NCBI GenBank assembly: GCA_041671565.1
Contig: JBAZBH010000001.1
Span: forward strand, 7,552-71,551
Origin: Patescibacteria group bacterium
GTDB lineage: Bacteria > Patescibacteriota > Patescibacteriia > JACRDY01
Length of the DNA: 64,000 nucleotides
Reading direction: 5' to 3'
The notes under the pieces are model-generated. The model did not search any database, was not told where the DNA came from, and saw nothing but the letters and a program-made list of their open reading frames with translations. Below, in pieces: positions 1 through 64,000 of this stretch (position 1 is its first letter; the number at the start of each line of letters is the position of its first letter). The position numbers and the translations under genes were made by a program.

Positions 1-18
1 TCTTTTGAGAAAACGCCA

Positions 19-1293
19 GTGGCCGAAAAGTCGGAAAATTCCGAAGAAAACGGAATGACTAGAAGAAAATTTTTAAGTTACTTGGGGGCAGGAGCTGCGG
101 GCACTGCGGCCGAATTATTTGGTTTTAAAATCTTTAAAAAAACTGGCGAAATAGACTGGGATTTTTTTTCAGAAATAAATATTAAAAAAGAAAGGGGACC
201 TAACAAACAATTAATCACTGTGGGAATAGAAATAGCTAATCGAGTCGAGCAAATCATTAAAAGAGGTAATAAGATTGAGGAAGAACTGCAGAGCGCCGAC
301 TCGGAAGAAAAAAATAAGCTCGAGCAAGAAAAAAAATCTCTCAACCGAGCCTTTGACGGCTTACCCACTCAAAGAGTAGGTGATATATCAAGGGCAAATC
401 TTCAAGAAGCCAACGAATTTGCTGAAAAAATTATCGCTGACGAAAAGGTCTTGGACAACTTTAGTTTTTTCAAGCTTTTCATTAAAGATTATCTGGGTGA
501 CGGTGTATGCAATTTGGTTTATGAACATAATAATGCCGCCGCTTATCTGGAAATCGGCAAGATGGACCGGGAAGAATTAAAAACTAGATTAACGCGATTA
601 AAAGAGTTTCTCGACTCCCAAAAAACAAAATATATCCTCCAAGAGGATATTCTCTATTGCCTATTAGATCCAAACTTTAACCCCGAGCTAGATCACAAAA
701 GGGTAGCCAAGCTTTTGGATAGCAAATCGCCTGAATGGAAAGAATACCCCGCCAATCTTTTACTTAACAAAAATGGGGTGAATGACGAAGAGTATTATTT
801 TACTCGCTATAAAACAAATAATCATCTTGAGGCTTTTGATATAATTGAACTAAATAAAATTGCCGGCCTCTTGCTTAAAATAAAAAATCCCAGTTTTATT
901 AAAAGTGTTTTTGCTAATCGAGACAAAGACTACGAGGCTTATGGCGAATTTGGCGGGGCAATTGCTATTCCTAAAAAGATTACTGAGTTGATTGACATCC
1001 CGGCCGAAGAGACCGTTTCAGACTCCAGCTATGTTGTTCCGGCTAAAAGAACCGCAATTGAGCCGGCTAGTCTAGCCGTTTATCACTTTCATGCTCAAAA
1101 AATAAAGGATAACACTTTAGGTCCAAGTGTCGGCGATAGCGGTTCGCCAATACCCCAGCTAGTCTTTAGCTCGTTCGATAAAGACAAAATTGCGGTTCAC
1201 TTTTATGTTTCCCGGCGAAATAGTAAATTTACCTTGAGTGGCCCCAAATTTCAGGAAATGTCGGTTATTTGCTTGGGAGTATTGGAAAGATAA
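19..1293 (+). CDS. Hypothetical secreted protein with a twin-arginine-like N-terminal signal (TRRKFLSYLGAGAAGTAA). The start may be GTG at 19 or ATG at 55.
   Basis: A long ORF. The N-terminus has an S/T-R-R-x-F-L motif followed by an Ala/Gly-rich hydrophobic stretch. No recognisable catalytic motifs. Confidence 0.5.
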   Translation: MAEKSENSEENGMTRRKFLSYLGAGAAGTAAELFGFKIFKKTGEIDWDFFSEINIKKERGPNKQLITVGIEIANRVEQIIKRGNKIEEELQSADSEEKNKLEQEKKSLNRAFDGLPTQRVGDISRANLQEANEFAEKIIADEKVLDNFSFFKLFIKDYLGDGVCNLVYEHNNAAAYLEIGKMDREELKTRLTRLKEFLDSQKTKYILQEDILYCLLDPNFNPELDHKRVAKLLDSKSPEWKEYPANLLLNKNGVNDEEYYFTRYKTNNHLEAFDIIELNKIAGLLLKIKNPSFIKSVFANRDKDYEAYGEFGGAIAIPKKITELIDIPAEETVSDSSYVVPAKRTAIEPASLAVYHFHAQKIKDNTLGPSVGDSGSPIPQLVFSSFDKDKIAVHFYVSRRNSKFTLSGPKFQEMSVICLGVLER

Positions 1294-1307
1294 AAAAATA
1301 TAAAATT

Positions 1308-1342
1308 AAAAACCGCCTCGTACTAGCGAGATGGTTTTTTAA
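1308..1342. terminator. Imperfect hairpin plus T-run between the convergent ORF1 and fmt genes. Likely a bidirectional terminator.
   Basis: The sequence aaaaccgcctcgtactagcgagatggtttttt lies in the 60-bp convergent gap. Confidence 0.4.
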
Positions 1343-1354
1343 AATCATCAAAAT

Positions 1355-2239
1355 TTAATTCTCAATCGGCAAAGGTTCGTTGCCGTTAAGGTAATCGGAG
1401 TAGCGCATCGGTTCTTTGCCCTCGGGCTGGACCCAGTCAATGATCAGATTGGCGGTTTCGATATGGGCGCGGAGAACTTTGACCCGCTTGCCGGTGGCGT
1501 CGGTCCAGGCGCCGGGCCAAGGGTAACAGGCGCGAATTTGCGAGTAGATTTCAATTGGGGTTTTCTTCCAGTCGATTTCGCCGTCCGCCTTGGTAAACAT
1601 TTTAGTATAAGTTGCCAGTGTATCGTCTTGCGCTTGCGGCGCGATCCGGCCAGCTAAGTAATCAGGCAAAATCTGCGAGAAGAGCGCGGCGCCTTCACAA
1701 GCAAGATTATTGCCTAGGCTTTGGCTGTCGTCGTCATCGAGAATTTCAAACGATTTTTGCGCCACAATCGGGCCGTGGTCTACTTCCGCGTCAAGTTTGA
1801 TAATGCTCACGCCGGTTTTCGCCTCGCCGTTCAGGAGGGCGGTTTGAACTGGCGCCGGGCCGCGGTATGCCGGCAGGAGCGAAGGGTGGAGGTTCAAGCA
1901 GCCAAAACGGGAGAGATTTAAAAATTCTTCCGGCAAAATTTTCCCGTAAGCGACCAGCACCATCAAATCCGGGGCCAGTTTTTTTATCTCGGCGATTGCT
2001 TCGGCGTTAATTTTAGCAAATTGAAAAATCGGCAGTTTTTTCTCCAAAGCCGCAACTTTAACCGGCGAGGGAATGAGTTTATTACCCCGGCCGGAAGCTT
2101 TGTCAACTTGGGTCACTACGCCAACCACCTGGTAGCCGTCGGCCACTAAGCGGAGCAGTGTCGGCAGGGCAAACTCCGGCGTGCCTAGAAACAAAATTTT
2201 AATTTCTGAGTTTTCCATACTGATTACATTGTTATTCAC
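1355..2239 (-). CDS. fmt: Methionyl-tRNA formyltransferase
   Basis: The N-terminal formyltransferase fold is present (ILFLGTPEFA, HPSLLPAYRG, SLLP..RG). A C-terminal Fmt domain follows. It sits adjacent to def, as in the canonical def-fmt pair. Confidence 0.9.
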   Translation of the reverse strand: MNNNVISMENSEIKILFLGTPEFALPTLLRLVADGYQVVGVVTQVDKASGRGNKLIPSPVKVAALEKKLPIFQFAKINAEAIAEIKKLAPDLMVLVAYGKILPEEFLNLSRFGCLNLHPSLLPAYRGPAPVQTALLNGEAKTGVSIIKLDAEVDHGPIVAQKSFEILDDDDSQSLGNNLACEGAALFSQILPDYLAGRIAPQAQDDTLATYTKMFTKADGEIDWKKTPIEIYSQIRACYPWPGAWTDATGKRVKVLRAHIETANLIIDWVQPEGKEPMRYSDYLNGNEPLPIEN

Positions 2240-2267
2240 TAATAATTCATTGTGAGTTTATACCAGC

Positions 2268-2367
2268 CAGCTGGAGGCGATGCGAATCTGCGAATTACAT
2301 GCGAATCTACGAATGGAATTAGCACAATTCGTAGCATTCGTATGTAATTCGTAGCATTCGCATCGCG
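2268..2367. repeat. Copy A1 of the palindromic cgaat/attcg intergenic element family (a full copy: left arm, spacer, right arm).
   Basis: ggaggcgatgcgaatctgcgaattacatgcgaatctacgaat ... attcgtagcattcgtatgtaattcgtagcattcgcatcgcg. The arms are reverse complements. Related copies occur at 5649, 7936, 44380, 51134 and 53470. Confidence 0.8.
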
Positions 2368-2368
2368 T

Positions 2369-2812
2369 TTATTTTATCATCCGATCAATAAAAAGTATGC
2401 CGTTGAGATGGTCAATTTCGTGCTGTAGTACCCGCGCCAGCAAGCCTTTAGCGCGCAGGTTTTTTCGTTTGCCGCTCGGCTCTTGGTAGGTTAACAAAAG
2501 CTGGCGCGCCCGTTTAACCAGGCCATAAACTCCCGGCACCGAAAGGCAACCTTCTTCGCCAACTTCCTGCCGGATTGATTTCCAAAGAATCTGCGGATTA
2601 ACAAATGGCATCGGGCCGCCATCCACTTCCACAATCATCAGCCGCACGCTTTCGGCCACTTGCGGCGCGGCGATGCCGATACCTTGGTCGGTTTTCATGA
2701 TTTTAGCTAAATCCAAAATAAACCGCTGAAATTTCGGTTCAGCCAGTTTAGTTAAACTGATTTTTTTTGCCCGCAGGCGAAGCCGTGGGTCGGGTAAGGT
2801 GATAACTTTCAT
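2369..2812 (-). CDS. def: Peptide deformylase
   Basis: All three PDF motifs are present: GIGIAAPQV, EGCLSVPG and HEIDHLNG. Confidence 0.9.
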   Translation of the reverse strand: MKVITLPDPRLRLRAKKISLTKLAEPKFQRFILDLAKIMKTDQGIGIAAPQVAESVRLMIVEVDGGPMPFVNPQILWKSIRQEVGEEGCLSVPGVYGLVKRARQLLLTYQEPSGKRKNLRAKGLLARVLQHEIDHLNGILFIDRMIK

Positions 2813-2895
2813 AGATTAAGTCCAAAGTCCACAGTCCGGAGAAGCTCTGATCTGATTAGTTAAAAACTCACTCTGGACTTCGGACTCATGACTAT

Positions 2896-4776
2896 TTAAA
2901 TCAAATCTTCAGGGTCAATATCGATCAGCCAATCTTCGGGCACGATTTCCAGGAGACGGCCAATCGGCCCCGTGGCTTTAATAATTATAACAAAGCGAAA
3001 TTGGCTCCTGACCCGGCTAACAAAAGCCGGTTGGGGCTCGTTGATTTGAGCTGGTATTTTAGCCTCTCTTTGTAGATTTGTCAATAGCCGATACAACTCC
3101 AGGGCTGATTTTTCCGCTAATTTTTGGCTCGGCGACTGAAAAATCAAGCGGGCGAGCCGGCCATAGGGCGGATAATTTAATTCGCGGCGAGTTTCCAGTT
3201 CATCGCGATAAAACTCCTCGTCTTTTTTGGCAATAAATTTTTGGATCACCGCTTGGTCGGGATTGTAGGTTTGGAGGTAAAATTCGCCTAGTCCGCTCCG
3301 GTCCGCCGCCAGCTCAAACTTTTTTAATAATTGCCAGAGCCGCTCGCCGGACCGAAAGCCCGGCAGATAGAATAGATTGTCAACAAAAAGCAGGCCGATC
3401 GCGCCGACTGCCGGCCAATCAACCAGATTCAAAAGGCGATCAGTACCAAAGTAAATATCAGCGCCGGCCAGCTGCTTGCCAGTAATTTTTTTGAAATCAA
3501 CATCTGAGTCCAGCCGTAAAATTTTAGCGCCGGGCCAAATCGCCGGTAATTCTTTTTCCAGTTTTTCGGTGCCGGAGCCGGAAAATTTAAAACTAGTGCC
3601 GCGGCAATTGGGGCAGGCGGCCGGCAAGGGCGACTGTAAATTGCAATGATGACATTTTAAGAAACCGCCTTGATGCAAGGGCAGCGGCAAGAGGCAATGC
3701 GGGCAATTAAACACAAAACCGCATTCGCCGCAAACTACCGCTCGGGCCAGCCCGCGCTGATTAAGATACAACACCGCTTTTTGTTTTTTTTGTTTGGCGC
3801 TAAGAAGCGCGGCGTTTAACCTCCCTGAAAGCGGAGAATAATTGCCGCCTTGCCGTTCGGTTTTTAGATCAACCGTCACGGTTTTGACTTGGTTTTTTGG
3901 TTCTTTAATCAACTGGCCAGCGCCAACCGTAGTTTGATAGTAGGTTTCCACGCGCGGCGAGGGCGAAGCGAAAATTATCTTGGCGCCAAAAATCTCGGCA
4001 AGCTTTTCGGCGGCGGCGCGGGCGTCATAGCGGGGATTCTGGTCCCATTGTTTATAACTGGACTCATGCTCGGCGGTGACAATAATTAATTTTAACTGCT
4101 TGAATGGCAAGCCGATCGCCGAACGGGTGCCAACTACTACCCTCGCTTCACCCAATAAAATCCGGCGCCAGGCGGCCGCGTACTGATTTTTATTCAACTC
4201 GCTGTGAACCACGGCTGTTTGCTCGCGCCTGGCCGGCGAGAGCAGCCGACCGAGAGCCGGCAGGTCGGCGATTTCCGGCGCCAAGATTAATATCTGCCCG
4301 GCCGTTGCCTTTATCGCCGAGAATAAAAAATTATTTAAATAATTATTGGTGGTAAAAAGTAGCAGATTCCGCGCCGCCAATTTTGGCGTTAAAATTTTGG
4401 CGGCGGTAAATTTGTCCCAATTAACTTTAAAATCTTTAACCGCCACTTGTCGCTTGGGCATTTTTGGCATCATGGACTTGATCACCAGCGGCAGGGCAGT
4501 GGCGTAATAATCCGTCAACCAGTCGGCAAGACTAAATTGTTCCGGCGTAAACAGCGCTTCCGGATCGGCGATTTTCTGGAGCGGCTTGATATATTTGGGA
4601 TTAAAATCAGACTTCTCCTTAACTTCTTTAATCACGGCTTGAATTTTCTTGCCGCGAAAGGGCGCCTCCACCACCTGCCCAACTCTAACAAAACCCTCTA
4701 AGGCAGAGGGTACGGAGTAGGTAAAAAGGCTTAATTTTTTGGGCAACCGCAGGAGGGGAATAAGATCAACAAACAT
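2896..4776 (-). CDS. priA: Primosomal protein N' (PriA) homolog. The Cys4 zinc-binding region is intact, but the helicase Walker A and B motifs are degenerate.
   Basis: The Zn-binding cluster CGECGFVFNCPHC...CHHC...CPNCRG is typical of PriA, as is the overall length and domain order. The expected GxGKT position reads TTNNYLNN. The DEEH position reads TAEHE. Confidence 0.8.
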   Translation of the reverse strand: MFVDLIPLLRLPKKLSLFTYSVPSALEGFVRVGQVVEAPFRGKKIQAVIKEVKEKSDFNPKYIKPLQKIADPEALFTPEQFSLADWLTDYYATALPLVIKSMMPKMPKRQVAVKDFKVNWDKFTAAKILTPKLAARNLLLFTTNNYLNNFLFSAIKATAGQILILAPEIADLPALGRLLSPARREQTAVVHSELNKNQYAAAWRRILLGEARVVVGTRSAIGLPFKQLKLIIVTAEHESSYKQWDQNPRYDARAAAEKLAEIFGAKIIFASPSPRVETYYQTTVGAGQLIKEPKNQVKTVTVDLKTERQGGNYSPLSGRLNAALLSAKQKKQKAVLYLNQRGLARAVVCGECGFVFNCPHCLLPLPLHQGGFLKCHHCNLQSPLPAACPNCRGTSFKFSGSGTEKLEKELPAIWPGAKILRLDSDVDFKKITGKQLAGADIYFGTDRLLNLVDWPAVGAIGLLFVDNLFYLPGFRSGERLWQLLKKFELAADRSGLGEFYLQTYNPDQAVIQKFIAKKDEEFYRDELETRRELNYPPYGRLARLIFQSPSQKLAEKSALELYRLLTNLQREAKIPAQINEPQPAFVSRVRSQFRFVIIIKATGPIGRLLEIVPEDWLIDIDPEDLI

Positions 4777-4785
4777 AACGACAGT

Positions 4786-5577
4786 TTATTTTAACTTGAA
4801 GTTGGCGACCAGATAGCCGACGCCAAACGGCCCTTCGTAGCTCAAAATCTCGGTTTGGTAATTTACCTTCCGGATCACGCCGAGGAGAATCAAGAGCGAC
4901 CGCAAACCGCATTCACCGGCTTCTTCAATCAGCTTCGGGTCGAGCGCCATAATCCCGTCAACATCTTTATTCCTGAGTAATTCAATCAGTTTGGTGTCAA
5001 ACTCTTTACCCCGCGCCGAGTAGCCGGCCGGTGCCTCTTTGGTCAGGCGGTGTGACAGGTCGCCGGAAGCGATAATGCCGATCCGCTCGTTGGTTTCAAA
5101 AATCTGATTTTTCAGAATCTCGCCAAATTTCAGGTGACTCGGATAATCAAGCAGGGAATAACTAAGTGGCACAATTTTTATCTGCGGCAAATGCTGGCAG
5201 AGATAATACAGCGGCACCGTCACGCCGTGGTCCAGATTGGGCTCGGAAGTAATGGTCAGCGGCATCTCCGCGCCGACGCTCATTTTCAGTTCTTCGGCAA
5301 AACGCAAATTGGGCCGGAACTCCAAGCTCGTGCCAAAATCGCCGAACTGACCGAAGTCGCTCTGGTATTTGTCGGACAAGTTAATCAAAAAAGAATCGAG
5401 TAGCACCACGCCGTGCGGGGAGATAACTATAATGGTATCCGGCTTGGCGGCGTAAAGCTCTTGCTCCAGCTGGCCGAGCGCTTTCGCAGTCGCGTCAATT
5501 TTTTTTAAGCTCGCTTGGCCGATATTCGGAATCAAAATCGGCGCGTGCGGCGTCATGGCGGCAAAGACTAGAGACAT
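4786..5577 (-). CDS. LigB/Memo-like class III extradiol dioxygenase family protein
   Basis: Family-like motifs are MTPHAPIL, ISPHGVV, LDHGVTVPL and SGDLSHRL. The specific function is unknown. Confidence 0.45.
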   Translation of the reverse strand: MSLVFAAMTPHAPILIPNIGQASLKKIDATAKALGQLEQELYAAKPDTIIVISPHGVVLLDSFLINLSDKYQSDFGQFGDFGTSLEFRPNLRFAEELKMSVGAEMPLTITSEPNLDHGVTVPLYYLCQHLPQIKIVPLSYSLLDYPSHLKFGEILKNQIFETNERIGIIASGDLSHRLTKEAPAGYSARGKEFDTKLIELLRNKDVDGIMALDPKLIEEAGECGLRSLLILLGVIRKVNYQTEILSYEGPFGVGYLVANFKLK

Positions 5578-5648
5578 ATGGTTTATGGCTAATTAGGCTG
5601 ATTAAAATAATTCTTTTAATAATCCACCTTGGTCAAGTTAACCACCTG

Positions 5649-5754
5649 GCTGGAAGCGATGCGAATACTACGAATTACATGCGAATCTACGAATGCGTTA
5701 ACTTTATTCGTAGCATTTGTAGCATTCGCATGTCATTCGTAGATTAGCATCGCG
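5649..5754. repeat. Copy A2 of the cgaat/attcg palindromic element (full copy).
   Basis: ctggctggaagcgatgcgaatactacgaattacatgcgaatctacgaat ... attcgtagcatttgtagcattcgcatgtcattcgtagattagcatcgcg. Confidence 0.8.
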
Positions 5755-5824
5755 TTTAAGCCAGACGGCCAAAAGAAATCTCGTGAATATTAGTAAAAAA
5801 TGATTGGCAGGACCAAAAATGAGC

Positions 5825-7285
5825 CTAAAGCGCGGTTAGAGTTTCACCGAGTGGGTGCAAAACCACCACTTTATACGCCGTAGAAACGATATTGGCCCAT
5901 TTATACCCGAGGCCGATAAAAGTCGCTTCATCCGGTATCCAGCGAAGTTTGCCGTTGGAAACAGCGTAGACTTCCGGCCATTCATTGGATTTGATCAGCG
6001 TGCCGTCTTTGAAAGTCACCGGCGCGACAGTCTCGTAGCCCTCTAATTCTTTGGGGGTTAATTTAATCAGTTTGCGGCCGGGATAATTGACCTGCATCAA
6101 TTCTTTGGACCAAATCGGCGCCTTCTTGCCGTCTTTGACAAAGAAAATGCCGCCGCTGGTGGTGTCTTGAGCCAAAATGCCTTGCGGATAGATACTGTTC
6201 TCAGTAATCGGATCACCTTCGAGAAAGTTATCGAGATCAGCCTCACCCACATCCTCCACTTCCTCCGGGTTCCAGCCGATTTTTTTGAAAACCGCCTGCG
6301 ACATGATCGGCCGCTTCTCGTCATCCACAATTAAATAAATTTGCCCACGCGGCGACCGCACCAGAGAATAATTGGCTAAGGAAATCGGCCAGCCCAAAGG
6401 ATAGAGGTCGAGATCAGACTGGCTGATTGGAATAATTTTCTTCTCGTCAAAGCGAGTGGCGAGCGCGCTTTTGGATTTAATCGGCCGGCGCGTGCCGTAT
6501 TGGATATACCAAACATCGGTTTGGCCTTTAACCTGGACTAGCGAACCGTCGGGATAGGGGAGAATCGGGATATACTGCCCGTCGCCGAACCAACTAGACC
6601 AAATGCTGACAAAATTGCGGTTGCCGTTGAGGTGCGGGGTGTAAACATACATCGCCGCCGTGGCCGTGTTTTCCGGCGTCACGGTGGTGTCGTCAATGTT
6701 GTAAGTCTTGCCAGGCTGAATATTAAAGTCGGCGATATTTGCTTTGCCACTCACCGGATCTTTGCCGAGATAATATTGGAATTGCGCCGCGGCGCTGTTA
6801 ATTTGTTTGTAAAAGCCTTTCCAAGGCTGAATCTTCGGGTCGCTGAGCGTACTGCCGTCGCGCACCATGTAGCCGGTCGCCCAGTCAAACCTTTTTGGCT
6901 CCGGCGCCGGATGGGTGACCAGGCTTTGTTCTTTTTGGACTAAGGCGAGAAGAAACGCCGGCGAAATACCCCAGCGAACAGCCACCTCATAAAACGCTTG
7001 CGCGGCAGTCACCGTCACCTCCGGTATTTGATTGCCATTCGGGTCTTTGCCGCTAGACAAACAAGTGTAAGTGGCAAGGGTGCTCTTTTGCCTTTCCAGA
7101 AATTGTTGAATCTCGCTTTGATTCATTGCCCGATAATTCAAAATATCCTGCTCGCTGATGAGATTATTGGGGTTAAAATCAGCGGCGCTGGCAAAATAAG
7201 CGGGGATTAATCCGCAAATTAAGCCTAAAATAACCAACAAAAATAGCCAATTGTTTTGGGCTTTATATTTTTTTATTTTTATCAT
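5825..7285 (-). CDS. Secreted hypothetical protein with an N-terminal signal peptide or membrane anchor.
   Basis: The N-terminus has a K-rich region followed by a hydrophobic helix (NNWLFLLVILGLICGLIPAYFASAA). A 486-aa ORF with no recognisable catalytic motif. Confidence 0.5.
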   Translation of the reverse strand: MIKIKKYKAQNNWLFLLVILGLICGLIPAYFASAADFNPNNLISEQDILNYRAMNQSEIQQFLERQKSTLATYTCLSSGKDPNGNQIPEVTVTAAQAFYEVAVRWGISPAFLLALVQKEQSLVTHPAPEPKRFDWATGYMVRDGSTLSDPKIQPWKGFYKQINSAAAQFQYYLGKDPVSGKANIADFNIQPGKTYNIDDTTVTPENTATAAMYVYTPHLNGNRNFVSIWSSWFGDGQYIPILPYPDGSLVQVKGQTDVWYIQYGTRRPIKSKSALATRFDEKKIIPISQSDLDLYPLGWPISLANYSLVRSPRGQIYLIVDDEKRPIMSQAVFKKIGWNPEEVEDVGEADLDNFLEGDPITENSIYPQGILAQDTTSGGIFFVKDGKKAPIWSKELMQVNYPGRKLIKLTPKELEGYETVAPVTFKDGTLIKSNEWPEVYAVSNGKLRWIPDEATFIGLGYKWANIVSTAYKVVVLHPLGETLTAL

Positions 7286-7345
7286 AGATTAATTTCATTT
7301 TAGCAAATTTAGGAACCTTTGACAAACTTAAATAGCATTACCGTG

Positions 7346-7487
7346 TTGTAGGGGCGGACCCGCGTGTCCGCCCTAAACGGATATACTTCCGACCATAACA
7401 AATTTATTACCGTTCATGGATTTATGTTCTGAATAAACAGACGGGTTTGAACAAACCCCAGGGCGGACACGCGGGTCCGCCCCTACA
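7346..7487. repeat. GC-rich inverted repeat. Two 28-bp arms, each itself a near-palindrome, are separated by about 85 bp.
   Basis: tgtaggggcggacccgcgtgtccgccct ... agggcggacacgcgggtccgcccctaca. The direct repeat ccgttcatg occurs twice. Confidence 0.7.
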
Positions 7488-7565
7488 ACCCGTTCATGTA
7501 TTAACCCCCTTGACATTTACCTTATTTTGGACAATTATATAGTTAACCAACCCAAGGAGGCTTTC

Positions 7566-7841
7566 ATGAAAACCCAAAAACCGCCCCGCAAGGTTCACGG
7601 CCGCAAGACCCGTCTGGGCAAGTCATTTGCCTATTTGATGTCCATTTTGATCTTCATTTTGGCCGCGGCTTTTACCTGGCAGATCGGCCAAAGCCGCGAA
7701 AAACCGCTGATTTTCGCCCTTTATACGCTTTTGGCGGTCGCGGGAATGATCGGCATGGTCTGGCTGATTCGCCACATTGTCGACCACATGGACCGTTTTA
7801 TTGCCACGCCGACCATCGAGAAGGTTGAATCACCAAATTAA
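7566..7841 (+). CDS. Small membrane protein (two predicted TM helices).
   Basis: AGGAGG sits 7 nt upstream of the ATG at 7566. Two hydrophobic helices are present. The longer upstream ORF start at 7527 lacks an RBS. Confidence 0.5.
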   Translation: MKTQKPPRKVHGRKTRLGKSFAYLMSILIFILAAAFTWQIGQSREKPLIFALYTLLAVAGMIGMVWLIRHIVDHMDRFIATPTIEKVESPN

Positions 7842-7935
7842 TTCAACCCCATCCACCAATCACACTCGTCCGCCAAGCCTTCTTGGCGGATTGTTTTTTA
7901 CCCCAAATTAGAGTAAAATTTAGATATTATTAACC

Positions 7936-7983
7936 TTATTCGTAATTCGTAGTATTCGCATGAATTCGTAGATTAGCATCGCT
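7936..7983. repeat. Copy A3 (right-arm half copy) of the cgaat/attcg element.
   Basis: ttattcgtaattcgtagtattcgcatgaattcgtagattagcatcgc matches the right arm of A2. Confidence 0.7.
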
Positions 7984-7986
7984 TTT

Positions 7987-8709
7987 ATGAAAATTCTTGG
8001 CGTCCGCGTGGACAACTATAATCTAGACGAAACGCTCAATCTGGTTAAAGGTTATCTAACTGACAACCGCCAACACCTGATCGCCACGGTTAATCCAGAG
8101 ATGGTGGTGCTCGCGCAAAAAGACTTAACTTTCCGGGAAGTGCTCAATGCCACTGACCTGAATCTACCTGACGGTTTTGGCGTGATTTTAGCCTCTTGGT
8201 TTCTCGGCGATAAGCTAAAAGAGCGCATCACCGGCGTGGATTTTGTCTGGCAAATTTGCGCCCTGGCGGAAAAACTGGATAAATCCGTTTATCTTCTGGG
8301 TGGGCAAGTCAAAGTCGGGGAGGCGGCCGCCGCCAAAATCAGCAAAAACTTTCCCCGGTTGAAAATCTTTTCCGGCGGCAATGACTGCCAGCCGACTGAT
8401 CCGGCAATTATCCAAGATCTGTCAGCCAAAAAACCGCACATCATCTTGGCGGCGTTTGGCCACGGCCGACAAGAAAAGTGGCTGGCCGAGAATCTACCGC
8501 GCTTGCCATTCGTGGATATCGGCCTCGGCGTCGGCGGCGCCTTTGACTTCATTGCCGGCAAAATCAAGCGCGCGCCAAAGTTCCTGCGGCAACTGGGCCT
8601 GGAATGGCTCTGGCGGCTAATCTTACAGCCTTGGCGCTGGCAGAGAATCCTGACCGCGACGGGGAGATTTAGTTGGTTGGTGGTAAAGGCGAGGTTTTTG
8701 AACAATTAA
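7987..8709 (+). CDS. WecB/TagA/CpsF-family glycosyltransferase
   Basis: Family-typical motifs are TVNPEM and PDG.G. The length is about 240 aa. Confidence 0.75.
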   Translation: MKILGVRVDNYNLDETLNLVKGYLTDNRQHLIATVNPEMVVLAQKDLTFREVLNATDLNLPDGFGVILASWFLGDKLKERITGVDFVWQICALAEKLDKSVYLLGGQVKVGEAAAAKISKNFPRLKIFSGGNDCQPTDPAIIQDLSAKKPHIILAAFGHGRQEKWLAENLPRLPFVDIGLGVGGAFDFIAGKIKRAPKFLRQLGLEWLWRLILQPWRWQRILTATGRFSWLVVKARFLNN

Positions 8710-8903
8710 AGGCTTTATGAAAAAAATAAATACACCGAAAAAGTACTTTCACTCGTCATTGGAGCAATAATATCAGTAGGTGTATTACTCTTATTAAATA
8801 ACATAATTCCTCAAATCAGCGGCAGGGTATAGTAAAATATCATTTAACGCGAGGTAGTTGATTTAAGAACCACCGTTTGACCAAAGCAGTTGTTTAATTT
8901 AAG

Positions 8904-9296
8904 GTGAATATTTATATGGAAACATCCGCAGAATTTATTCGACGAAAAAAAAGTGCTTTTTCTAAAGGAGAGGATAAATTCGTTAATGTAAAAGACATAG
9001 GAAGAAAAGGTAAGCATTATTTCGAAAAAGAAGCTATTACATTAATGCCTCAATATAATTTAAATAATAAAGTATTTATTATAGAAAGGCTTAAAAGAAT
9101 TAAAATAGAAGGCGATAGTGAGCATAAATTACTAAAAAATGGGGACATAGAATATAGAATTTGTTACTTTATAGTTGGAAAAATTGGCAAAGCCAAAAAT
9201 AAATGGTGGTGGGGGCAGTCCTGTCCGTTAATACCTGCTAAAGATTTAAAAAAATTAATCCAAAAAGCAGAAAACGAGGGCACTATTTTAGTTTAA
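8904..9296 (+). CDS. Hypothetical protein, AT-rich. First gene of a two-gene orphan cassette.
   Basis: A putative promoter (TTGACC, 17 bp spacer, TAAGGT) and an AAGGTGA RBS precede it. Its composition is visibly more AT-rich than the flanking genes. No recognisable motifs. Confidence 0.5.
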   Translation: MNIYMETSAEFIRRKKSAFSKGEDKFVNVKDIGRKGKHYFEKEAITLMPQYNLNNKVFIIERLKRIKIEGDSEHKLLKNGDIEYRICYFIVGKIGKAKNKWWWGQSCPLIPAKDLKKLIQKAENEGTILV

Positions 9297-9297
9297 A

Positions 9298-9903
9298 ATG
9301 GAAACTGATAAAATAATAAAGGAAGTTTTTGAACGGCAAAACGAAATATTTTCTAATCTGAATTTTGAAAATATTGCTGTTTATCTGTTTTTAAAAGACG
9401 AATACACAAAACAGAATATTCTGAATAATTTTGTATTTCAATTTGTTTTTAGATCATTTTATAGGATGGACAGCGCTGGGTTGTCCGATGAAATAAAAAG
9501 TTGTTATTTTAAATTATTGGCAAATAAACAAACAAAATTAGAAATAATTTTATCGGAACTGTATAAAATTCCTACATTAAAAAATAAAAAAACGATACAA
9601 TTCAGTTTTAGCACAAAATTACTTCACACAATTGATAATAATTTACCTATTTTTGATTCGGAGGTTGGAAAAATATTTAATTTAAAAGTAAGCGGTAAAA
9701 ATGAGGATGAAAAAATTGCTTCGTGCATTAAAATATATGACACTTTAAAAGTTTACTACTTGGAATTAAATAATGCGGAAGAAATAAAAGAAGTTATTTC
9801 AAAATTCAGACAAAGATTTGATGTTGATATTAATAAAATTTCGAATACAAAAATATTAGATTTTATTTTTTGGTCACTAGGAAAATTAGAATTTAAACAA
9901 TAA
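9298..9903 (+). CDS. Hypothetical protein, AT-rich. Second gene of the cassette.
   Basis: Its start overlaps the upstream stop (TAAAATG), suggesting translational coupling. Its stop lies 2 nt before the gltX start. No recognisable motifs. Confidence 0.5.
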   Translation: METDKIIKEVFERQNEIFSNLNFENIAVYLFLKDEYTKQNILNNFVFQFVFRSFYRMDSAGLSDEIKSCYFKLLANKQTKLEIILSELYKIPTLKNKKTIQFSFSTKLLHTIDNNLPIFDSEVGKIFNLKVSGKNEDEKIASCIKIYDTLKVYYLELNNAEEIKEVISKFRQRFDVDINKISNTKILDFIFWSLGKLEFKQ

Positions 9904-9905
9904 TT

Positions 9906-11390
9906 ATGAAATTAAAATCTCAAAATGTCCGCGTCCGTTTTGCCCCGAGCCCGACTGGCTTTGTCCATGTCGGAAGTTTACTGGCCGCGCTTTATAATTG
10001 GCTGGAGGCGAAGAAAAATGGCGGGGTTTTTATTTTGCGGGTGGAGGATACGGATCAGGCGCGGCTAGTGGAGGGGAGTGTGGAGAATTTACTGAAAGTC
10101 CTGCGCTGGGCCGGACTGGACCCGGACGAGGGCGTTAGCTTCGATAAAGCAGGGAAAGTGACGGAAAAGGGCGAATTTGGGCCTTATACACAGTCAAAAC
10201 GGCTGGATATCTACCGGCAGTACGCGAAGGAGCTAATTGATAAGGACGAAGCGTATTATTGCTTTTGCACTAAAGACCGGCTAGACACTCTCCGCGCCGA
10301 GCAGGAAAAAAATAAACAACTGACTAAATACGACGGCCTCTGCCGGCATTTAACCGAAGATGAAGTCGCGGAGAAATTAAAAAATCAGGAAAGCTTTGTT
10401 ATCCGCCAAAAAGTGCCAACCGGACAGGAAGTAGTACTCCACGACTTGATCCGCGGCGAAGTAAAGTTTCCGACTGACTCGCTGGACGACTCGGTCCTGA
10501 TGAAATCCGACGGCTTTCCGACTTACCATCTCGCCGTGGTGGTGGACGACCATCTGATGCAAATCACGCATGTTATCCGCGCGCAGGAATGGTTGCCGAG
10601 CTCGCCGAAGCACTTACTGTTATACAAATCTTTTGGCTGGACGGCGCCGCAGTTCGCGCATCTGTCGCATTTATTAAACAAAGACCGCAGTAAACTTTCC
10701 AAACGCCAGGGCGATGTGGCGGTGGAAGATTATATTAAATCCGGCTATTTACCGGAAGCGATGCTGAATTTCCTTGCCATCACCGGTTGGAACCCCGGGG
10801 AGGGGACTGAGCAAGAAATTTACTCGTTAAAAGAGTTGGCCAAAAAATTCAGTCTGGACCGAGTCCACAAAACCGGCGCGGTGTTTGACCGGGAAAAATT
10901 GGATTGGATAAATGGGTTGTATATTCGGAACTTAGATATTAAAGAATTGACGAAGTTGTGTCTGCCGTATCTCGGTGAATCGGTAATCGGTAATCAGAAA
11001 TCGGAATATGTAGAAAAGGTTATCGCTTTAGAACGGGAACGGATGAAGAAGCTGTCGGACATTAGCGAAAGCACCGGTTTCTTTTTTAGCGAGCCGGAGT
11101 ATCCGGCCGCGATGCTGGTCTGGAAAAAATCTGATCAAGAGAAAACCAAGGCGACACTGATCAAACTCGCCGGGTTTCTTGGTGGCGTTAAAAAATGGAA
11201 TAAAACTGATTTGGAAACTGCAGCGATCGCCTGGATCAGCGAGCAAGGCCTGACCAACGGCGAGACTCTCTGGCCGATGCGGGTCGCCCTGACCGGTAAA
11301 GACAAAAGCCCGGGTCCGTTTGAAGTGGCTGATGTCCTCGGCGCGGAAAAAACTTTGGCGCGACTCAACGCCGCCATCGCCAAATTGTAG
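9906..11390 (+). CDS. gltX: Glutamyl-tRNA synthetase
   Basis: A class I HIGH-type motif is present (PSPTGFVHVGS), as is a KMSKS-type motif (KLSKRQG). Confidence 0.9.
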   Translation: MKLKSQNVRVRFAPSPTGFVHVGSLLAALYNWLEAKKNGGVFILRVEDTDQARLVEGSVENLLKVLRWAGLDPDEGVSFDKAGKVTEKGEFGPYTQSKRLDIYRQYAKELIDKDEAYYCFCTKDRLDTLRAEQEKNKQLTKYDGLCRHLTEDEVAEKLKNQESFVIRQKVPTGQEVVLHDLIRGEVKFPTDSLDDSVLMKSDGFPTYHLAVVVDDHLMQITHVIRAQEWLPSSPKHLLLYKSFGWTAPQFAHLSHLLNKDRSKLSKRQGDVAVEDYIKSGYLPEAMLNFLAITGWNPGEGTEQEIYSLKELAKKFSLDRVHKTGAVFDREKLDWINGLYIRNLDIKELTKLCLPYLGESVIGNQKSEYVEKVIALERERMKKLSDISESTGFFFSEPEYPAAMLVWKKSDQEKTKATLIKLAGFLGGVKKWNKTDLETAAIAWISEQGLTNGETLWPMRVALTGKDKSPGPFEVADVLGAEKTLARLNAAIAKL

Positions 11391-11412
11391 CCTTTTTGCT
11401 ATAATTAGCTTA

Positions 11413-12654
11413 ATGAAAACAAAAACTAAAATTATTGGCTTATTTACTTTAACCATTGCCGTTTTGGCTGTGGTTTTATTTAATTTTAGCGTAGTTAAGG
11501 CCGAGACCCTGACTATTTCGGCGGTTAACAACCAGCAAGTCCAAGACCTGGAAGCCGAACGCGAGCTGAAGAAACTAGAGATTGAAAAAATCCAGAAAAA
11601 ACTGGAAGTCTACGAAAAAAGCCTGGCGGACAAACGGCAAGAAAAAATTACCCTGCAAAACGAACTGGAGATTCTCTCGGAACAAATCCAGCAGACCGAG
11701 CTGAAAAGCAAAAAACTTAACCTGCAAATTGACGAAACTAACCTGGAAATCCAGGCCGTCCTCCTCCGCATCATTGACCAGGAGACGGAAATCGCCAAAC
11801 AAAAACAGCAGCTCGGGGAAATGATCCGCCAGATTGACTTTAACGATCAAAAAAATTATCTGGAGATCCTGACCGCCAGTGGCACTTTTTCTGATTTTTT
11901 TGATGAAGTGGTCCAACTCTCAACGGTCCAAAGCAGCCTCCAGCGGTCGCTGACTGAAGTTAAAGCGCTCCGCGACGATCTGACTGCCCAGCGCGCCGAA
12001 CTGGAGAAAAAAAGCGCCGACTTGAACACCCTCAAAGACGAACTAACCACCAATCTTTCTAAACTGGACGGCCAGGAATCAGCCAAAACTTATTACCTCA
12101 CTACCGCAAAAAAATCAGAAAAAAAATTCCAAAGCCTGATTGATGAAGCCAAAAAAGAACAACAACAAATTAACAGCGACATTGTCGCCTTGGAAAAAAG
12201 CATCCGGCAAAAACTGGCGGGGGAGGGGGAAGTCGTTAACAGCACCGGGCGGCTGATCTGGCCGACGCCCAAAAACACCATTACCGCGTTTTTTCATGAC
12301 CCGGACTATCCTTTCCGCAATATCTTCGAACATCCGGCGATTGACTACCGTACCCCTCAAGGCACACCGGTCAAAGCGGCCGACAGCGGCTATGTGGCGC
12401 AAGTCAAAAACGGCGGCGCCCGCGGCTACAGTTATATCATGATTATCCACAGTAACGGCCTAGCAACGGTCTACGGCCATGTCAGCAAAATATATGTCAA
12501 AGCCGATACCCCGGTCAAGCAAGGCGATATTATCGGCCTTTCCGGCGGTATGCCCGGCACCTCGGGCGCGGGGAATCTGACCAGCGGGCCGCACATGCAT
12601 TTTGAGGTGCGGCTTAACGGCATACCAGTGAACCCATTAGACTACCTGCCTTAG
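11413..12654 (+). CDS. Secreted coiled-coil M23 (LytM-type) peptidase, EnvC-like.
   Basis: It has a signal peptide and a long coiled-coil region. The C-terminal M23 motifs are HPAIDYRTP...GYV...GHVS and HMHFEV. The start was set at the Met just before the signal peptide. Confidence 0.8.
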   Translation: MKTKTKIIGLFTLTIAVLAVVLFNFSVVKAETLTISAVNNQQVQDLEAERELKKLEIEKIQKKLEVYEKSLADKRQEKITLQNELEILSEQIQQTELKSKKLNLQIDETNLEIQAVLLRIIDQETEIAKQKQQLGEMIRQIDFNDQKNYLEILTASGTFSDFFDEVVQLSTVQSSLQRSLTEVKALRDDLTAQRAELEKKSADLNTLKDELTTNLSKLDGQESAKTYYLTTAKKSEKKFQSLIDEAKKEQQQINSDIVALEKSIRQKLAGEGEVVNSTGRLIWPTPKNTITAFFHDPDYPFRNIFEHPAIDYRTPQGTPVKAADSGYVAQVKNGGARGYSYIMIIHSNGLATVYGHVSKIYVKADTPVKQGDIIGLSGGMPGTSGAGNLTSGPHMHFEVRLNGIPVNPLDYLP

Positions 12655-12688
12655 AATAGATTAAAATTTATCTTTTAATCCCCAGCTC

Positions 12689-12850
12689 TAAATCATAAAT
12701 CCAAAATTATAAATAACAAATAAATTATAAATTCAGAAATCTTAAGCAATAAACGGTTCGGGTTAGGAGTTTACCTGCCTGCGCAGGCAGGGGATTTATT
12801 GATTTAATGCTTATGATTTATTTGTTATTTATAATTTTGGATTTATGATT
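12689..12850. repeat. Large AT-rich inverted repeat with ~36-bp arms. Its spacer contains a perfect 18-bp palindrome, cctgcctgcgcaggcagg.
   Basis: aaatcataaatccaaaattataaataacaaataaat ... atttatttgttatttataattttggatttatgattt. Confidence 0.7.
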
Positions 12851-13101
12851 TCTTTAAAGAGTTAGATTTTACCATCAGCTAAAAAACCGCTCGATCGGAT
12901 TAAAACTCCTACTTTAGCAGTAGGAGTTTTGTGTTTAAATTTAAAGCTTTTTGTGGTTTTTCAGCTTAGATATCCACAGAATAATTAGGTGGCAGACACA
13001 AGATATTGTATACTAGAAAAATCTTAACCACTAAATATAGACTTTAACCAGCCCGCCGCGGGCTATATTTTTTCTCTCTAAAAATTAAAACAAAAAAACC
13101 T

Positions 13102-15885
13102 ATGGCTCTCTCCAAAATTAAAAAACGCAGCGGCCAACTAGCTGATTTTGACCGGCATAAAATTGAACGGGCAATCACTCTAGCTAGCCAAGCCGTCGCC
13201 GCGGGCTTAACCCCCGAAATTGTCAGCGCTTTAGCCGACGCGATAACAGCTGAGTTGGAACAGCGGCATAACGAGCATTCTTTCCCGGAAGTGGAAGAAA
13301 CTCAAGACCTGGTAGAAAAAACTCTGATGGCCGCCGGACATTTTAGCGTAGCCAAAGCCTATATTTTATATCGAAAATCCAGAGAAAAAGACCGCCAAGC
13401 GGCCCAAGCGGCGATTAACCAAAAAATTAAAGGCCGGTCGCTAATAATTATCAAACGGTCAGGCGCGGCGCAACCATTTGACCCGGCTAAACTCCAAAAA
13501 ACGCTAAAATTTATTTTGCCGCCAACCGTTAATGAAACGGCGATTAACCGCATTATTGAGCTGGCGGAAAACAACCTGCAGGAACAAGCTACCACCGAAG
13601 AAATCTCTGAAGCCCTAATTCTCGCCGTGCGCTCGCTGATTGAACTGGAGCCGGAGATTTATTCCCGCGCCGCCGCTCAATTGCTTTTTAGCCGAATTTA
13701 TAAGTCAGCGCTGGGCGCCGATAAAATTGATTTTACGCGGCTGGCGGAACAACACCGTGAAGCGTTTGCCGTTTATCTCCGCCAAGCCGTCGCCGCTGAG
13801 CGGCTGGATCCACGCCTCTTAGATTTTGATCTAACTAAACTGACCGCCGCCTTGCGGCTGGAACGGGATGATTTATTTCAATATCTGGGCGCCGCCACTT
13901 TAGCCAATCGTTATCTCATCAGAGATGTCGTGACCAAAAAAATCTGGGAAACGCCGCAATTTTTCTGGTTGCGCGTCGCCATGGGCGTGGCGCTGGCGGA
14001 GACCGCTGACCAACGGACGGACAAAGCCATTGAATTTTATAATATTATCTCCACCCTGCACTTTCTGCCGTCTTCACCCACACTCTTCCATGCCGGCACC
14101 CTTTTGCCGCAATGCAGTTCGTGTTACCTGACCTTTATTGATGACTCACTCGACCATATTTTCAAAGCCATTGGCGACAATGCCCAGCTGTCCAAATGGG
14201 CCGGCGGCGTGGCTAATGATTGGAGTAGTTTGCGCGGTGTCGGCGCTTTGATCAAAGGCACCGGTGTCGCCAGCCAGGGCGTCGTGCCCTTCTTGAAAAT
14301 CGCCAACGATACCACCGTGGCCATTAACCGCAGCGGCCGGCGGCGGGGCGCCACTTGCGCTTACATGGAAACTTGGCATTATGATATTGAAGATTTTTTG
14401 GAACTAAAGAAAAACACCGGCGACGAACGGCGCCGGACGCATGACATGAACACCGCCAACTGGGTGCCGGATTTGTTTATGAAACGGGTGCGCGACAACG
14501 GCCCTTGGACGCTTTTTTCCCCTGAAGAAACGCCGGAACTGCATGAAACTTATGGCGCCAAGTTTGACGCGCTATATCAAAATTATGAAAAAAAAGCGGC
14601 CGCTGGCGAACTCCGTCTCCATAAAACTCTCCGCGCGCGCGACCTTTGGAAAAAAATGGTCACCATGCTTTTTGAAACCGGCCACCCTTGGATTACCTTT
14701 AAAGACCCCTGCAATGTTCGTTCGCCGCAGGACCATGTCGGCATAGTCCATTCTTCCAACCTCTGCACCGAGATTACTCTTAACACTTCGCGCCAGGAAA
14801 CCGCGGTTTGCAATCTGGGCTCGATTAACCTGCCCGAACACTTAACCGCCACCGGCCAGCTGGATTTACCCCGACTGGAAGCAACGGTCAAAATTGCCAT
14901 GCGGATGCTGGATAATGTGATTGACATTAATTTCTATCCCACGCCGGAAGGCCAAACGGCCAATTGGCGCCACCGGCCGGTGGGCCTCGGCTTGATGGGT
15001 TTTCAGGACGCGCTTTACCGCCAAAATATCAATTTTAATTCCGCCGCTTGCCTGGATTTTGCCGATCAAAGCGGCGAGGCTTTGGCTTATTATGCCTTAC
15101 TCGCTTCCACCGAGCTGGCACGGGAAAGGGGAGCTTATGAAACTTTTCCCGGCTCCAAATGGGATCGCGGCATTTTACCTCTAGACACTTTAGATTTGTT
15201 AGAAAAAGAAAGAGGGGAAAAAATTGATCTGCCGCGGACGGGAAAACTGGATTGGCAAATTGTCCGTCAAGCCATTAAAACACACGGCTTGCGCAACTCT
15301 AACTGTCTGGCAATCGCGCCCACCGCCACCATCGCCAATATCGCCGGCGTTTTCCCCAGTATCGAGCCAATCTACAAAAACGCTTATGTTAAATCAAATA
15401 TTGACGGCGAATTTACTATTATCAACCAATATCTGGTGGCCGACCTCAAAAAGCTTGGCCTATGGAACCAAGCCCTGGCTAATGAACTGAAAGGCCGCGA
15501 CGGCAGTATTGCCGAAATTGAGATTATTCCAGTGGCCATCCGGCAAAAATATCAGGAAACTTTTGACATCGCTCCCGAGTGGCTGATTCGGGCCGCGGCT
15601 CGGCGAGGCAAGTGGTTGGACCAAAGCCAGTCGCTTAATTTATTTGTCAGAAATACTTCCGGTAAAGAAATTACCGAGATGTACTTACTGGCTTGGTCAC
15701 TCGGCCTAAAAACCACATATTATCTCCGTAGCTTGGGCGCCTCAGCCGTGGAAAAAAGCACGCTGGGGCTGCACCAGCAAGCCACTCGCCGCGACTCAGT
15801 CGCCAGCCAGCCAAAAGCCGAGCCCGCCGCTCCCGTTGTCTCGTTTTGCAAATTGGATGACCCGACTTGTGAAGCTTGTCAATAA
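13102..15885 (+). CDS. nrdA: Class I ribonucleotide reductase alpha subunit with an N-terminal ATP-cone.
   Basis: The ATP-cone start is KRSGQLADFDRHKIERAI. Active-site region motifs are CNLGSINL and NSNCLAIAPTATIANIAG. The C-terminal Cys pair is CEAC. Confidence 0.9.
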   Translation: MALSKIKKRSGQLADFDRHKIERAITLASQAVAAGLTPEIVSALADAITAELEQRHNEHSFPEVEETQDLVEKTLMAAGHFSVAKAYILYRKSREKDRQAAQAAINQKIKGRSLIIIKRSGAAQPFDPAKLQKTLKFILPPTVNETAINRIIELAENNLQEQATTEEISEALILAVRSLIELEPEIYSRAAAQLLFSRIYKSALGADKIDFTRLAEQHREAFAVYLRQAVAAERLDPRLLDFDLTKLTAALRLERDDLFQYLGAATLANRYLIRDVVTKKIWETPQFFWLRVAMGVALAETADQRTDKAIEFYNIISTLHFLPSSPTLFHAGTLLPQCSSCYLTFIDDSLDHIFKAIGDNAQLSKWAGGVANDWSSLRGVGALIKGTGVASQGVVPFLKIANDTTVAINRSGRRRGATCAYMETWHYDIEDFLELKKNTGDERRRTHDMNTANWVPDLFMKRVRDNGPWTLFSPEETPELHETYGAKFDALYQNYEKKAAAGELRLHKTLRARDLWKKMVTMLFETGHPWITFKDPCNVRSPQDHVGIVHSSNLCTEITLNTSRQETAVCNLGSINLPEHLTATGQLDLPRLEATVKIAMRMLDNVIDINFYPTPEGQTANWRHRPVGLGLMGFQDALYRQNINFNSAACLDFADQSGEALAYYALLASTELARERGAYETFPGSKWDRGILPLDTLDLLEKERGEKIDLPRTGKLDWQIVRQAIKTHGLRNSNCLAIAPTATIANIAGVFPSIEPIYKNAYVKSNIDGEFTIINQYLVADLKKLGLWNQALANELKGRDGSIAEIEIIPVAIRQKYQETFDIAPEWLIRAAARRGKWLDQSQSLNLFVRNTSGKEITEMYLLAWSLGLKTTYYLRSLGASAVEKSTLGLHQQATRRDSVASQPKAEPAAPVVSFCKLDDPTCEACQ

Positions 15886-15899
15886 TTAAATAAAAAAAT

Positions 15900-16907
15900 A
15901 TGAAAAACAAAAGTATTATCAACAACTCGGCCACTGACCCCAATAAAATTTTACCGCTGACATACCCTTGGGCGCGTGAACATTATAAAACTGGCGTCGC
16001 CAACAACTGGGTACCGGAAGAAGTGCCGATGCAGGATGACATTGAGCTCTGGAAAAAGCAGGGCGCCGGCGCCCTGACACCGGACGAACGGCGGATGATT
16101 CTCTGGAATTTGGGCTTTTTTTCCACCGCCGAAAGCCTGACGGCTAACAATATTGTCCTGGCAATTTACCGCCATATCACCAACCCGGAATGCCGGCAAT
16201 ACCTCCTGCGCCAAGCTTATGAAGAAGCGGTGCACACCGAAACTTTTATCTACTGCTGTGATTCGCTCGGCCTCGATCCCGAGGAAATTTACAATATGTA
16301 TCTGACAATTCCCAGCATCAAAGCTAAAGATGATTTGGTAATCGCCACCACCCAATCGGTTTTAGATCCGACTTTTACCACCGACACTGAAGAGAAAATC
16401 CAAAAATTTGTCCATGATTTAATCAGCTATTATGTGATTATGGAAGGCATCTTTTTTTACGCCGGCTTTGCCATGATGCTGTCGCTCTTACGCGGACGGA
16501 AAATGATCGGGGTCGGGGAGCAGTTCCAATACATTCTGCGCGACGAAACCGTCCATTTGGCTTTTGGCACGGATCTAATCAACACCATTATTCAAGAAAA
16601 TCCAAAAATCTGGACCGCCGACTTTCAGCAAAAAATCAGCCGCGATATTCAAGCGGCCGTGGAGCTGGAAGGGCAATACGCGGTTGACGCTTTGCCACGG
16701 GGGATTTTGGGCTTACAGCCGGAAACCGTCAAACAATATCTGCGCCACATCGCAGACCGGCGGCTAGAACGGCTCGGTCTGCCGACGGTTTATGGCGATG
16801 ATAATCCCTTCCCTTGGATGAGTGAAATTATCGATCTGCGTAAAGAAAAAAACTTCTTCGAAACGCGAGTGACCGAATACCAAACCGGCGGGCTCAATTG
16901 GGATTAA
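15900..16907 (+). CDS. nrdB: Class I ribonucleotide reductase beta (R2) subunit.
   Basis: Di-iron ligand motifs are present (EEAVHTETF, MEGIFFY). It lies immediately downstream of nrdA. Confidence 0.9.
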   Translation: MKNKSIINNSATDPNKILPLTYPWAREHYKTGVANNWVPEEVPMQDDIELWKKQGAGALTPDERRMILWNLGFFSTAESLTANNIVLAIYRHITNPECRQYLLRQAYEEAVHTETFIYCCDSLGLDPEEIYNMYLTIPSIKAKDDLVIATTQSVLDPTFTTDTEEKIQKFVHDLISYYVIMEGIFFYAGFAMMLSLLRGRKMIGVGEQFQYILRDETVHLAFGTDLINTIIQENPKIWTADFQQKISRDIQAAVELEGQYAVDALPRGILGLQPETVKQYLRHIADRRLERLGLPTVYGDDNPFPWMSEIIDLRKEKNFFETRVTEYQTGGLNWD

Positions 16908-16978
16908 TCAATTAATTCATAATTACCAATTTTATGCTTAAACGAAATTTAAGCGGCGGCAACGGTTGTTAGTTGCCA

Positions 16979-17012
16979 AAGAAAAGGGGCAATTTATTTG
17001 CCTCTTTTCTGT
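16979..17012 (+). terminator. Hairpin plus T-rich tail after nrdB.
   Basis: agaaaaggggcaatttatttgcctcttttct. Confidence 0.4.
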
Positions 17013-17070
17013 TGTGGACAAGCCTTTTGCCGCCACCGGTCAACTCTTGCTATGATTCAATTAAGAAAAT

Positions 17071-17724
17071 ATGATTAATCCTCTAAAACTCACTTGGCGG
17101 TCCGAGTCGCCAATAATTGTCCTGATTGCCCTTAGCGCCGCGGCCAGCGTTTGGTTTTATCAAAACATGCCGGCAATCGTGCCGATTCACTGGGGCTTGA
17201 GTGGCCAGGCGGACGGCTATGGTAGCCGGGGGTTTGCCGCTTTTTTCTTTCCCGCGCTCATCTTGGGTTTATATCTCTTACTGACCTTCATTCCTAATCT
17301 CGATCCCAAGAAAAATATCTACGCCGAATTCAAAAAAACCTACTGGATTTTACGGCTGACTTTTATTCTATTTTTTATTCTGATTTATTTCACCGCTTCT
17401 TTGGTCGGAGTAGGGTATAACCTGCCGGTGGGCCAAATTGTCTGCGGTGGCATCGGCCTCTTATTCATCATTATCGGCGCCTGCCTGACTAAGATTAAAC
17501 CCAACTGGTTCGTGGGCATCCGCACGCCCTGGACCTTAAGTGACGACATAGTCTGGGAAAAGACCCATCGGCTCGGCGGCAAGCTGTTTATGCTTGCGGG
17601 CCTCGGCTTTATCGCCAGCATCACCTTGCCGGCCGGTTGGAACTTGGGCCTGGGCCTCGGAGTGACATTTTTGGCAATAATTATTACCGTTGTTTATAGC
17701 TACTGGCTTTCGCGCCAGAATTAA
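17071..17724 (+). CDS. SdpI/YhfL-family membrane protein
   Basis: A multi-TM protein with the family-typical GIRTPWTL motif. Confidence 0.55.
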   Translation: MINPLKLTWRSESPIIVLIALSAAASVWFYQNMPAIVPIHWGLSGQADGYGSRGFAAFFFPALILGLYLLLTFIPNLDPKKNIYAEFKKTYWILRLTFILFFILIYFTASLVGVGYNLPVGQIVCGGIGLLFIIIGACLTKIKPNWFVGIRTPWTLSDDIVWEKTHRLGGKLFMLAGLGFIASITLPAGWNLGLGLGVTFLAIIITVVYSYWLSRQN

Positions 17725-17796
17725 CCGGGCAGAAGATAAAATTCACTTGTTGATAAGTGGATATTGCCTATTTTCTGGAGGAATGAGATAATCTTT

Positions 17797-17824
17797 TTAC
17801 CCCAGTTATTGGGGTATTTTTATC
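17797..17824 (+). terminator. Rho-independent terminator after the SdpI-family gene.
   Basis: accccagttattggggt followed by atttttat. Confidence 0.55.
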
Positions 17825-17845
17825 CCTAACAAATAAGCTAAAATT

Positions 17846-18004
17846 ATGTCTTTTTTTCAAGACGATGAGTCTTTAAACAGCGATGACACTGTCGCCGGCG
17901 ACGACAACGCCGATGAAGTGGAAACCTTGGAAGGCGACGAAGATTTCGCCGACGATGACAGTGATGACGAAGATGAGGATGAAGATGAAGCAACCGAAGA
18001 ATAA
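17846..18004 (+). CDS. Small (52 aa) extremely acidic protein. It is too short to appear in the supplied ORF track.
   Basis: The translation MSFFQDDESLNSDDTVAGDDNADEVETLEGDEDFADDDSDDEDEDEDEATEE* shows clean GAN codon periodicity. A hairpin plus T-run terminator follows. Confidence 0.4.
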   Translation: MSFFQDDESLNSDDTVAGDDNADEVETLEGDEDFADDDSDDEDEDEDEATEE

Positions 18005-18019
18005 ACTTCTGCTGCAAAA

Positions 18020-18050
18020 AAACCTTCGGGGAAACTCGGAGGTTTTTTTA
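18020..18050 (+). terminator. Hairpin plus T7 run after the acidic small ORF.
   Basis: aaccttcggggaaactcggaggttttttta. Confidence 0.5.
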
Positions 18051-18621
18051 TTTAAAACAAGCGCAGTGATCAAGTCTCTAAACCACCGTAAGTAGCTGGC
18101 GTAGGGGCAATTCACGAATTGCCCCAAGCTAATTCAAAAATCTAATCCTTGTTAGATAATACAAATTACCTTAATTTATTACCCTCGTTTTGCCCTCGCC
18201 GGGCAGGCGTTATCCGCCGCGGCGGATAACCAAAGAGTCTTGGGTCATTTTGTCTTGCCTTCCAAGACAAAATGAGCAGACGCGCGGCTACTTGGCAATT
18301 ATTTACTTTTGAATAAAAGACACTGTAGAGGAGTGCTGGTATAAAATCAGTCTAAAAAAATAACCGCGGGGTGATGACCGCGGATTTTGGTTTTGAGGGG
18401 ATGGGGACGGATGATTATTGGATGGGGATTTTTTTGAACTTTGAGCCCTGACGACGGTCTCGCCAACGGCGCCATAAATTGCTGAGGGACGGGGGATAGT
18501 CGCCGCTACATTCAGAGTTGAATAATCCTGTCCAAATGAACGCCCAAGCTTTTTTTAAGCATTGATCAATCCTCCTTGTAAATTATTATCGGCTTTTGGC
18601 CTACTTCTGTCAACCAAAATT

Positions 18622-19179
18622 TTAATGTTTTCTGGCTCTTATTATCTTTTTAACCGCCGACAAGCCGTCTAACTGTTTTTGCAATAAATAATCCTTTAAC
18701 CCCTCTTTACCCTTAATAATCTCGTAAGTAAATAATTCCTCTTCATCGTCGCCGGGATAGGGGAAGATGAATACTTTTAAATTATCATCATTTCTAAAAT
18801 ATTCAGTGACTTTCCAAGGATCAGTATCGCCGCATTCAAATATTATATTTTTGTCTAAACTAATAACATCAGGGATCCGGCCAAAAAAATTGTATTCCAA
18901 ACTGGATTTTAAACCAAAATTATTTCTGATATATTCTTCTGCCAAAACTTTTAAAGCCAGATGATTATTACTGCCGCCCTGATAATCAATGCTTTTAATC
19001 TGGCCATCTAAAATTTTATCAACAGTTGTTTGATAATCGGCTTTATTAAAGCCAGTTTTTGTTTTACTGATTTTTATATACTTCCGGTTCAATAAATCCA
19101 AAACATCGCTTAGCCCCTGATAATCCGGACTGCCGGTGAAATTTGAATAAAAAATTTCAAAAATATCAGCTCCGTCCAT
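18622..19179 (-). CDS. Hypothetical protein, AT-rich. It lies immediately downstream of the tyrosine recombinase, 3 bp away.
   Basis: A 185-aa ORF with no recognisable motifs. It is tightly packed against the recombinase stop. Confidence 0.4.
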   Translation of the reverse strand: MDGADIFEIFYSNFTGSPDYQGLSDVLDLLNRKYIKISKTKTGFNKADYQTTVDKILDGQIKSIDYQGGSNNHLALKVLAEEYIRNNFGLKSSLEYNFFGRIPDVISLDKNIIFECGDTDPWKVTEYFRNDDNLKVFIFPYPGDDEEELFTYEIIKGKEGLKDYLLQKQLDGLSAVKKIIRARKH

Positions 19180-19181
19180 AA

Positions 19182-20123
19182 CTAATCTTTTAAGGGATGA
19201 AACTTATGATGCGTTTTTTCCGCGTAACGGTCAGAGGCATGAACATAACGAGTGGTGGTATTCAACGACTCGTGACCGAGCAAATGCTGCAACGCGGCCG
19301 GATTGGCCCCTTGTTCAGCCATATAAGTTGCAAAACCATGCCTCAACGAGTGGGCGCTGATCGGTAAATTAATTCTTAATTTTTCCCGATATTCTTTGAT
19401 TTTATATTGCAAATAATTAGTGGAGATGCTTTTATTTTTTTCATTGCAATTACTACCGCGATAGGGGATAAAAAGGGCGGCCGAACTGTCATTCCGCTCG
19501 GCTAAATATTTTTGAATTGACTTATGCGCCCGCGGAGTTAAATAAACAAATCTTTGTTTTTTGCCCTTACCCATAATAAAAATTCTGCCGGTGTTGTCTA
19601 TCTGGCTCTTTTTTAAAGACAACAACTCGGAAATACGCATACCGGTAGAGAAGAGGACTTCGAGCATCGCCCGGTTGCGATCAGCAATAATTTTATTATT
19701 TTCCAGTTCAACCGGCGATTCAATCAATTTAATCATCTCCTGCAGCTCGGCGATTTGCGGATGTTTTTTTTCGGTTTTAATCAGCTTAACCGCTTCCGGG
19801 GCAATAGGGGAGACATAGTCCATATCAACCAAAAATTTAAGATATGATCTAAGGGCCGATAACATGCGATTCATTGAGAAGCTGGATAATTTTTTTTGGC
19901 CTTTATTTTGATTGGCAGTATTGCGGTCAATTGAAGTCAGGTAGGCTTTATAATAATTAATATCTTTCTTGGTCAAGTGATCAAACTTTAATTTAGCGTC
20001 AGTCAAATAATCCTCGAAGACCTTTAAGTCCCGCTCATAACTATATAAAGTTTCCTCGGAAAAATTATTAGTCCGGAGGTTTAATAGATATTCGTCTAGA
20101 TAGGCTAATTGATAGGAGGGCAT
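19182..20123 (-). CDS. Tyrosine recombinase/integrase (Xer-like).
   Basis: The catalytic residues are identifiable in order: R (GMRISE), K (GKGKKQR), H-x-x-R (HSLRHGFAT), H (LLGHES) and Y (RYVH). Confidence 0.8.
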   Translation of the reverse strand: MPSYQLAYLDEYLLNLRTNNFSEETLYSYERDLKVFEDYLTDAKLKFDHLTKKDINYYKAYLTSIDRNTANQNKGQKKLSSFSMNRMLSALRSYLKFLVDMDYVSPIAPEAVKLIKTEKKHPQIAELQEMIKLIESPVELENNKIIADRNRAMLEVLFSTGMRISELLSLKKSQIDNTGRIFIMGKGKKQRFVYLTPRAHKSIQKYLAERNDSSAALFIPYRGSNCNEKNKSISTNYLQYKIKEYREKLRINLPISAHSLRHGFATYMAEQGANPAALQHLLGHESLNTTTRYVHASDRYAEKTHHKFHPLKD

Positions 20124-20278
20124 AGCGGGTTTATTGTATCATAGTTTAAAAGACCAAGTCAAACTGAGTGTAAGGGATATTATACTCAGTTATAGATAAG
20201 GGCCAGTTAAAGCCCTTGATATAATAAAAAGCCCCTGCGCGAGGCTATATTTAATTTTTGCTATTTAATTTTTTATAT

Positions 20279-21253
20279 TTACTTGATGAATACCCTATTA
20301 CCAAACATTAAATTAATATAATTAATTTTTTGGTCTTTGACTTTTTCTCTTAAAATCAGGTTTAGATTGGCCAGCTGGCGGTCCAAGTCATCAGCCGTGT
20401 TGAAATAGACGCTATAGCCCTTCTTCAGGACGGCTCGGACTTCTGTCCCCTGCCTGGTTGGCAATTGGAACGACTCCGGCTCTAGTCCCCCGGCAATTAA
20501 TTTATTTTGCAGTAGGGAAGTGAAATTTATTACTTCAGGGTCAATAATTTTCTGCCCGATTTTAACCTCAGTGTCACTCAGATCATAGATCAATGGCAAA
20601 CCCGGCTCCAGGACCGACAGGTCAATCAGACTCTCGCCTGACCCCGCGGCCGGCGCCGTAGCCTCAGCCGTCTCCCCCGCGACTAAAGTGACATTGGCAA
20701 CTAAAACTTCTTTAACTGCCAAGCCGCTCGGGTCCAAATAATAATACCGGCCGTTACTAATATACACTATCTGGTTATTCTTCTCTTTAACCTCAATTTT
20801 CAGCGTTTTTAAGGGCCGTTTCTTGATTTGGACGCTATCTATCACAAAACGGCTTCGGAGGTCATTTTCGGCCATTTTTGAGCTAAAAAACCATAGATTT
20901 GACTGGGAAAAGACCCCAAACCGGCTCTTGCCCAGTTGATCGCGGATAACCGCCTCGATTTGACCCGCATCCAGGGTTTTAGTCCCTGTCACCTGAATAT
21001 TCTGAATCCGGAAAACACCGGACCAAAATAAGATATAAGCGAGAAATAAAAAGCCGACCGCCGCGAGCGCCGCATAAACTTTAAAACTCCGCCGCTGCCA
21101 AAAATACTGCCGGACACGAAACGAGCCGTCGTTGCCATGGCGCGGGCTAAGCATCCGGCCGGAAGGGTGTTTGAATTTATTGCGGGACCAGAAAAACATA
21201 ATAGAAGATAAAAACTTAAAGAGAAAAACTAAAGACAACAACTCAAAACTCAA
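20279..21253 (-). CDS. ftsQ: Cell division protein FtsQ/DivIB (POTRA domain). The real start is probably an internal Met near 21154-21199.
   Basis: A TM helix precedes a POTRA-like region (IQNIQVTG...LDAGQIEAVI). It lies directly downstream of ddl, as in dcw clusters. Confidence 0.7.
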   Translation of the reverse strand: MSFELLSLVFLFKFLSSIMFFWSRNKFKHPSGRMLSPRHGNDGSFRVRQYFWQRRSFKVYAALAAVGFLFLAYILFWSGVFRIQNIQVTGTKTLDAGQIEAVIRDQLGKSRFGVFSQSNLWFFSSKMAENDLRSRFVIDSVQIKKRPLKTLKIEVKEKNNQIVYISNGRYYYLDPSGLAVKEVLVANVTLVAGETAEATAPAAGSGESLIDLSVLEPGLPLIYDLSDTEVKIGQKIIDPEVINFTSLLQNKLIAGGLEPESFQLPTRQGTEVRAVLKKGYSVYFNTADDLDRQLANLNLILREKVKDQKINYINLMFGNRVFIK

Positions 21254-21287
21254 AACATGGCTGTTTTTCGTTTTTATCTTTAATCTT

Positions 21288-22448
21288 TTAGTTTCCCTTA
21301 TACCAGTCGCTCCCCGAACTAAAATCCGTGGTCAGATTATTTTTCTCCTGATGGCGCTCCAGGGCGAGCCTGATCAGTTCATCGAGAAGTTTCGGGTATG
21401 ACAGGCCGCTGATCCCCCAGAGTTTGGGATAAATGCTGTGCGAAGTAAAGCCCGGAATGGTATTCGCTTCGTTAACATACAGTTTGCCCCCGGACAAGAA
21501 AAACTCCACTCGCGCCATGCCGGACAGGTCTAAGGCTTGATAAACTTGCAAGGAAATTTCTTGGGTTTTTTTGATCAATTTCTGGCTTAAATTTTGGGCC
21601 GGGAAATAATAAGCCGTCTGGTCGTCGTAATACTTGGCGGCAAAGTCGTAGAACTCGTTTTTGGGCGCCACTTCGCCAATCGCCGACGCCCGCGGCCGGT
21701 CGTTCCCCAGGACCGCGCACTGCAACTCCCGCGGTTTCCGTATCGCTTTCTCGACAATAATTTTCCGGTCAAAACGCGCGGCAAGGTTAATTGCTTTAAC
21801 GAGCTCAGGCCGGTTATGCGCTTTGGAAATGCCAACTGACGAGCCGGAATTAGCCGGCTTGATAAACAGCGGATAACCGAATTTGGCTAGGCGTCGCAAA
21901 ATAACCGAACGGTTTTTCTGCCAAGCGCTTTTCAAAAACCAGTCATACGGCCCCACCGGCAAACCGGCTTGCTGTAAAATCTTCTTCTGAATAATTTTAT
22001 CCATACCCACGGCCGAGCCGAGAACGCCACAGCCGACATAGGCTTTATTGGCCATTTCTAATAGACCTTGAATGGTGCCGTCTTCGCCATAAGTGCCATG
22101 CAGGACCGGAAAAAAAACATCAATACCATAACCATTGCCAAAATGCGCCGCTCCCCGGCCACCGGCCACTGTCGCCAACTTTTTCTCTTCCGGGTCAGCG
22201 AGCAAAAACGCCGGCTTAACCAAGGCGTGTTGATTGCCAGCCGCCAACTTCAAACCTTGCTGGAGAAACTTAACCGCGTCGCGGCCGACTAACCACTGAC
22301 CCTGTTTAGTAATACCAATCGGCACCACCGTGTATTTTTTCTTATCCAAAGCCTGCATCACTGATTGGGCGGAAACGATGGAAACCTCGTGTTCGCCGGA
22401 ACGGCCGCCGAAGAGGACACCGATGGTGAGTTTTTTGTGTCTAGACAT
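21288..22448 (-). CDS. ddl: D-alanine--D-alanine ligase
   Basis: An ATP-grasp protein with the Ddl N-terminus ([15 protein letters not shown]) and a C-terminal NEANTIPG-type region. Confidence 0.9.
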
Positions 22449-22456
22449 AGAGATAG

Positions 22457-22570
22457 TGTGAAGTTCAAAACCCTAAGTGCAAAGTTCAAATCAAGTTCAA
22501 AGATCAAAAGGTGCCAGAGTTTTGACATTTGAACTTGATTTGAACTTTGAATCTTTGAACTTTGAACTTA
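22457..22570. repeat. Copy B1 of the agttcaaa-type inverted-repeat element (about 50-bp arms built from agttcaa heptamers).
   Basis: gaagttcaaaaccctaagtgcaaagttcaaatcaagttcaaagatcaaa ... tttgaacttgatttgaactttgaatctttgaactttgaactt. A second copy lies at 30817. Confidence 0.8.
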
Positions 22571-22591
22571 TTAGCGCGTTTTGCCTTCAAA

Positions 22592-23773
22592 TTATGTTAA
22601 TTGGCGTGGTAACAAAGGATTAATTCTAGCAACTATTTCATAATTAATCGTCCCAATCTTCTCCGCCAAATCCTCCGCCGTGATTTCTAATTTCCCCTGT
22701 CGGCCGATCAAGACAGCTTCAGCGCCGACCGGCACCGGGCCAGCCTTCGTCACTTCAACTATCGTCAAATTCATGCTGACGCGGCCGCGGACCGGACAAC
22801 GGACGCCGTTGATCAGCACTTCGCCTTTGTTGGACAAATGGCGGTCATAGCCTTCAAAGTAGCCAACCGGTAAAATCGCGAGTTTGGTTGGTCTGGCTGG
22901 TTTATAAGTGCAACCGTAACCAATACAAGCGCCCTTGCCTACATATTTTACCGCAATCACCCGCGTTTTCCAAGCGAGAACCGGCCGGAGACTAAACTTG
23001 GGATAAATTTTCAGAGTTAATTTTTTCGCGGCCGCGCTCGGCCAGAGGCCGTAGAGGCCAATCCCTAGGCGAATCAGATTAAACCGGCTGTCCGGCCGCA
23101 CCAGGGCCGCGGCGCTGCAAGCAAAATGCTTGAGTAAGATATTAATGCCGGCTTTTTCCAATTTAGCAACAAAACTATTAAACCGCTTAATCTGCAGATC
23201 CGTGAACTTCTGGTTCTCTTCGCTCGCCGCAAAGTGTGAGAAGACTCCCTCTATTTCTATATTTCTATATTTCTTTATTTCTTTTATTGTCTTTAACGCC
23301 TCACTCTCCCCCACTACTCCGAGGCGCGAAGTCCCGGTGTCATATTTAAAATGGATTTTCGCGGTTTTATTTATTTTCTTCGCGGCCGCATTTATCGCTC
23401 GCGCCGACGCCAAACTATACACCACCAAACTGATATTATTTTTGACCGCCAAGCCGAGGTCGCCAAAATAATATGACAAAACCAAGATCGGCTTTTTGAT
23501 ACCGTTCTTTCGCAGTTCCAGCGCCTCGTCCAGATTGACGACCGAGAGCCAGTCAACTTCCCGCTGAATCACTTTAGCCACTAGAACCATGCCATGGCCA
23601 TAAGCGTTACTCTTCACCGCCGGGGCCAGTAAAACTTTCCGCCCCAAAATCCCCCGGAATTGGCGGAGGTTGTGGCGGAGATTTGAGGTTGATATTTCTA
23701 GCCAAGAGTTATTGACAAAAATATTATTATATGCTAAGTTAATAAATATAAACTCCATGTGTACTAACCACAA
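22592..23773 (-). CDS. alr: Alanine racemase
   Basis: The PLP-lysine motif AVKSNAYGHG is present, as is a C-terminal beta domain. The N-terminal extension in the ORF track is probably not translated. Confidence 0.85.
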   Translation of the reverse strand: MWLVHMEFIFINLAYNNIFVNNSWLEISTSNLRHNLRQFRGILGRKVLLAPAVKSNAYGHGMVLVAKVIQREVDWLSVVNLDEALELRKNGIKKPILVLSYYFGDLGLAVKNNISLVVYSLASARAINAAAKKINKTAKIHFKYDTGTSRLGVVGESEALKTIKEIKKYRNIEIEGVFSHFAASEENQKFTDLQIKRFNSFVAKLEKAGINILLKHFACSAAALVRPDSRFNLIRLGIGLYGLWPSAAAKKLTLKIYPKFSLRPVLAWKTRVIAVKYVGKGACIGYGCTYKPARPTKLAILPVGYFEGYDRHLSNKGEVLINGVRCPVRGRVSMNLTIVEVTKAGPVPVGAEAVLIGRQGKLEITAEDLAEKIGTINYEIVARINPLLPRQLT

Positions 23774-23793
23774 ACTGCAAGAAAGGACAAGAA

Positions 23794-24018
23794 ATGCCTA
23801 ATAAACTTGTGTTCACTACAGATGTAATAACCATTTCGAGCGGAATCAAATGTGAGCATTGTGGAGAGACCATCAGCAGAGGCAAACAGTATCTGTTGAT
23901 TTCCGGCCACGGCCACAATACCGCCAGCGGTCCGGAATACCACTTCTCTATCCATCTCGACTGTCGGGGAGAAGTTGAGACCACGAGGCACCTCAACCAT
24001 CTAAACATTGATCTCTAA
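23794..24018 (+). CDS. Small (74 aa) putative zinc-binding protein (C-x2-C ... H-x2-C).
   Basis: AAAGGA sits 8 nt upstream of the ATG. The Cys/His pattern is CEHC ... HLDC. A strong terminator hairpin follows immediately downstream. Confidence 0.4.
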   Translation: MPNKLVFTTDVITISSGIKCEHCGETISRGKQYLLISGHGHNTASGPEYHFSIHLDCRGEVETTRHLNHLNIDL

Positions 24019-24044
24019 ACTACTGTCAATTCCAAAATCCCACC

Positions 24045-24081
24045 CTGGGGACCTAACACAATTAAGGTCCCTTTTATTTTT
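24045..24081. terminator. Bidirectional rho-independent terminator between convergent genes.
   Basis: ggggacctaacacaattaaggtccc followed by ttttattttt. Confidence 0.6.
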
Positions 24082-24883
24082 ACTCAACCACCTTGAATGA
24101 CTTAATAATTTTTTCTTTGATTTCAGCGGCGGGCGAGTTTTGGATACTGCAGTCAAAACTCAAAAGGTAAAAACCGTTGTCTTCCAAGAGCAGGCCGTCA
24201 TTAGAGCATTCGGCGCCAATCGTCACTTGATAAGCTTTTTGCCCGCTGAGTTTGGCATCAGCGACTTTTTTAATGCCACCTAGACCCTGGTCGGCCAATA
24301 AATCCGCTAAATTTTTGTAGTTAGTCTCGCCGCTCTGCGACTTGAAAGCTTTGGCGAGGCTAGCGAGATCCGGCCAATAATCCACGGTTAAATATTTATA
24401 ATAACCGGGATTGGCCTCGCCCATCACCGCCAAATCGGCGTCAGCGTTAAACACTAAGAACTTGGCCAGTGTGCTGGAGGTTTTCTGCTCCTCGGCGGTG
24501 GCAGCCTCAAACAAAAAAGTCTCGGGGTAGCTAATCTCAAAGTGCTTGCCCTGAAAAGTTTTCCAATCGCCAATCTCGGCCGTGGCGCGGCGGAGCGGTT
24601 CAACTAGATTGGTATTAATACTACTCAACCGATTATTTAAACTTAAATTCGCGCCGGCCTCACACTCACTGACCTGATTTTTGGCCGCGGCCGCTTCGGC
24701 TTTAAGTTTAGTTACCTGGCCGCGATACAGCGAGCTGACAGCGACCACGGCAATAATGGCCAAAACGACAACGGCGACGAGAGCGAACTTTAGCCACAAG
24801 ACGGCGTGGCTTTTTTTGAAGAGGGACATAGGAGGAGGTATTAGATTATTATTTAAAATCACATAACACATAACATGGAACAA
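24080..24883 (-). CDS. Hypothetical membrane-anchored protein. It probably starts at MSLFKK near 24828.
   Basis: A single N-terminal TM helix (LKFALVAVVVLAIIAVVAV) followed by a soluble domain. No recognisable motifs. Confidence 0.4.
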   Translation of the reverse strand: MFHVMCYVILNNNLIPPPMSLFKKSHAVLWLKFALVAVVVLAIIAVVAVSSLYRGQVTKLKAEAAAAKNQVSECEAGANLSLNNRLSSINTNLVEPLRRATAEIGDWKTFQGKHFEISYPETFLFEAATAEEQKTSSTLAKFLVFNADADLAVMGEANPGYYKYLTVDYWPDLASLAKAFKSQSGETNYKNLADLLADQGLGGIKKVADAKLSGQKAYQVTIGAECSNDGLLLEDNGFYLLSFDCSIQNSPAAEIKEKIIKSFKVVE

Positions 24884-24926
24884 GGGTGGTTATAGGTCTC
24901 TTGTTATGTGTTCCATGTTATGTGAT
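24858..24926. repeat. Copy C1 of a ~70-bp imperfect palindromic element built from cacataa-type heptamers.
   Basis: atcacataacacataacatggaacaagggtggttataggtctcttgttatgtgttccatgttatgtgat. A near-identical copy lies at 39422. Confidence 0.8.
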
Positions 24927-24941
24927 TTACTTCCCTTGGTT

Positions 24942-25340
24942 CTATTCTGTCGTCACGCCGTCAAACTCGGGGCCGTTGGCTTCGGCCTCGGCCTTGGTGG
25001 CGCGAACGACGCCATCCTGATGGTGCGCCGGGGAATAAATGGTGTAAAGCTTTAGCATCTCGGAAGCGGAAGTATTAATCACATTATGCTGCGCGCCGGC
25101 CGGCACCACAATCGCCGACCCGTCCGTCACCGCGTACTCATTGCCGTCAATCAGGCACTTACCCATCCCCTTTTCAAACCGGAAAAACTGGTCATTGTCC
25201 GTGTGCACTTCCAGGCCGATTTCTTCACTCGGCTGCAAACACATCAGCACCAGCTGGCTGTGCTTGCCAGTGTACAGGACATGGCGGAAGTCGGTGTTCC
25301 GAAGGGTCTCTTTTTCAATGTTAGCGTTAAAGCCTTTCAT
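24942..25340 (-). CDS. Cupin-domain protein
   Basis: A small-barrel protein with cupin-like motifs (G.E..H.D.....F..G.G ... P.G..H) and metal-binding His residues. Confidence 0.6.
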   Translation of the reverse strand: MKGFNANIEKETLRNTDFRHVLYTGKHSQLVLMCLQPSEEIGLEVHTDNDQFFRFEKGMGKCLIDGNEYAVTDGSAIVVPAGAQHNVINTSASEMLKLYTIYSPAHHQDGVVRATKAEAEANGPEFDGVTTE

Positions 25341-25386
25341 AAAGTTAGAGGTTATTTATAAAATTTTATTTTTTTTCGTTCCCTTT

Positions 25387-25626
25387 TTACCTCCCAAAAC
25401 GATCTTCGGGGTTTTTGCTTTTTCTCACTTTTGTTGGTTCTCCATCTGGACCGATAGCCAAATCAGTATCAAGGTCTGCCGCCGCTGGTCTTTGATAGGT
25501 ACTCGGTAATTCATTCTTCTCTTTGAACAATCGCTCTATTTCAGCCCTTCGTCTTAAATCCTTAGCTTCTTTAGTTTCATTGGCGGGTGGTAAAAAATAG
25601 TCTGAGAATGGTTTTTCTGGCGGCAT
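25387..25626 (-). CDS. Hypothetical small protein
   Basis: A 79-aa ORF with normal GC content. No recognisable motifs. Confidence 0.3.
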   Translation of the reverse strand: MPPEKPFSDYFLPPANETKEAKDLRRRAEIERLFKEKNELPSTYQRPAAADLDTDLAIGPDGEPTKVRKSKNPEDRFGR

Positions 25627-25648
25627 ATTTTTTTAAGTTAAGGGTGAG

Positions 25649-25897
25649 TTAGTTTATTTTTTTAATTAATTTTAATTTCTCCGACTTTTTCAATTTCTTA
25701 ATCCGCGCTTCCTCGCGCGCGGCCGCTCCGCGATTCTTAAACTTCCTACTATAAACCACCCTCACCGGCCGCCGCGCCCTGGTATACTTGGCGCCGAGCC
25801 TACCGCCATTATGCTCCGCCACCCGCCGCGCCAAGTCCGTGGTAATGCCGGTGTAGAGAGTGGCGTCGGAACAGAGGAGGATATAGAGGTGGTACAT
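25649..25897 (-). CDS. GIY-YIG nuclease-domain protein (YhbQ-like).
   Basis: The GIY-YIG core is present as YHLYILLCSDATLYTGITTDLARRVAEHN. Confidence 0.7.
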   Translation of the reverse strand: MYHLYILLCSDATLYTGITTDLARRVAEHNGGRLGAKYTRARRPVRVVYSRKFKNRGAAAREEARIKKLKKSEKLKLIKKIN

Positions 25898-25928
25898 AGT
25901 TAGTTGTTTTTGTAAATTTTATAGTTAA

Positions 25929-26828
25929 TCAAACTAAAAACATTCGCTGGCAAAAAGCGCTAATTCCTATTCCATTTGTATTACAAGTCTGGACTCTATA
26001 TACCGGTACATTATTTATAAAAATAGTATAACCTACATTTATACCACTAGCCTTCTTAGCTATTATCACATCTTTTATTTTTGTCTGCTTGTCAATAGGT
26101 TTATAGATAGTAACACCCAAATCATTAACAATGATTACATATAAATCTTCGTCTTGACAATCTGTAATAAAATTTAAGAAATCATTTTTTTGCTTTGGTG
26201 TTAAATTATTAAAAGCATCAAAACAAGTAGTATTCAATAGAGATTGATATTTTTTACCATGCTCTCTGGCCCAAATCAAAAGTTTTTGATTATTCTTAGC
26301 CGTCCTCTTTAATTCACCCCTTTTATTAATATTCTTACCAGTAATTTTGAAAATGTGGTCATGTAGTTCTTTCCACATTTTATTTTGCTGTTTGATAAAA
26401 CTAAAACCGAAAAGTTTTTCTAATTTTCTTTGACCTAAATTTTTTAATGTTCCGGTTCCCGATTTAGCAATAGATTTTATGGAAAATCTTGTTTTCTTTT
26501 TGCTAATATGCTCCGCATCAACATCGGAAGTTGATTGCTCAATAACAAAATGACGGCCAGTCCAAACAACTCCGATGATCTTACCCTTTTTATCTATTTC
26601 GTTATCTAATATTTTTTTAATTTCTGGCTGAATTTTTATAAAATTATCATTTTGCAATTTTAATCTCTTCTTACCGTCTTCTCTTGCTAAAACTTGGTTA
26701 GATAATTTGGCTAAATTTTCACTATAAGAAAAAGTTATTTTATAAAGATGACAAATATACTGACAAACTAATAATTCAAAATAGTCCGCTTGAGCTCGAT
26801 TTGACTTTTCTTTATTACCCTTTTTCAT
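25929..26828 (-). CDS. Putative Type II restriction endonuclease. AT-rich, directly downstream of the N6-adenine methyltransferase.
   Basis: It lies 6 bp downstream of the methyltransferase on the same strand. Its composition is strongly AT-rich. No conserved REase fold is recognisable by eye. Confidence 0.45.
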   Translation of the reverse strand: MKKGNKEKSNRAQADYFELLVCQYICHLYKITFSYSENLAKLSNQVLAREDGKKRLKLQNDNFIKIQPEIKKILDNEIDKKGKIIGVVWTGRHFVIEQSTSDVDAEHISKKKTRFSIKSIAKSGTGTLKNLGQRKLEKLFGFSFIKQQNKMWKELHDHIFKITGKNINKRGELKRTAKNNQKLLIWAREHGKKYQSLLNTTCFDAFNNLTPKQKNDFLNFITDCQDEDLYVIIVNDLGVTIYKPIDKQTKIKDVIIAKKASGINVGYTIFINNVPVYRVQTCNTNGIGISAFCQRMFLV

Positions 26829-26834
26829 ATTTAA

Positions 26835-28289
26835 TTAGTTAAAATAAGCACTAACTATTTTATTAATTTCTTTTTGTTCGCGTTCAAAATTATAATTTAG
26901 ATCCTTTTTAATATTTTTAATAATATTTTCTGATATACTGGCTATGATTTTTATCTCTTGAACTTTAAAATTAGGCATGGGTAATTTTTTTATATCCCTA
27001 ATCTGAATTGAATTAGTGTGATTTAATAATTTAATTATTTTATTATAAATATTACTATTCAAAATACCAACAAAAAATTCTGGGGGGTATTTTAAAGGAT
27101 CTTTCGGAAAAAAACACATGGCCTTATTGCTTTCCCAAAGCGCTCCTCTTTCGGCTATCCTTGCCGACAAAGAAGAGCATATTCCTGAGATAATAAAACC
27201 GTCTTTATTACTTTCTAGATTTAAGTTTTTTGAGATTTTATAATTTTTTATAGATTGTTTATCCCACTTTATACAATATTCTACAGGAGAAAAATACTTT
27301 ATATCTCCACCCTTTTTATGATAAAACTTCCAATCACCGCTTGCCTTAATTACCTCTATCGGTATTTTCTGTAGACCACCGTTTCCAAACTGTCTCCCCC
27401 GATAATCTATAACACCTAAAAACGCTTTGTTATTTGTAGTATGCATCCCAAGCCCACCATTTAAAAAATCAACTAATTTTGGAAAAACTTTCATCTTATT
27501 AAGTATTGTGACATTGCCATTAAATCCAAAAATATAATCAGGGTTATTTAAAATTTCTCTTTGATTTATTCTTTTTTTAATCCCACTATAATCAGCTACT
27601 TGGTTGTTTCTACAATCGTTAAAAACAACAAAATGATTTTTGTCTGGCTTTTTATTTTTTAAATATATTATACAAGTATTTACCGACGCGCCGGTATCTT
27701 TAAATAAATTCTTAGGACAAATAGTTATTTCATTTATAGTATAGCTGGTCAGTAAAAATTTTCTTAAATTCTTATGAATTCCTAGGGTTAAGAAAGTATC
27801 GCTAATAATAAAACAAAGCTCGCCATAAATTTTTAAAAGTCGACAGCTTAAATAAAGAAACATGGCGTATGTATCATTAGCCCCTATTTCTTTATATATT
27901 TTTTTAAGCTCGCCCTTATTTTTTTTTATATAGCCACTTTGTTTATTAAGATAAGGAGGATTACCAATTATATGGCTAAACTCTTGTTTTTCGTTAAATA
28001 AACTATTACTCAAACTAGTTTCTAGCAGAGTATCTTTGATGACTATATTTTCTATTCCTAATTTAGTTATTATTTTATTTGTTTCGGGATTTATATCCCA
28101 AACGGTTATTTGTTGCGGCGATAATAATCTTTTTTCTAATATTTTAGAAACAAAAGCGCCATCACCTCCGCTGGGTTCAAGCAAATTACTTTTTGAAGTA
28201 AAACTTTTTACAAATTTATTAACCATATACTCAACGGTGTGTTGAGGTGTGTAAAAAGCTCCTAATTGTTTTTGTCTGTTTTTATCCAT
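26835..28289 (-). CDS. N6-adenine DNA methyltransferase (gamma-class, TaqI/Eco57I-like), with a C-terminal target-recognition domain.
   Basis: Motif X/I is LGAFYTPQ. Motif IV is IIGNPPYLN (NPPY). The composition is AT-rich. Confidence 0.8.
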   Translation of the reverse strand: MDKNRQKQLGAFYTPQHTVEYMVNKFVKSFTSKSNLLEPSGGDGAFVSKILEKRLLSPQQITVWDINPETNKIITKLGIENIVIKDTLLETSLSNSLFNEKQEFSHIIGNPPYLNKQSGYIKKNKGELKKIYKEIGANDTYAMFLYLSCRLLKIYGELCFIISDTFLTLGIHKNLRKFLLTSYTINEITICPKNLFKDTGASVNTCIIYLKNKKPDKNHFVVFNDCRNNQVADYSGIKKRINQREILNNPDYIFGFNGNVTILNKMKVFPKLVDFLNGGLGMHTTNNKAFLGVIDYRGRQFGNGGLQKIPIEVIKASGDWKFYHKKGGDIKYFSPVEYCIKWDKQSIKNYKISKNLNLESNKDGFIISGICSSLSARIAERGALWESNKAMCFFPKDPLKYPPEFFVGILNSNIYNKIIKLLNHTNSIQIRDIKKLPMPNFKVQEIKIIASISENIIKNIKKDLNYNFEREQKEINKIVSAYFN

Positions 28290-28295
28290 AATTAC

Positions 28296-28385
28296 ACTTA
28301 ATTTATCACGACTCCCTCTTGATCTTCTTCACCCCCCCATATACTTCCTCAAAACCTTCGGAATCTCCACCGAGCCGTCTTCGGC
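28296..28385 (-). pseudogene. Decayed duplicate of the serS 3' end. About 57 bp is roughly 90 percent identical to 29560-29616, with a 1-bp frameshift.
   Basis: cttcacccccccatatacttcctcaaaaccttcggaatctccaccgagccgtcttc here, versus cttcacccctcccatatatttcctcaaaaccttaggaatctcgaccgagccgtcttt in serS. Translation recovers ...DGSVEIPKVLRKYMGG and is then disrupted. Confidence 0.6.
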
Positions 28386-28530
28386 CCATCCCTACCATTT
28401 TCCCTAGAAGGTGAAAATGGTTATCCATATTTACAATGTGCATTTTTTGCACATTACTTTTATTGATATTCCAGTATGTGCAAAATTTGCACGGACTGAA
28501 CTAGTTCCAAAATGGAAACAATTGGGGCGT

Positions 28531-29421
28531 CTATTTTTTGTTATTAACACCAATTTTCCACACTCCTTTTTCACGAAAAGCCGGAATGGTTTGCCGTTTG
28601 GCTTTATTAAGAAGAGTAATAATGGATTCATCTTCTTTTTTGGCATATTCAGAAAGCCGAATAATTTTATCCCCTTTTAGATAGGCGATCCTTTTGTGAA
28701 AAGATTCTAAAAGCGCCAGGGATAAAACTTTATCCATGATAGCGGTTTTTTTCTTGTTGCTATTTTTGTATTCTCCAAAGGACTTATAATAAGCGGCCTT
28801 TTCTTTATCGCGAATAATAATCGGCGGAAACCCGGTTTGTAACAATAAGTAATTGATCAACACGCGGCCAATCCTGCCATTGCCATCACAAAACGGATGA
28901 ATATGTTCAAATTCAAGATGAAATTTGGAAATTTTTTCCAAAAAATATTCCGTGTGGCGACTTGAATATTCCAGAAGTAAGGCGTCGATCATCGCCTCGA
29001 GATGTTCCGGCGCCGGGGCAATATATGTTCCGACGCGGACATACTCATACTGCTGACGAAACCGGCCGGCGATTCCTTCGTCTATATTGGAAATCAACAT
29101 CTTATGCAGAAGCAAAATTAAATCCTTATCGATATTTTTTGTATTTATTTTATCTTTTACATACTCAAACACCCGCGCCAAATTTTTTGCTTCAAAAACT
29201 TCACGCACCGACACATTACGAGACACCTCCATATCCAAAAGAATCTTTTCTGTTTCAGAAATAGTGAGGGTCGAATTTTCAATCGCATTGGAGTTATAAA
29301 CCGACTCCGGAAGCTCGGCCTCAAATATAATATCCAAAAGAGGCTCCTTATTTTTCTTCAAGGAATCGTAATCCCGCCTCAAGGTATTAATTTTCTCCTT
29401 AATGTCTTTTGATATAGCCAT
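28531..29421 (-). CDS. Fic-family protein (AMPylator/toxin-like) with an intrinsic inhibitory motif.
   Basis: The Fic motif is HPFCDGNGRIGR. An N-terminal S-x-x-x-E-N inhibitory-helix motif is present (SNAIEN). AT-rich. Confidence 0.85.
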   Translation of the reverse strand: MAISKDIKEKINTLRRDYDSLKKNKEPLLDIIFEAELPESVYNSNAIENSTLTISETEKILLDMEVSRNVSVREVFEAKNLARVFEYVKDKINTKNIDKDLILLLHKMLISNIDEGIAGRFRQQYEYVRVGTYIAPAPEHLEAMIDALLLEYSSRHTEYFLEKISKFHLEFEHIHPFCDGNGRIGRVLINYLLLQTGFPPIIIRDKEKAAYYKSFGEYKNSNKKKTAIMDKVLSLALLESFHKRIAYLKGDKIIRLSEYAKKEDESIITLLNKAKRQTIPAFREKGVWKIGVNNKK

Positions 29422-29545
29422 AATAAAACCTTACTAAATTATACTATCATTATAGCAAATTCACGACAAAACATCAAGCTACCGTGAATTTGTAGCAAAA
29501 ATAGCATAAATTCACGCTAATATTGCAATAATTCCCTAAAAACCT

Positions 29546-30802
29546 CTATTTTATACTTATTTTCTTCACCCCTCCCATATATTTCCTCAAAACCTTAGGA
29601 ATCTCGACCGAGCCGTCTTTCTGCTGAAACTGCTCCAAAATCGCCGGCACCAGGCGGCTGGTCGCGAGACCCGAGGCATTGAGCGTGTGAACAAACTCGT
29701 TTTTGCCGGTCGCGGCGTCTTTGTAACGAATGCTCCCCCGGCGGGCTTGATAGTCTAGGGCGTTAGAGGCGCTGGAAACTTCTTTAAAGATATTCATGCT
29801 CGGGATCCAGACTTCGATGTCGAGCGTTTTCGCCATGGCCGCGGACGCGTCTTCGGCCGCCAGTTGAACGGTCTGGAAGCAAAGGCCAAGGCCGTCAACC
29901 AATTTTTCCGCGTTTTTGACCAATTCCTCGAGCGCTTTAGCTGAGTCGCCCGGCTTCACGAACTGGAACATTTCGATTTTATTGAACTGATGCCCGCGGA
30001 TCATTCCCCGCTCTTCTTTCCGATAACTGCCGGCCTCGCGGCGGAAGCAGGCGGAATAGGCGTAGTATTTGAGCGGTAGGGATTTTTCGTCCAGGATTTC
30101 GTCGCGGTGGTAGTTGCCAATCATCATTTCTGAGGTGGCATTCAAACAAAGCCGATCCTCGGTCCAGAAGAGGTCGTCACGGAACTTCGGCAAGTGGCCG
30201 GAAGTGTAGGCCGACTGCTCGGTCAAGAGATAGGGCGGCAAAATAAAGGTGTAGCCGTTTGACCGGTGAAAATCCACAAAGTAATTGAGTAGCGCCCATT
30301 CCAACTCCGCTCCCAGCCCGCGGTAAAGCCAAAAGCCGTTACCCGACATTTTGACCGCGCGCTCGTAGTCAATGATATTCAGGCTGGTGGCGAGATCCAC
30401 ATGGTCTTTCGGCGTGAACTTGAATACCGGCTTTTTGCCAAACGAGCGAACGATCTGATTATTTTCTTTGCCACCGGGCAGGACATCGTCGGCCGGCAGG
30501 TTGGGGAGGGCCGCCATGACTTCGTTTAATTTCCCTTCCACGGCTTTCAGTTCTTCGTCCAGTTTTTTGATCGCCTCGCCCACTTTTTTCATCTCGGCGA
30601 TGACTTCCGGGGTAGGCTTGGTTTTGGAGTGAGCGTTCCGTTCGGATTTCAGCTGATCAACCTCGCCGATCAGCCGCCGGCGTTCGGCGTCCAGCTGGAT
30701 AGCGGCGTCCAGGGCCGGGTCGAGCTTTTCCGGCGGGAGGCGTTTGAGGAGGGCGGCTCTTACAACCTCTTTTTGTTCAATGATACGATTGATGTCGAGC
30801 AT
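29546..30802 (-). CDS. serS: Seryl-tRNA synthetase
   Basis: An N-terminal coiled-coil arm is followed by class II motifs (FRREAGS..., GSRLV...). Confidence 0.9.
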   Translation of the reverse strand: MLDINRIIEQKEVVRAALLKRLPPEKLDPALDAAIQLDAERRRLIGEVDQLKSERNAHSKTKPTPEVIAEMKKVGEAIKKLDEELKAVEGKLNEVMAALPNLPADDVLPGGKENNQIVRSFGKKPVFKFTPKDHVDLATSLNIIDYERAVKMSGNGFWLYRGLGAELEWALLNYFVDFHRSNGYTFILPPYLLTEQSAYTSGHLPKFRDDLFWTEDRLCLNATSEMMIGNYHRDEILDEKSLPLKYYAYSACFRREAGSYRKEERGMIRGHQFNKIEMFQFVKPGDSAKALEELVKNAEKLVDGLGLCFQTVQLAAEDASAAMAKTLDIEVWIPSMNIFKEVSSASNALDYQARRGSIRYKDAATGKNEFVHTLNASGLATSRLVPAILEQFQQKDGSVEIPKVLRKYMGGVKKISIK

Positions 30803-30816
30803 ATAATATATTTATG

Positions 30817-30950
30817 TTTTAAGTTCAAAACCCTAAGTTCAAAGTTCAAATCAAGTTCAAAGATCAAATGATTATTCTCGGTTAGCCATGAAGCCGCTTT
30901 TGGCCTTTGGATTTGATTTGAACTTTGAATTTTGAACTTTGAACTTTTTA
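30817..30950. repeat. Copy B2 of the agttcaaa-type inverted-repeat element.
   Basis: ttaagttcaaaaccctaagttcaaagttcaaatcaagttcaaagatcaaa ... tttgatttgaactttgaattttgaactttgaact. Confidence 0.8.
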
Positions 30951-30960
30951 AAATCTTGCT

Positions 30961-31416
30961 CTATTTATGGACAAGTTTCGCTCCATTCAATTTGTCATTC
31001 CGCAACAACGAGCTCTTGTACTTCTCCGGCTGGAAGGGCTGGAGGCGGTGGACGGCGGCTTTAATCTTTAATTCTGCCAGCTTGCCGCGCAATTCGTCCA
31101 GGTCCATTTTCTGGTCGTAACCGAGGCAGACCACTTCGGGTTTTAATTCTTTAATAATTTTAAACCGGTTGGTCAGGTAGCCGAGAGCCGCGCGATTCAC
31201 CAGTGGGGATTTTTTCACGGCTTTGAGCCGGGCGTTTTCGTTAAACTGCGGACGCTGGCCTTTGTATTTTTTGACATTCAGATCGCGCGCCACCACCACG
31301 ATCAGATAATCGCCATAAACTTTCGCTTGGCGGAAAAAATCCAAGTGCCCGGGGTGTAGGCCGTCGAAAGTGCCGAAAACCATGACTTTAATCATAGTGT
31401 CTTTGTAGAAACGCAA
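30961..31416 (-). CDS. Cytidylyltransferase-like nucleotidyltransferase (HxGH type; RibL/FAD-synthase-like or glycerol-3-P cytidylyltransferase-like).
   Basis: The motif GTFDGLHPGH is present and the size is about 145 aa. The specific substrate cannot be assigned. Confidence 0.55.
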   Translation of the reverse strand: MRFYKDTMIKVMVFGTFDGLHPGHLDFFRQAKVYGDYLIVVVARDLNVKKYKGQRPQFNENARLKAVKKSPLVNRAALGYLTNRFKIIKELKPEVVCLGYDQKMDLDELRGKLAELKIKAAVHRLQPFQPEKYKSSLLRNDKLNGAKLVHK

Positions 31417-31424
31417 TGCTTTGC

Positions 31425-31472
31425 GTCTCCGTAATAAATCAAATAACGCGTTTAGAGACGCAAAGCATTGCG
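31425..31472. repeat. 22-bp-stem hairpin in the gap between lysK and the nucleotidyltransferase gene.
   Basis: aaacgcaatgctttgcgtctc ... gagacgcaaagcattgcgtctc. Confidence 0.6.
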
Positions 31473-31475
31473 TCT

Positions 31476-33035
31476 CTACCGATCGACTGCCTCATTAAGC
31501 CGTTTGACTACCAAATCACGGTCGAGGGACGCCAGGAGCCAACCGGCCTGGGGGCCGGAGTCTTTACCGAGAAATATACTGTAAATCGCGCTAAACAAGT
31601 CTTTTGGTTCAATCTGTAGATCCGCCTTGATCTGGTGGAGGGCGCTGTGCAGTTCTTCGCCGGAAAGCTTGGGCGAGGCAGAAAAAACTTTCAGGAGTTC
31701 GGCGAGCGCTTCTTTTTGTTTGGCGCTAAGGTCAACCGGCGGCAAGGTATCAAGAATATTAAATTTAAAACTGTCCGGCGCCGAAGTCGCGAGCCACTTG
31801 CGGGCGTAGTCTTCGCGCACCGCGATTTCCGCTTTTTCGTCCGCGGTCAGACCGTCCCCTTTCTCAGTCTCGGCGTAAGTGAGGACGCTGGCGCGGGGCA
31901 TTTGCAAGAGATAAGCGATTTTAGAAAAACGGAGGCGGTAGACCGGCGGTTTTTCCGGCAACAGCTGGGCGTACTCATAAGCCTGGCCGAGATCTGACTG
32001 CGGGTCTTTAAGGTATTCGTCAATACAGCGGTCCAGCTCGTCATAAAGCCGCGGCACGGCGTCGCCGTCCAGTTTGAACTCAATCCTGGTTTTGGCGCGC
32101 GTGCGCATCATCAAGAAACGAACCAACTGCGCCGGCAGAAGATCCACAATGTCAGCGGCTGAGACGCCCACACCCTTAGACGAACTCATCTTCTTGCCGC
32201 CATCAATCATGATCCATTCGTAAATATGGCTGTAAGGCACCGGGATTTTAAAAACTTGCTCGGCAATCGCCCGGGCGACGAAAAACGCGCCGCCTTTGGT
32301 GTAGTGGTCCAGCCCGGCGAGCTCCACGGCCGTGCCGCGGAATTGCCAACGCGCCACAATCGCTAGCTTGTACGGCAGTTTGGCATTGCCATCAAAGGGC
32401 GAAATCTGGCCTTGATAACCGCAGCCAACAGCCCAGTCAACCATCTTTGGCTCGCAAGTAAAACTGACCAGCTGGCCGTCCCAACCCGTGACTTTGGTCG
32501 TGCCCATCTTGCCGCACTTTGGGCAGATGACATTAAGCGGGTACCAGTCGTCGGCCTTGACCGAGCCGGAAACCGACTGATAAATCGCGCGGATCTCGGC
32601 GGCGTGGTCGAGAGCGATCCGGATCGACTCGTTGTATTCGCCGCCGCGGTAAGCGTCCGAGTCCAGAATAAACTTGGGCTCGCAGCCGAGTTGCTTGATA
32701 ACTTTTAGAAAATCCTGGGCGTAATAATCAGCGTAGCTTTTGTACCCCGGCTCCGGTGACGGAATGTTACATAAAGGCAAACCCATCAGCGGGCGGTATT
32801 TCTTTTCGTCAAGATAAACCGGCAGGCCATCCATCGGGTCAAAATCATCAAAACCATAGAGATATTCGGCCGTCTCGCCCGCCTGCCGCAGACCGCGGTA
32901 AATAGCGTCATGAATCAAGACACCACGGAGCGACCCGACATGGACTTTGCCCGAGGGGGTTTTGTAGTCAGTGACCAGATAACTTTTCTGCGGTTTTTTC
33001 CTGATTTCCTCAACAATTTGATTGACCCAAAACAT
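31476..33035 (-). CDS. lysK: Class I (archaeal-type) lysyl-tRNA synthetase
   Basis: The N-terminal HIGH-region equivalent is PSGKVHVGSLRG. A KMSKS-type loop is GKKMSSSKG. The length is about 520 aa. Confidence 0.8.
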   Translation of the reverse strand: MFWVNQIVEEIRKKPQKSYLVTDYKTPSGKVHVGSLRGVLIHDAIYRGLRQAGETAEYLYGFDDFDPMDGLPVYLDEKKYRPLMGLPLCNIPSPEPGYKSYADYYAQDFLKVIKQLGCEPKFILDSDAYRGGEYNESIRIALDHAAEIRAIYQSVSGSVKADDWYPLNVICPKCGKMGTTKVTGWDGQLVSFTCEPKMVDWAVGCGYQGQISPFDGNAKLPYKLAIVARWQFRGTAVELAGLDHYTKGGAFFVARAIAEQVFKIPVPYSHIYEWIMIDGGKKMSSSKGVGVSAADIVDLLPAQLVRFLMMRTRAKTRIEFKLDGDAVPRLYDELDRCIDEYLKDPQSDLGQAYEYAQLLPEKPPVYRLRFSKIAYLLQMPRASVLTYAETEKGDGLTADEKAEIAVREDYARKWLATSAPDSFKFNILDTLPPVDLSAKQKEALAELLKVFSASPKLSGEELHSALHQIKADLQIEPKDLFSAIYSIFLGKDSGPQAGWLLASLDRDLVVKRLNEAVDR

Positions 33036-33109
33036 AGGAATAATGTTTAAAAAAGATTAGGTTTAGTTATTCTATTTTAGCGAAAGTTAGGGGTTTTGGC
33101 AATGACGAA

Positions 33110-33242
33110 GAGATTTAAGATTTAGGATTTAAGATTTAAGAATGTCGGTAATCAGCGTTTAACCTAATAATCATGGTTAAGGGTTTAGCTTAGTTCAATA
33201 CGGAGTTTATTCTTAAATCTTAAATCCTAAATCTTAAATCTC
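33110..33242. repeat. Inverted repeat E1 with arms of tandem agatttaag units and a ~65-nt spacer.
   Basis: agatttaagatttaggatttaagatttaagaat ... attcttaaatcttaaatcctaaatcttaaatct. A fragment lies at 39368-39388. Confidence 0.75.
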
Positions 33243-33289
33243 CTACTAAAAAAGACTTAAGAAGCTAACCCCTTAAGTCCCTTTAAATT

Positions 33290-33745
33290 CTACTCTACCG
33301 TCAGGATCTCATAAGTCAGCTTCCCCCGCGGCACTTCCACCGTCACCTGCTCGCCGGCCTGGCGGCCGAGAAAGGCCTGGCCGAGGGGCGATTCATTGGA
33401 AATTTTGCCCTTCAGCGGGTCGGCTTCGTTAAAGCTGACGATCTGGAACTCCTGCTTGCCGCCTGCCGATTTGACGGTAATTTTCGAGCCGAGATTAACC
33501 ACGCCTTGGGCCGACTGGGCTGACAAAACGGCGTGTTTTAGCGCGTCTTCCAGCTCCAAAATATGAGTTTCATTGTGCGACTGGTCTTCTTTTGCTTCCT
33601 GATACTCAAAATTTTCGCTCAAGTCCCCGAGGCCCTTGGCGTATTCAATTTTATCGGCGATAATTTTTCGTTTTTTCAGGCACTCCCCCAGCTCTTTTTT
33701 TAGCTTGTCGAGGCCTTCGGTCGTAACCATGATTTCGTCTGCCAT
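33290..33745 (-). CDS. greA: Transcription elongation factor GreA
   Basis: An N-terminal coiled-coil with acidic-tip residues (DLSEN) and a C-terminal FKBP-like domain. The size is 151 aa. Confidence 0.85.
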   Translation of the reverse strand: MADEIMVTTEGLDKLKKELGECLKKRKIIADKIEYAKGLGDLSENFEYQEAKEDQSHNETHILELEDALKHAVLSAQSAQGVVNLGSKITVKSAGGKQEFQIVSFNEADPLKGKISNESPLGQAFLGRQAGEQVTVEVPRGKLTYEILTVE

Positions 33746-33925
33746 AGTGATTGTTTACGATTTAGCAACTAGATATTAAATAAAAAATCCCCCTGAACGG
33801 TTATGGAGATAATTAACTCTTTAATAATAGCGTACCTAAAAATGCTGTCAAGAGGGATATGTCTAGTGGATATTAAGCTTATTTTAGGCTTTTTCTAGTT
33901 TACCAGAAAGAACTAATTTTAGGGT

Positions 33926-34047
33926 AGAAATAGAGAAATAAAGAAATAAAGAAATAGTTCTAGTGAGTGATTATTCCAACAAGATCTTTTATTGTCTAAC
34001 TCTACCTACCTCCAATTTCTTTATTTCTCTATTTCTTTATTTCTTCT
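33926..34047. repeat. Inverted repeat F with arms built from gaaata(a)ag units.
   Basis: gaaatagagaaataaagaaataaagaaatag ... caatttctttatttctctatttctttatttc. Confidence 0.65.
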
Positions 34048-34051
34048 TTTA

Positions 34052-35452
34052 TCAAAACTTCCCCTGTAAATAATCCCCTAATTCCGCGATTTTGATTCTT
34101 TCTTGTTTCATCGTGTCGCGGTCCCGAACTGTCACCGCCCTGTCTTCAAGCGTCTCAAAGTCCACGGTCACGCAATACGGCGTGCCGACTTCGTCCTGGC
34201 GGCGGTACCGTTTGCCAATGCTCTGAGTTTCGTCGTAGTCAACCGAGAAGTTCTGGCGCAATTCCGCGGCCAGCGGCTCGGCAATAGTAGCCAGTTCTTC
34301 TTTTTTGGACAAAGGCAGGACGGCAACTTGAATCGGCGCCAGATTCTTCGGGAACTTCATCACCACGCGGGTTTCAGTTTCACCGTCTTTGGCAGTTGGC
34401 GCCTCTTCCTCGTGGTAAGCCTCCAAGAGGCAAACCAGCATCATCCGGTCCATGCCAAAGGTCGGCTCGATCACATGCGGCAAAAATTTTTCGCCGGTTT
34501 CCGGGTCGGTGTACTGCAAATCCTGACCGCTAACGGCCTGGTGCCGTGAGAGGTCAAAATCCGTGCGGTAAGCGATACCATGGAGCTCTTTGACGCCAAA
34601 AGGATATTGGTACTCGATATCCACGGTTCGCTTGCTGTAATGCGCCCGCTCCCCGTCCGGAATCTCATGCCAGATCAAATGATCCATATTTACCTGCATA
34701 ATGTCCTGCCACCAGCGCTTGATTTCGCTTAGCCACATTTCAAAAACTTTTTCCCAGTCTTTGGGGTTAATGAAGTATTCCAGCTCGCCGATTTCAAACT
34801 CTTTGGTGCGGAAGATGAAGTTGCCCGGGGTGATTTCGTTCCGGAAGCACTTGCCAATCTGGGCAATGCCAAAGGGCAAACGGCGGCGCGTGACATTCAG
34901 AATATTTTTAAAATTAACAAACATGCCACCGGCGGTTTCCGGCCGGAGATAAGCGACCGTCGAGCTGTCTTCGGTCGGACCAAGGAAGGTTTTCAGCATC
35001 TGGTTGAAATTTTTGGGCTCAGTTAAAGCGCCTTCGCAATCCGGACAAACCAGCTCGCTGATAGTTTTAGGCTGTTCTTTGTCATGACCCGGCTCCAAAC
35101 TATTCATTTCCAAAAGGTGGTCGGCGCGGAAGCGGTGGTGGCATTTCTTGCATTCCACCAATAAATCATTAAAGTTCTGCAAATGGCCCGAGGCTTCCCA
35201 AGCTTTGGGGTTCATGATAATCGCCGAGTCGAGTGGCACCATGTCGGCGCGTTCCTGCACAAAAAACCGCCACCAAGCTTTCTTGATGTTTTGCTTGAGG
35301 AGGTGGCCCAGCGGGCCGTAGTCCCAGGAGTTGGCGAGGCCGCCGTAGATTTCCGAACCCGGGAACACCAAGCCGCGGCGTTTGCAGAGCGAGACGATTT
35401 TGTCCATTTTGTCTTCCTTGTTTTCGGGTTTAACTTGAGTTTTAATAGTCAT
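34052..35452 (-). CDS. glyQS: Glycyl-tRNA synthetase (alpha2 dimeric type).
   Basis: The N-terminus GLVFPGSEIYGG...WDYGPLG matches the class II GlyRS alpha2 family. A C-terminal anticodon-binding domain follows. Confidence 0.9.
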   Translation of the reverse strand: MTIKTQVKPENKEDKMDKIVSLCKRRGLVFPGSEIYGGLANSWDYGPLGHLLKQNIKKAWWRFFVQERADMVPLDSAIIMNPKAWEASGHLQNFNDLLVECKKCHHRFRADHLLEMNSLEPGHDKEQPKTISELVCPDCEGALTEPKNFNQMLKTFLGPTEDSSTVAYLRPETAGGMFVNFKNILNVTRRRLPFGIAQIGKCFRNEITPGNFIFRTKEFEIGELEYFINPKDWEKVFEMWLSEIKRWWQDIMQVNMDHLIWHEIPDGERAHYSKRTVDIEYQYPFGVKELHGIAYRTDFDLSRHQAVSGQDLQYTDPETGEKFLPHVIEPTFGMDRMMLVCLLEAYHEEEAPTAKDGETETRVVMKFPKNLAPIQVAVLPLSKKEELATIAEPLAAELRQNFSVDYDETQSIGKRYRRQDEVGTPYCVTVDFETLEDRAVTVRDRDTMKQERIKIAELGDYLQGKF

Positions 35453-35544
35453 AATTTATTTTAACAAGCTGTCACGCCGACAGGCCGTCATGCCGTCAGT
35501 AGCTATCAGCTGACTGTCGGCCTATCGGCTTGTCGGCCTGTGAG

Positions 35545-36096
35545 CTATACCGTCATTATCTCCTCTTCCTTCTTCTCCAACATTTCCTTGATCTGATCGT
35601 TGTACTTGCCGGTCAGCTCGTCCAGGTCTTTTTGCAGGCGGTATTTATCGTCCTCGGTAATTTCATTGTTTTTCTCCTGCTCGGACGCCTCGTCGCGGAT
35701 CTTATCGCGGAGACCGCGGACCGCCACCCGGCCATTCTCGATCTTTTCTTTCAGCACTTTGACCAGATCCCGGCGGGTTTCTTCCGTCATCTGCGGCACG
35801 CTAACGCGGATAAACTGGCCTTCGTTCGCGGTCCCGAGACCGAGGTTTGCCGCGGCAATCGCCTTTTCCACATCTTTGAGGAGGCCCTTATCCCATGGCT
35901 CGACGGTCATACTCCGCGCGTCGGCAACGGTAATACTGCCCACCTGCTTGATCGGCATTTTACTGCCATAAGCCTCCACCAAAAGGTTTTCAATCAAGGC
36001 CGGGTTAGCGCGCCCGGTGCGGAGACCCATCAGGTCGGCCTTCAGGTGGTCAATTAATTTAGCAAACTCCGGCTTATAATCTTCAAGTATACTCAT
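35545..36096 (-). CDS. frr: Ribosome recycling factor
   Basis: About 183 aa. The RRF fold signatures are LRTGRANPALIE and VSVPQMTEETRRDLVK. Confidence 0.9.
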   Translation of the reverse strand: MSILEDYKPEFAKLIDHLKADLMGLRTGRANPALIENLLVEAYGSKMPIKQVGSITVADARSMTVEPWDKGLLKDVEKAIAAANLGLGTANEGQFIRVSVPQMTEETRRDLVKVLKEKIENGRVAVRGLRDKIRDEASEQEKNNEITEDDKYRLQKDLDELTGKYNDQIKEMLEKKEEEIMTV

Positions 36097-36104
36097 AAAT
36101 TTAG

Positions 36105-37178
36105 TTATTTTTTCTGTAATAAAGTCGTGCCTAAATATAGCACTTTGGTGTTCAGCGGGTCAATCGCCAAGACCGTGCCGGCCCGAGTGGTCGGCAGTTT
36201 GGTGGTAATCCAGTTTTGGCCGCCATCCAGCGATTTGTAAAAAGTGCTGTCGGTCGCATAATACAGGCCGTTGCTGTTTTCCGGGTCAACAGCCACGGAA
36301 TAGATGGCCGCACTGCCGGGCTTGGTCAGCAGATTAACCGCCGTCCAAGTTTCGCCGCCGTCGCCGGATTTAAGAATACCAAAGGGCGACGCCCAAGCGA
36401 GACCATGATTAACCGACCGGTCCAAGACCAGGTCACGATATTGGAGCGCGCCGGCAAAAGGATTAAACGGATCACGGAGCTGGCTCCAATCCACACCCTT
36501 GGTGGCGGTGCGGAAAATGCCGGCGCCTTCAGTCGCCACATAAACCATCCGGCTGTCGCGCGGATCAACGATAATTTTGCGAATCCGGTTGCCCATTGAT
36601 TTGATATTGGTCCAGCTCAGACCCGAGTCCGAACTTTTGAGAAAATTACCCTCGGCAGTGCCGACATAAATAATTTTCGGGGTGTACCAGTCAACCGCCA
36701 CACTGGTCGAAACATCGCTGGCGCGGGTGCCGTAGTAAACCTGGCGCCAATCGCGGGCACAATTGGTGGACTTAAAAATCCGGTTTAACGCCACGCCGTA
36801 CAGGGTACAACTGTCCTTCGGGTCAACCGCGACATCCTCCAGGCTTTTCATTTCACCGGGCAGGCTGCGTGGCAACTGCCAATTCTCGCCGCCGTCATAA
36901 GTGAAAATCAGGCCGCTCGTCGCCGTCACCAGATAAATCGCCAAATGGTCTTGCGGGTCAGAAACTATCCTTTTGATGTTCTGGGCGTTAATGCTCGCCG
37001 GCGCGCCGCTGGTGGTTGGAATCAGGTTTTTGGCTTGCCAACTGCCACCCTGATCAATTGTCTTAAAAATGCCGCCGTCATTGCCCACCGCCGTTTTGCC
37101 GCCAAGGCTAATTTGGCAGCCGGCCAGAAGCGGCAAGGAAAGCGCCAGACTGAGTAAAATCAAAACTTTTTTGGACAT
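36105..37178 (-). CDS. Lipoprotein with BNR/Asp-box repeats (Ycf48-like).
   Basis: The lipobox is LLAGC. Repeated S-x-D-x-G-x-T/N-W motifs occur as DGGENWQ, DGGETWT, DGGQNWI and SGLSWT. Confidence 0.6.
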   Translation of the reverse strand: MSKKVLILLSLALSLPLLAGCQISLGGKTAVGNDGGIFKTIDQGGSWQAKNLIPTTSGAPASINAQNIKRIVSDPQDHLAIYLVTATSGLIFTYDGGENWQLPRSLPGEMKSLEDVAVDPKDSCTLYGVALNRIFKSTNCARDWRQVYYGTRASDVSTSVAVDWYTPKIIYVGTAEGNFLKSSDSGLSWTNIKSMGNRIRKIIVDPRDSRMVYVATEGAGIFRTATKGVDWSQLRDPFNPFAGALQYRDLVLDRSVNHGLAWASPFGILKSGDGGETWTAVNLLTKPGSAAIYSVAVDPENSNGLYYATDSTFYKSLDGGQNWITTKLPTTRAGTVLAIDPLNTKVLYLGTTLLQKK

Positions 37179-37203
37179 ATATTTGTTTATTTTAAAAATT
37201 GGC

Positions 37204-38250
37204 TTAAACCAAATTCAAAAGCAGATTTTCCAGCGCCAACTGGGGATTAACATTTTGACTAAGCAGCCGCCGAGTGGTCTCGATCAGCCCCAACCAGTGT
37301 CGGAGTTTGCCTGAATCCACTGTAGCTATTTTAGCGGTTTTTAAGCGATCTAGCAACCACAAATTGCAAAGTCCGGGCGGAATCTCCTCCTGGCTATGGC
37401 GGATAAGAAGCGCGTCGCGGACAATACTAGCCCAGATTTCCAAATCAGCGAGCACGGAGAGCGACCGGGCAATTACGCCTTCCTCATCCTCTCCCATTTC
37501 CGCCGCCGCCAAAAACCGCTCGCGATTGCCCGCGCCGATTAAATCCAAAAATTTTGCCGCGCGATCTTTATAATCGGAGAGTGTTTCCGGCTCGCGAAAA
37601 TAGCTAATCGCCACTCCCGGCCGGCCGAGAGCCAAATAGGACAACTCATCGGCGAGGCCGCGCTCGGCGCCTAAGGTGACCAGATAGTCATAAATCGCCT
37701 CGCGGCTGACCGGCTCCAGCTTCAGTTTCTGACAACGGGACAAAATCGTCGACGGCAGATTATCAATGTTGGCGGCAAGGAGAATCAGCACCACTTGCCG
37801 GCCCGGCTCTTCCAAAAGTTTCAAGGCGGCATTGGCCGACTCGACACTCAGGAGCTCGGCCTCGGGAATCAAGGCGATTTGATAAGAATTGAGAAATGAA
37901 CTGCGACTGAGGCGGTCTTTAAATTCCCGCAAATCATCAATTTTGATATTTTTGTTCAGTTTATCGGTTTTGGGGTCGCGTAAACGATTTAAAGTGAGGA
38001 CATCCGGGTGAATGCCTTTCTCGACTTGCTGGCAGTTAAGGCAAGCGCCACAAGGCCGGCCGTCGGACAGATTAAGGCAAAGGAGCGCGGCAATAAACCC
38101 GGAACAAATTTTCTGGCGGCCCAAATGCGGCGCGCCATAAATCAAATAGGCGGATGCCACCCGGTTATTTTTGATGCTAGTTTGCAAAAAACTAACCGCC
38201 GCCTGGTGACCCACCACTCCCCAATTTTTATCCCAATCAATTTTTGCCAT
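37204..38250 (-). CDS. holB: DNA polymerase III delta' subunit
   Basis: An AAA+-like N-terminus is followed by the Zn-module cluster CGACLNC of delta'/tau. The size is about 348 aa. Confidence 0.75.
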   Translation of the reverse strand: MAKIDWDKNWGVVGHQAAVSFLQTSIKNNRVASAYLIYGAPHLGRQKICSGFIAALLCLNLSDGRPCGACLNCQQVEKGIHPDVLTLNRLRDPKTDKLNKNIKIDDLREFKDRLSRSSFLNSYQIALIPEAELLSVESANAALKLLEEPGRQVVLILLAANIDNLPSTILSRCQKLKLEPVSREAIYDYLVTLGAERGLADELSYLALGRPGVAISYFREPETLSDYKDRAAKFLDLIGAGNRERFLAAAEMGEDEEGVIARSLSVLADLEIWASIVRDALLIRHSQEEIPPGLCNLWLLDRLKTAKIATVDSGKLRHWLGLIETTRRLLSQNVNPQLALENLLLNLV

Positions 38251-38253
38251 AAG

Positions 38254-39360
38254 CTATAAAGTTTTTAAAACTTCCCAAGTTTTTTGGGCGGTCTGCTGCC
38301 AGCTGAACTCAGCCGCCCGAACTAATCCCCGCTTGATTAACTCTTGCCGGGCGCTTTCGTCATTAAACAATTTTAAAATTTCTGCAGCGATTGCTTCGGG
38401 CTTTGCCGGGTCAACTAACGCCGCCGCGCCGCCGGCCACTTCCGGACAAGCGGTGACGCTAGAAGTGATTACCGGACAGCCACAAGCCATGGCTTCCAGA
38501 ATCGGAATGCCAAAACCTTCATAAAACGACGGCAGGAGAAACATTTTGGCGGCCGCGAGTAGATAAGGCAAATTTTCATCCGCTACCCAGCCGGGCAAAA
38601 TGATTTTATCGCACGCCGGCGACTGCTCCAGCTCAACGGCAACTTGGTTGTACCAACGGCCGGGCTTACCCGCCAGCACCAGTTGGTAGTCTAGCGGTTG
38701 CAATAGATTAAAAGCGCGAATCATGCCGGGCGTGTTTTTCTTTAACTCCAGTCGGCTGATACTGAGAATAAATGGCTCTTTAATGCCATATTTGGCAAGC
38801 ACGGCCTCGATTTTCGCTCGGTCGGTAATCGGGCGGTAACGCGCCGAGTCATAAGCGAGCGGCACCACGGCGACTTTGCCTTTGGCCGCCGGATAAAACT
38901 TCAGAATATCACCCCGCGAATAAAGGGAAACCGTAAAAATCTGCCGCGCGCGGCGGCTATCCAGCCAGTTAAAAAAGTTCAGGTACAGCTTGCCCTGGGG
39001 CGAATAAGCCTCGGGCGTAGCGCGGAAAGCCACATCGTGGATAGTGACGGCGAGGCGCCGCGGACTGATAATCGGCGCCACATGCGCCGGCACAAATAGC
39101 GCGTCCGGCGCGCGCCAAATCATCTCCCAACTCAGACGAAAATGCGTCCAGAGAAACTTGGGCGGCCAGGCTAAAACCCGACTCCGCCAGTTCGCCGGCA
39201 ACTCCGCCAATTCGCCGGTTAGCGGCTCGCTGGAATACAAAACCACCTCCTGGTCCGGAGGAATGATGTTTTTCAGTTCTTGAATGAGGTGCCAAGCGTA
39301 CCATTCCACGCCGGTTTTTTGAGCGCGGTTGGCGCGCGAAGCGTCAATGCCGAGGGTCAT
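38254..39360 (-). CDS. Glycosyltransferase family 1 (GT4).
   Basis: The C-terminal motif EGFGIPILEAMACGCPVITS is present. Confidence 0.8.
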   Translation of the reverse strand: MTLGIDASRANRAQKTGVEWYAWHLIQELKNIIPPDQEVVLYSSEPLTGELAELPANWRSRVLAWPPKFLWTHFRLSWEMIWRAPDALFVPAHVAPIISPRRLAVTIHDVAFRATPEAYSPQGKLYLNFFNWLDSRRARQIFTVSLYSRGDILKFYPAAKGKVAVVPLAYDSARYRPITDRAKIEAVLAKYGIKEPFILSISRLELKKNTPGMIRAFNLLQPLDYQLVLAGKPGRWYNQVAVELEQSPACDKIILPGWVADENLPYLLAAAKMFLLPSFYEGFGIPILEAMACGCPVITSSVTACPEVAGGAAALVDPAKPEAIAAEILKLFNDESARQELIKRGLVRAAEFSWQQTAQKTWEVLKTL

Positions 39361-39421
39361 AGGAAGAATTAAGATTTAAGAATACCTGTAGATTTGCATC
39401 TTACGGTATAACTTGGTTAAA

Positions 39422-39490
39422 ATCACATAACACATAACATGGAACAAGGGTAGTTATAGGTCTCTTGTTATGTGTTCCATGTTATGTGAT
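39422..39490. repeat. Copy C2 of the ~70-bp imperfect palindromic element.
   Basis: atcacataacacataacatggaacaagggtagttataggtctcttgttatgtgttccatgttatgtgat. It differs from C1 at one position. Confidence 0.8.
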
Positions 39491-39541
39491 GACTTGGATA
39501 TTAGTTCAAACACGAATTACCAACATTATTAAATCCTAGAT

Positions 39542-40555
39542 CTATTTTGTCGCTAGAATACTCCGTTTGTAGCTCTCCAGGTTCTCGAGCGCGATTCCCG
39601 TCCCCTTGGCAACGCAGAGTAGCGGTTCGTCGGCGACATACGCCGCCACGCCGGTGGCGCGGGAGATGAGTTGGTCGATGTTGCGGAGTAAAGCCGAGCC
39701 GCCGCTGAGAATAATGCCTTTATCAATCACATCGGCCGCCAGCTCCGGCGGAGTTTTATGCAGGACATCTTTGACCGCCACAATAATCCCTTCCAGCTCG
39801 TTTTGAATGGCGTCGGTCACATCGTCCGAGGTGACGGTAATCGTCTTGGGCAGACCCGAGACCATATCGCGGCCGCGGATTTCCATTTGCATCCGCTCTT
39901 CCAGATATAGGGCCGAGCCGATTTCAATCTTAATATCTTCGGCCGTCCGTTCGCCGATCGCCAGGCCGTATTTTTTGCGGACATGGTTACTGATCGCGGC
40001 GTCAAACTTGTTGCCGCCGATGCGGACCGAAGTGGAAGCAACAATGCCGCCGAGCGAGATAATCGCCATCTCCGAGGTGCCGCCGCCAATATCAATAATC
40101 ATGTGGCCGGAAGCCGAACCGATCGGGATATTGGCGCCAATCGCCGCCACAATCGGCTCTTTGATAATATAAGCGGCGCGGGCGCCCGCGGCAATTGTCG
40201 CGTCAATGACCGCCCGTTTCTCGGTCGAAGTAATGCCGGCCGGCACCGCCACCATCACTTCCGGCCGAAAAAGGTGCACGCCGCCAAGGGCTTTATTAAT
40301 AAAATAACGAAGCATGGCTTCGGTGGTTTTGTAGTCGGCGATCACGCCGTCTTTAAGCGGCCGTCGGGCGATAATCGTATCCGGCGTCCGGCCGATCATT
40401 TCTTTCGCCTCTTTACCCACCGCCAGAATTTTCTTGTCTAAGCGCGAAGTCGCGACTACCGAGGGTTCATTGATAATAATCCCCCGTTTCGGCACATGCA
40501 CCAAAACATTGGTGGTGCCGAGATCAATCGCGATTTTCTTGATAAATTTGAACAT
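39542..40555 (-). CDS. mreB: Rod shape-determining protein MreB (paralog 1). It sits apart from mreCD.
   Basis: The actin-fold motifs are IDLGTTNVLVHV, DIGGGTSE and ILSGGSALL. Confidence 0.9.
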   Translation of the reverse strand: MFKFIKKIAIDLGTTNVLVHVPKRGIIINEPSVVATSRLDKKILAVGKEAKEMIGRTPDTIIARRPLKDGVIADYKTTEAMLRYFINKALGGVHLFRPEVMVAVPAGITSTEKRAVIDATIAAGARAAYIIKEPIVAAIGANIPIGSASGHMIIDIGGGTSEMAIISLGGIVASTSVRIGGNKFDAAISNHVRKKYGLAIGERTAEDIKIEIGSALYLEERMQMEIRGRDMVSGLPKTITVTSDDVTDAIQNELEGIIVAVKDVLHKTPPELAADVIDKGIILSGGSALLRNIDQLISRATGVAAYVADEPLLCVAKGTGIALENLESYKRSILATK

Positions 40556-40561
40556 AAATAG

Positions 40562-42463
40562 CTAATTCTTGGTAATTGTTAGCTGTCGGTCAACTCGCAA
40601 ATCCGTAGTAATCGTCTTTTCCGCGTCACCTAATTTTACTCTAATTGATGCTTCATGTCCAACCGTGCCGGCTTGCTTTTGCAGATAAAGATTGTAAGGC
40701 GCCGCGGACTGAAATTGACCTTTTAATCCGGCCGGTAACTGATAGCTAAAAACCAAAGTTTTTGTCTGCCCGGGATTAATATACCAAAAGGCGCCAAAGA
40801 CGGTTTTGCCTAATTCTTCGCTGGTATCAACCGCGCCCGGCTTACCCGGATTGTCACCGCGGTCGCTCGTGAGCGCGCCCACTGTAGAAACTAGCTGACT
40901 GCCCAGCGGCGCGTAAACTCGCGTGTAGCCCCGCCAACGGCTGGTGCGGTAATCATACTGCCCGTTGTTGGCATAAGTCAGCGTCACTGTGGCGATGAGA
41001 CGGTCTTGTTCGTCTAGCGCCAAACTGTAGTCAATTTTTTTATCCATCACCCGGTCGGTTTTCAAAGCGCCTAAGTTCGCGTCGATTACCGCCAGACAGT
41101 CAGAGTTCTCGGGCGACTTTAATTCTCCGGCCCAATTATTGGCGAGATAAATACTTTGTAGATCCGCCTGTCGGTCGTAAAACAGCAAATGCTTTTCTCG
41201 CAGGCCGGAGTTTATCTCGCGGCAAGCGCGGAGCCAGTCAGCCGCCGGCAAGGCAAAAATTTTGGCGAGCAGTTGCTGGCTAAGCTCATAAACCACATCT
41301 TTGCGGTCAGTTTTAGGCAGTCCCCGCTCAATATAATCTTGTTCCACCTCTTGCTGGAGCAAATCGCCAAAATCAGCCGCGGTAAAAACTTTTTCTTGAT
41401 AACTGAGCGGACCGGTTAACGCTAACAAATTGGCGACGAAATCCTGGTCAAAGGCAATCACGCCATCCAGCTTTTCTTTACCTCGTTCCTGACCATAAAA
41501 CCAAATCAGCTTCTCGGCTGTGGTGGGAAAATCCGGCGACCAATTAGCGTCACGGAACCACCAACTCTTAATCAAATAATCGCGGAGCGGCGCGGGCGAC
41601 GCGATATCCAGATATTTCTCCGCCGGCCGATCAAGAGCGTATGAATCCGCCGTTTGCCAGTCTTTAATCTCTCCGTCTTTAACTTTAAGAATACCGTAAA
41701 CACCAATAAACCCGCCGCTGGGGCGCAGTTCGTCGTTGTTTTGCATAATCACCAGGTAAGTCCGCTCTTGCCCTAAACCGGCGAGTCGCGGCAAGACTTG
41801 AATGGTGGAATTAATTACTTCGGTCGCATCATCTAGGAGCGACAAATAGAAGTTAACCCCGGCAACCAACTTGCCGAGCGGTGCGAGCAAATGTTGTCTG
41901 GGCATCTTTTTTAATTCCGCGCTTCCAAGCTGCCAGTCAGCCCGCACACCTTGAGCGACCGGCGCCATCCTCTGAAAAACTTTCAAGAGACTGGCTTTGT
42001 CGGCTAAAGTTAACTTGGCGTAAGTGACGCCCGGCGGCAAAGCCGCGTCCAGAGCCGCGGCGATATCCAATGATTGTTGAACGGCGGGCAGAATAAAATC
42101 ACTCGCTCTGAACAACTGGTTGATTGCTTGATAGTTTTCTCGGGCATAAGGGAGGTAGGCCGAAAAACGAAACCCCGAAAAATCGTTTCGGGCGGCGGCA
42201 ATTTTGGTTTCTAAAACCGCCAATTTTTCGCCAGCGGCGACAAAATCGTTTTCCTCTAAATCGCGGCTAATCAGCCTTAGTTGTTCTTCCGCGCCGAGCG
42301 CTTGGTTCGCTAAACGGTAGCCGCCGACCGCGCCGGCGATTGCCAGACCGCAAAACCCCATAAAAAATATGGCGGCGATCAATATAATAACTAATCTTTT
42401 AGTCATGGCTTTAAAATTAAAAAAATTATTCCCTGGGGCGCCGCGCGCCGGCGTATTTGGCAA
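40562..42463 (-). CDS. Large membrane-anchored hypothetical protein. It probably starts at MTKRL near 42406.
   Basis: An N-terminal TM helix precedes a ~600-aa soluble domain. It lies in the glycosyltransferase cluster. The longest ORF overlaps the upstream GT2 gene, which favours the internal start. Confidence 0.5.
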   Translation of the reverse strand: MPNTPARGAPGNNFFNFKAMTKRLVIILIAAIFFMGFCGLAIAGAVGGYRLANQALGAEEQLRLISRDLEENDFVAAGEKLAVLETKIAAARNDFSGFRFSAYLPYARENYQAINQLFRASDFILPAVQQSLDIAAALDAALPPGVTYAKLTLADKASLLKVFQRMAPVAQGVRADWQLGSAELKKMPRQHLLAPLGKLVAGVNFYLSLLDDATEVINSTIQVLPRLAGLGQERTYLVIMQNNDELRPSGGFIGVYGILKVKDGEIKDWQTADSYALDRPAEKYLDIASPAPLRDYLIKSWWFRDANWSPDFPTTAEKLIWFYGQERGKEKLDGVIAFDQDFVANLLALTGPLSYQEKVFTAADFGDLLQQEVEQDYIERGLPKTDRKDVVYELSQQLLAKIFALPAADWLRACREINSGLREKHLLFYDRQADLQSIYLANNWAGELKSPENSDCLAVIDANLGALKTDRVMDKKIDYSLALDEQDRLIATVTLTYANNGQYDYRTSRWRGYTRVYAPLGSQLVSTVGALTSDRGDNPGKPGAVDTSEELGKTVFGAFWYINPGQTKTLVFSYQLPAGLKGQFQSAAPYNLYLQKQAGTVGHEASIRVKLGDAEKTITTDLRVDRQLTITKN

Positions 42464-43229
42464 AATATTTCAGCCAGCTTTTGATATGTTCGCGGCTGGT
42501 TTTATGAAATAAGCCAAACAGCCACCAACTTTCCGCCGAAGTCCGCTGATGGTAATGCACCACTTCCGCCTCGGCGAAGTAAACTACTGAAAAACCGGCT
42601 TCCCAAAACCGCCGGCAATAATCAACATCGTCAAAATACATAAAAAACCTTTCGTCCAAAAGCCCGACTTTATCAAGGGCCGATCGGCGGATCATCTGGC
42701 AGCCGCCCAGCAACCAATCCACCTCGCGACTCTCTTTATGGTCCCAATTCATCATTAAATATCTTTCCACTTTCTGTCGCAGGCCGGGTAAACGACCGAG
42801 AATTGTCCGGCGGTAAAACGGCATCAGAAAACTGGGAAAACAATAACAGGAGTATTGCAGGGTGCCATCGGGATTAATCAACTTCGAACCGAGGATACCG
42901 ACGGCCGGATGTTCGTCCAGATATCTGACCATCTTTTCTAATTCATTGGTTAAAATCAAAATATCCGGATTAATAATCATCACATAGCGACCAGTCGCCT
43001 GTTGGAGGCCAAGGTTGTTGCCGCCGCTGTAACCCAGATTTTTTTCCGTGGCGATATATTTGACTTCCGGGAACTCGGTTCTTACCATCTCGCCGCAACC
43101 GTCACCCGAGCCGTTATCGACGACAATCACTTCGTAGGGAATTGCCAAACGCAAAAGCCGCAAGCCCTTGAGGCATTGCCGCAGGAGGCCTTTTGATTTG
43201 TAGACGAGAATGACGATGGAAAGCGACAT
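42426..43229 (-). CDS. Glycosyltransferase family 2
   Basis: The GT-A N-terminus is VILVYKSKGLLRQCLKGL...VVDNGSGDG, with a DxD region. Confidence 0.8.
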   Translation of the reverse strand: MSLSIVILVYKSKGLLRQCLKGLRLLRLAIPYEVIVVDNGSGDGCGEMVRTEFPEVKYIATEKNLGYSGGNNLGLQQATGRYVMIINPDILILTNELEKMVRYLDEHPAVGILGSKLINPDGTLQYSCYCFPSFLMPFYRRTILGRLPGLRQKVERYLMMNWDHKESREVDWLLGGCQMIRRSALDKVGLLDERFFMYFDDVDYCRRFWEAGFSVVYFAEAEVVHYHQRTSAESWWLFGLFHKTSREHIKSWLKYFAKYAGARRPRE

Positions 43230-43230
43230 A

Positions 43231-43312
43231 GAATTAGTATTCAGGGAACAGTATTCGGGGAACAGGGAAAAACGACCCCTGAATACTGTATACTGCCCCC
43301 TGAATACTTACT
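43231..43312. repeat. Copy D1 of the gtattcaggg/cccctgaatac inverted-repeat element.
   Basis: agtattcagggaacagtattcggggaacagggaaaaacgacccctgaatactgtatactgccccctgaatact. Confidence 0.75.
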
Positions 43313-44360
43313 TAAACCATTGCCTCATAACCTTGGCGTCAACCTTTCTTAACCGTTTTAACTGCCGCCGTTTATGCCAAACATTGGGAATTAAGGCGAA
43401 AAACTGACCCACCGACCGGGTAGTGCCGACCTCGCATATTAGCACATAGGCGATTTTTTTCAACTCATAGCCAAGTATCCAGGGTAAGGCCCGGAAGAAA
43501 TTGCCCAAATACTCGTTTTTGGCGAGCAGGAGCCAATGATTGCGGAAAGACAGCCGGTTAACAAACCGCGACTTGCGGCGGCGGTCGCGCCAGGTAATCA
43601 GATTGCCGCCCGCGGCATGGCCAAAGCCGGTGCGGTAGTGATAGGCTTCGGCAGTGGGCAAATACAAGGCCGACCAGCCGTTTGACTGCAACCGCCAAGC
43701 GAGATCGACATCATCTTTATACATAAAAAAATCTTCATCCAGATATTCATAATAATCAGCCTCAGCCGTAAATTTTAAATTTTCTCCACGGCGGCGATTT
43801 TTGATTTTCACCGCTTCCAGGGCCGCCCGACGAAGGAGCACCAGATTACCCGATAAGCCAAAAACTTCTTCGGTTTGCTGATATTGGCCCTTATCTTCCT
43901 CACCCGCTCCCCGGTCATAAAACCGGCGCGACTGGCGAGCGAAGATTCCGGTAGTATCAATAATTTCCGGGCGAATACCCGGCGCCGCCGCCTCTGACGA
44001 ATTAATTTTTAAAACCTTGCCGCTAAGGCTACTCAACTTCGGCCGGGCGTCAGCGACCGCGATAATTTTCTCCAACCAGTCCGGCGCCAAAATCACATCT
44101 TGGTTCAGAAGCAAAACGAACTCGCTCTCCCAAAACTTGATCGCCTGATTATTGCCCTGACAAAAACCTAGATTTTTAAAATTCTGTAAAACCGTCACTT
44201 CCGGATAATCCCGCCGCAAATGCTCCACCGTGCCGTCCTGCGAGCCATTATCCACCACCAAAATTTTAAAATCGCGGTAAGTTTGGTTAAAAACCGACCG
44301 CAGACAGTCGTCGAGGTATTTGATGGCGTTGTAGGTGACGATATTTATAGACACTTTCAT
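43308..44360 (-). CDS. Glycosyltransferase family 2
   Basis: The N-terminus is VSINIVTYNAIKYLDDCLRSV...VVDNGSQDGT. Confidence 0.8.
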   Translation of the reverse strand: MKVSINIVTYNAIKYLDDCLRSVFNQTYRDFKILVVDNGSQDGTVEHLRRDYPEVTVLQNFKNLGFCQGNNQAIKFWESEFVLLLNQDVILAPDWLEKIIAVADARPKLSSLSGKVLKINSSEAAAPGIRPEIIDTTGIFARQSRRFYDRGAGEEDKGQYQQTEEVFGLSGNLVLLRRAALEAVKIKNRRRGENLKFTAEADYYEYLDEDFFMYKDDVDLAWRLQSNGWSALYLPTAEAYHYRTGFGHAAGGNLITWRDRRRKSRFVNRLSFRNHWLLLAKNEYLGNFFRALPWILGYELKKIAYVLICEVGTTRSVGQFFALIPNVWHKRRQLKRLRKVDAKVMRQWFK

Positions 44361-44379
44361 ATTAAAAAGTTATTCATTC

Positions 44380-44470
44380 CCTACGAATTACGAATTAGCG
44401 CGAATGTACGAATTACGAATCGCCGTGGTGGCTGGATTCGTACATTCGCGCTAATTCGTTATTCGTAGGG
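44380..44470. repeat. Copy A4 of the cgaat/attcg palindromic element (full copy, with a different spacer).
   Basis: ccctacgaattacgaattagcgcgaatgtacgaattacgaat ... attcgtacattcgcgctaattcgttattcgtaggg. Confidence 0.75.
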
Positions 44471-44471
44471 G

Positions 44472-46130
44472 CTAATATATTTCTTTTCTGTAGCACTCTT
44501 CGCAATAAACCTTTTCCGGCCGGTCCGGCGCGTAGGTGGTTTCAAATTCATTAGCGCAGCCGGGCCTCATGCATTGGCGATGATAAAGCCGGCGGGGATT
44601 ATTATGCCAGGATAACTGTTTAAGATGGCGGCAACCCGGACATAGGCGCGGCAAAGGCAACTTTTGCGCTCGATAAAATTTTAACTCTTGCGTGATAATT
44701 TTGTAATTGCGTTGGCAGGCATGGCAAGCCAAAATTTCATTGACGATTGAATCCGGCGCTTCCCCAATTTTATCCGGCAATTCTTTGATGATTTCTTTGC
44801 CTTTGGTAATAAAAATATCATCGCGCCAATTATAACCTTGCCTTAGTGCCTCGTCTTTAGTCAAAGGAAAAAAATTCTGCGCTTCGGTTTCATTATAGCC
44901 AAAAGGTGAAAATTGGGGCGGGAAAAACTCGCCGTATTCCCCATCTTGCTTCATCTGGGCGATAATCTGCTGTTTTAATTTCCGATATTCGCTTTCAGTA
45001 TATTGTTTATTTAAAATACAGAAACGCTGGCCCTTTAAGCCGGAACAGCCAAAACAATCTTTCACATTATGGCTATGCGACAGATATTGGCAATCATTGA
45101 CCGTATAAGTCATGTAAGAAAAATAGGTATTATAACCCTGGCCGATGCCTTGAATTTCATAGAGCAGTTCGCTGCCCACTGGCTGACCAAAACCATAAGA
45201 ATCACGGCAATCTTTCACACCCTCGCAGCCCCAGCAATTAACCAAATCTTCGCCGTCGATCACAAGAAAACAACTTTGGCAGTTTTTAGCGTTAAGCAAA
45301 TAATCGCCGGTAGAGTTAACAACTTTGTTAATTTCGGCGAATTTATGGATAATTTGGCTTTTAGTTTTTTCAAACTCTTTTTCTAAAACGGAAAACTGTT
45401 GAAAGCTGGAAAAATCAATCTCTTGAATCTTCTTTTGATACTCTGTTTCGGTTAGTTGCTGGCCGCGGAAAACATATTTCTGGTTGCGCAGGTTAAAACT
45501 CATAAAACAATCTTGGCAACCGTGGCAATTGTAACAAAACTTTAAATTGTAAGAGTTTTGGCAGTTAATGGCGTGCAGGCAATTAAAACATTGGAAACAC
45601 CAAAAACATTGGTAACAGAGTTCGCAGTTTTTATACATCATGTAGCTGTCCACAATATCTTTACTGTTAAACACCCAATGAGAATAAAAACAATCTTCGG
45701 CAAAAAAAATCACGCTGCAAGAATAGCAATTTTTATCATTGCCGGAATGGGCAGTATAATCGGAGTTGATGTTATTTTGGGATAAAAGCGCGGCTTTAGG
45801 CACAGCTAAAAATAATTCTTGCCATTGTTCGAAGAACGGCCGATTTTTGTCCCACTCGCGGCCATAAGCCTGCGAATCCCACTGGTCGCCCCACCAACAG
45901 TCGCGGCAATAAACCGGAAATTTGTTTTCCGGATGATAAACCGAGATTATTGGCTTTTGGCAAAAATCGCAATTTCGTTGATATAAAACTTGTGGATTTC
46001 TAAAAGCCAGTTTCCGTTGCATGCGGCAAGCCGGACACCACGACGGCTCGGGCACACTAATTTTATTATAAAACTGCCGATCGCTGTCGGTGATAATAAA
46101 CTCGGTTTGGCAACTTTTACAGATTGGCAT
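44472..46130 (-). CDS. Cysteine-rich multi-zinc-ribbon protein (paralog 1, 552 aa).
   Basis: About 10 percent Cys. The N-terminal ribbon is MPICKSCQ...CPACR. The central region has repeated C-x2-C-x2-C-x2-C modules. A C-terminal ribbon is present. Its C-terminus, YCEECYRKEIY, is identical to that of the neighbouring gene. Confidence 0.5.
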   Translation of the reverse strand: MPICKSCQTEFIITDSDRQFYNKISVPEPSWCPACRMQRKLAFRNPQVLYQRNCDFCQKPIISVYHPENKFPVYCRDCWWGDQWDSQAYGREWDKNRPFFEQWQELFLAVPKAALLSQNNINSDYTAHSGNDKNCYSCSVIFFAEDCFYSHWVFNSKDIVDSYMMYKNCELCYQCFWCFQCFNCLHAINCQNSYNLKFCYNCHGCQDCFMSFNLRNQKYVFRGQQLTETEYQKKIQEIDFSSFQQFSVLEKEFEKTKSQIIHKFAEINKVVNSTGDYLLNAKNCQSCFLVIDGEDLVNCWGCEGVKDCRDSYGFGQPVGSELLYEIQGIGQGYNTYFSYMTYTVNDCQYLSHSHNVKDCFGCSGLKGQRFCILNKQYTESEYRKLKQQIIAQMKQDGEYGEFFPPQFSPFGYNETEAQNFFPLTKDEALRQGYNWRDDIFITKGKEIIKELPDKIGEAPDSIVNEILACHACQRNYKIITQELKFYRAQKLPLPRLCPGCRHLKQLSWHNNPRRLYHRQCMRPGCANEFETTYAPDRPEKVYCEECYRKEIY

Positions 46131-46230
46131 AATTAAGTATTCAGGGAACAGTATTCAGTATTCAGGGAACTATATCCATGAACGGCGGATACGAACCCCT
46201 GAATACTGAATACCGTTCCCTGATCCCTTA
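46131..46230. repeat. Copy D2 of the gtattcaggg/cccctgaatac inverted-repeat element.
   Basis: agtattcagggaacagtattcagtattcagggaac ... gaacccctgaatactgaataccgttccctga. Confidence 0.75.
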
Positions 46231-47976
46231 GTATATCTCCTTACGGTAGCACTCCTCGCAATAAATCTTCCGATACCCCCACTCCGCCGGATAATATGAA
46301 GTAATTTTCTGCCCACAAAGCCCGCAAGCGGCCTCGCGGCCGAATAAGCCGGCCATCTGGCGGAAGTTTTCGGTCACGCGGTAATTATAATAATAGCGCG
46401 GCAAAGGAATGTTATTCGCTTGATAAAACTTGATTTCCTGCGGGATATAGCGAAAAATCTTGCCGGTTTTGCCGCATTTAATGGTTTTATTAACCACCGC
46501 TTCGGTTTTCGTCCCCTGAATACTGTCCGGCAATTCCTCGACCGTTAAATCAATTTTGGGCTCGGTGATAATCTCCTCCTGCCAACCGGCGCCGCGCGCC
46601 GCGACCTGCTCGCGGTTTTCCGGGAAATAAAGATAAGCGAGCGTGTCATTATAACCGTTATACATCATCGACACCGGCAGATACTCGCCATATTCGCCGC
46701 GCGCGGTCATTTTTTCTTTGATTAGTTTAACCAGCCGGCGATATTCGGCTTCGGGATATTGTTTATTCAGAATACAAAAACTCTTTTTGCGAAGACCAAC
46801 ACAACCGAAACAATCATGGCAATCTTCGCATTGATCCAGGTATTCGCTGTCGCGGCAACGGATAGCGTAAACACAAAATTTAAAATTATAGCAATCAAGC
46901 GACTGGGCAGAGCCGCAACTGAGCTGACCGCGGTAAGGTCCAACCGAGTCATAAATATCTTTATTGCCTAGCGCCCGCATCAGATTAAAGCAATCTTCGC
47001 CCTCTTCCATAAAAAAACAGTCGCGGCAATTTTTGCTCTCAGTCAGATAGTTACCCGAGCAGTTAACGGTTTTAACATTAAAGTTATCGCGGTGGATCGC
47101 CTCGGCAACTAAAACTTTTTTAAATTCAGCTTTTAAGTCCTGAATTGTGAACCAAGAGCCGAAATTGATTTCGGCGATTTTCCGCTCATACTCCGCCGCG
47201 CTGTATTGCTGATTTTTGATGCAGTATTCGGCGTTGCGGAGGTTCCAGCACATCAGACAATTCTTGCAGCCACGGCAATCATAGAGAAAATAACTATCCA
47301 GGCAGTCGCGGCTTTCCAGTGAATAATGGGTATTGTAACACTGCCAACAGCGAGTGCAGCTGTAGCATTTTTCCAGGTTATAAGAGTAGACCGAGTCAAA
47401 ACAATCTTTACAACCGACCATGCGATAACCAAAATACAAATCTTCACTTTCGGCAAAAGAACGGGTGAGATAACAATTCTTGCTGGTGTAAGCATCGTCG
47501 CAGTATTCACAATTAACATTAGTACCGTCAGTCAACTGATGATAATGCGGCGTCTTTTTTTGCAGGGCGGTTAATTGTTCGAGAAACGGCTGATCCAAAT
47601 TTACTTTCGCCTCCGGCACCTGCCAATTGTCTTTCAACCAATTTTCTCTTTTATAAACCGGGAACGGCGCCTGGGGTGAAAATGTCGAAATAATACTTTC
47701 GCCGGTCTGATCGCATTTTCTCTGGTAAAAATTGCCGAACGGCCAAAACGACGCCAAATGCTGGCGCCGGCAGTTGACGCAGAGCGTCGGCAGAGGCACG
47801 CCAATCCGGCCGTAGAACGCACGGTCCTCGGGGGAAATAGTAAACGCGGTTTGGCAGTTTTTACAAGCAGGCATAGGAATAATTAAAAGTGTAAAAATCA
47901 AAATGGAAAATGACAATTTAAAATTAAAAATGTCTAGTAAGCTAGTTAATTCATTAAACCGCCGAGAAGCTGGCAA
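46228..47976 (-). CDS. Cysteine-rich multi-zinc-ribbon protein (paralog 2). The likely real start is MPACKNCQ near 47868.
   Basis: It has the same architecture as 44472-46130: MPACKNCQ...CVNCR, repeated C-x2-C-x2-C-x2-C modules, and the C-terminus YCEECYRKEIY. Confidence 0.5.
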   Translation of the reverse strand: MPASRRFNELTSLLDIFNFKLSFSILIFTLLIIPMPACKNCQTAFTISPEDRAFYGRIGVPLPTLCVNCRRQHLASFWPFGNFYQRKCDQTGESIISTFSPQAPFPVYKRENWLKDNWQVPEAKVNLDQPFLEQLTALQKKTPHYHQLTDGTNVNCEYCDDAYTSKNCYLTRSFAESEDLYFGYRMVGCKDCFDSVYSYNLEKCYSCTRCWQCYNTHYSLESRDCLDSYFLYDCRGCKNCLMCWNLRNAEYCIKNQQYSAAEYERKIAEINFGSWFTIQDLKAEFKKVLVAEAIHRDNFNVKTVNCSGNYLTESKNCRDCFFMEEGEDCFNLMRALGNKDIYDSVGPYRGQLSCGSAQSLDCYNFKFCVYAIRCRDSEYLDQCEDCHDCFGCVGLRKKSFCILNKQYPEAEYRRLVKLIKEKMTARGEYGEYLPVSMMYNGYNDTLAYLYFPENREQVAARGAGWQEEIITEPKIDLTVEELPDSIQGTKTEAVVNKTIKCGKTGKIFRYIPQEIKFYQANNIPLPRYYYNYRVTENFRQMAGLFGREAACGLCGQKITSYYPAEWGYRKIYCEECYRKEIY

Positions 47977-48071
47977 TTTTACATTTTACACTGTCATTTT
48001 TATTTTTGATTTTTAAACTTTACATTTGCCAACAAATTTTCTTCATAAATTCATAAAACCCGTTACAGTTA

Positions 48072-48620
48072 TTAGCGCCTACCTTCAACTAAGTACACCG
48101 ACTTAAACCGCCGGCTAAATAGCCTCAGCGGAATAAACACCAAAGTTAAAATTAAGGCGAGGAAAAAAGCCTGCCAGCCAAGATTGGCGAAATAATCACC
48201 TGTTAATTCAATCATGAACGGCTGCCAACCCAGCCAAAAAGCCAAATTAAGGTAAATAAAATTAAAAAGTGAATATACTCCGAGGCCCAAAAGACTGAGT
48301 GAGAGCAAAGAATAAAGCGACCGATTGGTAAAAAATAACTTAAATAAAAAGTTAATCAGTAAAACGGCGCCCAGCAGCGGGAAAATAATGCCGCCGAAAA
48401 ATAACGGCGAATAGACTTCCAAAATCAAACCAGCGACCGCCGCTAGGTAAAGGCCCAACTGATAATTCACCAGCAAGACCACAAAAAAAATAAAAACTAA
48501 AATCAGATTAAGCTGGCTCCAGGGCCTCGCCAGCGCGCCGATAAAGCTTAACTGAAAAAAAATTAAAAATAAAAGCCAAACCAGAATACCGCCATTTTTA
48601 ATTATTTTAGCCGCGTCCAT
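48072..48620 (-). CDS. mreD: Rod shape-determining protein MreD (polytopic membrane protein).
   Basis: A 182-aa, entirely hydrophobic protein with multiple TM helices, directly downstream of mreC. Confidence 0.5.
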   Translation of the reverse strand: MDAAKIIKNGGILVWLLFLIFFQLSFIGALARPWSQLNLILVFIFFVVLLVNYQLGLYLAAVAGLILEVYSPLFFGGIIFPLLGAVLLINFLFKLFFTNRSLYSLLSLSLLGLGVYSLFNFIYLNLAFWLGWQPFMIELTGDYFANLGWQAFFLALILTLVFIPLRLFSRRFKSVYLVEGRR

Positions 48621-48650
48621 ATTTTTGGTTTTAATCTGCTAACTGGCGGA

Positions 48651-49448
48651 CTAAGGAATTAAGACTGTGACCAGACTCAGCCGCTGATAATCCACCAAGG
48701 GATAAATGTAAGCCTTGGCAAAAAGTTCGCTGGCATTTGCTTCCACCTTGTCAACCAGCCCTAAAAATAAACCGCGGGGAATATTTGATTGCAGGCCGGA
48801 AGTAATAATCGTTTGTCCGGGATCGATCTTCTCGTCTTGGGGAATCATCGTCAGTTTAACGCTAATGCCATGCTCGCCTTCCATAATGCCGACAGTTTGC
48901 TGTTGGTTTTGCACTGTCGCCGCCACGCGGCTTTGGCTGTCGGTTAAAAGGAGCAAAGTGGAAAAATTTTCTTGCACTTCAATAATCGTCCCCACCAAAA
49001 CGCCTTCGCCGGCGATTACCGGGTAGCCAACCTGAATGCCATCGGCCCGACCGCGATTGATAATCAAACCAGAAAGGCTGTTTTCGGCGACGCGCGAAGT
49101 AATGCGAGCGGTCACAAAATGATAACCCTTGCCTTCCACAAAATTCAGTTGCTGGCGAAGCAATTGGTTTTCTACCTCCAAAACCTTGAGTTGCGAGACA
49201 TCCAGCGCTAATTGTTCAAGTTTGGCCTTTAAAACTTGGTTTTCCTCGGTCAAGACGGCTTTAGTTTTAAAGCCGCCGGCGGCCGTGCCGGCTTCGGTTA
49301 AAGCGCCTTGGGCGGGTCCGGCTAGCTGAATGAACCAGTTGGTCAAAAAATTATTGCCCCACCGCCAATATAAAAAAACCAGCGCGAGACAAACCACCGC
49401 GCCAATCAGCCACCATTTAGTTCCCCGCTTATAACCAACTTGGTACAT
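48651..49448 (-). CDS. mreC: Rod shape-determining protein MreC
   Basis: An N-terminal TM helix, a coiled-coil (LKAKLEQLALDVSQLKVLEVENQLLRQQL), and a C-terminal beta-rich domain with GYPVIAGEGVLVG. Confidence 0.75.
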   Translation of the reverse strand: MYQVGYKRGTKWWLIGAVVCLALVFLYWRWGNNFLTNWFIQLAGPAQGALTEAGTAAGGFKTKAVLTEENQVLKAKLEQLALDVSQLKVLEVENQLLRQQLNFVEGKGYHFVTARITSRVAENSLSGLIINRGRADGIQVGYPVIAGEGVLVGTIIEVQENFSTLLLLTDSQSRVAATVQNQQQTVGIMEGEHGISVKLTMIPQDEKIDPGQTIITSGLQSNIPRGLFLGLVDKVEANASELFAKAYIYPLVDYQRLSLVTVLIP

Positions 49449-49458
49449 AAAACTAAAG

Positions 49459-49983
49459 TTAATCTAATATTTTGGCATCATAATTTTTTACATAATGCCT
49501 GTAATAGCCAATAAATCCGCTTATTAAAAACGATCCTTCGGCGATGACTCCCATCGGCGAGAAAATAATCGCGTTATACAAAACAATTATTGATGTACCA
49601 CCCATCATTAATTTTCTCATCAACCTGTTGTCTGCTTGAAAGTTTCCAGTGATAAAAATGATTAATCCAATATAAATTATCAAATCGGACAGGGCCTTAT
49701 AGGTGAAAAATAATGAAATCGTGTTTAGCGCGATAAAGACAAACAAGTATTTTTTATTGGTGGTGAAATAGCAGGTGATAAATCTCAAAACGGAAATAAA
49801 AACAATAACACCGGCCGCTGTTTTATTTAATAAAAAATAATGGGCGCTGATTAAGCTGGCTGAAACAATCAAGCATAAAAAAGTATATTCTCGCTTTTTA
49901 TATTGCAAACTTAGAAAGTCAAAGCCCATGGCGATAGCCATCGCGACTTGCGAGATTATAAACGGAAGCGTTAAGTCAGGCAT
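49459..49983 (-). CDS. Hypothetical polytopic membrane protein inserted between mreB and mreC. AT-rich.
   Basis: A 174-aa protein with 4-5 predicted TM helices. No recognisable motif. Confidence 0.4.
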   Translation of the reverse strand: MPDLTLPFIISQVAMAIAMGFDFLSLQYKKREYTFLCLIVSASLISAHYFLLNKTAAGVIVFISVLRFITCYFTTNKKYLFVFIALNTISLFFTYKALSDLIIYIGLIIFITGNFQADNRLMRKLMMGGTSIIVLYNAIIFSPMGVIAEGSFLISGFIGYYRHYVKNYDAKILD

Positions 49984-50016
49984 AGAAAGAAATAAAAAAG
50001 CCCCAAATAACTATTT

Positions 50017-51066
50017 CTAGACATCATTAGTGGAGGGAATTAATAGATCTTTGAGATTATCCAAATCTTCCAAAATCAGGCCGGTGCCGCGCGCCACGCA
50101 AGTCAGCGGATCATCGGCGACGCGCACCGGGATCTGGGTGATTTTGGAAATCACTTTATCCAGATTTTTCAGGAGCGCTCCCCCGCCGGTTAAGACCATG
50201 CCGCGCTCATAAATATCGGCCACCAAATCCGGCGGCGTAATTTCTAAGGTCGCTTTGATATTCTCAATGATGGTTTTAACTGACTTCGCCAGCGCCTCGC
50301 GGATTTGACCGTCGGTCACCATAATTTCTTTCGGCAAGCCGGAAATCAAATCGCGGCCGCGCATTTCCAACTCCAGCGGGTCTTTGAGCGGCCCGGCCGA
50401 GCCGATTTTCTTTTTGATTTCTTCAGCCACCGGCTCGCCCAAAAGCAGGTTAAAATTTTCCCGGGCGTACTGGACGATATTACGGTTCATCTCGTCGCCG
50501 GCAATGGTAATCACTTTAGCAGTAACAATGCCACCAAGAGAAATCACGGCAATCTCGCTGGTGCCGCCGCCGATATCAACGACTAAATTACCCACCGCCT
50601 CCTGCACCGGCATCCGCGCGCCAATCGCCGCCGCCATGGCTTCTTCCACCAAGAAAACCTCGCGCGCGCCGGCGGACAGCACCGCGTCTTCGGCTGCTTT
50701 CCGTTCCACTTCCGTCACTTCCAGCGGCACGCCGACAACGACCCGCGGCCGCGGAAAAAATGAAAAGCCCTCACCGTGCACTTTATTAATAAAATATTTC
50801 AACATTTTCTCCGCCACTTCAAAGTCGGAAATCACGCCGTTAACGAGCGGCCGCGTCACCAATAAATGTGGCGGCGCTTTGCCGATCATCCGCTGGGCTT
50901 CCGCGCCAACCGCGATAATCTGGTCGGTGCGGGTATTGACCGCCACCACCGACGGCTCGTTAATCACGATCCCCTTACCCATAACATAAACCAAGGTATT
51001 GGCCGTACCGAGGTCAATACCCAAATCTTTGGAAAAATAGCCGAGTAAGCGATCAACTAAAAACAT
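50017..51066 (-). CDS. mreB: Rod shape-determining protein MreB (paralog 2), in operon with mreCD.
   Basis: The actin-fold motifs are IDLGTANTLVYV, DIGGGTSE and VLTGGGALL. Confidence 0.9.
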   Translation of the reverse strand: MFLVDRLLGYFSKDLGIDLGTANTLVYVMGKGIVINEPSVVAVNTRTDQIIAVGAEAQRMIGKAPPHLLVTRPLVNGVISDFEVAEKMLKYFINKVHGEGFSFFPRPRVVVGVPLEVTEVERKAAEDAVLSAGAREVFLVEEAMAAAIGARMPVQEAVGNLVVDIGGGTSEIAVISLGGIVTAKVITIAGDEMNRNIVQYARENFNLLLGEPVAEEIKKKIGSAGPLKDPLELEMRGRDLISGLPKEIMVTDGQIREALAKSVKTIIENIKATLEITPPDLVADIYERGMVLTGGGALLKNLDKVISKITQIPVRVADDPLTCVARGTGLILEDLDNLKDLLIPSTNDV

Positions 51067-51133
51067 AAAATAATAATCATTCTAACTGTTTAAGCTCCTT
51101 CGTTGATAATCCACGATGGTCATAATTAAACGA

Positions 51134-51186
51134 CCGGCTGAAAAGCGATGCGAATGCTACAAATTACATGCGAATACTACGAATAA
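51134..51186. repeat. Copy A5 (left-arm half copy) of the cgaat/attcg element.
   Basis: ccggctgaaaagcgatgcgaatgctacaaattacatgcgaatactacgaat. It shares the gctacaaatt variant with A6. Confidence 0.75.
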
Positions 51187-51190
51187 TTAA

Positions 51191-51583
51191 CTATTCCGCT
51201 TGCTGGTTGTCTTTACTGAATGACAAAAATAAAAATTCTAAGAGTGACAAAAAGGCGACCAAGATTAATCCCAGCCACCAGGTTAAAAGGCTTAAACTAA
51301 CTAGTATCAACGAGCCGACAAGTAAAAGTGAAAATAATAGTCCCTGGCGGAGCGCCACCGCCACTTGGCGGACCGCTAAATCCTGGCGCACCAAAAGGCG
51401 CCGCAAAGCCAGCCCCAGAACGGCAAACGAAGTTGTTAAAGCAAAAAATAGGGTTAAGTAGAAAAAAAATAAGCCAAGAAAACCAGCCACTTCTGGATTA
51501 ATGCTAAACAGCACCACCACCCACGCGGCCCAGCAAAAAACCGCGATAATCGCCATAAAAAACAGGTATTTCTTTAAGGTCAT
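51191..51583 (-). CDS. Hypothetical small polytopic membrane protein
   Basis: A 130-aa protein with about 4 TM helices. Confidence 0.4.
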   Translation of the reverse strand: MTLKKYLFFMAIIAVFCWAAWVVVLFSINPEVAGFLGLFFFYLTLFFALTTSFAVLGLALRRLLVRQDLAVRQVAVALRQGLLFSLLLVGSLILVSLSLLTWWLGLILVAFLSLLEFLFLSFSKDNQQAE

Positions 51584-51820
51584 AAGGAGTGTTTAAGGTG
51601 GTTATATCTTAACAAAAATTGGGGTCTAAAACAAGGGTGCGAATTTATAAATAATTTCCAATTTTTAATTTAAAATTTCTAACCAATTTATAATTTTTAA
51701 TTTTAAATTACCACGAACTCGGTTGGAGGCTTAAAATTAAGAATTAAACCTTAAAAATTATTAAATAATAAATCTCAAATTCTCCGCCAACTCCTGCCCG
51801 CCGAAGAGGACGCGCTACAA

Positions 51821-52309
51821 CTACCGGTAGACTGCGCAGATTCTTCGCACCCATTTAAACTGCCTCAAGCTTTTAATAGGATAAGGCATATGGTCAAACC
51901 ACCGATCGGCAAAAGATTCGACTGTCAGTTTTATCACTTTTCCTAAATATGGGTCGGCTAAAAATATTTTATCTTTTTCCAGGCCGACAACCACAGAAAA
52001 ATGCGCGCCTTGTTCCGGGGAAAACCAATTAACAATCACCGGCACCTTCTTTTTAATAAACTTTTTTACCTCAACAATCGATGAATTGTCTTTACAAAAT
52101 CCCTTAAAACCAATTTTAGCGACCGCAACAACAAATTTATCATCTGGGCAACCCTCGTTTCGGTTAACTTTTCCGTTCTTAATCTCCATGGCAGTCAGTC
52201 TGGCCCAATACATTTCCGACTGTTTCACGCCATAATAATCCATCACCATCTTAAAACACGCCGGCCCGCAAAAGCCATAAGATTGCTTAAAGATTTTTAG
52301 TTTGATCAT
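51821..52309 (-). CDS. Peptidase C39-like (papain-fold cysteine protease) domain protein.
   Basis: The catalytic Cys context is SYGFCGPACFKMV. The downstream His context is GAHFSVVVG. About 160 aa, with no transporter domain. Confidence 0.55.
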   Translation of the reverse strand: MIKLKIFKQSYGFCGPACFKMVMDYYGVKQSEMYWARLTAMEIKNGKVNRNEGCPDDKFVVAVAKIGFKGFCKDNSSIVEVKKFIKKKVPVIVNWFSPEQGAHFSVVVGLEKDKIFLADPYLGKVIKLTVESFADRWFDHMPYPIKSLRQFKWVRRICAVYR

Positions 52310-52321
52310 ATAACAAAATAA

Positions 52322-53140
52322 TTATATTTTTTCATCTGCCGATTTATCAGCCTTTTTAGTAACAATAAAAGCCACATCTTTAAAAGCCGCCGTTTCATTT
52401 TTTTCAATAACCACCGGGTATTGAGCTTCAAATTTTTCTTTTAGAAAATCAAAGTATTGACCTTGCGTTCTAGCAACAAACAATTTACCGCCGGGATTTA
52501 ATTTTTCAATGGCGGCGCCGAGCGTCTGATCAAAGTATCTATCCTGAGGCAAGAAACCGCTACCTGAATAAAGCAACTCGCCAGCGCTATCAATTTCCAA
52601 ATCAAATTCCGGCTTGTCTGACATTTCCAAAATACTCCGCCATTTGGCGTCATTGGGATGCAAATCAGAACTTATTTGGGATAAAATTTCTCGGCTTTCC
52701 GCCGCTGATAGATTAATTTTACCTTGTTTAATATCCTGAACGATGGCTTTCTTTCTTCTTTCCGCTCTCTTCTTTACGAGCGAAGTTCCAAAAACTTCAA
52801 CCTGATCGCCGAATTTTGAACGAATTTGGTCATTGAAAAACCCGAAACCGCAGCCTAGGTCTAAAATTTTCATTTTACCTTTTATGCCAGCCGCTTTTCT
52901 CGTTTCAATCATTCCCGGTATCACTTCATTTAAAAAATCAACCCCGTGCAATTCATTGATAGTATAATCGCCTTCTCGAGAATAATCGCCCATTTTTCTG
53001 TCTGCCAGCCGACATTCCATAACTCGCCGATCGCGAGGCTTTTCGACATAATGATCTTTCGCCGCCGTGCTCCATTTCTCGCCAAAATGTTTTTTACTCT
53101 CGTCGCTCAAAAACGGCCGATTTTCAAATGCATTTGCCAT
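52322..53140 (-). CDS. Class I SAM-dependent methyltransferase
   Basis: Motif I is ILDLGCGFGFF. The acidic loop and motif II follow (VEVFGTSL). Confidence 0.65.
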   Translation of the reverse strand: MANAFENRPFLSDESKKHFGEKWSTAAKDHYVEKPRDRRVMECRLADRKMGDYSREGDYTINELHGVDFLNEVIPGMIETRKAAGIKGKMKILDLGCGFGFFNDQIRSKFGDQVEVFGTSLVKKRAERRKKAIVQDIKQGKINLSAAESREILSQISSDLHPNDAKWRSILEMSDKPEFDLEIDSAGELLYSGSGFLPQDRYFDQTLGAAIEKLNPGGKLFVARTQGQYFDFLKEKFEAQYPVVIEKNETAAFKDVAFIVTKKADKSADEKI

Positions 53141-53165
53141 AGATTAATTTTAATTATAACCCGCG

Positions 53166-53459
53166 CTAAGTAATAAACCTCAACTTCTTCACCAATTCCT
53201 CCCCGCCGAAGCGGCCGTTCAAGAGTTGAATAGCGCGGCGCTGATTGAGCTGGAGTTCTTGGGCAATGGCCGGCGACAGGCAGGCAACAGTCAGAGTTTT
53301 GTCTTTGAGATACAGCGCGCGGACCTTTTTGCCGGCTGGCGTGCCTAAAACTTCCACTGCCACCTCGTCAAAGGCGGCCGTCACCCGCGCGGCGTCAACC
53401 TGAACGGCGATGCCGGCGACTTTAATTCTTTTTTGCAGTAAACTTCTTAACGAGTCCAT
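53166..53459 (-). CDS. DUF721/DciA-like small protein
   Basis: About 97 aa. The N-terminus LRSLLQKRIKVAG...AVEVLGTPAG and the region LTVACLSPAIAQEL resemble DUF721 family members found near replication genes. Confidence 0.45.
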   Translation of the reverse strand: MDSLRSLLQKRIKVAGIAVQVDAARVTAAFDEVAVEVLGTPAGKKVRALYLKDKTLTVACLSPAIAQELQLNQRRAIQLLNGRFGGEELVKKLRFIT

Positions 53460-53469
53460 ATTTTAATAA

Positions 53470-53530
53470 TTCATTAGTATTCGTAGCATTCGCATGTAAT
53501 TTGTAGCATTCGCATCGCTTCCAGCCAGAT
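53470..53530. repeat. Copy A6 (right-arm half copy) of the cgaat/attcg element, inverted relative to A5.
   Basis: attcattagtattcgtagcattcgcatgtaatttgtagcattcgcatcgcttccagccag. Its reverse complement matches A5 closely. Confidence 0.75.
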
Positions 53531-53588
53531 AATTAGTACGACCATCGCGAATTAACCACAAAAAACCTAAACAATTAACACAATTAGC

Positions 53589-56500
53589 TTAATTCTCTCT
53601 AAACTCGCAAATTTCCCGGAAGTCGCAAAAGCGGCAGGGCCAGCCGGGCGTAGCCGTAAAATCCGACCCTTGAATCCGATCAATGATATTTATAATTTTT
53701 TCTTGGATTTTTTCTTTATCTTTCTCCGAACCGATAAACGACACGGCTTTATTTTCCTCAATGTAATAATAAGTCAGTTTCTGCGGCTGCAGCCCAAAGG
53801 CCTGCTCGGCCGCCAACTGGTAAATCAAAAGCTGGTCGCGGTCGTCGTCTTTGACTTCGGTTTTCGGTTGGCCGGTTTTATAGTCAATAATTTCCACCCC
53901 GCCAGCCACTTGGTCAATCCGGTCCACCCGGCCGGAGATTTTGTACGGGCCAACCGCGATTTTAAACGGGCTTTCCAGTTTAATCGGCGTCGGCCGATCT
54001 TGGCTGATTAGCCGATAATACTCTTTAAGTATTCGCCGGCCCTTGTCGCGGTATTCCTTTTTCTCGGCCGCATTTTTATACCAAGTATCCACCCAACTCG
54101 CTTCATAAAGCTCAAGCAAAACTTCCCATGACGGCAGAGCCAGCTTGTTGCCCGCCTTGGCGCCAAATAAATCAGATTGTCCCCCGCCCTCCAACATCTG
54201 GTTAAAAAACTTTTGCAAGGTCACATGAATGGTGGAGCCAAAACTAAAGCTGGGTTTGCCAAAAGTCGGAATTTTAAGGATATAGGCGTATTTATACTGG
54301 AGCGGGCATTTTTCAAAACTGGAAATCTGCGAAAACGGGAATTTGTCCGGCAAAGGCAACTTCGCCGCCGCCCCGCCAGCGCTAGTAGCATATTTAACCG
54401 TCTCAATAGTTTCCTTGTTCTCTTGTTCTCTTGTTCTCTTATTCTCTTGTCCCCCATACCCCAACTCCGCCAAAAACCGTGACGGCTTTTTTTTCTGTGA
54501 CCCGCCGTAATCTTCGGCGGAAGTCAAAAATAAGCCCAGCTTGGCGCGCGTGGCGGCCACATAAAACAGCCGCCGTTCTTCCTCCAGATGAATGTCGCCC
54601 GAGGGCGCCACTTCTTTGACCAGCTCATCGGGCAATTCAATGCTCTCGGCCCGTTCCGAAGTGGGAAACCGCAAATGAACCAGATTGACAATAAAAACAT
54701 ACTTGAACTCCAGCCCCTTGGCGCCATGAATGGTCATCACCCGCACAACATCCGGCCCGGCCTCGACATCCGCCTGCAGGCCGCCTTCTTCACCCGACTC
54801 CAACTCTAATTTCATTAACTCCAGAAAATCTTTCAGCTTCGGGTCATCAATTTCTTCTTCAAAGGCTTTGATTTTTTTATAAAATTGGTTCAAATACAGA
54901 AGATCTTCGCGGCCTTTCTCGTTGTCTAAGTCTTTCAAATAACGGACATAACCCAGCTCGGTCAAAAAAGTTATTAGCAGTTCGCCAACTGACTTTTCTT
55001 GCGCCAGCTGGGTGTGCCGGACAACAAAACTTAAAAGCTGATTAATTGTGTCTAGGGTTTTCGGCTCCAGGCCGGACATCAGGGCCGCCTTTTGCAGACT
55101 TTCATAGAGTGACCAACCCTGGCGGTAAGCCTGATGCGACAACTGGACTAGATCTTGCGGCGCGATTTTGAACATCGGAAAATTCAGCACCCGCCAGACG
55201 GCCGGACTTTCGTGATAATTGTCCAAAAGCTTGAAGTAAGCGAGTACATCTAAAATAACTTCTTTGGCATAAAGCCCGCGCAGGGCCAAAAACTGAAACG
55301 GCACACCGGCGCGGAGTAACGCGGCGTTAAATGGCTTGGCCGAAGCGTTCGCCCGCACCAAAATGGCAAAATCCGACCACTCGGTCTCCGGGTCGGCCTT
55401 TTTTAAAGCCAAAATCTGGTTGAGCACGCCGGCCACTTCCTCGCCGACCGTGCCATAATGCCGGTGCTCGATTTGGCCGCCGATCTCGTTTGCCGCCTTG
55501 AGCTGTTTATCAATTTTCTTGAATTTTTTGAGATTAACGCCCTTTTTTTGCGCCTGTTCTAATATCGCCGCGGATTCATTCAACCGGCACTCCAGCCGAT
55601 TGGGGTTATTGCCTTGGATAAATTTATAAGCCAAGTCCAAAATGTTTTGCGCCGAACGGTAATTCTCGGTCAGTACCACTTCCTTGGCCGCCGAATAATC
55701 GCTTTTGAATTCCAAGATATTAGAAAGTGACGCCCCGCGGAAGCGGTAAATCGCCTGGTCGTCATCACCCACCACGGTCAGATTATTTCGGGGGCTCGCG
55801 AGCAGCTTAATCAGTTGATACTGCGCCCAATTAGTGTCCTGAAACTCGTCCACCAAAATATATTTAAATTGTTCCTGATAACGCCGGAGAATCTGCGGCC
55901 GGTCTTGGAATAACTTCAAAGTATAATTAATCAAATCGCCAAAATCCAAAGCGTTGTTATCAAGCAATAATTGCTGATAAACCTGATACGCCCCCGCCAC
56001 CTCGTTTAATCTTTTAACCTCCATTTCATCCACCGCCTCTGACTTATCCTCTGACGGCGAATTATTGTCTTGTTCTTTTGTTCTTTTGCCTGCCCCGCGC
56101 ATGCTGGGGTTCTTTTGTTCTTTTGTTTTAATGTTCTTGTGTTTTAATGTCCTCCCCCCGCTACTCTCCATCCCATCCAAATTAATTTTCAACTTCTCGG
56201 CGTACTCCAAATAGTCCCCGGCCGAAATCATTTCGTCTTTCGCTCGAGAAAAATGTTTCAGGAGCGCATGGATAAACTTAGTTGGGTTGCCCAAGGGGTG
56301 GTAATAGTCCAAGTTAAACTTAGCCAAATTCTGCCGCACCAAAAGCCACTGCGCCGTTCCATCCATAATTTTAAAATCGCTCGGCAGACCAATGTCCAAG
56401 GCGTGAGTTTTTAGAATCCGCTCGCAAAACGAATGGAAAGTCGCAATCCACAAATCAACATAACCGTAAGGTAACAGCCGGTCCACCCGCTCTTCCATTT

Positions 56501-56759
56501 CTGCCGCGGCTTTATCGGTAAAGGTGACGGCCAAAATCTCCTCGGGCTTAGCTTTATCCGAAAGCGCCAACCAAGCGATCCGCTGGGTGATGACCGTGGT
56601 TTTGCCCGTGCCGGCGCCGGCGACAATCAAAAGCGGCCCGGCGTCATGGGTAACCGCCAATTTTTGCTCCGGATTAAGGTTTTTAGTGATATCTTTGGTC
56701 TCCATAAGCACTAATATCTTAGCATAAATTAAAGGTTTTGACAGTCGGCAAGAATCCAA
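53589..56759 (-). CDS. UvrD/PcrA-type helicase fused to a C-terminal RecB/Cas4-like PD-(D/E)xK nuclease with an Fe-S Cys cluster (AddA-like).
   Basis: Walker A is AGAGTGKT. Motif II is VDEFQDTN. The C-terminal region has GRVDRID...EIIDYKTG plus Cys residues spaced like the Cas4/AddB-type Fe-S ligand set (CPLQ...CRFCDFREIC). Two in-frame K/E/Q-rich tandem-repeat insertions are present. Confidence 0.85.
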   Translation of the reverse strand: MDSCRLSKPLIYAKILVLMETKDITKNLNPEQKLAVTHDAGPLLIVAGAGTGKTTVITQRIAWLALSDKAKPEEILAVTFTDKAAAEMEERVDRLLPYGYVDLWIATFHSFCERILKTHALDIGLPSDFKIMDGTAQWLLVRQNLAKFNLDYYHPLGNPTKFIHALLKHFSRAKDEMISAGDYLEYAEKLKINLDGMESSGGRTLKHKNIKTKEQKNPSMRGAGKRTKEQDNNSPSEDKSEAVDEMEVKRLNEVAGAYQVYQQLLLDNNALDFGDLINYTLKLFQDRPQILRRYQEQFKYILVDEFQDTNWAQYQLIKLLASPRNNLTVVGDDDQAIYRFRGASLSNILEFKSDYSAAKEVVLTENYRSAQNILDLAYKFIQGNNPNRLECRLNESAAILEQAQKKGVNLKKFKKIDKQLKAANEIGGQIEHRHYGTVGEEVAGVLNQILALKKADPETEWSDFAILVRANASAKPFNAALLRAGVPFQFLALRGLYAKEVILDVLAYFKLLDNYHESPAVWRVLNFPMFKIAPQDLVQLSHQAYRQGWSLYESLQKAALMSGLEPKTLDTINQLLSFVVRHTQLAQEKSVGELLITFLTELGYVRYLKDLDNEKGREDLLYLNQFYKKIKAFEEEIDDPKLKDFLELMKLELESGEEGGLQADVEAGPDVVRVMTIHGAKGLEFKYVFIVNLVHLRFPTSERAESIELPDELVKEVAPSGDIHLEEERRLFYVAATRAKLGLFLTSAEDYGGSQKKKPSRFLAELGYGGQENKRTREQENKETIETVKYATSAGGAAAKLPLPDKFPFSQISSFEKCPLQYKYAYILKIPTFGKPSFSFGSTIHVTLQKFFNQMLEGGGQSDLFGAKAGNKLALPSWEVLLELYEASWVDTWYKNAAEKKEYRDKGRRILKEYYRLISQDRPTPIKLESPFKIAVGPYKISGRVDRIDQVAGGVEIIDYKTGQPKTEVKDDDRDQLLIYQLAAEQAFGLQPQKLTYYYIEENKAVSFIGSEKDKEKIQEKIINIIDRIQGSDFTATPGWPCRFCDFREICEFREN

Positions 56760-56843
56760 TAAAACCTTGACTTTTTAATAAACATAGATTAAAGTAAAAA
56801 AAACTAGTTCATTTCTAAACTTAACCCGTTAAAGGAGAACGAC

Positions 56844-57458
56844 ATGCCAAGTGACAAGGGGCAAAACAGACTCTTTTTTAAACTCAAATTCGTCGCGGCC
56901 AATGGAGGAACCCTAACTGGACAATCTGTGAGAGGGTGTTTCTCAAGCATTGCGGAATCATTTCTCAGTTTAAAACAAAAAGGGCTCTGCCCTGCCACGC
57001 TGGCAAATATTGCCATTCAAGCGGAGTTGATATTCTCGGTTGATGGCCGACCCAATCACGAATTTTCGGCTAATTTGGAAGGGATTTCCCTAACCGAGGA
57101 ACTGACAAAAACTTACTTCGAAACGATGGCAACATCCAGCGCCGATCTGGCAAACTACTCGGGAATTATTATTTCTATTACCCTAAGTGGAACCAAAACT
57201 TCCTCCAAAAAATATGGAAAAGTTGGGGTAACAGAAGAATTAATCGAGAAAATCATCAAGGGCGTTCTAAGCCATACCAGCGCAAAAAACACGGCGAGAG
57301 CAACGAAGCAAATCGGAATCGTTGCCAGCGCTTTCGTCAGGTTTAGAAAAGAAAAACGACTAACTGGCAGAATGGCAGACAGAATCATCGCCGCTCTGGA
57401 AACAATTAAGCCACTCGACGGCGAACTGAGACAAAGCATCTTAGATGCTGTCAGATAG
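56844..57458 (+). CDS. Hypothetical protein (204 aa).
   Basis: AAAGGAG sits 7 nt upstream of the ATG. A strong terminator follows. No recognisable motifs. Confidence 0.45.
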   Translation: MPSDKGQNRLFFKLKFVAANGGTLTGQSVRGCFSSIAESFLSLKQKGLCPATLANIAIQAELIFSVDGRPNHEFSANLEGISLTEELTKTYFETMATSSADLANYSGIIISITLSGTKTSSKKYGKVGVTEELIEKIIKGVLSHTSAKNTARATKQIGIVASAFVRFRKEKRLTGRMADRIIAALETIKPLDGELRQSILDAVR

Positions 57459-57473
57459 CCACATTTGATATAA

Positions 57474-57506
57474 CCCGGGGACGGCTCAGTCCCTGGGTTT
57501 TTAAAT
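57474..57506 (+). terminator. Rho-independent terminator
   Basis: cccggggacggctcagtccctggg followed by ttttt. Confidence 0.6.
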
Positions 57507-57601
57507 ATTAAAGTTACCATTCTGCGAGGTGTTGACTTTTATCTAAAAAACGCTAAACTTTCCTTACTGCGCTATTTCACAACCAAACAACGGGGGAACT
57601 A

Positions 57602-58294
57602 ATGAACGAACTGCAAATTTCGACTCTAAAATTGCTAGGCTGGGGCATCGGCGGCCTAATTGCCCTGCGGCTCTTTGGCGGAATATTTCTGGACATACTG
57701 GAAATCATACTTGACCTCCTGGCGAGTTATTGGCAAAAGGTAAAACCTTTGCCGCGCCTACCCTATCAAGTCACTTGGCCGGGCTACCTCGCCAATCTGA
57801 CCAACAAAGACGCCGCTCATGTCCGGGAAATCTGCCGTCGGCTAGCGGATTTAAGCCGCAAGCATAACCTACCGATTGCCGTCATGGCCGTAGGCTCGGC
57901 TTTAAACCGCGATACCGACCGACTCGGGCAAAAAATTCCGCCGCGCGACATCGACCTCTTACTACTGGCGGCAAACGCCAAAGACGCTGACCGCGCCAAT
58001 CAGATCTTTCGGGATTTTATCGCGCGCCAACCTGAGGTTGACCGCGATAAAACCAGCGGCGAACCCAAAGAGCATACTTGGAATGTTTTCAGCTTCGACA
58101 ACTGTTCGAAATTTTGGGAGCTGAATTTCCCAGGGAAAAGCCGAACGGTGCAACTTTTTGTTCACCACTACCACAAAGTCGGCCATCTGCGGCAGCAACT
58201 CAGACAAGAAATCAAAAAACGACTGATCGACCCCGACTATCGGTTCGCCTACCTCATCATCGCAGAAAGCGCCTCCGGGCGCTTTTTTTCTTAA
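57602..58294 (+). CDS. Hypothetical protein with an N-terminal TM helix and a possible minimal nucleotidyltransferase-like motif.
   Basis: GGGGGA lies upstream of the ATG. The TM helix is LLGWGIGGLIALRLFGGIFL. The segment GS...DID (AVGSALNRDTDRLGQKIPPRDIDLL) loosely resembles the Pol-beta NTase G[SG]x(n)DxD motif, but the spacing is atypical. Confidence 0.35.
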   Translation: MNELQISTLKLLGWGIGGLIALRLFGGIFLDILEIILDLLASYWQKVKPLPRLPYQVTWPGYLANLTNKDAAHVREICRRLADLSRKHNLPIAVMAVGSALNRDTDRLGQKIPPRDIDLLLLAANAKDADRANQIFRDFIARQPEVDRDKTSGEPKEHTWNVFSFDNCSKFWELNFPGKSRTVQLFVHHYHKVGHLRQQLRQEIKKRLIDPDYRFAYLIIAESASGRFFS

Positions 58295-58914
58295 ATCTCG
58301 TCAAAATCAACCGTCCGCGGGATCAGTTTAATCGCCGGCGCCGAGGCGGCGCTGAGGACAAACTTAACTAAGATATTAGAGAAAATAATACTCATCACCA
58401 CCGAGAATGGCATAACACCGGCAAAGGCAATCAGACAAAACAGAAAACTGTCAGCGACTAGAGCAACGGTATTCGACAAAAGCGAACCCGCCAGATCATT
58501 GAACCGGTGGTAAATCCGGCTGAAAATCTCCGTGTCAATCAGCTCGGAAATCACTTGCGAAATCACGCTCGCGAGCACTATCCGGAAAACCGGGGTTAAG
58601 ATATTTTGGTAATCCGCCTGAAAAGCCCAACTCGGCTCGGCCGGCAGTTTGCCCACCAAGTAAAACAAAATAACCATCGCCAAATTGATACCCGCCGCCG
58701 TGCAGACCACCACTCGAGCGCTCTTTTTGCCGGCGGTCTTATGGACAAAATCCCGGAGAGTAAAAGTCAGCGGATAAATCACCGTGCCACCGTCCATCGC
58801 CAGGTTGACCCAAGGCAGGAGCGCGATTTTGGTCGATAAAACATTGGCAATCAACTGTGACGCCACATATAGGGCGGCGCTGATTAGGGCGAGATTATTT
58901 TTGATGGTTGGCAT
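58291..58914 (-). CDS. YhhQ/DUF165-family (VUT) membrane transporter, queuosine-precursor-transporter-like.
   Basis: A polytopic 207-aa membrane protein. The family-like segments are VASQLIANV and TAAGINLAMVILFYLVG. Confidence 0.55.
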   Translation of the reverse strand: MPTIKNNLALISAALYVASQLIANVLSTKIALLPWVNLAMDGGTVIYPLTFTLRDFVHKTAGKKSARVVVCTAAGINLAMVILFYLVGKLPAEPSWAFQADYQNILTPVFRIVLASVISQVISELIDTEIFSRIYHRFNDLAGSLLSNTVALVADSFLFCLIAFAGVMPFSVVMSIIFSNILVKFVLSAASAPAIKLIPRTVDFDEI

Positions 58915-58966
58915 AATTAAATATAAAAAGCCCCTAAGGGACTTGTTTTCTTACCAAAAATCTAGC

Positions 58967-60103
58967 TTATAATCTATCTCTTCTAAAATTATCTAAAATC
59001 GCCGTAGCTAAAACATTAGATAAAACCGTTGGCACGGCATTCCCTATTTGTAAATTTCTATCGCTCCGAGAGCCATAAAATTGATAACTATCAGGAAAAC
59101 ACTGAATCCTGGCCCCTTCTCGGGTGGTTAAAGGCCGCGCCGCTTTTGGATGAATGCATCTTGACGACGACGGCGTGCTTAAATTTCTGGTTATGGTCGG
59201 CGCTGGCCTTTTCCACCAAAGCCGGCAATAAGTATTTTTGAATCCCGATGTCGGCCTCAAATTTTCTGGCAAATCTTCCGGCGTCCCGCCATCCGGCAAG
59301 AGCTCCATCATTTTTACCAGCTTCGCGTTATTCTTTGGCGCGTTCTGATCCATTATTTTTTTAGGCGCATTTTGGCGCATAAATCTTTGAAAACTATTCT
59401 TCGGCGCTGAAGCATAATTAAAACTCTCTTCGCCGGTTTTAATAAATGGCAAATCGCTGATTGCCTCTTCAAGCGTTAAATATGGTTTTAAATTTTTTTG
59501 GAATAAACTTCTAGATTCTTTTAAATTATAATTAGTGGGCTGAGGATAAACAAAATTAGTTTTAAGTTTCGAGCCAATAATTACTATCCTTTCTCTGATC
59601 TGCGGCGCGCCGTAATCTGCCGCATTTAAAACTTGGGATTGAACTTTATAGCCAAGTGATTTAAAAAGCAAAATTATTGTTTCTAGCAATTCTCCGTTTT
59701 GCATCGATAAAAGACCTCTGACATTTTCAAAAAGAAAAAACTTTGGATTAAATTCTTTTAAAACGCGATAATACTCTTGGAAGAGCTTGCCCCGCGGATC
59801 ATTTATCAACCTTTTGCCAACAGTTGAATACGCCTGACAAGGCGGCCCACCAATAATTATATCTATCTCGTTAGGTTTAATCCCTAAATCATTTTCAATT
59901 TTTTTGGCATTAAACTTCTTAATATCATCGATATAAACTTTTACAGTCGGATGGTTCAGTGAATAAGCTTTTGCCATATTCGGTAAAATCTCATTAGCCG
60001 CAACAATTTCAAAATTACTATTATGGGCAAAACCATAACTTAACCCGCCCACACCGCAAAACAAATCAATAATTTTTAACTTCTTGCTCATAAAAAAATC
60101 CAA
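58967..60103 (-). CDS. dcm: DNA (cytosine-5)-methyltransferase
   Basis: Motif I is DLFCGVGGLSYGF. Motif IV is GGPPCQAYS. Motif VI is FENVRGL. AT-rich. Confidence 0.9.
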   Translation of the reverse strand: MDFFMSKKLKIIDLFCGVGGLSYGFAHNSNFEIVAANEILPNMAKAYSLNHPTVKVYIDDIKKFNAKKIENDLGIKPNEIDIIIGGPPCQAYSTVGKRLINDPRGKLFQEYYRVLKEFNPKFFLFENVRGLLSMQNGELLETIILLFKSLGYKVQSQVLNAADYGAPQIRERIVIIGSKLKTNFVYPQPTNYNLKESRSLFQKNLKPYLTLEEAISDLPFIKTGEESFNYASAPKNSFQRFMRQNAPKKIMDQNAPKNNAKLVKMMELLPDGGTPEDLPENLRPTSGFKNTYCRLWWKRPAPTITRNLSTPSSSRCIHPKAARPLTTREGARIQCFPDSYQFYGSRSDRNLQIGNAVPTVLSNVLATAILDNFRRDRL

Positions 60104-60105
60104 GG

Positions 60106-60909
60106 CTAACTAAAACTTATATCTTTAAATTTTATTGGGCTTTCGGTTATTTTCCAGACAAAATTGTTTTGATCAATATTAAAAACCGTTTGCCCCTCCA
60201 TTTGTTGCCTAGTAATCCAGTTCACGCTATCGTCATCAATTTCATCCAATCTAATAAACGCCACTTGACCATTATACAGATCGAAATGAATTGCCAACGA
60301 ATGAACCTTAAAATCATGAAAAACCCTCTTGGCCTCCAAAACTTTGTGTTGTTTTATATCATTGATTCCGGTAAAACCTGCCTGCATTTCTACCCTGACC
60401 TTTTCTTTGCCTTTTAATCTAATTTCTAAATCAGCCTTTGGGGTTCTTTTAAAAGTCTCTATATTTCTCAAATCATCGTCGCCGATTAAATCAATTTTAG
60501 AAGTATTAACATTAAATATTATGCCGAGGGCTTTAAGAAAATAGTTTGAAATTATATAACCTCTCATCCAGGAAAAATAAACTTGCTCCGGTCGTCGGCC
60601 CTGGTTATTAAGTCTGGGCAAAATATTACTCGCTTTCATTATTTTAAAAGTGCGATCTATATATTCCGCTTTAAAAGCGGCTAGATTATCTATTTTTATT
60701 TCAGCCGCAACTACGCTATTAATTTTATAGATAATGTCGTAAAGCCTTTTATTTAAAATCTTTATATAATTAAAATCAACAGTAGGAGTAACATCTTTGG
60801 CGCCAAAGAAATCTTTTACGACCGCCTGACTAACGAAACCTAATTTCCGCCGATACTGCCGAAAATATTCAGCGGTAATTGTAATTTCTCTTGGCATAAT
60901 TTTATACAC
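60106..60909 (-). CDS. Putative Type II restriction endonuclease partner of the C5-methyltransferase. AT-rich.
   Basis: It lies 3 bp upstream of dcm on the same strand, in AT-rich composition. A possible D...E.K-type core is ADLEI...VEMQAG. No confident fold call. Confidence 0.4.
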   Translation of the reverse strand: MYKIMPREITITAEYFRQYRRKLGFVSQAVVKDFFGAKDVTPTVDFNYIKILNKRLYDIIYKINSVVAAEIKIDNLAAFKAEYIDRTFKIMKASNILPRLNNQGRRPEQVYFSWMRGYIISNYFLKALGIIFNVNTSKIDLIGDDDLRNIETFKRTPKADLEIRLKGKEKVRVEMQAGFTGINDIKQHKVLEAKRVFHDFKVHSLAIHFDLYNGQVAFIRLDEIDDDSVNWITRQQMEGQTVFNIDQNNFVWKITESPIKFKDISFS

Positions 60910-60977
60910 ACAAATTAACCTTTGAAGTCTAATGACTGAGGTTAAAATTAGTTAACTATTTTTATTATACCATGTAA

Positions 60978-61598
60978 CTACGCCCGTTTGAAATTGCGAA
61001 TCACGGCCATGACCACACCCTGAATCAGCGGGTCTTGAACATAAATCGGCTGGTAGGCTTTATTCGCCGGCTGAAGGCGGATGCGGTTCGCCTCGCGGTA
61101 AAACTTCTTCAGCGTGGCGTAAGCGTTGTCCAGAAGCGCCACCACCGTATCACCGTTATTCGGGCTGGGGTTCCGTTCAATCACCACATAGTCGCCGTCC
61201 AAAATCCCGTCTTCCATCATACTGTCGCCTTTAACTTGCAAAACATAAGAGTTCTCCCGATGGATAACCAGATTTGCCGGAATCGCCACCACCTCCGGAT
61301 TGGCAACCGCCTCGATTGGCTCGCCGGCGGCAATCAAACCCATCAGCGGTAGATTGATAATCTCGCCAATATTTACTTCGCCCTCGTCAACCGGCGTCAG
61401 TTCAATCGACCGCGACTCATTGGTGGACCGTTTAAGGTAGCCTTTCTTTTCTAAGGCCTCAATGTGGTCGGCAACAGTCGCGACCGAAGCCAATTTAAAC
61501 TCCGCGGCAATCTCGCGAAAGCTGGGCGAATAGCCGTGGCCGATAATAAAATCACGGATAAACTCCAAGATTTCGTGCTGTTTTTTGGTTAATCCCAT
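60978..61598 (-). CDS. lexA: LexA repressor
   Basis: An N-terminal winged HTH is followed by the cleavage site and S24 peptidase motifs (VKGDSM ... K). Confidence 0.85.
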   Translation of the reverse strand: MGLTKKQHEILEFIRDFIIGHGYSPSFREIAAEFKLASVATVADHIEALEKKGYLKRSTNESRSIELTPVDEGEVNIGEIINLPLMGLIAAGEPIEAVANPEVVAIPANLVIHRENSYVLQVKGDSMMEDGILDGDYVVIERNPSPNNGDTVVALLDNAYATLKKFYREANRIRLQPANKAYQPIYVQDPLIQGVVMAVIRNFKRA

Positions 61599-61709
61599 AT
61601 GGTTGATAGCGACTTGTGGTTAGCAGTTAGCGATTTGGGCCTAATTAATTAAATTAATAAGTTTGCTAACTGCTAGCAGCTAATAGCTATCAGGTAATTC
61701 CATTATACC

Positions 61710-61724
61710 GAACAAACACCGAAC
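61710..61724. promoter_or_regulatory. Candidate direct-repeat LexA box (GAAC-N7-GAAC on the plus strand, GTTC-N7-GTTC on the lexA strand), about 110 bp upstream of lexA.
   Basis: The sequence is cGAACaaacaccGAACag. It matches the GTTC-N7-GTTC LexA operator class described for alphaproteobacteria. Its relevance in this lineage is unknown. Confidence 0.3.
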
Positions 61725-61816
61725 AGACAAGATAAGTTATCCACAAAGGAAAAACCAATAAAAAAAGAGGTTTTTTAGACCTCCAGTTGAAATGAGCTCG
61801 GAGAGAAAACTCTACT

Positions 61817-62278
61817 TTACCAATTATTTTTTGGCAAATAACTGATTTTAATGCTAACTCCGGGCAAACGCCGCCTCAAGAAATTCTCGAGAAACTTAAT
61901 TTTTACGCCATGCCAGTGCTCTTCCTCGATGTTATAGTCAAATGCCGCCGATCCGCCAGCTGCGCCGCAGTCTTCATGATGAAAGACATAAAGTGTTTCC
62001 CAGCTATGGAGCGCCTGCAACAACCGCAGCCAGCTCACAATCAGCCAACGGCACAATAACCGACGCCACCAACTCCCGTGAACCAGACTGATTCCGCCTC
62101 CCGGCAGTATCAGTAAATCGGAATGGCCCAAAAGACTGTTCTTGGTCAAAAACCCAAACAACCATGGACCGAGCCGACCATCACTGCAACACAAGACACA
62201 AGCCTTCATTGAAGCGGACATGCTGATTCCTCCTAGGTGAATCGGGGCGATCCCCTTGATTGACGATTGACTAAACAA
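61817..62278 (-). CDS. Beta-carbonic-anhydrase-like protein. The start is probably at MSASMKAC near 62222.
   Basis: C-x-D-x-R is present as CCSDGRL. H-x-x-C-G is present as HHEDCGAAGG. The protein is shorter than typical beta-CA. Confidence 0.4.
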   Translation of the reverse strand: MFSQSSIKGIAPIHLGGISMSASMKACVLCCSDGRLGPWLFGFLTKNSLLGHSDLLILPGGGISLVHGSWWRRLLCRWLIVSWLRLLQALHSWETLYVFHHEDCGAAGGSAAFDYNIEEEHWHGVKIKFLENFLRRRLPGVSIKISYLPKNNW

Positions 62279-62397
62279 TTGATGCTATAGTTTACGCTAT
62301 ATAATTTTTAATGTCAATCTGCCCTCTTGGCATTTCCCCAGAAAGAAGGTAAGATAACCCCACTACAAAAATCAACCGCGAACCGTAGGAGGAACTT

Positions 62398-62679
62398 ATG
62401 GACTTTCTCATCCACAGCCCGCAGTTCAACCAGTTCGTGGTTGGCCACGAACTGCACTGGGCCATCGGCTTTATTGTCGGCCTAATTTTATTCCTAACCG
62501 CCGGCTACAACCTCAAAGAAGGCTGGCATAGCCACCTTAACACTCCCGGCAAAAAAATAATGGCAGTCATTAAACTGGCCATTTCGCTTCCGGTCTTTAT
62601 CTTCTTACTCAGCGTCTTAGTGCTTATCTTTAAGTACAAACTCGACCTGGGCATCTACAAATGGAGTAACTTTCTGTAA
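62398..62679 (+). CDS. Small membrane protein (93 aa, 2 TM).
   Basis: GGAGG sits 7 nt upstream of the ATG. Two hydrophobic helices are present. Confidence 0.45.
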   Translation: MDFLIHSPQFNQFVVGHELHWAIGFIVGLILFLTAGYNLKEGWHSHLNTPGKKIMAVIKLAISLPVFIFLLSVLVLIFKYKLDLGIYKWSNFL

Positions 62680-62725
62680 ATCACATACCAAACCAACTTC
62701 CCGTCCAGGCATCCGCCGGACGGGA

Positions 62726-63265
62726 TTATATTTTATAGAGATAAATCGCTTTGGCGCTTGGCGCCAGCCTAATCACTTTGGTTGGGGTCCAGCCGGGCAA
62801 AGAAAAGGCGTAAGACACCACCCGGCTGCCGGGTTTTAGTTCTTGCTTCAGTTTATCCCCCAGCTGGTTAGTCCGCAAATTTAAAGGCAGGCCAAAGAAA
62901 TAAACTACATCCGCGCCGGACAAATCTTCTTTAAAAATATTTTTGAGCTTAAAGGTCAGACTTTGGTTTAAATTAAACAGCCGACGCCACTCGCAAATTA
63001 AGTAAAGCGGCAATGAAATTTCTAAACCCACGGCCTTGACCCTATATTTCTTGGCGGCTAAAACTACTGCCCGGCCATCGCCACAACCGAGATCATAAAA
63101 CACTTCTCCCGGCTGAAGTTCGGCGAGCGCCAAAGCCTGAACCAAATCTCGTTGCCGCGTCGGCACCCATGGCGCGAACGACCGAAAAGCCACCACCCCG
63201 CCAATTACAAAAGAAACCAGTAAAACCAGCAAAACCGCAATAATTAACCAATTAAACAATAGCAT
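62726..63265 (-). CDS. Membrane-anchored class I SAM-dependent methyltransferase
   Basis: An N-terminal TM helix precedes motif I, VFYDLGCGDGR. Confidence 0.6.
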   Translation of the reverse strand: MLLFNWLIIAVLLVLLVSFVIGGVVAFRSFAPWVPTRQRDLVQALALAELQPGEVFYDLGCGDGRAVVLAAKKYRVKAVGLEISLPLYLICEWRRLFNLNQSLTFKLKNIFKEDLSGADVVYFFGLPLNLRTNQLGDKLKQELKPGSRVVSYAFSLPGWTPTKVIRLAPSAKAIYLYKI

Positions 63266-63266
63266 A

Positions 63267-63782
63267 TTATTCTCTCAGCTTAACCATCAGCCAAGTGCTG
63301 GGCGACTTTTGCGGTTTAATTAGCCTAATTTTTTTAAAACCAACTTTTTGATAACACCTAATCGCCCTGATATTTTTGGGCAAAACTTCCAGATAAAGGT
63401 TCTTTTCCCGAGGAAAATTCTTAAAAAACCAATTGACGGCTTGCTGCATCGCAACCGTGCCGATCCCCCGGCCCCAATAACGCTTTTCGCCAATGGCAAT
63501 ATAAACTTCATAATGCTTCTTAGTCTTTTTCCGTTGAATCAAAATGTGGCCAATCGGCTTCCGCTTAGCGGTAATAATAAAATCAAAGCCGTTTTTATTG
63601 GTTAAATGGCGGCTTAAAATTCTAACCACGGCTTCCGGCTTTACCGCTTCGTTAGTTCCTGAAGTCCAACGGCGCAGTTCCGGATCGTTCCACCAACGAT
63701 TAAACAGCTTAAAGTGGTTAGGTTTTAACTTAATCAAACTGATTTTTAACATATAGCTTAAGTATATCAAAAAACCGCCCAT
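63267..63782 (-). CDS. GNAT-family N-acetyltransferase. It probably starts at MLKISL near 63752.
   Basis: The acetyl-CoA-binding motif is RYWGRGIGT (Q/R-x-x-G-x-G/A). About 160 aa. Confidence 0.65.
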   Translation of the reverse strand: MGGFLIYLSYMLKISLIKLKPNHFKLFNRWWNDPELRRWTSGTNEAVKPEAVVRILSRHLTNKNGFDFIITAKRKPIGHILIQRKKTKKHYEVYIAIGEKRYWGRGIGTVAMQQAVNWFFKNFPREKNLYLEVLPKNIRAIRCYQKVGFKKIRLIKPQKSPSTWLMVKLRE

Positions 63783-63830
63783 AGGACGATTTTTAGTTAG
63801 TTGGCTTTTTCCTAAACTTTAAACCTCGGC

Positions 63831-64000
63831 TAAACTGACCCCGCCATCCTCGCCAACTTTAACCAACACTTTTTTAACCGCTATCTCGGGGTATTTAGCC
63901 GTAATTAAATCGGCCACCCGCGCCATCACCGCCTGGTGCTTCTGTTCGTCGTTCTCCATTCGGCCGCCGTAAGCGCCGCAATCGGTATGGTTCATGAGTA
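63831..64000 (-). CDS. Partial gene (the C-terminal end lies inside the window). Beta-carbonic-anhydrase-like protein with an HTDCGAYGG motif.
   Basis: Translating the reverse complement gives ...MNHTDCGAYGGRMENDEQKHQAVMARVADLITAKYPEIAVKKVLVKVGEDGGVSLAEV*. The gene continues beyond the window end. Confidence 0.4.

Follow-up and report, generated by a model that had tools for sequence, protein, structure and literature searches.

Facing arms of a Patescibacteria-wide palindromic repeat family around a DciA-containing gene segment: probable solo arms, and an association of the family with GxxExxY nuclease genes

We analyzed a 64-kb stretch of DNA (64,000 nucleotides, the window) from a Patescibacteria group bacterium, in which a 2.4-kb segment is bracketed by two short inverted arms, A5 and A6 (Table 1). 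As a first-pass annotation of the sequence had proposed, the segment codes for a small membrane protein (TM), a C39-like cysteine peptidase, a methyltransferase (MTase) and DciA, and the same annotation was right that no transposase is present, the window having none. A repeat search of the window returned A5 and A6 as its best inverted pair: positions 51143-51185 and 53478-53520 are complementary at 42 of 43 nt (98%), are separated by 2292 nt, and face each other with their outer ends outward. The outer end of A5 (GCGATGCGAAT) points toward mreB, and 5 nt separate its inner end from the TM stop codon; the outer end of A6 points toward the helicase stop codon, and its inner end is 18 nt away from the start codon of DciA. 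An independent assembly from ENA (L001) is 100% identical over both arm junctions, and a search for strain variants using the exact MreB protein found none on record.

Table 1. Positions of the repeat copies, arms and genes in the window
Feature	Position	Strand	Remarks
A1, full palindrome	2277..2368	no strand	def / fmt intergenic
A2, full palindrome	5620..5755	no strand	left arm with A5/A6-type outward extension
A3, unpaired solo arm	7944..7984	no strand	profile match
A4, divergent palindrome of CGAAT units	44379..44470	no strand	35-nt arms, 97% complementary
mreB, A5-side flank	50017..51066	-	aaRS gene between it and TM gene in relatives
A5 outward extension	51110..51142	no strand	TAATCCACGATGGTC...GGCTGAAA
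A5, solo "left" core arm	51143..51186	no strand	44.2 bits against profile of arms from other genomes
Small polytopic membrane protein (TM), 130 aa, hydrophobic	51191..51583	-	full-length orthologue of post-DciA gene in relatives
AT-rich spacer	51584..51820	no strand	two 32-nt tandem units at 51642-51705
Standalone C39-like cysteine peptidase	51821..52309	-	low GC; not at this position in relatives
SAM-methyltransferase-like protein (MTase)	52322..53140	-	weak Pfam matches only
DciA	53166..53459	-	PF05258; directly after helicase in three relatives
A6, solo "right" core arm	53477..53520	no strand	46.3 bits against profile of arms from other genomes
A6 outward extension	53521..53556	no strand	inverted match to A5 extension, 32/43 with indels
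UvrD-like helicase with C-terminal PD-(D/E)XK nuclease domain, A6-side flank	53589..56759	-	59-69% identical in relatives

The inverted half-copies reported at the two ends are real, with no adjacent partner at either: a profile built from 138 arms of other genomes recognized no degenerate partner beside A5 or A6. The earlier description of the two arms as halves of a palindromic, MITE-like element was right. Across the window, the profile picks out seven strong arms and no others (44-48 bits), namely the left and right arms of A1 and A2 together with A3, A5 and A6, which amounts to five loci in 64 kb besides A4, itself only a weak match to the profile. With up to 3 mismatches allowed, the window contains 10 occurrences of the 17-mer core ATTCGTAGCATTCGCAT, where 0.23 would be expected. 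A1, A2 and A4 have an arm-spacer-arm organization, and these full copies fold at -48 to -60 kcal/mol, whereas A5 and A6 fold no better than shuffled sequence. The outer end of A3 is situated 2 nt ahead of the ATG at 7987 (…GCATCGCTTTT-ATG), with which a gene for a WecG-type glycosyltransferase begins, and the right arm of A2 is of the A3 type (GATTAGCATCGC). With the element ends placed only approximately, no target-site duplication stands out at A1, at A2 or at the pair of A5 and A6.

The inverted similarity of A5 and A6 reaches outward, more weakly and with indels, to about 51110 and 53556. This extension is common only to A5, A6 and the left arm of A2, and is absent from the cross-genome consensus of the family. 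A DnaA-box or origin role for the extension (TAATCCAC) was considered and dropped, as it is unconserved beyond this genome and has no origin context. The two arms had been held to be each other's closest relatives on account of a shared sequence variant; this variant is a single G-to-A change (CAAAT) that is also seen in the right arm of A2 and in other genomes. A5 and A6 match at 47/50 positions, and A6 and the left arm of A2 at 44/46; in the outward extension, A5 matches A2-left at 35/42 positions and A6 at 32/43. A2-left (5620-5695) is about equally near to A5 and A6 as A5 is to A6, and there is no unique kinship between the latter two.

Across diverse Patescibacteria, more than 128 contigs carry this type of arm (11 loci in species-representative genomes, over 117 contigs from metagenomes), with the consensus AAnGCGATGCKAAT...CGAAT. 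It is ~45 nt long, is built of CGAAT motifs 9-11 nt apart, and has the outer end AAnGCGATGC(G/T)AAT; its usual form is a ~100-nt hairpin-forming palindrome that fills a gene-to-gene gap. Among 137 arms from other genomes, 60 have an adjacent partner, invariably on the CGAAT side, 47 do not, and 30 are ambiguous. With A3 as a further example in the window, half-copies are common and unpaired, a finding that the first-pass annotation had itself named as contradicting its reading. Of 126 outer ends, 46 are within 0-22 nt of a start codon, and copies turn up repeatedly at rpsH|rplF (four genomes) and beside mreB (three); tandem arrays of arms and nested copies are also present. The family is multi-copy, variably distributed between genomes and TIR-structured, as expected of a MITE, and we infer its mobility from this distribution.

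A different view of these arms would be that they are not mobile at all, but form a conserved binding-site array with one CGAAT per helical turn, occupied by a Patescibacteria regulator at gene starts, the halves then being half-sites. The motif spacing, the proximity of outer ends to start codons and the recurrence at rpsH|rplF and beside mreB would fit such an array, as would the conservation of the arm across lineages whose S8 proteins are ~35-50% identical (judged by eye, not computed). We nevertheless regard this as improbable: the nearest relatives lack arms at the orthologous sites, and the arms are spread over unrelated loci, form tandem arrays and nested copies, and are closely associated with a nuclease gene that breaks up operons that would otherwise be tight (see below); the homologues are found mostly on short contigs, as is typical of multi-copy repeats. 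A separate idea, that CGAAT is a LexA box, was set aside since the distribution of the motif tracks the nuclease gene rather than SOS genes.

The arrangement of A5 and A6 had been interpreted in terms of mobile cargo: either a palindrome or an element with ~55-85-nt TIRs was split by the insertion of the four genes in its loop, or the arms and the four genes together constitute a non-autonomous mobile unit. The facing arms do have the correct polarity for this, the family carries DNA between its arms elsewhere, and MTase and C39 look foreign. However, the gene order in relatives speaks to a different history. The helicase-DciA adjacency is kept in L019, L021 and L023, whose helicases are 69%, 64% and 59% identical to that of the window, and in L019 and L023 it is followed by TM-aaRS-MreB-MreC-MreD; no CGAAT cluster is found at the syntenic loci of any of the three. 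As relatives have both DciA and the TM gene between the helicase and MreB without arms, these two genes are ancestral residents of the locus and not the cargo for which they had been taken. Indeed, the TM protein is 56% identical to its L019 orthologue (E 8e-42), and the proximal part of the AT-rich spacer, upstream of the TM gene (TTGTTAAGATATAAC), is similar to the sequence upstream of that orthologue. The relatives have a class II aminoacyl-tRNA synthetase (aaRS) gene between the TM gene and mreB; the window is without that gene and has A5 in the gap.

The GC3 values are 0.64 for both DciA and MreB, 0.58 for the helicase, 0.52 for TM, 0.45 for C39 and 0.36 for MTase, the last of which marks MTase as a lineage-specific insertion. 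MTase and C39 are a separate low-GC insertion with edges that do not coincide with the arms but lie far from them: one is ~25 nt after DciA, and the other lies past the TM gene, at a distance of more than 400 nt inward from A5. The MTase family is rare: just 20 homologues exist, none above 49% identity, and they occur in unrelated genomic settings with no link to DciA, C39 or arms; for this reason a search for empty sites by MTase synteny was uninformative. Outside the arms, a convincing target-site duplication is missing: none is found at the symmetric A5/A6 boundaries, and a scan over all boundary pairs (~4000) gave only an AT-rich 7-mer at asymmetric ones, a chance match. Neither a second site with A5, the four genes and A6 as a unit nor a mobilizing enzyme among its four genes, which were identified by Pfam, was found, and the 64-kb window holds no GxxExxY gene. 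The four genes between A5 and A6 are not mobile cargo, and we consider both versions of the cargo model very unlikely. With this tempting reading removed, the four genes, including the one for the replication-helicase loader DciA, belong to the chromosome. The TIR architecture that had been proposed holds for the family, members of which bracket a GxxExxY gene in other genomes, but is not supported for the 2.4-kb segment.

Alternatively, A5 and A6 might function as a pair, either by forming a long RNA duplex that clamps DciA-to-TM as an RNase III site, comparable to the stems flanking rRNAs, or as substrates for DNA inversion. The predicted A6:A5 duplex has an energy of -117 kcal/mol across ~85 nt; full copies of the element are located inside operons, where they are necessarily transcribed as hairpins; and, as all the genes are co-oriented, a read-through minus-strand transcript is possible. 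Against this, the TM gene still has a conserved sequence of its own upstream, an argument against one common transcription unit, and a paired function is without support from conservation given that the relatives have no arms at these sites. Further, no recombinase is seen among the genes examined, and the window and L001, the sole two assemblies covering both junctions (L002 and L003 fall short), have the same orientation. Rfam searches of the whole window at gathering thresholds, and of the region with E up to 1, gave zero matches. Altogether, a functional pair appears quite unlikely to us. In a promoter and terminator scan of 50900-53800 the counts were not above those of shuffled sequences.

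The explanation that we favor, with moderate confidence, is that A5 and A6 are solo arms of the Patescibacteria-wide family of short palindromic repeats, and that the DNA between them is resident chromosome plus the separate MTase/C39 insertion. They lie in two neighboring gaps of an old gene row, TM|mreB and helicase|DciA, each of which would retain only the arm pointing away from the DciA-TM segment; such a placement, with one outward arm kept per gap, implies that the intervening DNA is resident and not cargo. The solo arms could have originated when a palindrome lost its inner half or when a single "long" arm was copied, and at TM|mreB one deletion from the palindrome center could also have taken the aaRS gene. 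We can detect no trace of an inner arm having been lost, so that the route of decay is conjectural. Because both carry the genome-specific outward extension, A5 and A6 as a pair look like two complete "long" ends. The chance of placing such a facing pair is estimated at ~0.06-0.1, which is low but not negligible, and counts against the solo-arm reading. Also running counter to it is the quality of the pair, the best in the window, in conjunction with its singularity: the 47 halves of other genomes include no further case of two solo arms enclosing several genes.

The gene-carrying form of the family points to what may lie behind its spread. In other genomes, the only facing arm pairs that are far apart are those of L010, L012, L031 and L053 (381-520 nt), and all of them enclose a gene of the PF13366/TIGR04256 (GxxExxY) family. 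Conversely, six GxxExxY genes are present in 1.05 Mb of loci; five of them touch arms, and the sixth (L130) has related GCGAAA arms. Four further homologues retrieved starting from the gene have inverted arms on both sides in 4/4 cases, at yidD|yidC, at thyA|folA and at the junction of a T-box leader with thrS. Thus, all nine of the clade genes examined lie between two inverted arms (L010, L012, L031, L035, L053, L142, L146, L148 and L152), the tenth and more distant gene being the one with GCGAAA arms. On the L146 contig, the nuclease unit is accompanied by a gene-less palindrome, and the nested order L-L-gene-R-R of L053 suggests that insertion takes place at palindrome centers, a point that would also suit the cargo model discussed above. 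The GxxExxY protein is ~130 aa long with conserved catalytic D...(D/E)xK residues, and its structural model (pLDDT 88) is a minimal PD-(D/E)XK fold, to which Cas4, lambda exonuclease and Hjc are the nearest structures. The PF13366/TIGR04256 family is large (5147 close homologues in one search), and a survey of PD-(D/E)XK enzymes lists its function as "Unknown" (PMC3424549). No description of the nuclease-arm association was found in the searchable literature on GxxExxY/PF13366, Patescibacteria MITEs, CPR palindromic repeats and rRNA intervening-sequence proteins.

From these associations we infer that the GxxExxY nuclease is the agent spreading the arm family. The gene-carrying form consists of two inverted arms around the ~130-aa GxxExxY/PDDEXK_3 nuclease gene, and the ~100-nt palindromes would be its gene-less arm-spacer-arm versions, MITE- or REPIN-like and derived from the nuclease-carrying selfish unit. 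The broader proposal, on which we find ourselves evenly divided, is that the CGAAT palindromes, A5 and A6 included, are non-autonomous or decayed forms of an undescribed Patescibacteria-wide selfish element, the sole gene of which codes for the GxxExxY nuclease; this enzyme would recognize or cut the CGAAT-array arms and spread the unit into the few bases between the genes of tight operons. If true, this would be a REPIN/RAYT-like system built on another enzyme, and a first function for PF13366/TIGR04256. The bracketing of these genes by inverted CGAAT arrays offers a concrete hypothesis for the bench, and the same arms also appear as hundreds of gene-less palindromes wedged among the housekeeping genes of reduced genomes. 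The element would help account for the long hairpins that fill Patescibacteria intergenic regions, and it flags a cause of assembly breaks in Patescibacteria MAGs.

The closest parallel is provided by the REP/REPIN sequences of Pseudomonas and E. coli and their REP-associated tyrosine transposases (RAYTs), which are IS200/IS605-type Y1 (HUH) transposases. Both are short extragenic palindromes of two inverted arms with a short spacer, present in many copies per genome and frequently as single arms, and in both a small protein gene itself lies between two inverted arms. Here, however, the flanked gene codes for a PD-(D/E)XK nuclease in place of the HUH/Y1 IS200-like transposase, the arms are CGAAT arrays, the arm sequence is common to the whole superphylum whereas REPs are species-specific, and the copies fill gene-to-gene gaps almost exactly. 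The bacterial MITEs, such as the Correia elements of Neisseria, RUP/BOX and ERIC, are likewise ~100-bp intergenic elements with terminal inverted repeats that are co-transcribed as stable hairpins and are gene-less derivatives of a gene-carrying parent with the same ends. Unlike in these, no target-site duplication was evident here, the parent codes for no known family of transposase, and the A5-A6 span is much larger, with resident chromosome as its content. That span also resembles a composite or TIR-bounded cargo transposon in having two near-identical inverted ends around several genes, but it differs from one in lacking a transposase and a target-site duplication, in having two of its four genes in their ancestral place, and in being unseen elsewhere as a unit. 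Finally, there are 23S rRNA intervening sequences with a small ORF inside a long stem, and I-Ssp6803I exemplifies a free-standing PD-(D/E)XK homing endonuclease gene. The nuclease units resemble the former in placing a small selfish ORF in the loop of a long inverted repeat and the latter in the class of enzyme; in contrast to both, they lie between protein-coding genes and not in rRNA or introns, and their copies at many unrelated loci are unexplained by homing to a single allele. As to carriers, a single viral contig matches, and a plasmid search gave one distant match, in Persicobacter, with flanking AATCC arrays that are direct rather than inverted.

The inverted half-copies reported to flank a four-gene segment in the first-pass annotation are indeed present: a repeat search of the window recovers two 43-nt arms, A5 and A6, that are 98% complementary with 2292 nt between them. 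With a profile HMM trained solely on 138 arms from other genomes, the window yields exactly seven strong matches (44-48 bits) and no partner arm on the inner sides of A3, A5 and A6, which are therefore clean halves. The window contains 10 instances of the arm's core 17-mer, where chance predicts 0.23. As RNA, the full copies are predicted to fold at -48 to -60 kcal/mol versus -19 to -26 for shuffles; the half-copies fold no more strongly than shuffled sequence. Because the sequence of both arm junctions recurs at 100% identity in a separate ENA assembly (L001) made independently, the arrangement is not an assembly artefact. Two Logan contigs from independent short-read assemblies (L002, L003) both break within the A6 arm (window 53514/53515).

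Coordinates of the repeats, genes and comparison loci
Feature	Locus	Position	Strand	Remark
A1	window	2277-2368		full palindrome
A2	window	5654-5755		full palindrome
A3	window	7944-7984		unpaired right arm; ATG 2 nt beyond
A4	window	44379-44470		divergent palindrome
A5	window	51143-51185		solo left arm
A6	window	53478-53520		solo right arm
YgjV-family membrane protein gene	window	49459-49983		GC 0.345; between mreB and mreC
mreB	window	50017-51066	minus
TM	window	51191-51583	minus	130-aa membrane protein
AT-rich tandem units	window	51642-51705		two of 32 nt, inside 237-nt C39-TM spacer
C39-like peptidase (C39)	window	51821-52309	minus
Methyltransferase-like protein (MTase)	window	52322-53140	minus
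DciA	window	53166-53459	minus
UvrD-type helicase	window	53589-56759	minus	with PD-(D/E)XK domain
Second MreB paralogue	window	39566-40546		47% identity to L019 MreB
Other palindromes	window	7336-7498, 12690-12851, 22456-22551, 30816-30946, 33110-33242
Other palindromes	window	33914-34072, 43236-43319, 46125-46230, 47881-48026		first has a half at 23235-23299
CACATAACA palindromes	window	24853-24926, 39417-39490		74 nt each
Copies of window palindrome families	L091	6189-6293, 6940-7042, 7633-7742, 10171-10200
GxxExxY locus	L012	769-1180		frameshift breaks reading frame
GxxExxY locus	L053	3285-3911		double nested arms, L-L-gene-R-R
GxxExxY unit	L142			inverted arms; between yidD and yidC
GxxExxY unit	L146	about 2230-2420		between apparent T-box leader and thrS or acetyltransferase gene
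GxxExxY unit	L148	about 2200-2400		between apparent T-box leader and thrS or acetyltransferase gene
GxxExxY unit	L152	2207-2442		inverted arms; between thyA and folA; left arm (at these coordinates) a five- to six-fold tandem array, right arm single
Distant GxxExxY gene	L155	1400-2060		Persicobacter plasmid CP012852.1 (Bacteroidota)
cgaat copies flanking rpsH	L098	771 and 1256		identical, one on each side

These arms belong to a cross-genome family of defined polarity. In species-representative genomes, exact-pattern matching located the arm at 11 loci in about 10 MAGs, mostly labelled Patescibacteria; among metagenome contigs, at least 117 contain it. The 137 arms outside the window divide into 60 with an inverted partner next to them, without exception on the CGAAT side, 47 without one and 30 ambiguous cases; unpaired half-copies are thus common, an outcome that the first-pass annotation itself had named as counting against its interpretation. 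The elements fill intergenic gaps near-exactly within tight operons: 46/126 outer ends come within 0-22 nt (mostly 0-10) of an ATG reading away from the arm, and a further 25/126 are separated from a stop codon by 1-20 nt (mostly 1-5). Such sites include def/fmt in the window and rpsH/rplF (the S8/L6 genes) in four very divergent genomes (L030, L074, L081, L098), and an arm element adjoins mreB in three genomes. The rpsH/rplF palindromes run from a few nt past the stop to about 4 nt short of the following ATG, too close to accommodate a Shine-Dalgarno sequence.

In an all-against-all comparison of arm-adjacent ORFs, a single gene is found repeatedly and specifically at the inner side of the arms; it encodes a GxxExxY protein. 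Among the 47 halves, only those of L010, L012, L031 and L053 have a distant facing partner (381-520 nt apart), and all four facing pairs enclose a ~130-aa ORF of this family (PF13366 PDDEXK_3/TIGR04256). By tblastn, the 1.05 Mb of fetched loci hold six GxxExxY genes and the window none; 5/6 touch cgaat arms on their inner side, and the sixth (L130) has inverted GCGAAA-type arms on either side. A profile search returned 5147 homologues, mostly on short contigs, and in a reciprocal, gene-first examination inverted cgaat-type arms flank 4/4 of those inspected (L142, L146, L148, L152), which were picked solely on the length of their contigs. These repeats fragment assemblies of Patescibacteria. 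In each of the four, the ORF extends at its 3′ end into the right arm, which stops 1-9 nt short of the host ATG. GxxExxY units interrupt otherwise tight operons. The leader in L146 and L148 resembles a T-box, with a GGGTGGAACCG motif followed by a T-run; a unit between such a leader and the start codon should matter for attenuation control. The more distant gene of L155 is flanked by AATCC arrays of ~10-nt spacing, direct rather than inverted, with the tail of a second GxxExxY-like ORF immediately upstream.

The catalytic D...(D/E)xK residues of the GxxExxY protein are invariant or nearly so, and a confident AlphaFold model (pLDDT 88, pTM 0.80), to which Cas4, lambda-type exonucleases and Hjc are the closest structures in the PDB, predicts a minimal PD-(D/E)XK fold; the PDB holds no sequence relatives. 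The function of PF13366 is given as unknown in PMC3424549. The literature searched, in which coverage was incomplete and an earlier description is possible, yielded no account of the arm-nuclease association. Solo arms, gene-carrying units and gene-less palindromes coexist in the family, the latter two both occurring in L146. We propose that the gene-carrying unit would be the autonomous form, with the nuclease acting on the arms, that the palindromes may be its MITE-like internal-deletion derivatives, and that solo arms could be products of decay or copying. In form, the arm architecture is like that of REPIN/RAYT and MITE systems; unlike RAYT systems, however, the gene here is a PF13366/TIGR04256 nuclease.

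As for A5 and A6 themselves, the variant once thought exclusive to them, CAAAT, recurs in the right arm of A2 and in arms of other genomes. Nor is their kinship exclusive: they match at 47/50 positions, against 44/46 for A6 and 42/45 for A5 with the left arm of A2, and in the outward extension A5 is nearer to the latter (35/42) than to A6 (32/43). Across 139 arms, conservation ends 6 nt outside the ATGC (AAnGCGATGCKAAT); the extension lies outside this consensus, so that its presence in A2-left, A5 and A6 marks three "long arm" copies in this genome. The chance that two of three such arms face each other 2.3 kb apart is, by our estimate, roughly 0.06-0.1, and the sequences hint only weakly at a special pair. 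Single long arms may be copied as such, a reading compatible with the genome-specific extension common to them. It is also possible that the two act through a long-range RNA duplex, predicted at -117 kcal/mol, or through DNA inversion, though we found nothing in support of such action. We favor the reading of A5 and A6 as two independent solo arms.

The history of the locus, whose genes lie on the minus strand throughout, was traced in the nearest relatives available (helicases 69%, 64% and 59% identical). L019 and L023 show the order LexA ... helicase-DciA-small protein-class II aminoacyl-tRNA synthetase (aaRS)-MreB-MreC-MreD-PBP2, and L021 the helicase-DciA adjacency followed by the contig end. 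The small protein is a full-length orthologue of TM (56% identity, E 8e-42; and 43% identity), and the syntenic loci of all three lack CGAAT-motif clusters; DciA and TM therefore already stood in the interval from helicase to mreB when the first arm arrived. GC3 is 0.64 in DciA, 0.64 in MreB and 0.58 in the helicase versus 0.36 in MTase, 0.45 in C39 and 0.42 in YgjV, so the boundaries of foreign-looking DNA do not coincide with the arms. Gene order in the relatives and composition agree in indicating that DciA and TM are old residents of the interval. The window lineage gained MTase and C39 between DciA and TM, both arms, and YgjV, mreC directly following mreB in the relatives; it lost the aaRS gene from the TM/mreB gap, and no copy occurs anywhere in the window. 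Homologues of MTase are few, with unrelated contexts. Target-site duplications, suggested as a check, are absent at the symmetric boundaries of A5/A6. Thus, of the earlier view of a MITE-like element parted by cargo, the MITE-like half-copies and a true inverted-repeat architecture in the family stand, but the four genes are not mobile cargo, and the A5-A6 span lacks the marks of a cargo transposon; we read the locus as ordinary repeat decay. At TM/mreB, we propose that one deletion from the palindrome center through the aaRS gene may have occurred, which would explain at once why that gene is missing and why the arm is a clean half.

Also in the window, between co-oriented genes, are at least seven other unrelated intergenic palindrome families, most of them built of 7-10-nt sub-repeats (e.g., AAGTTCA, GATTTAA, AGAAATA, AGTATTCAGGG). 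The two CACATAACA palindromes are 99% identical at a distance of 14.5 kb. A contig of another metagenome, L091, whose remaining DNA is never >80% identical to the window, carries four different window palindrome families, one of them 94% identical over 105 nt; the repeats are more conserved than the surrounding genes.
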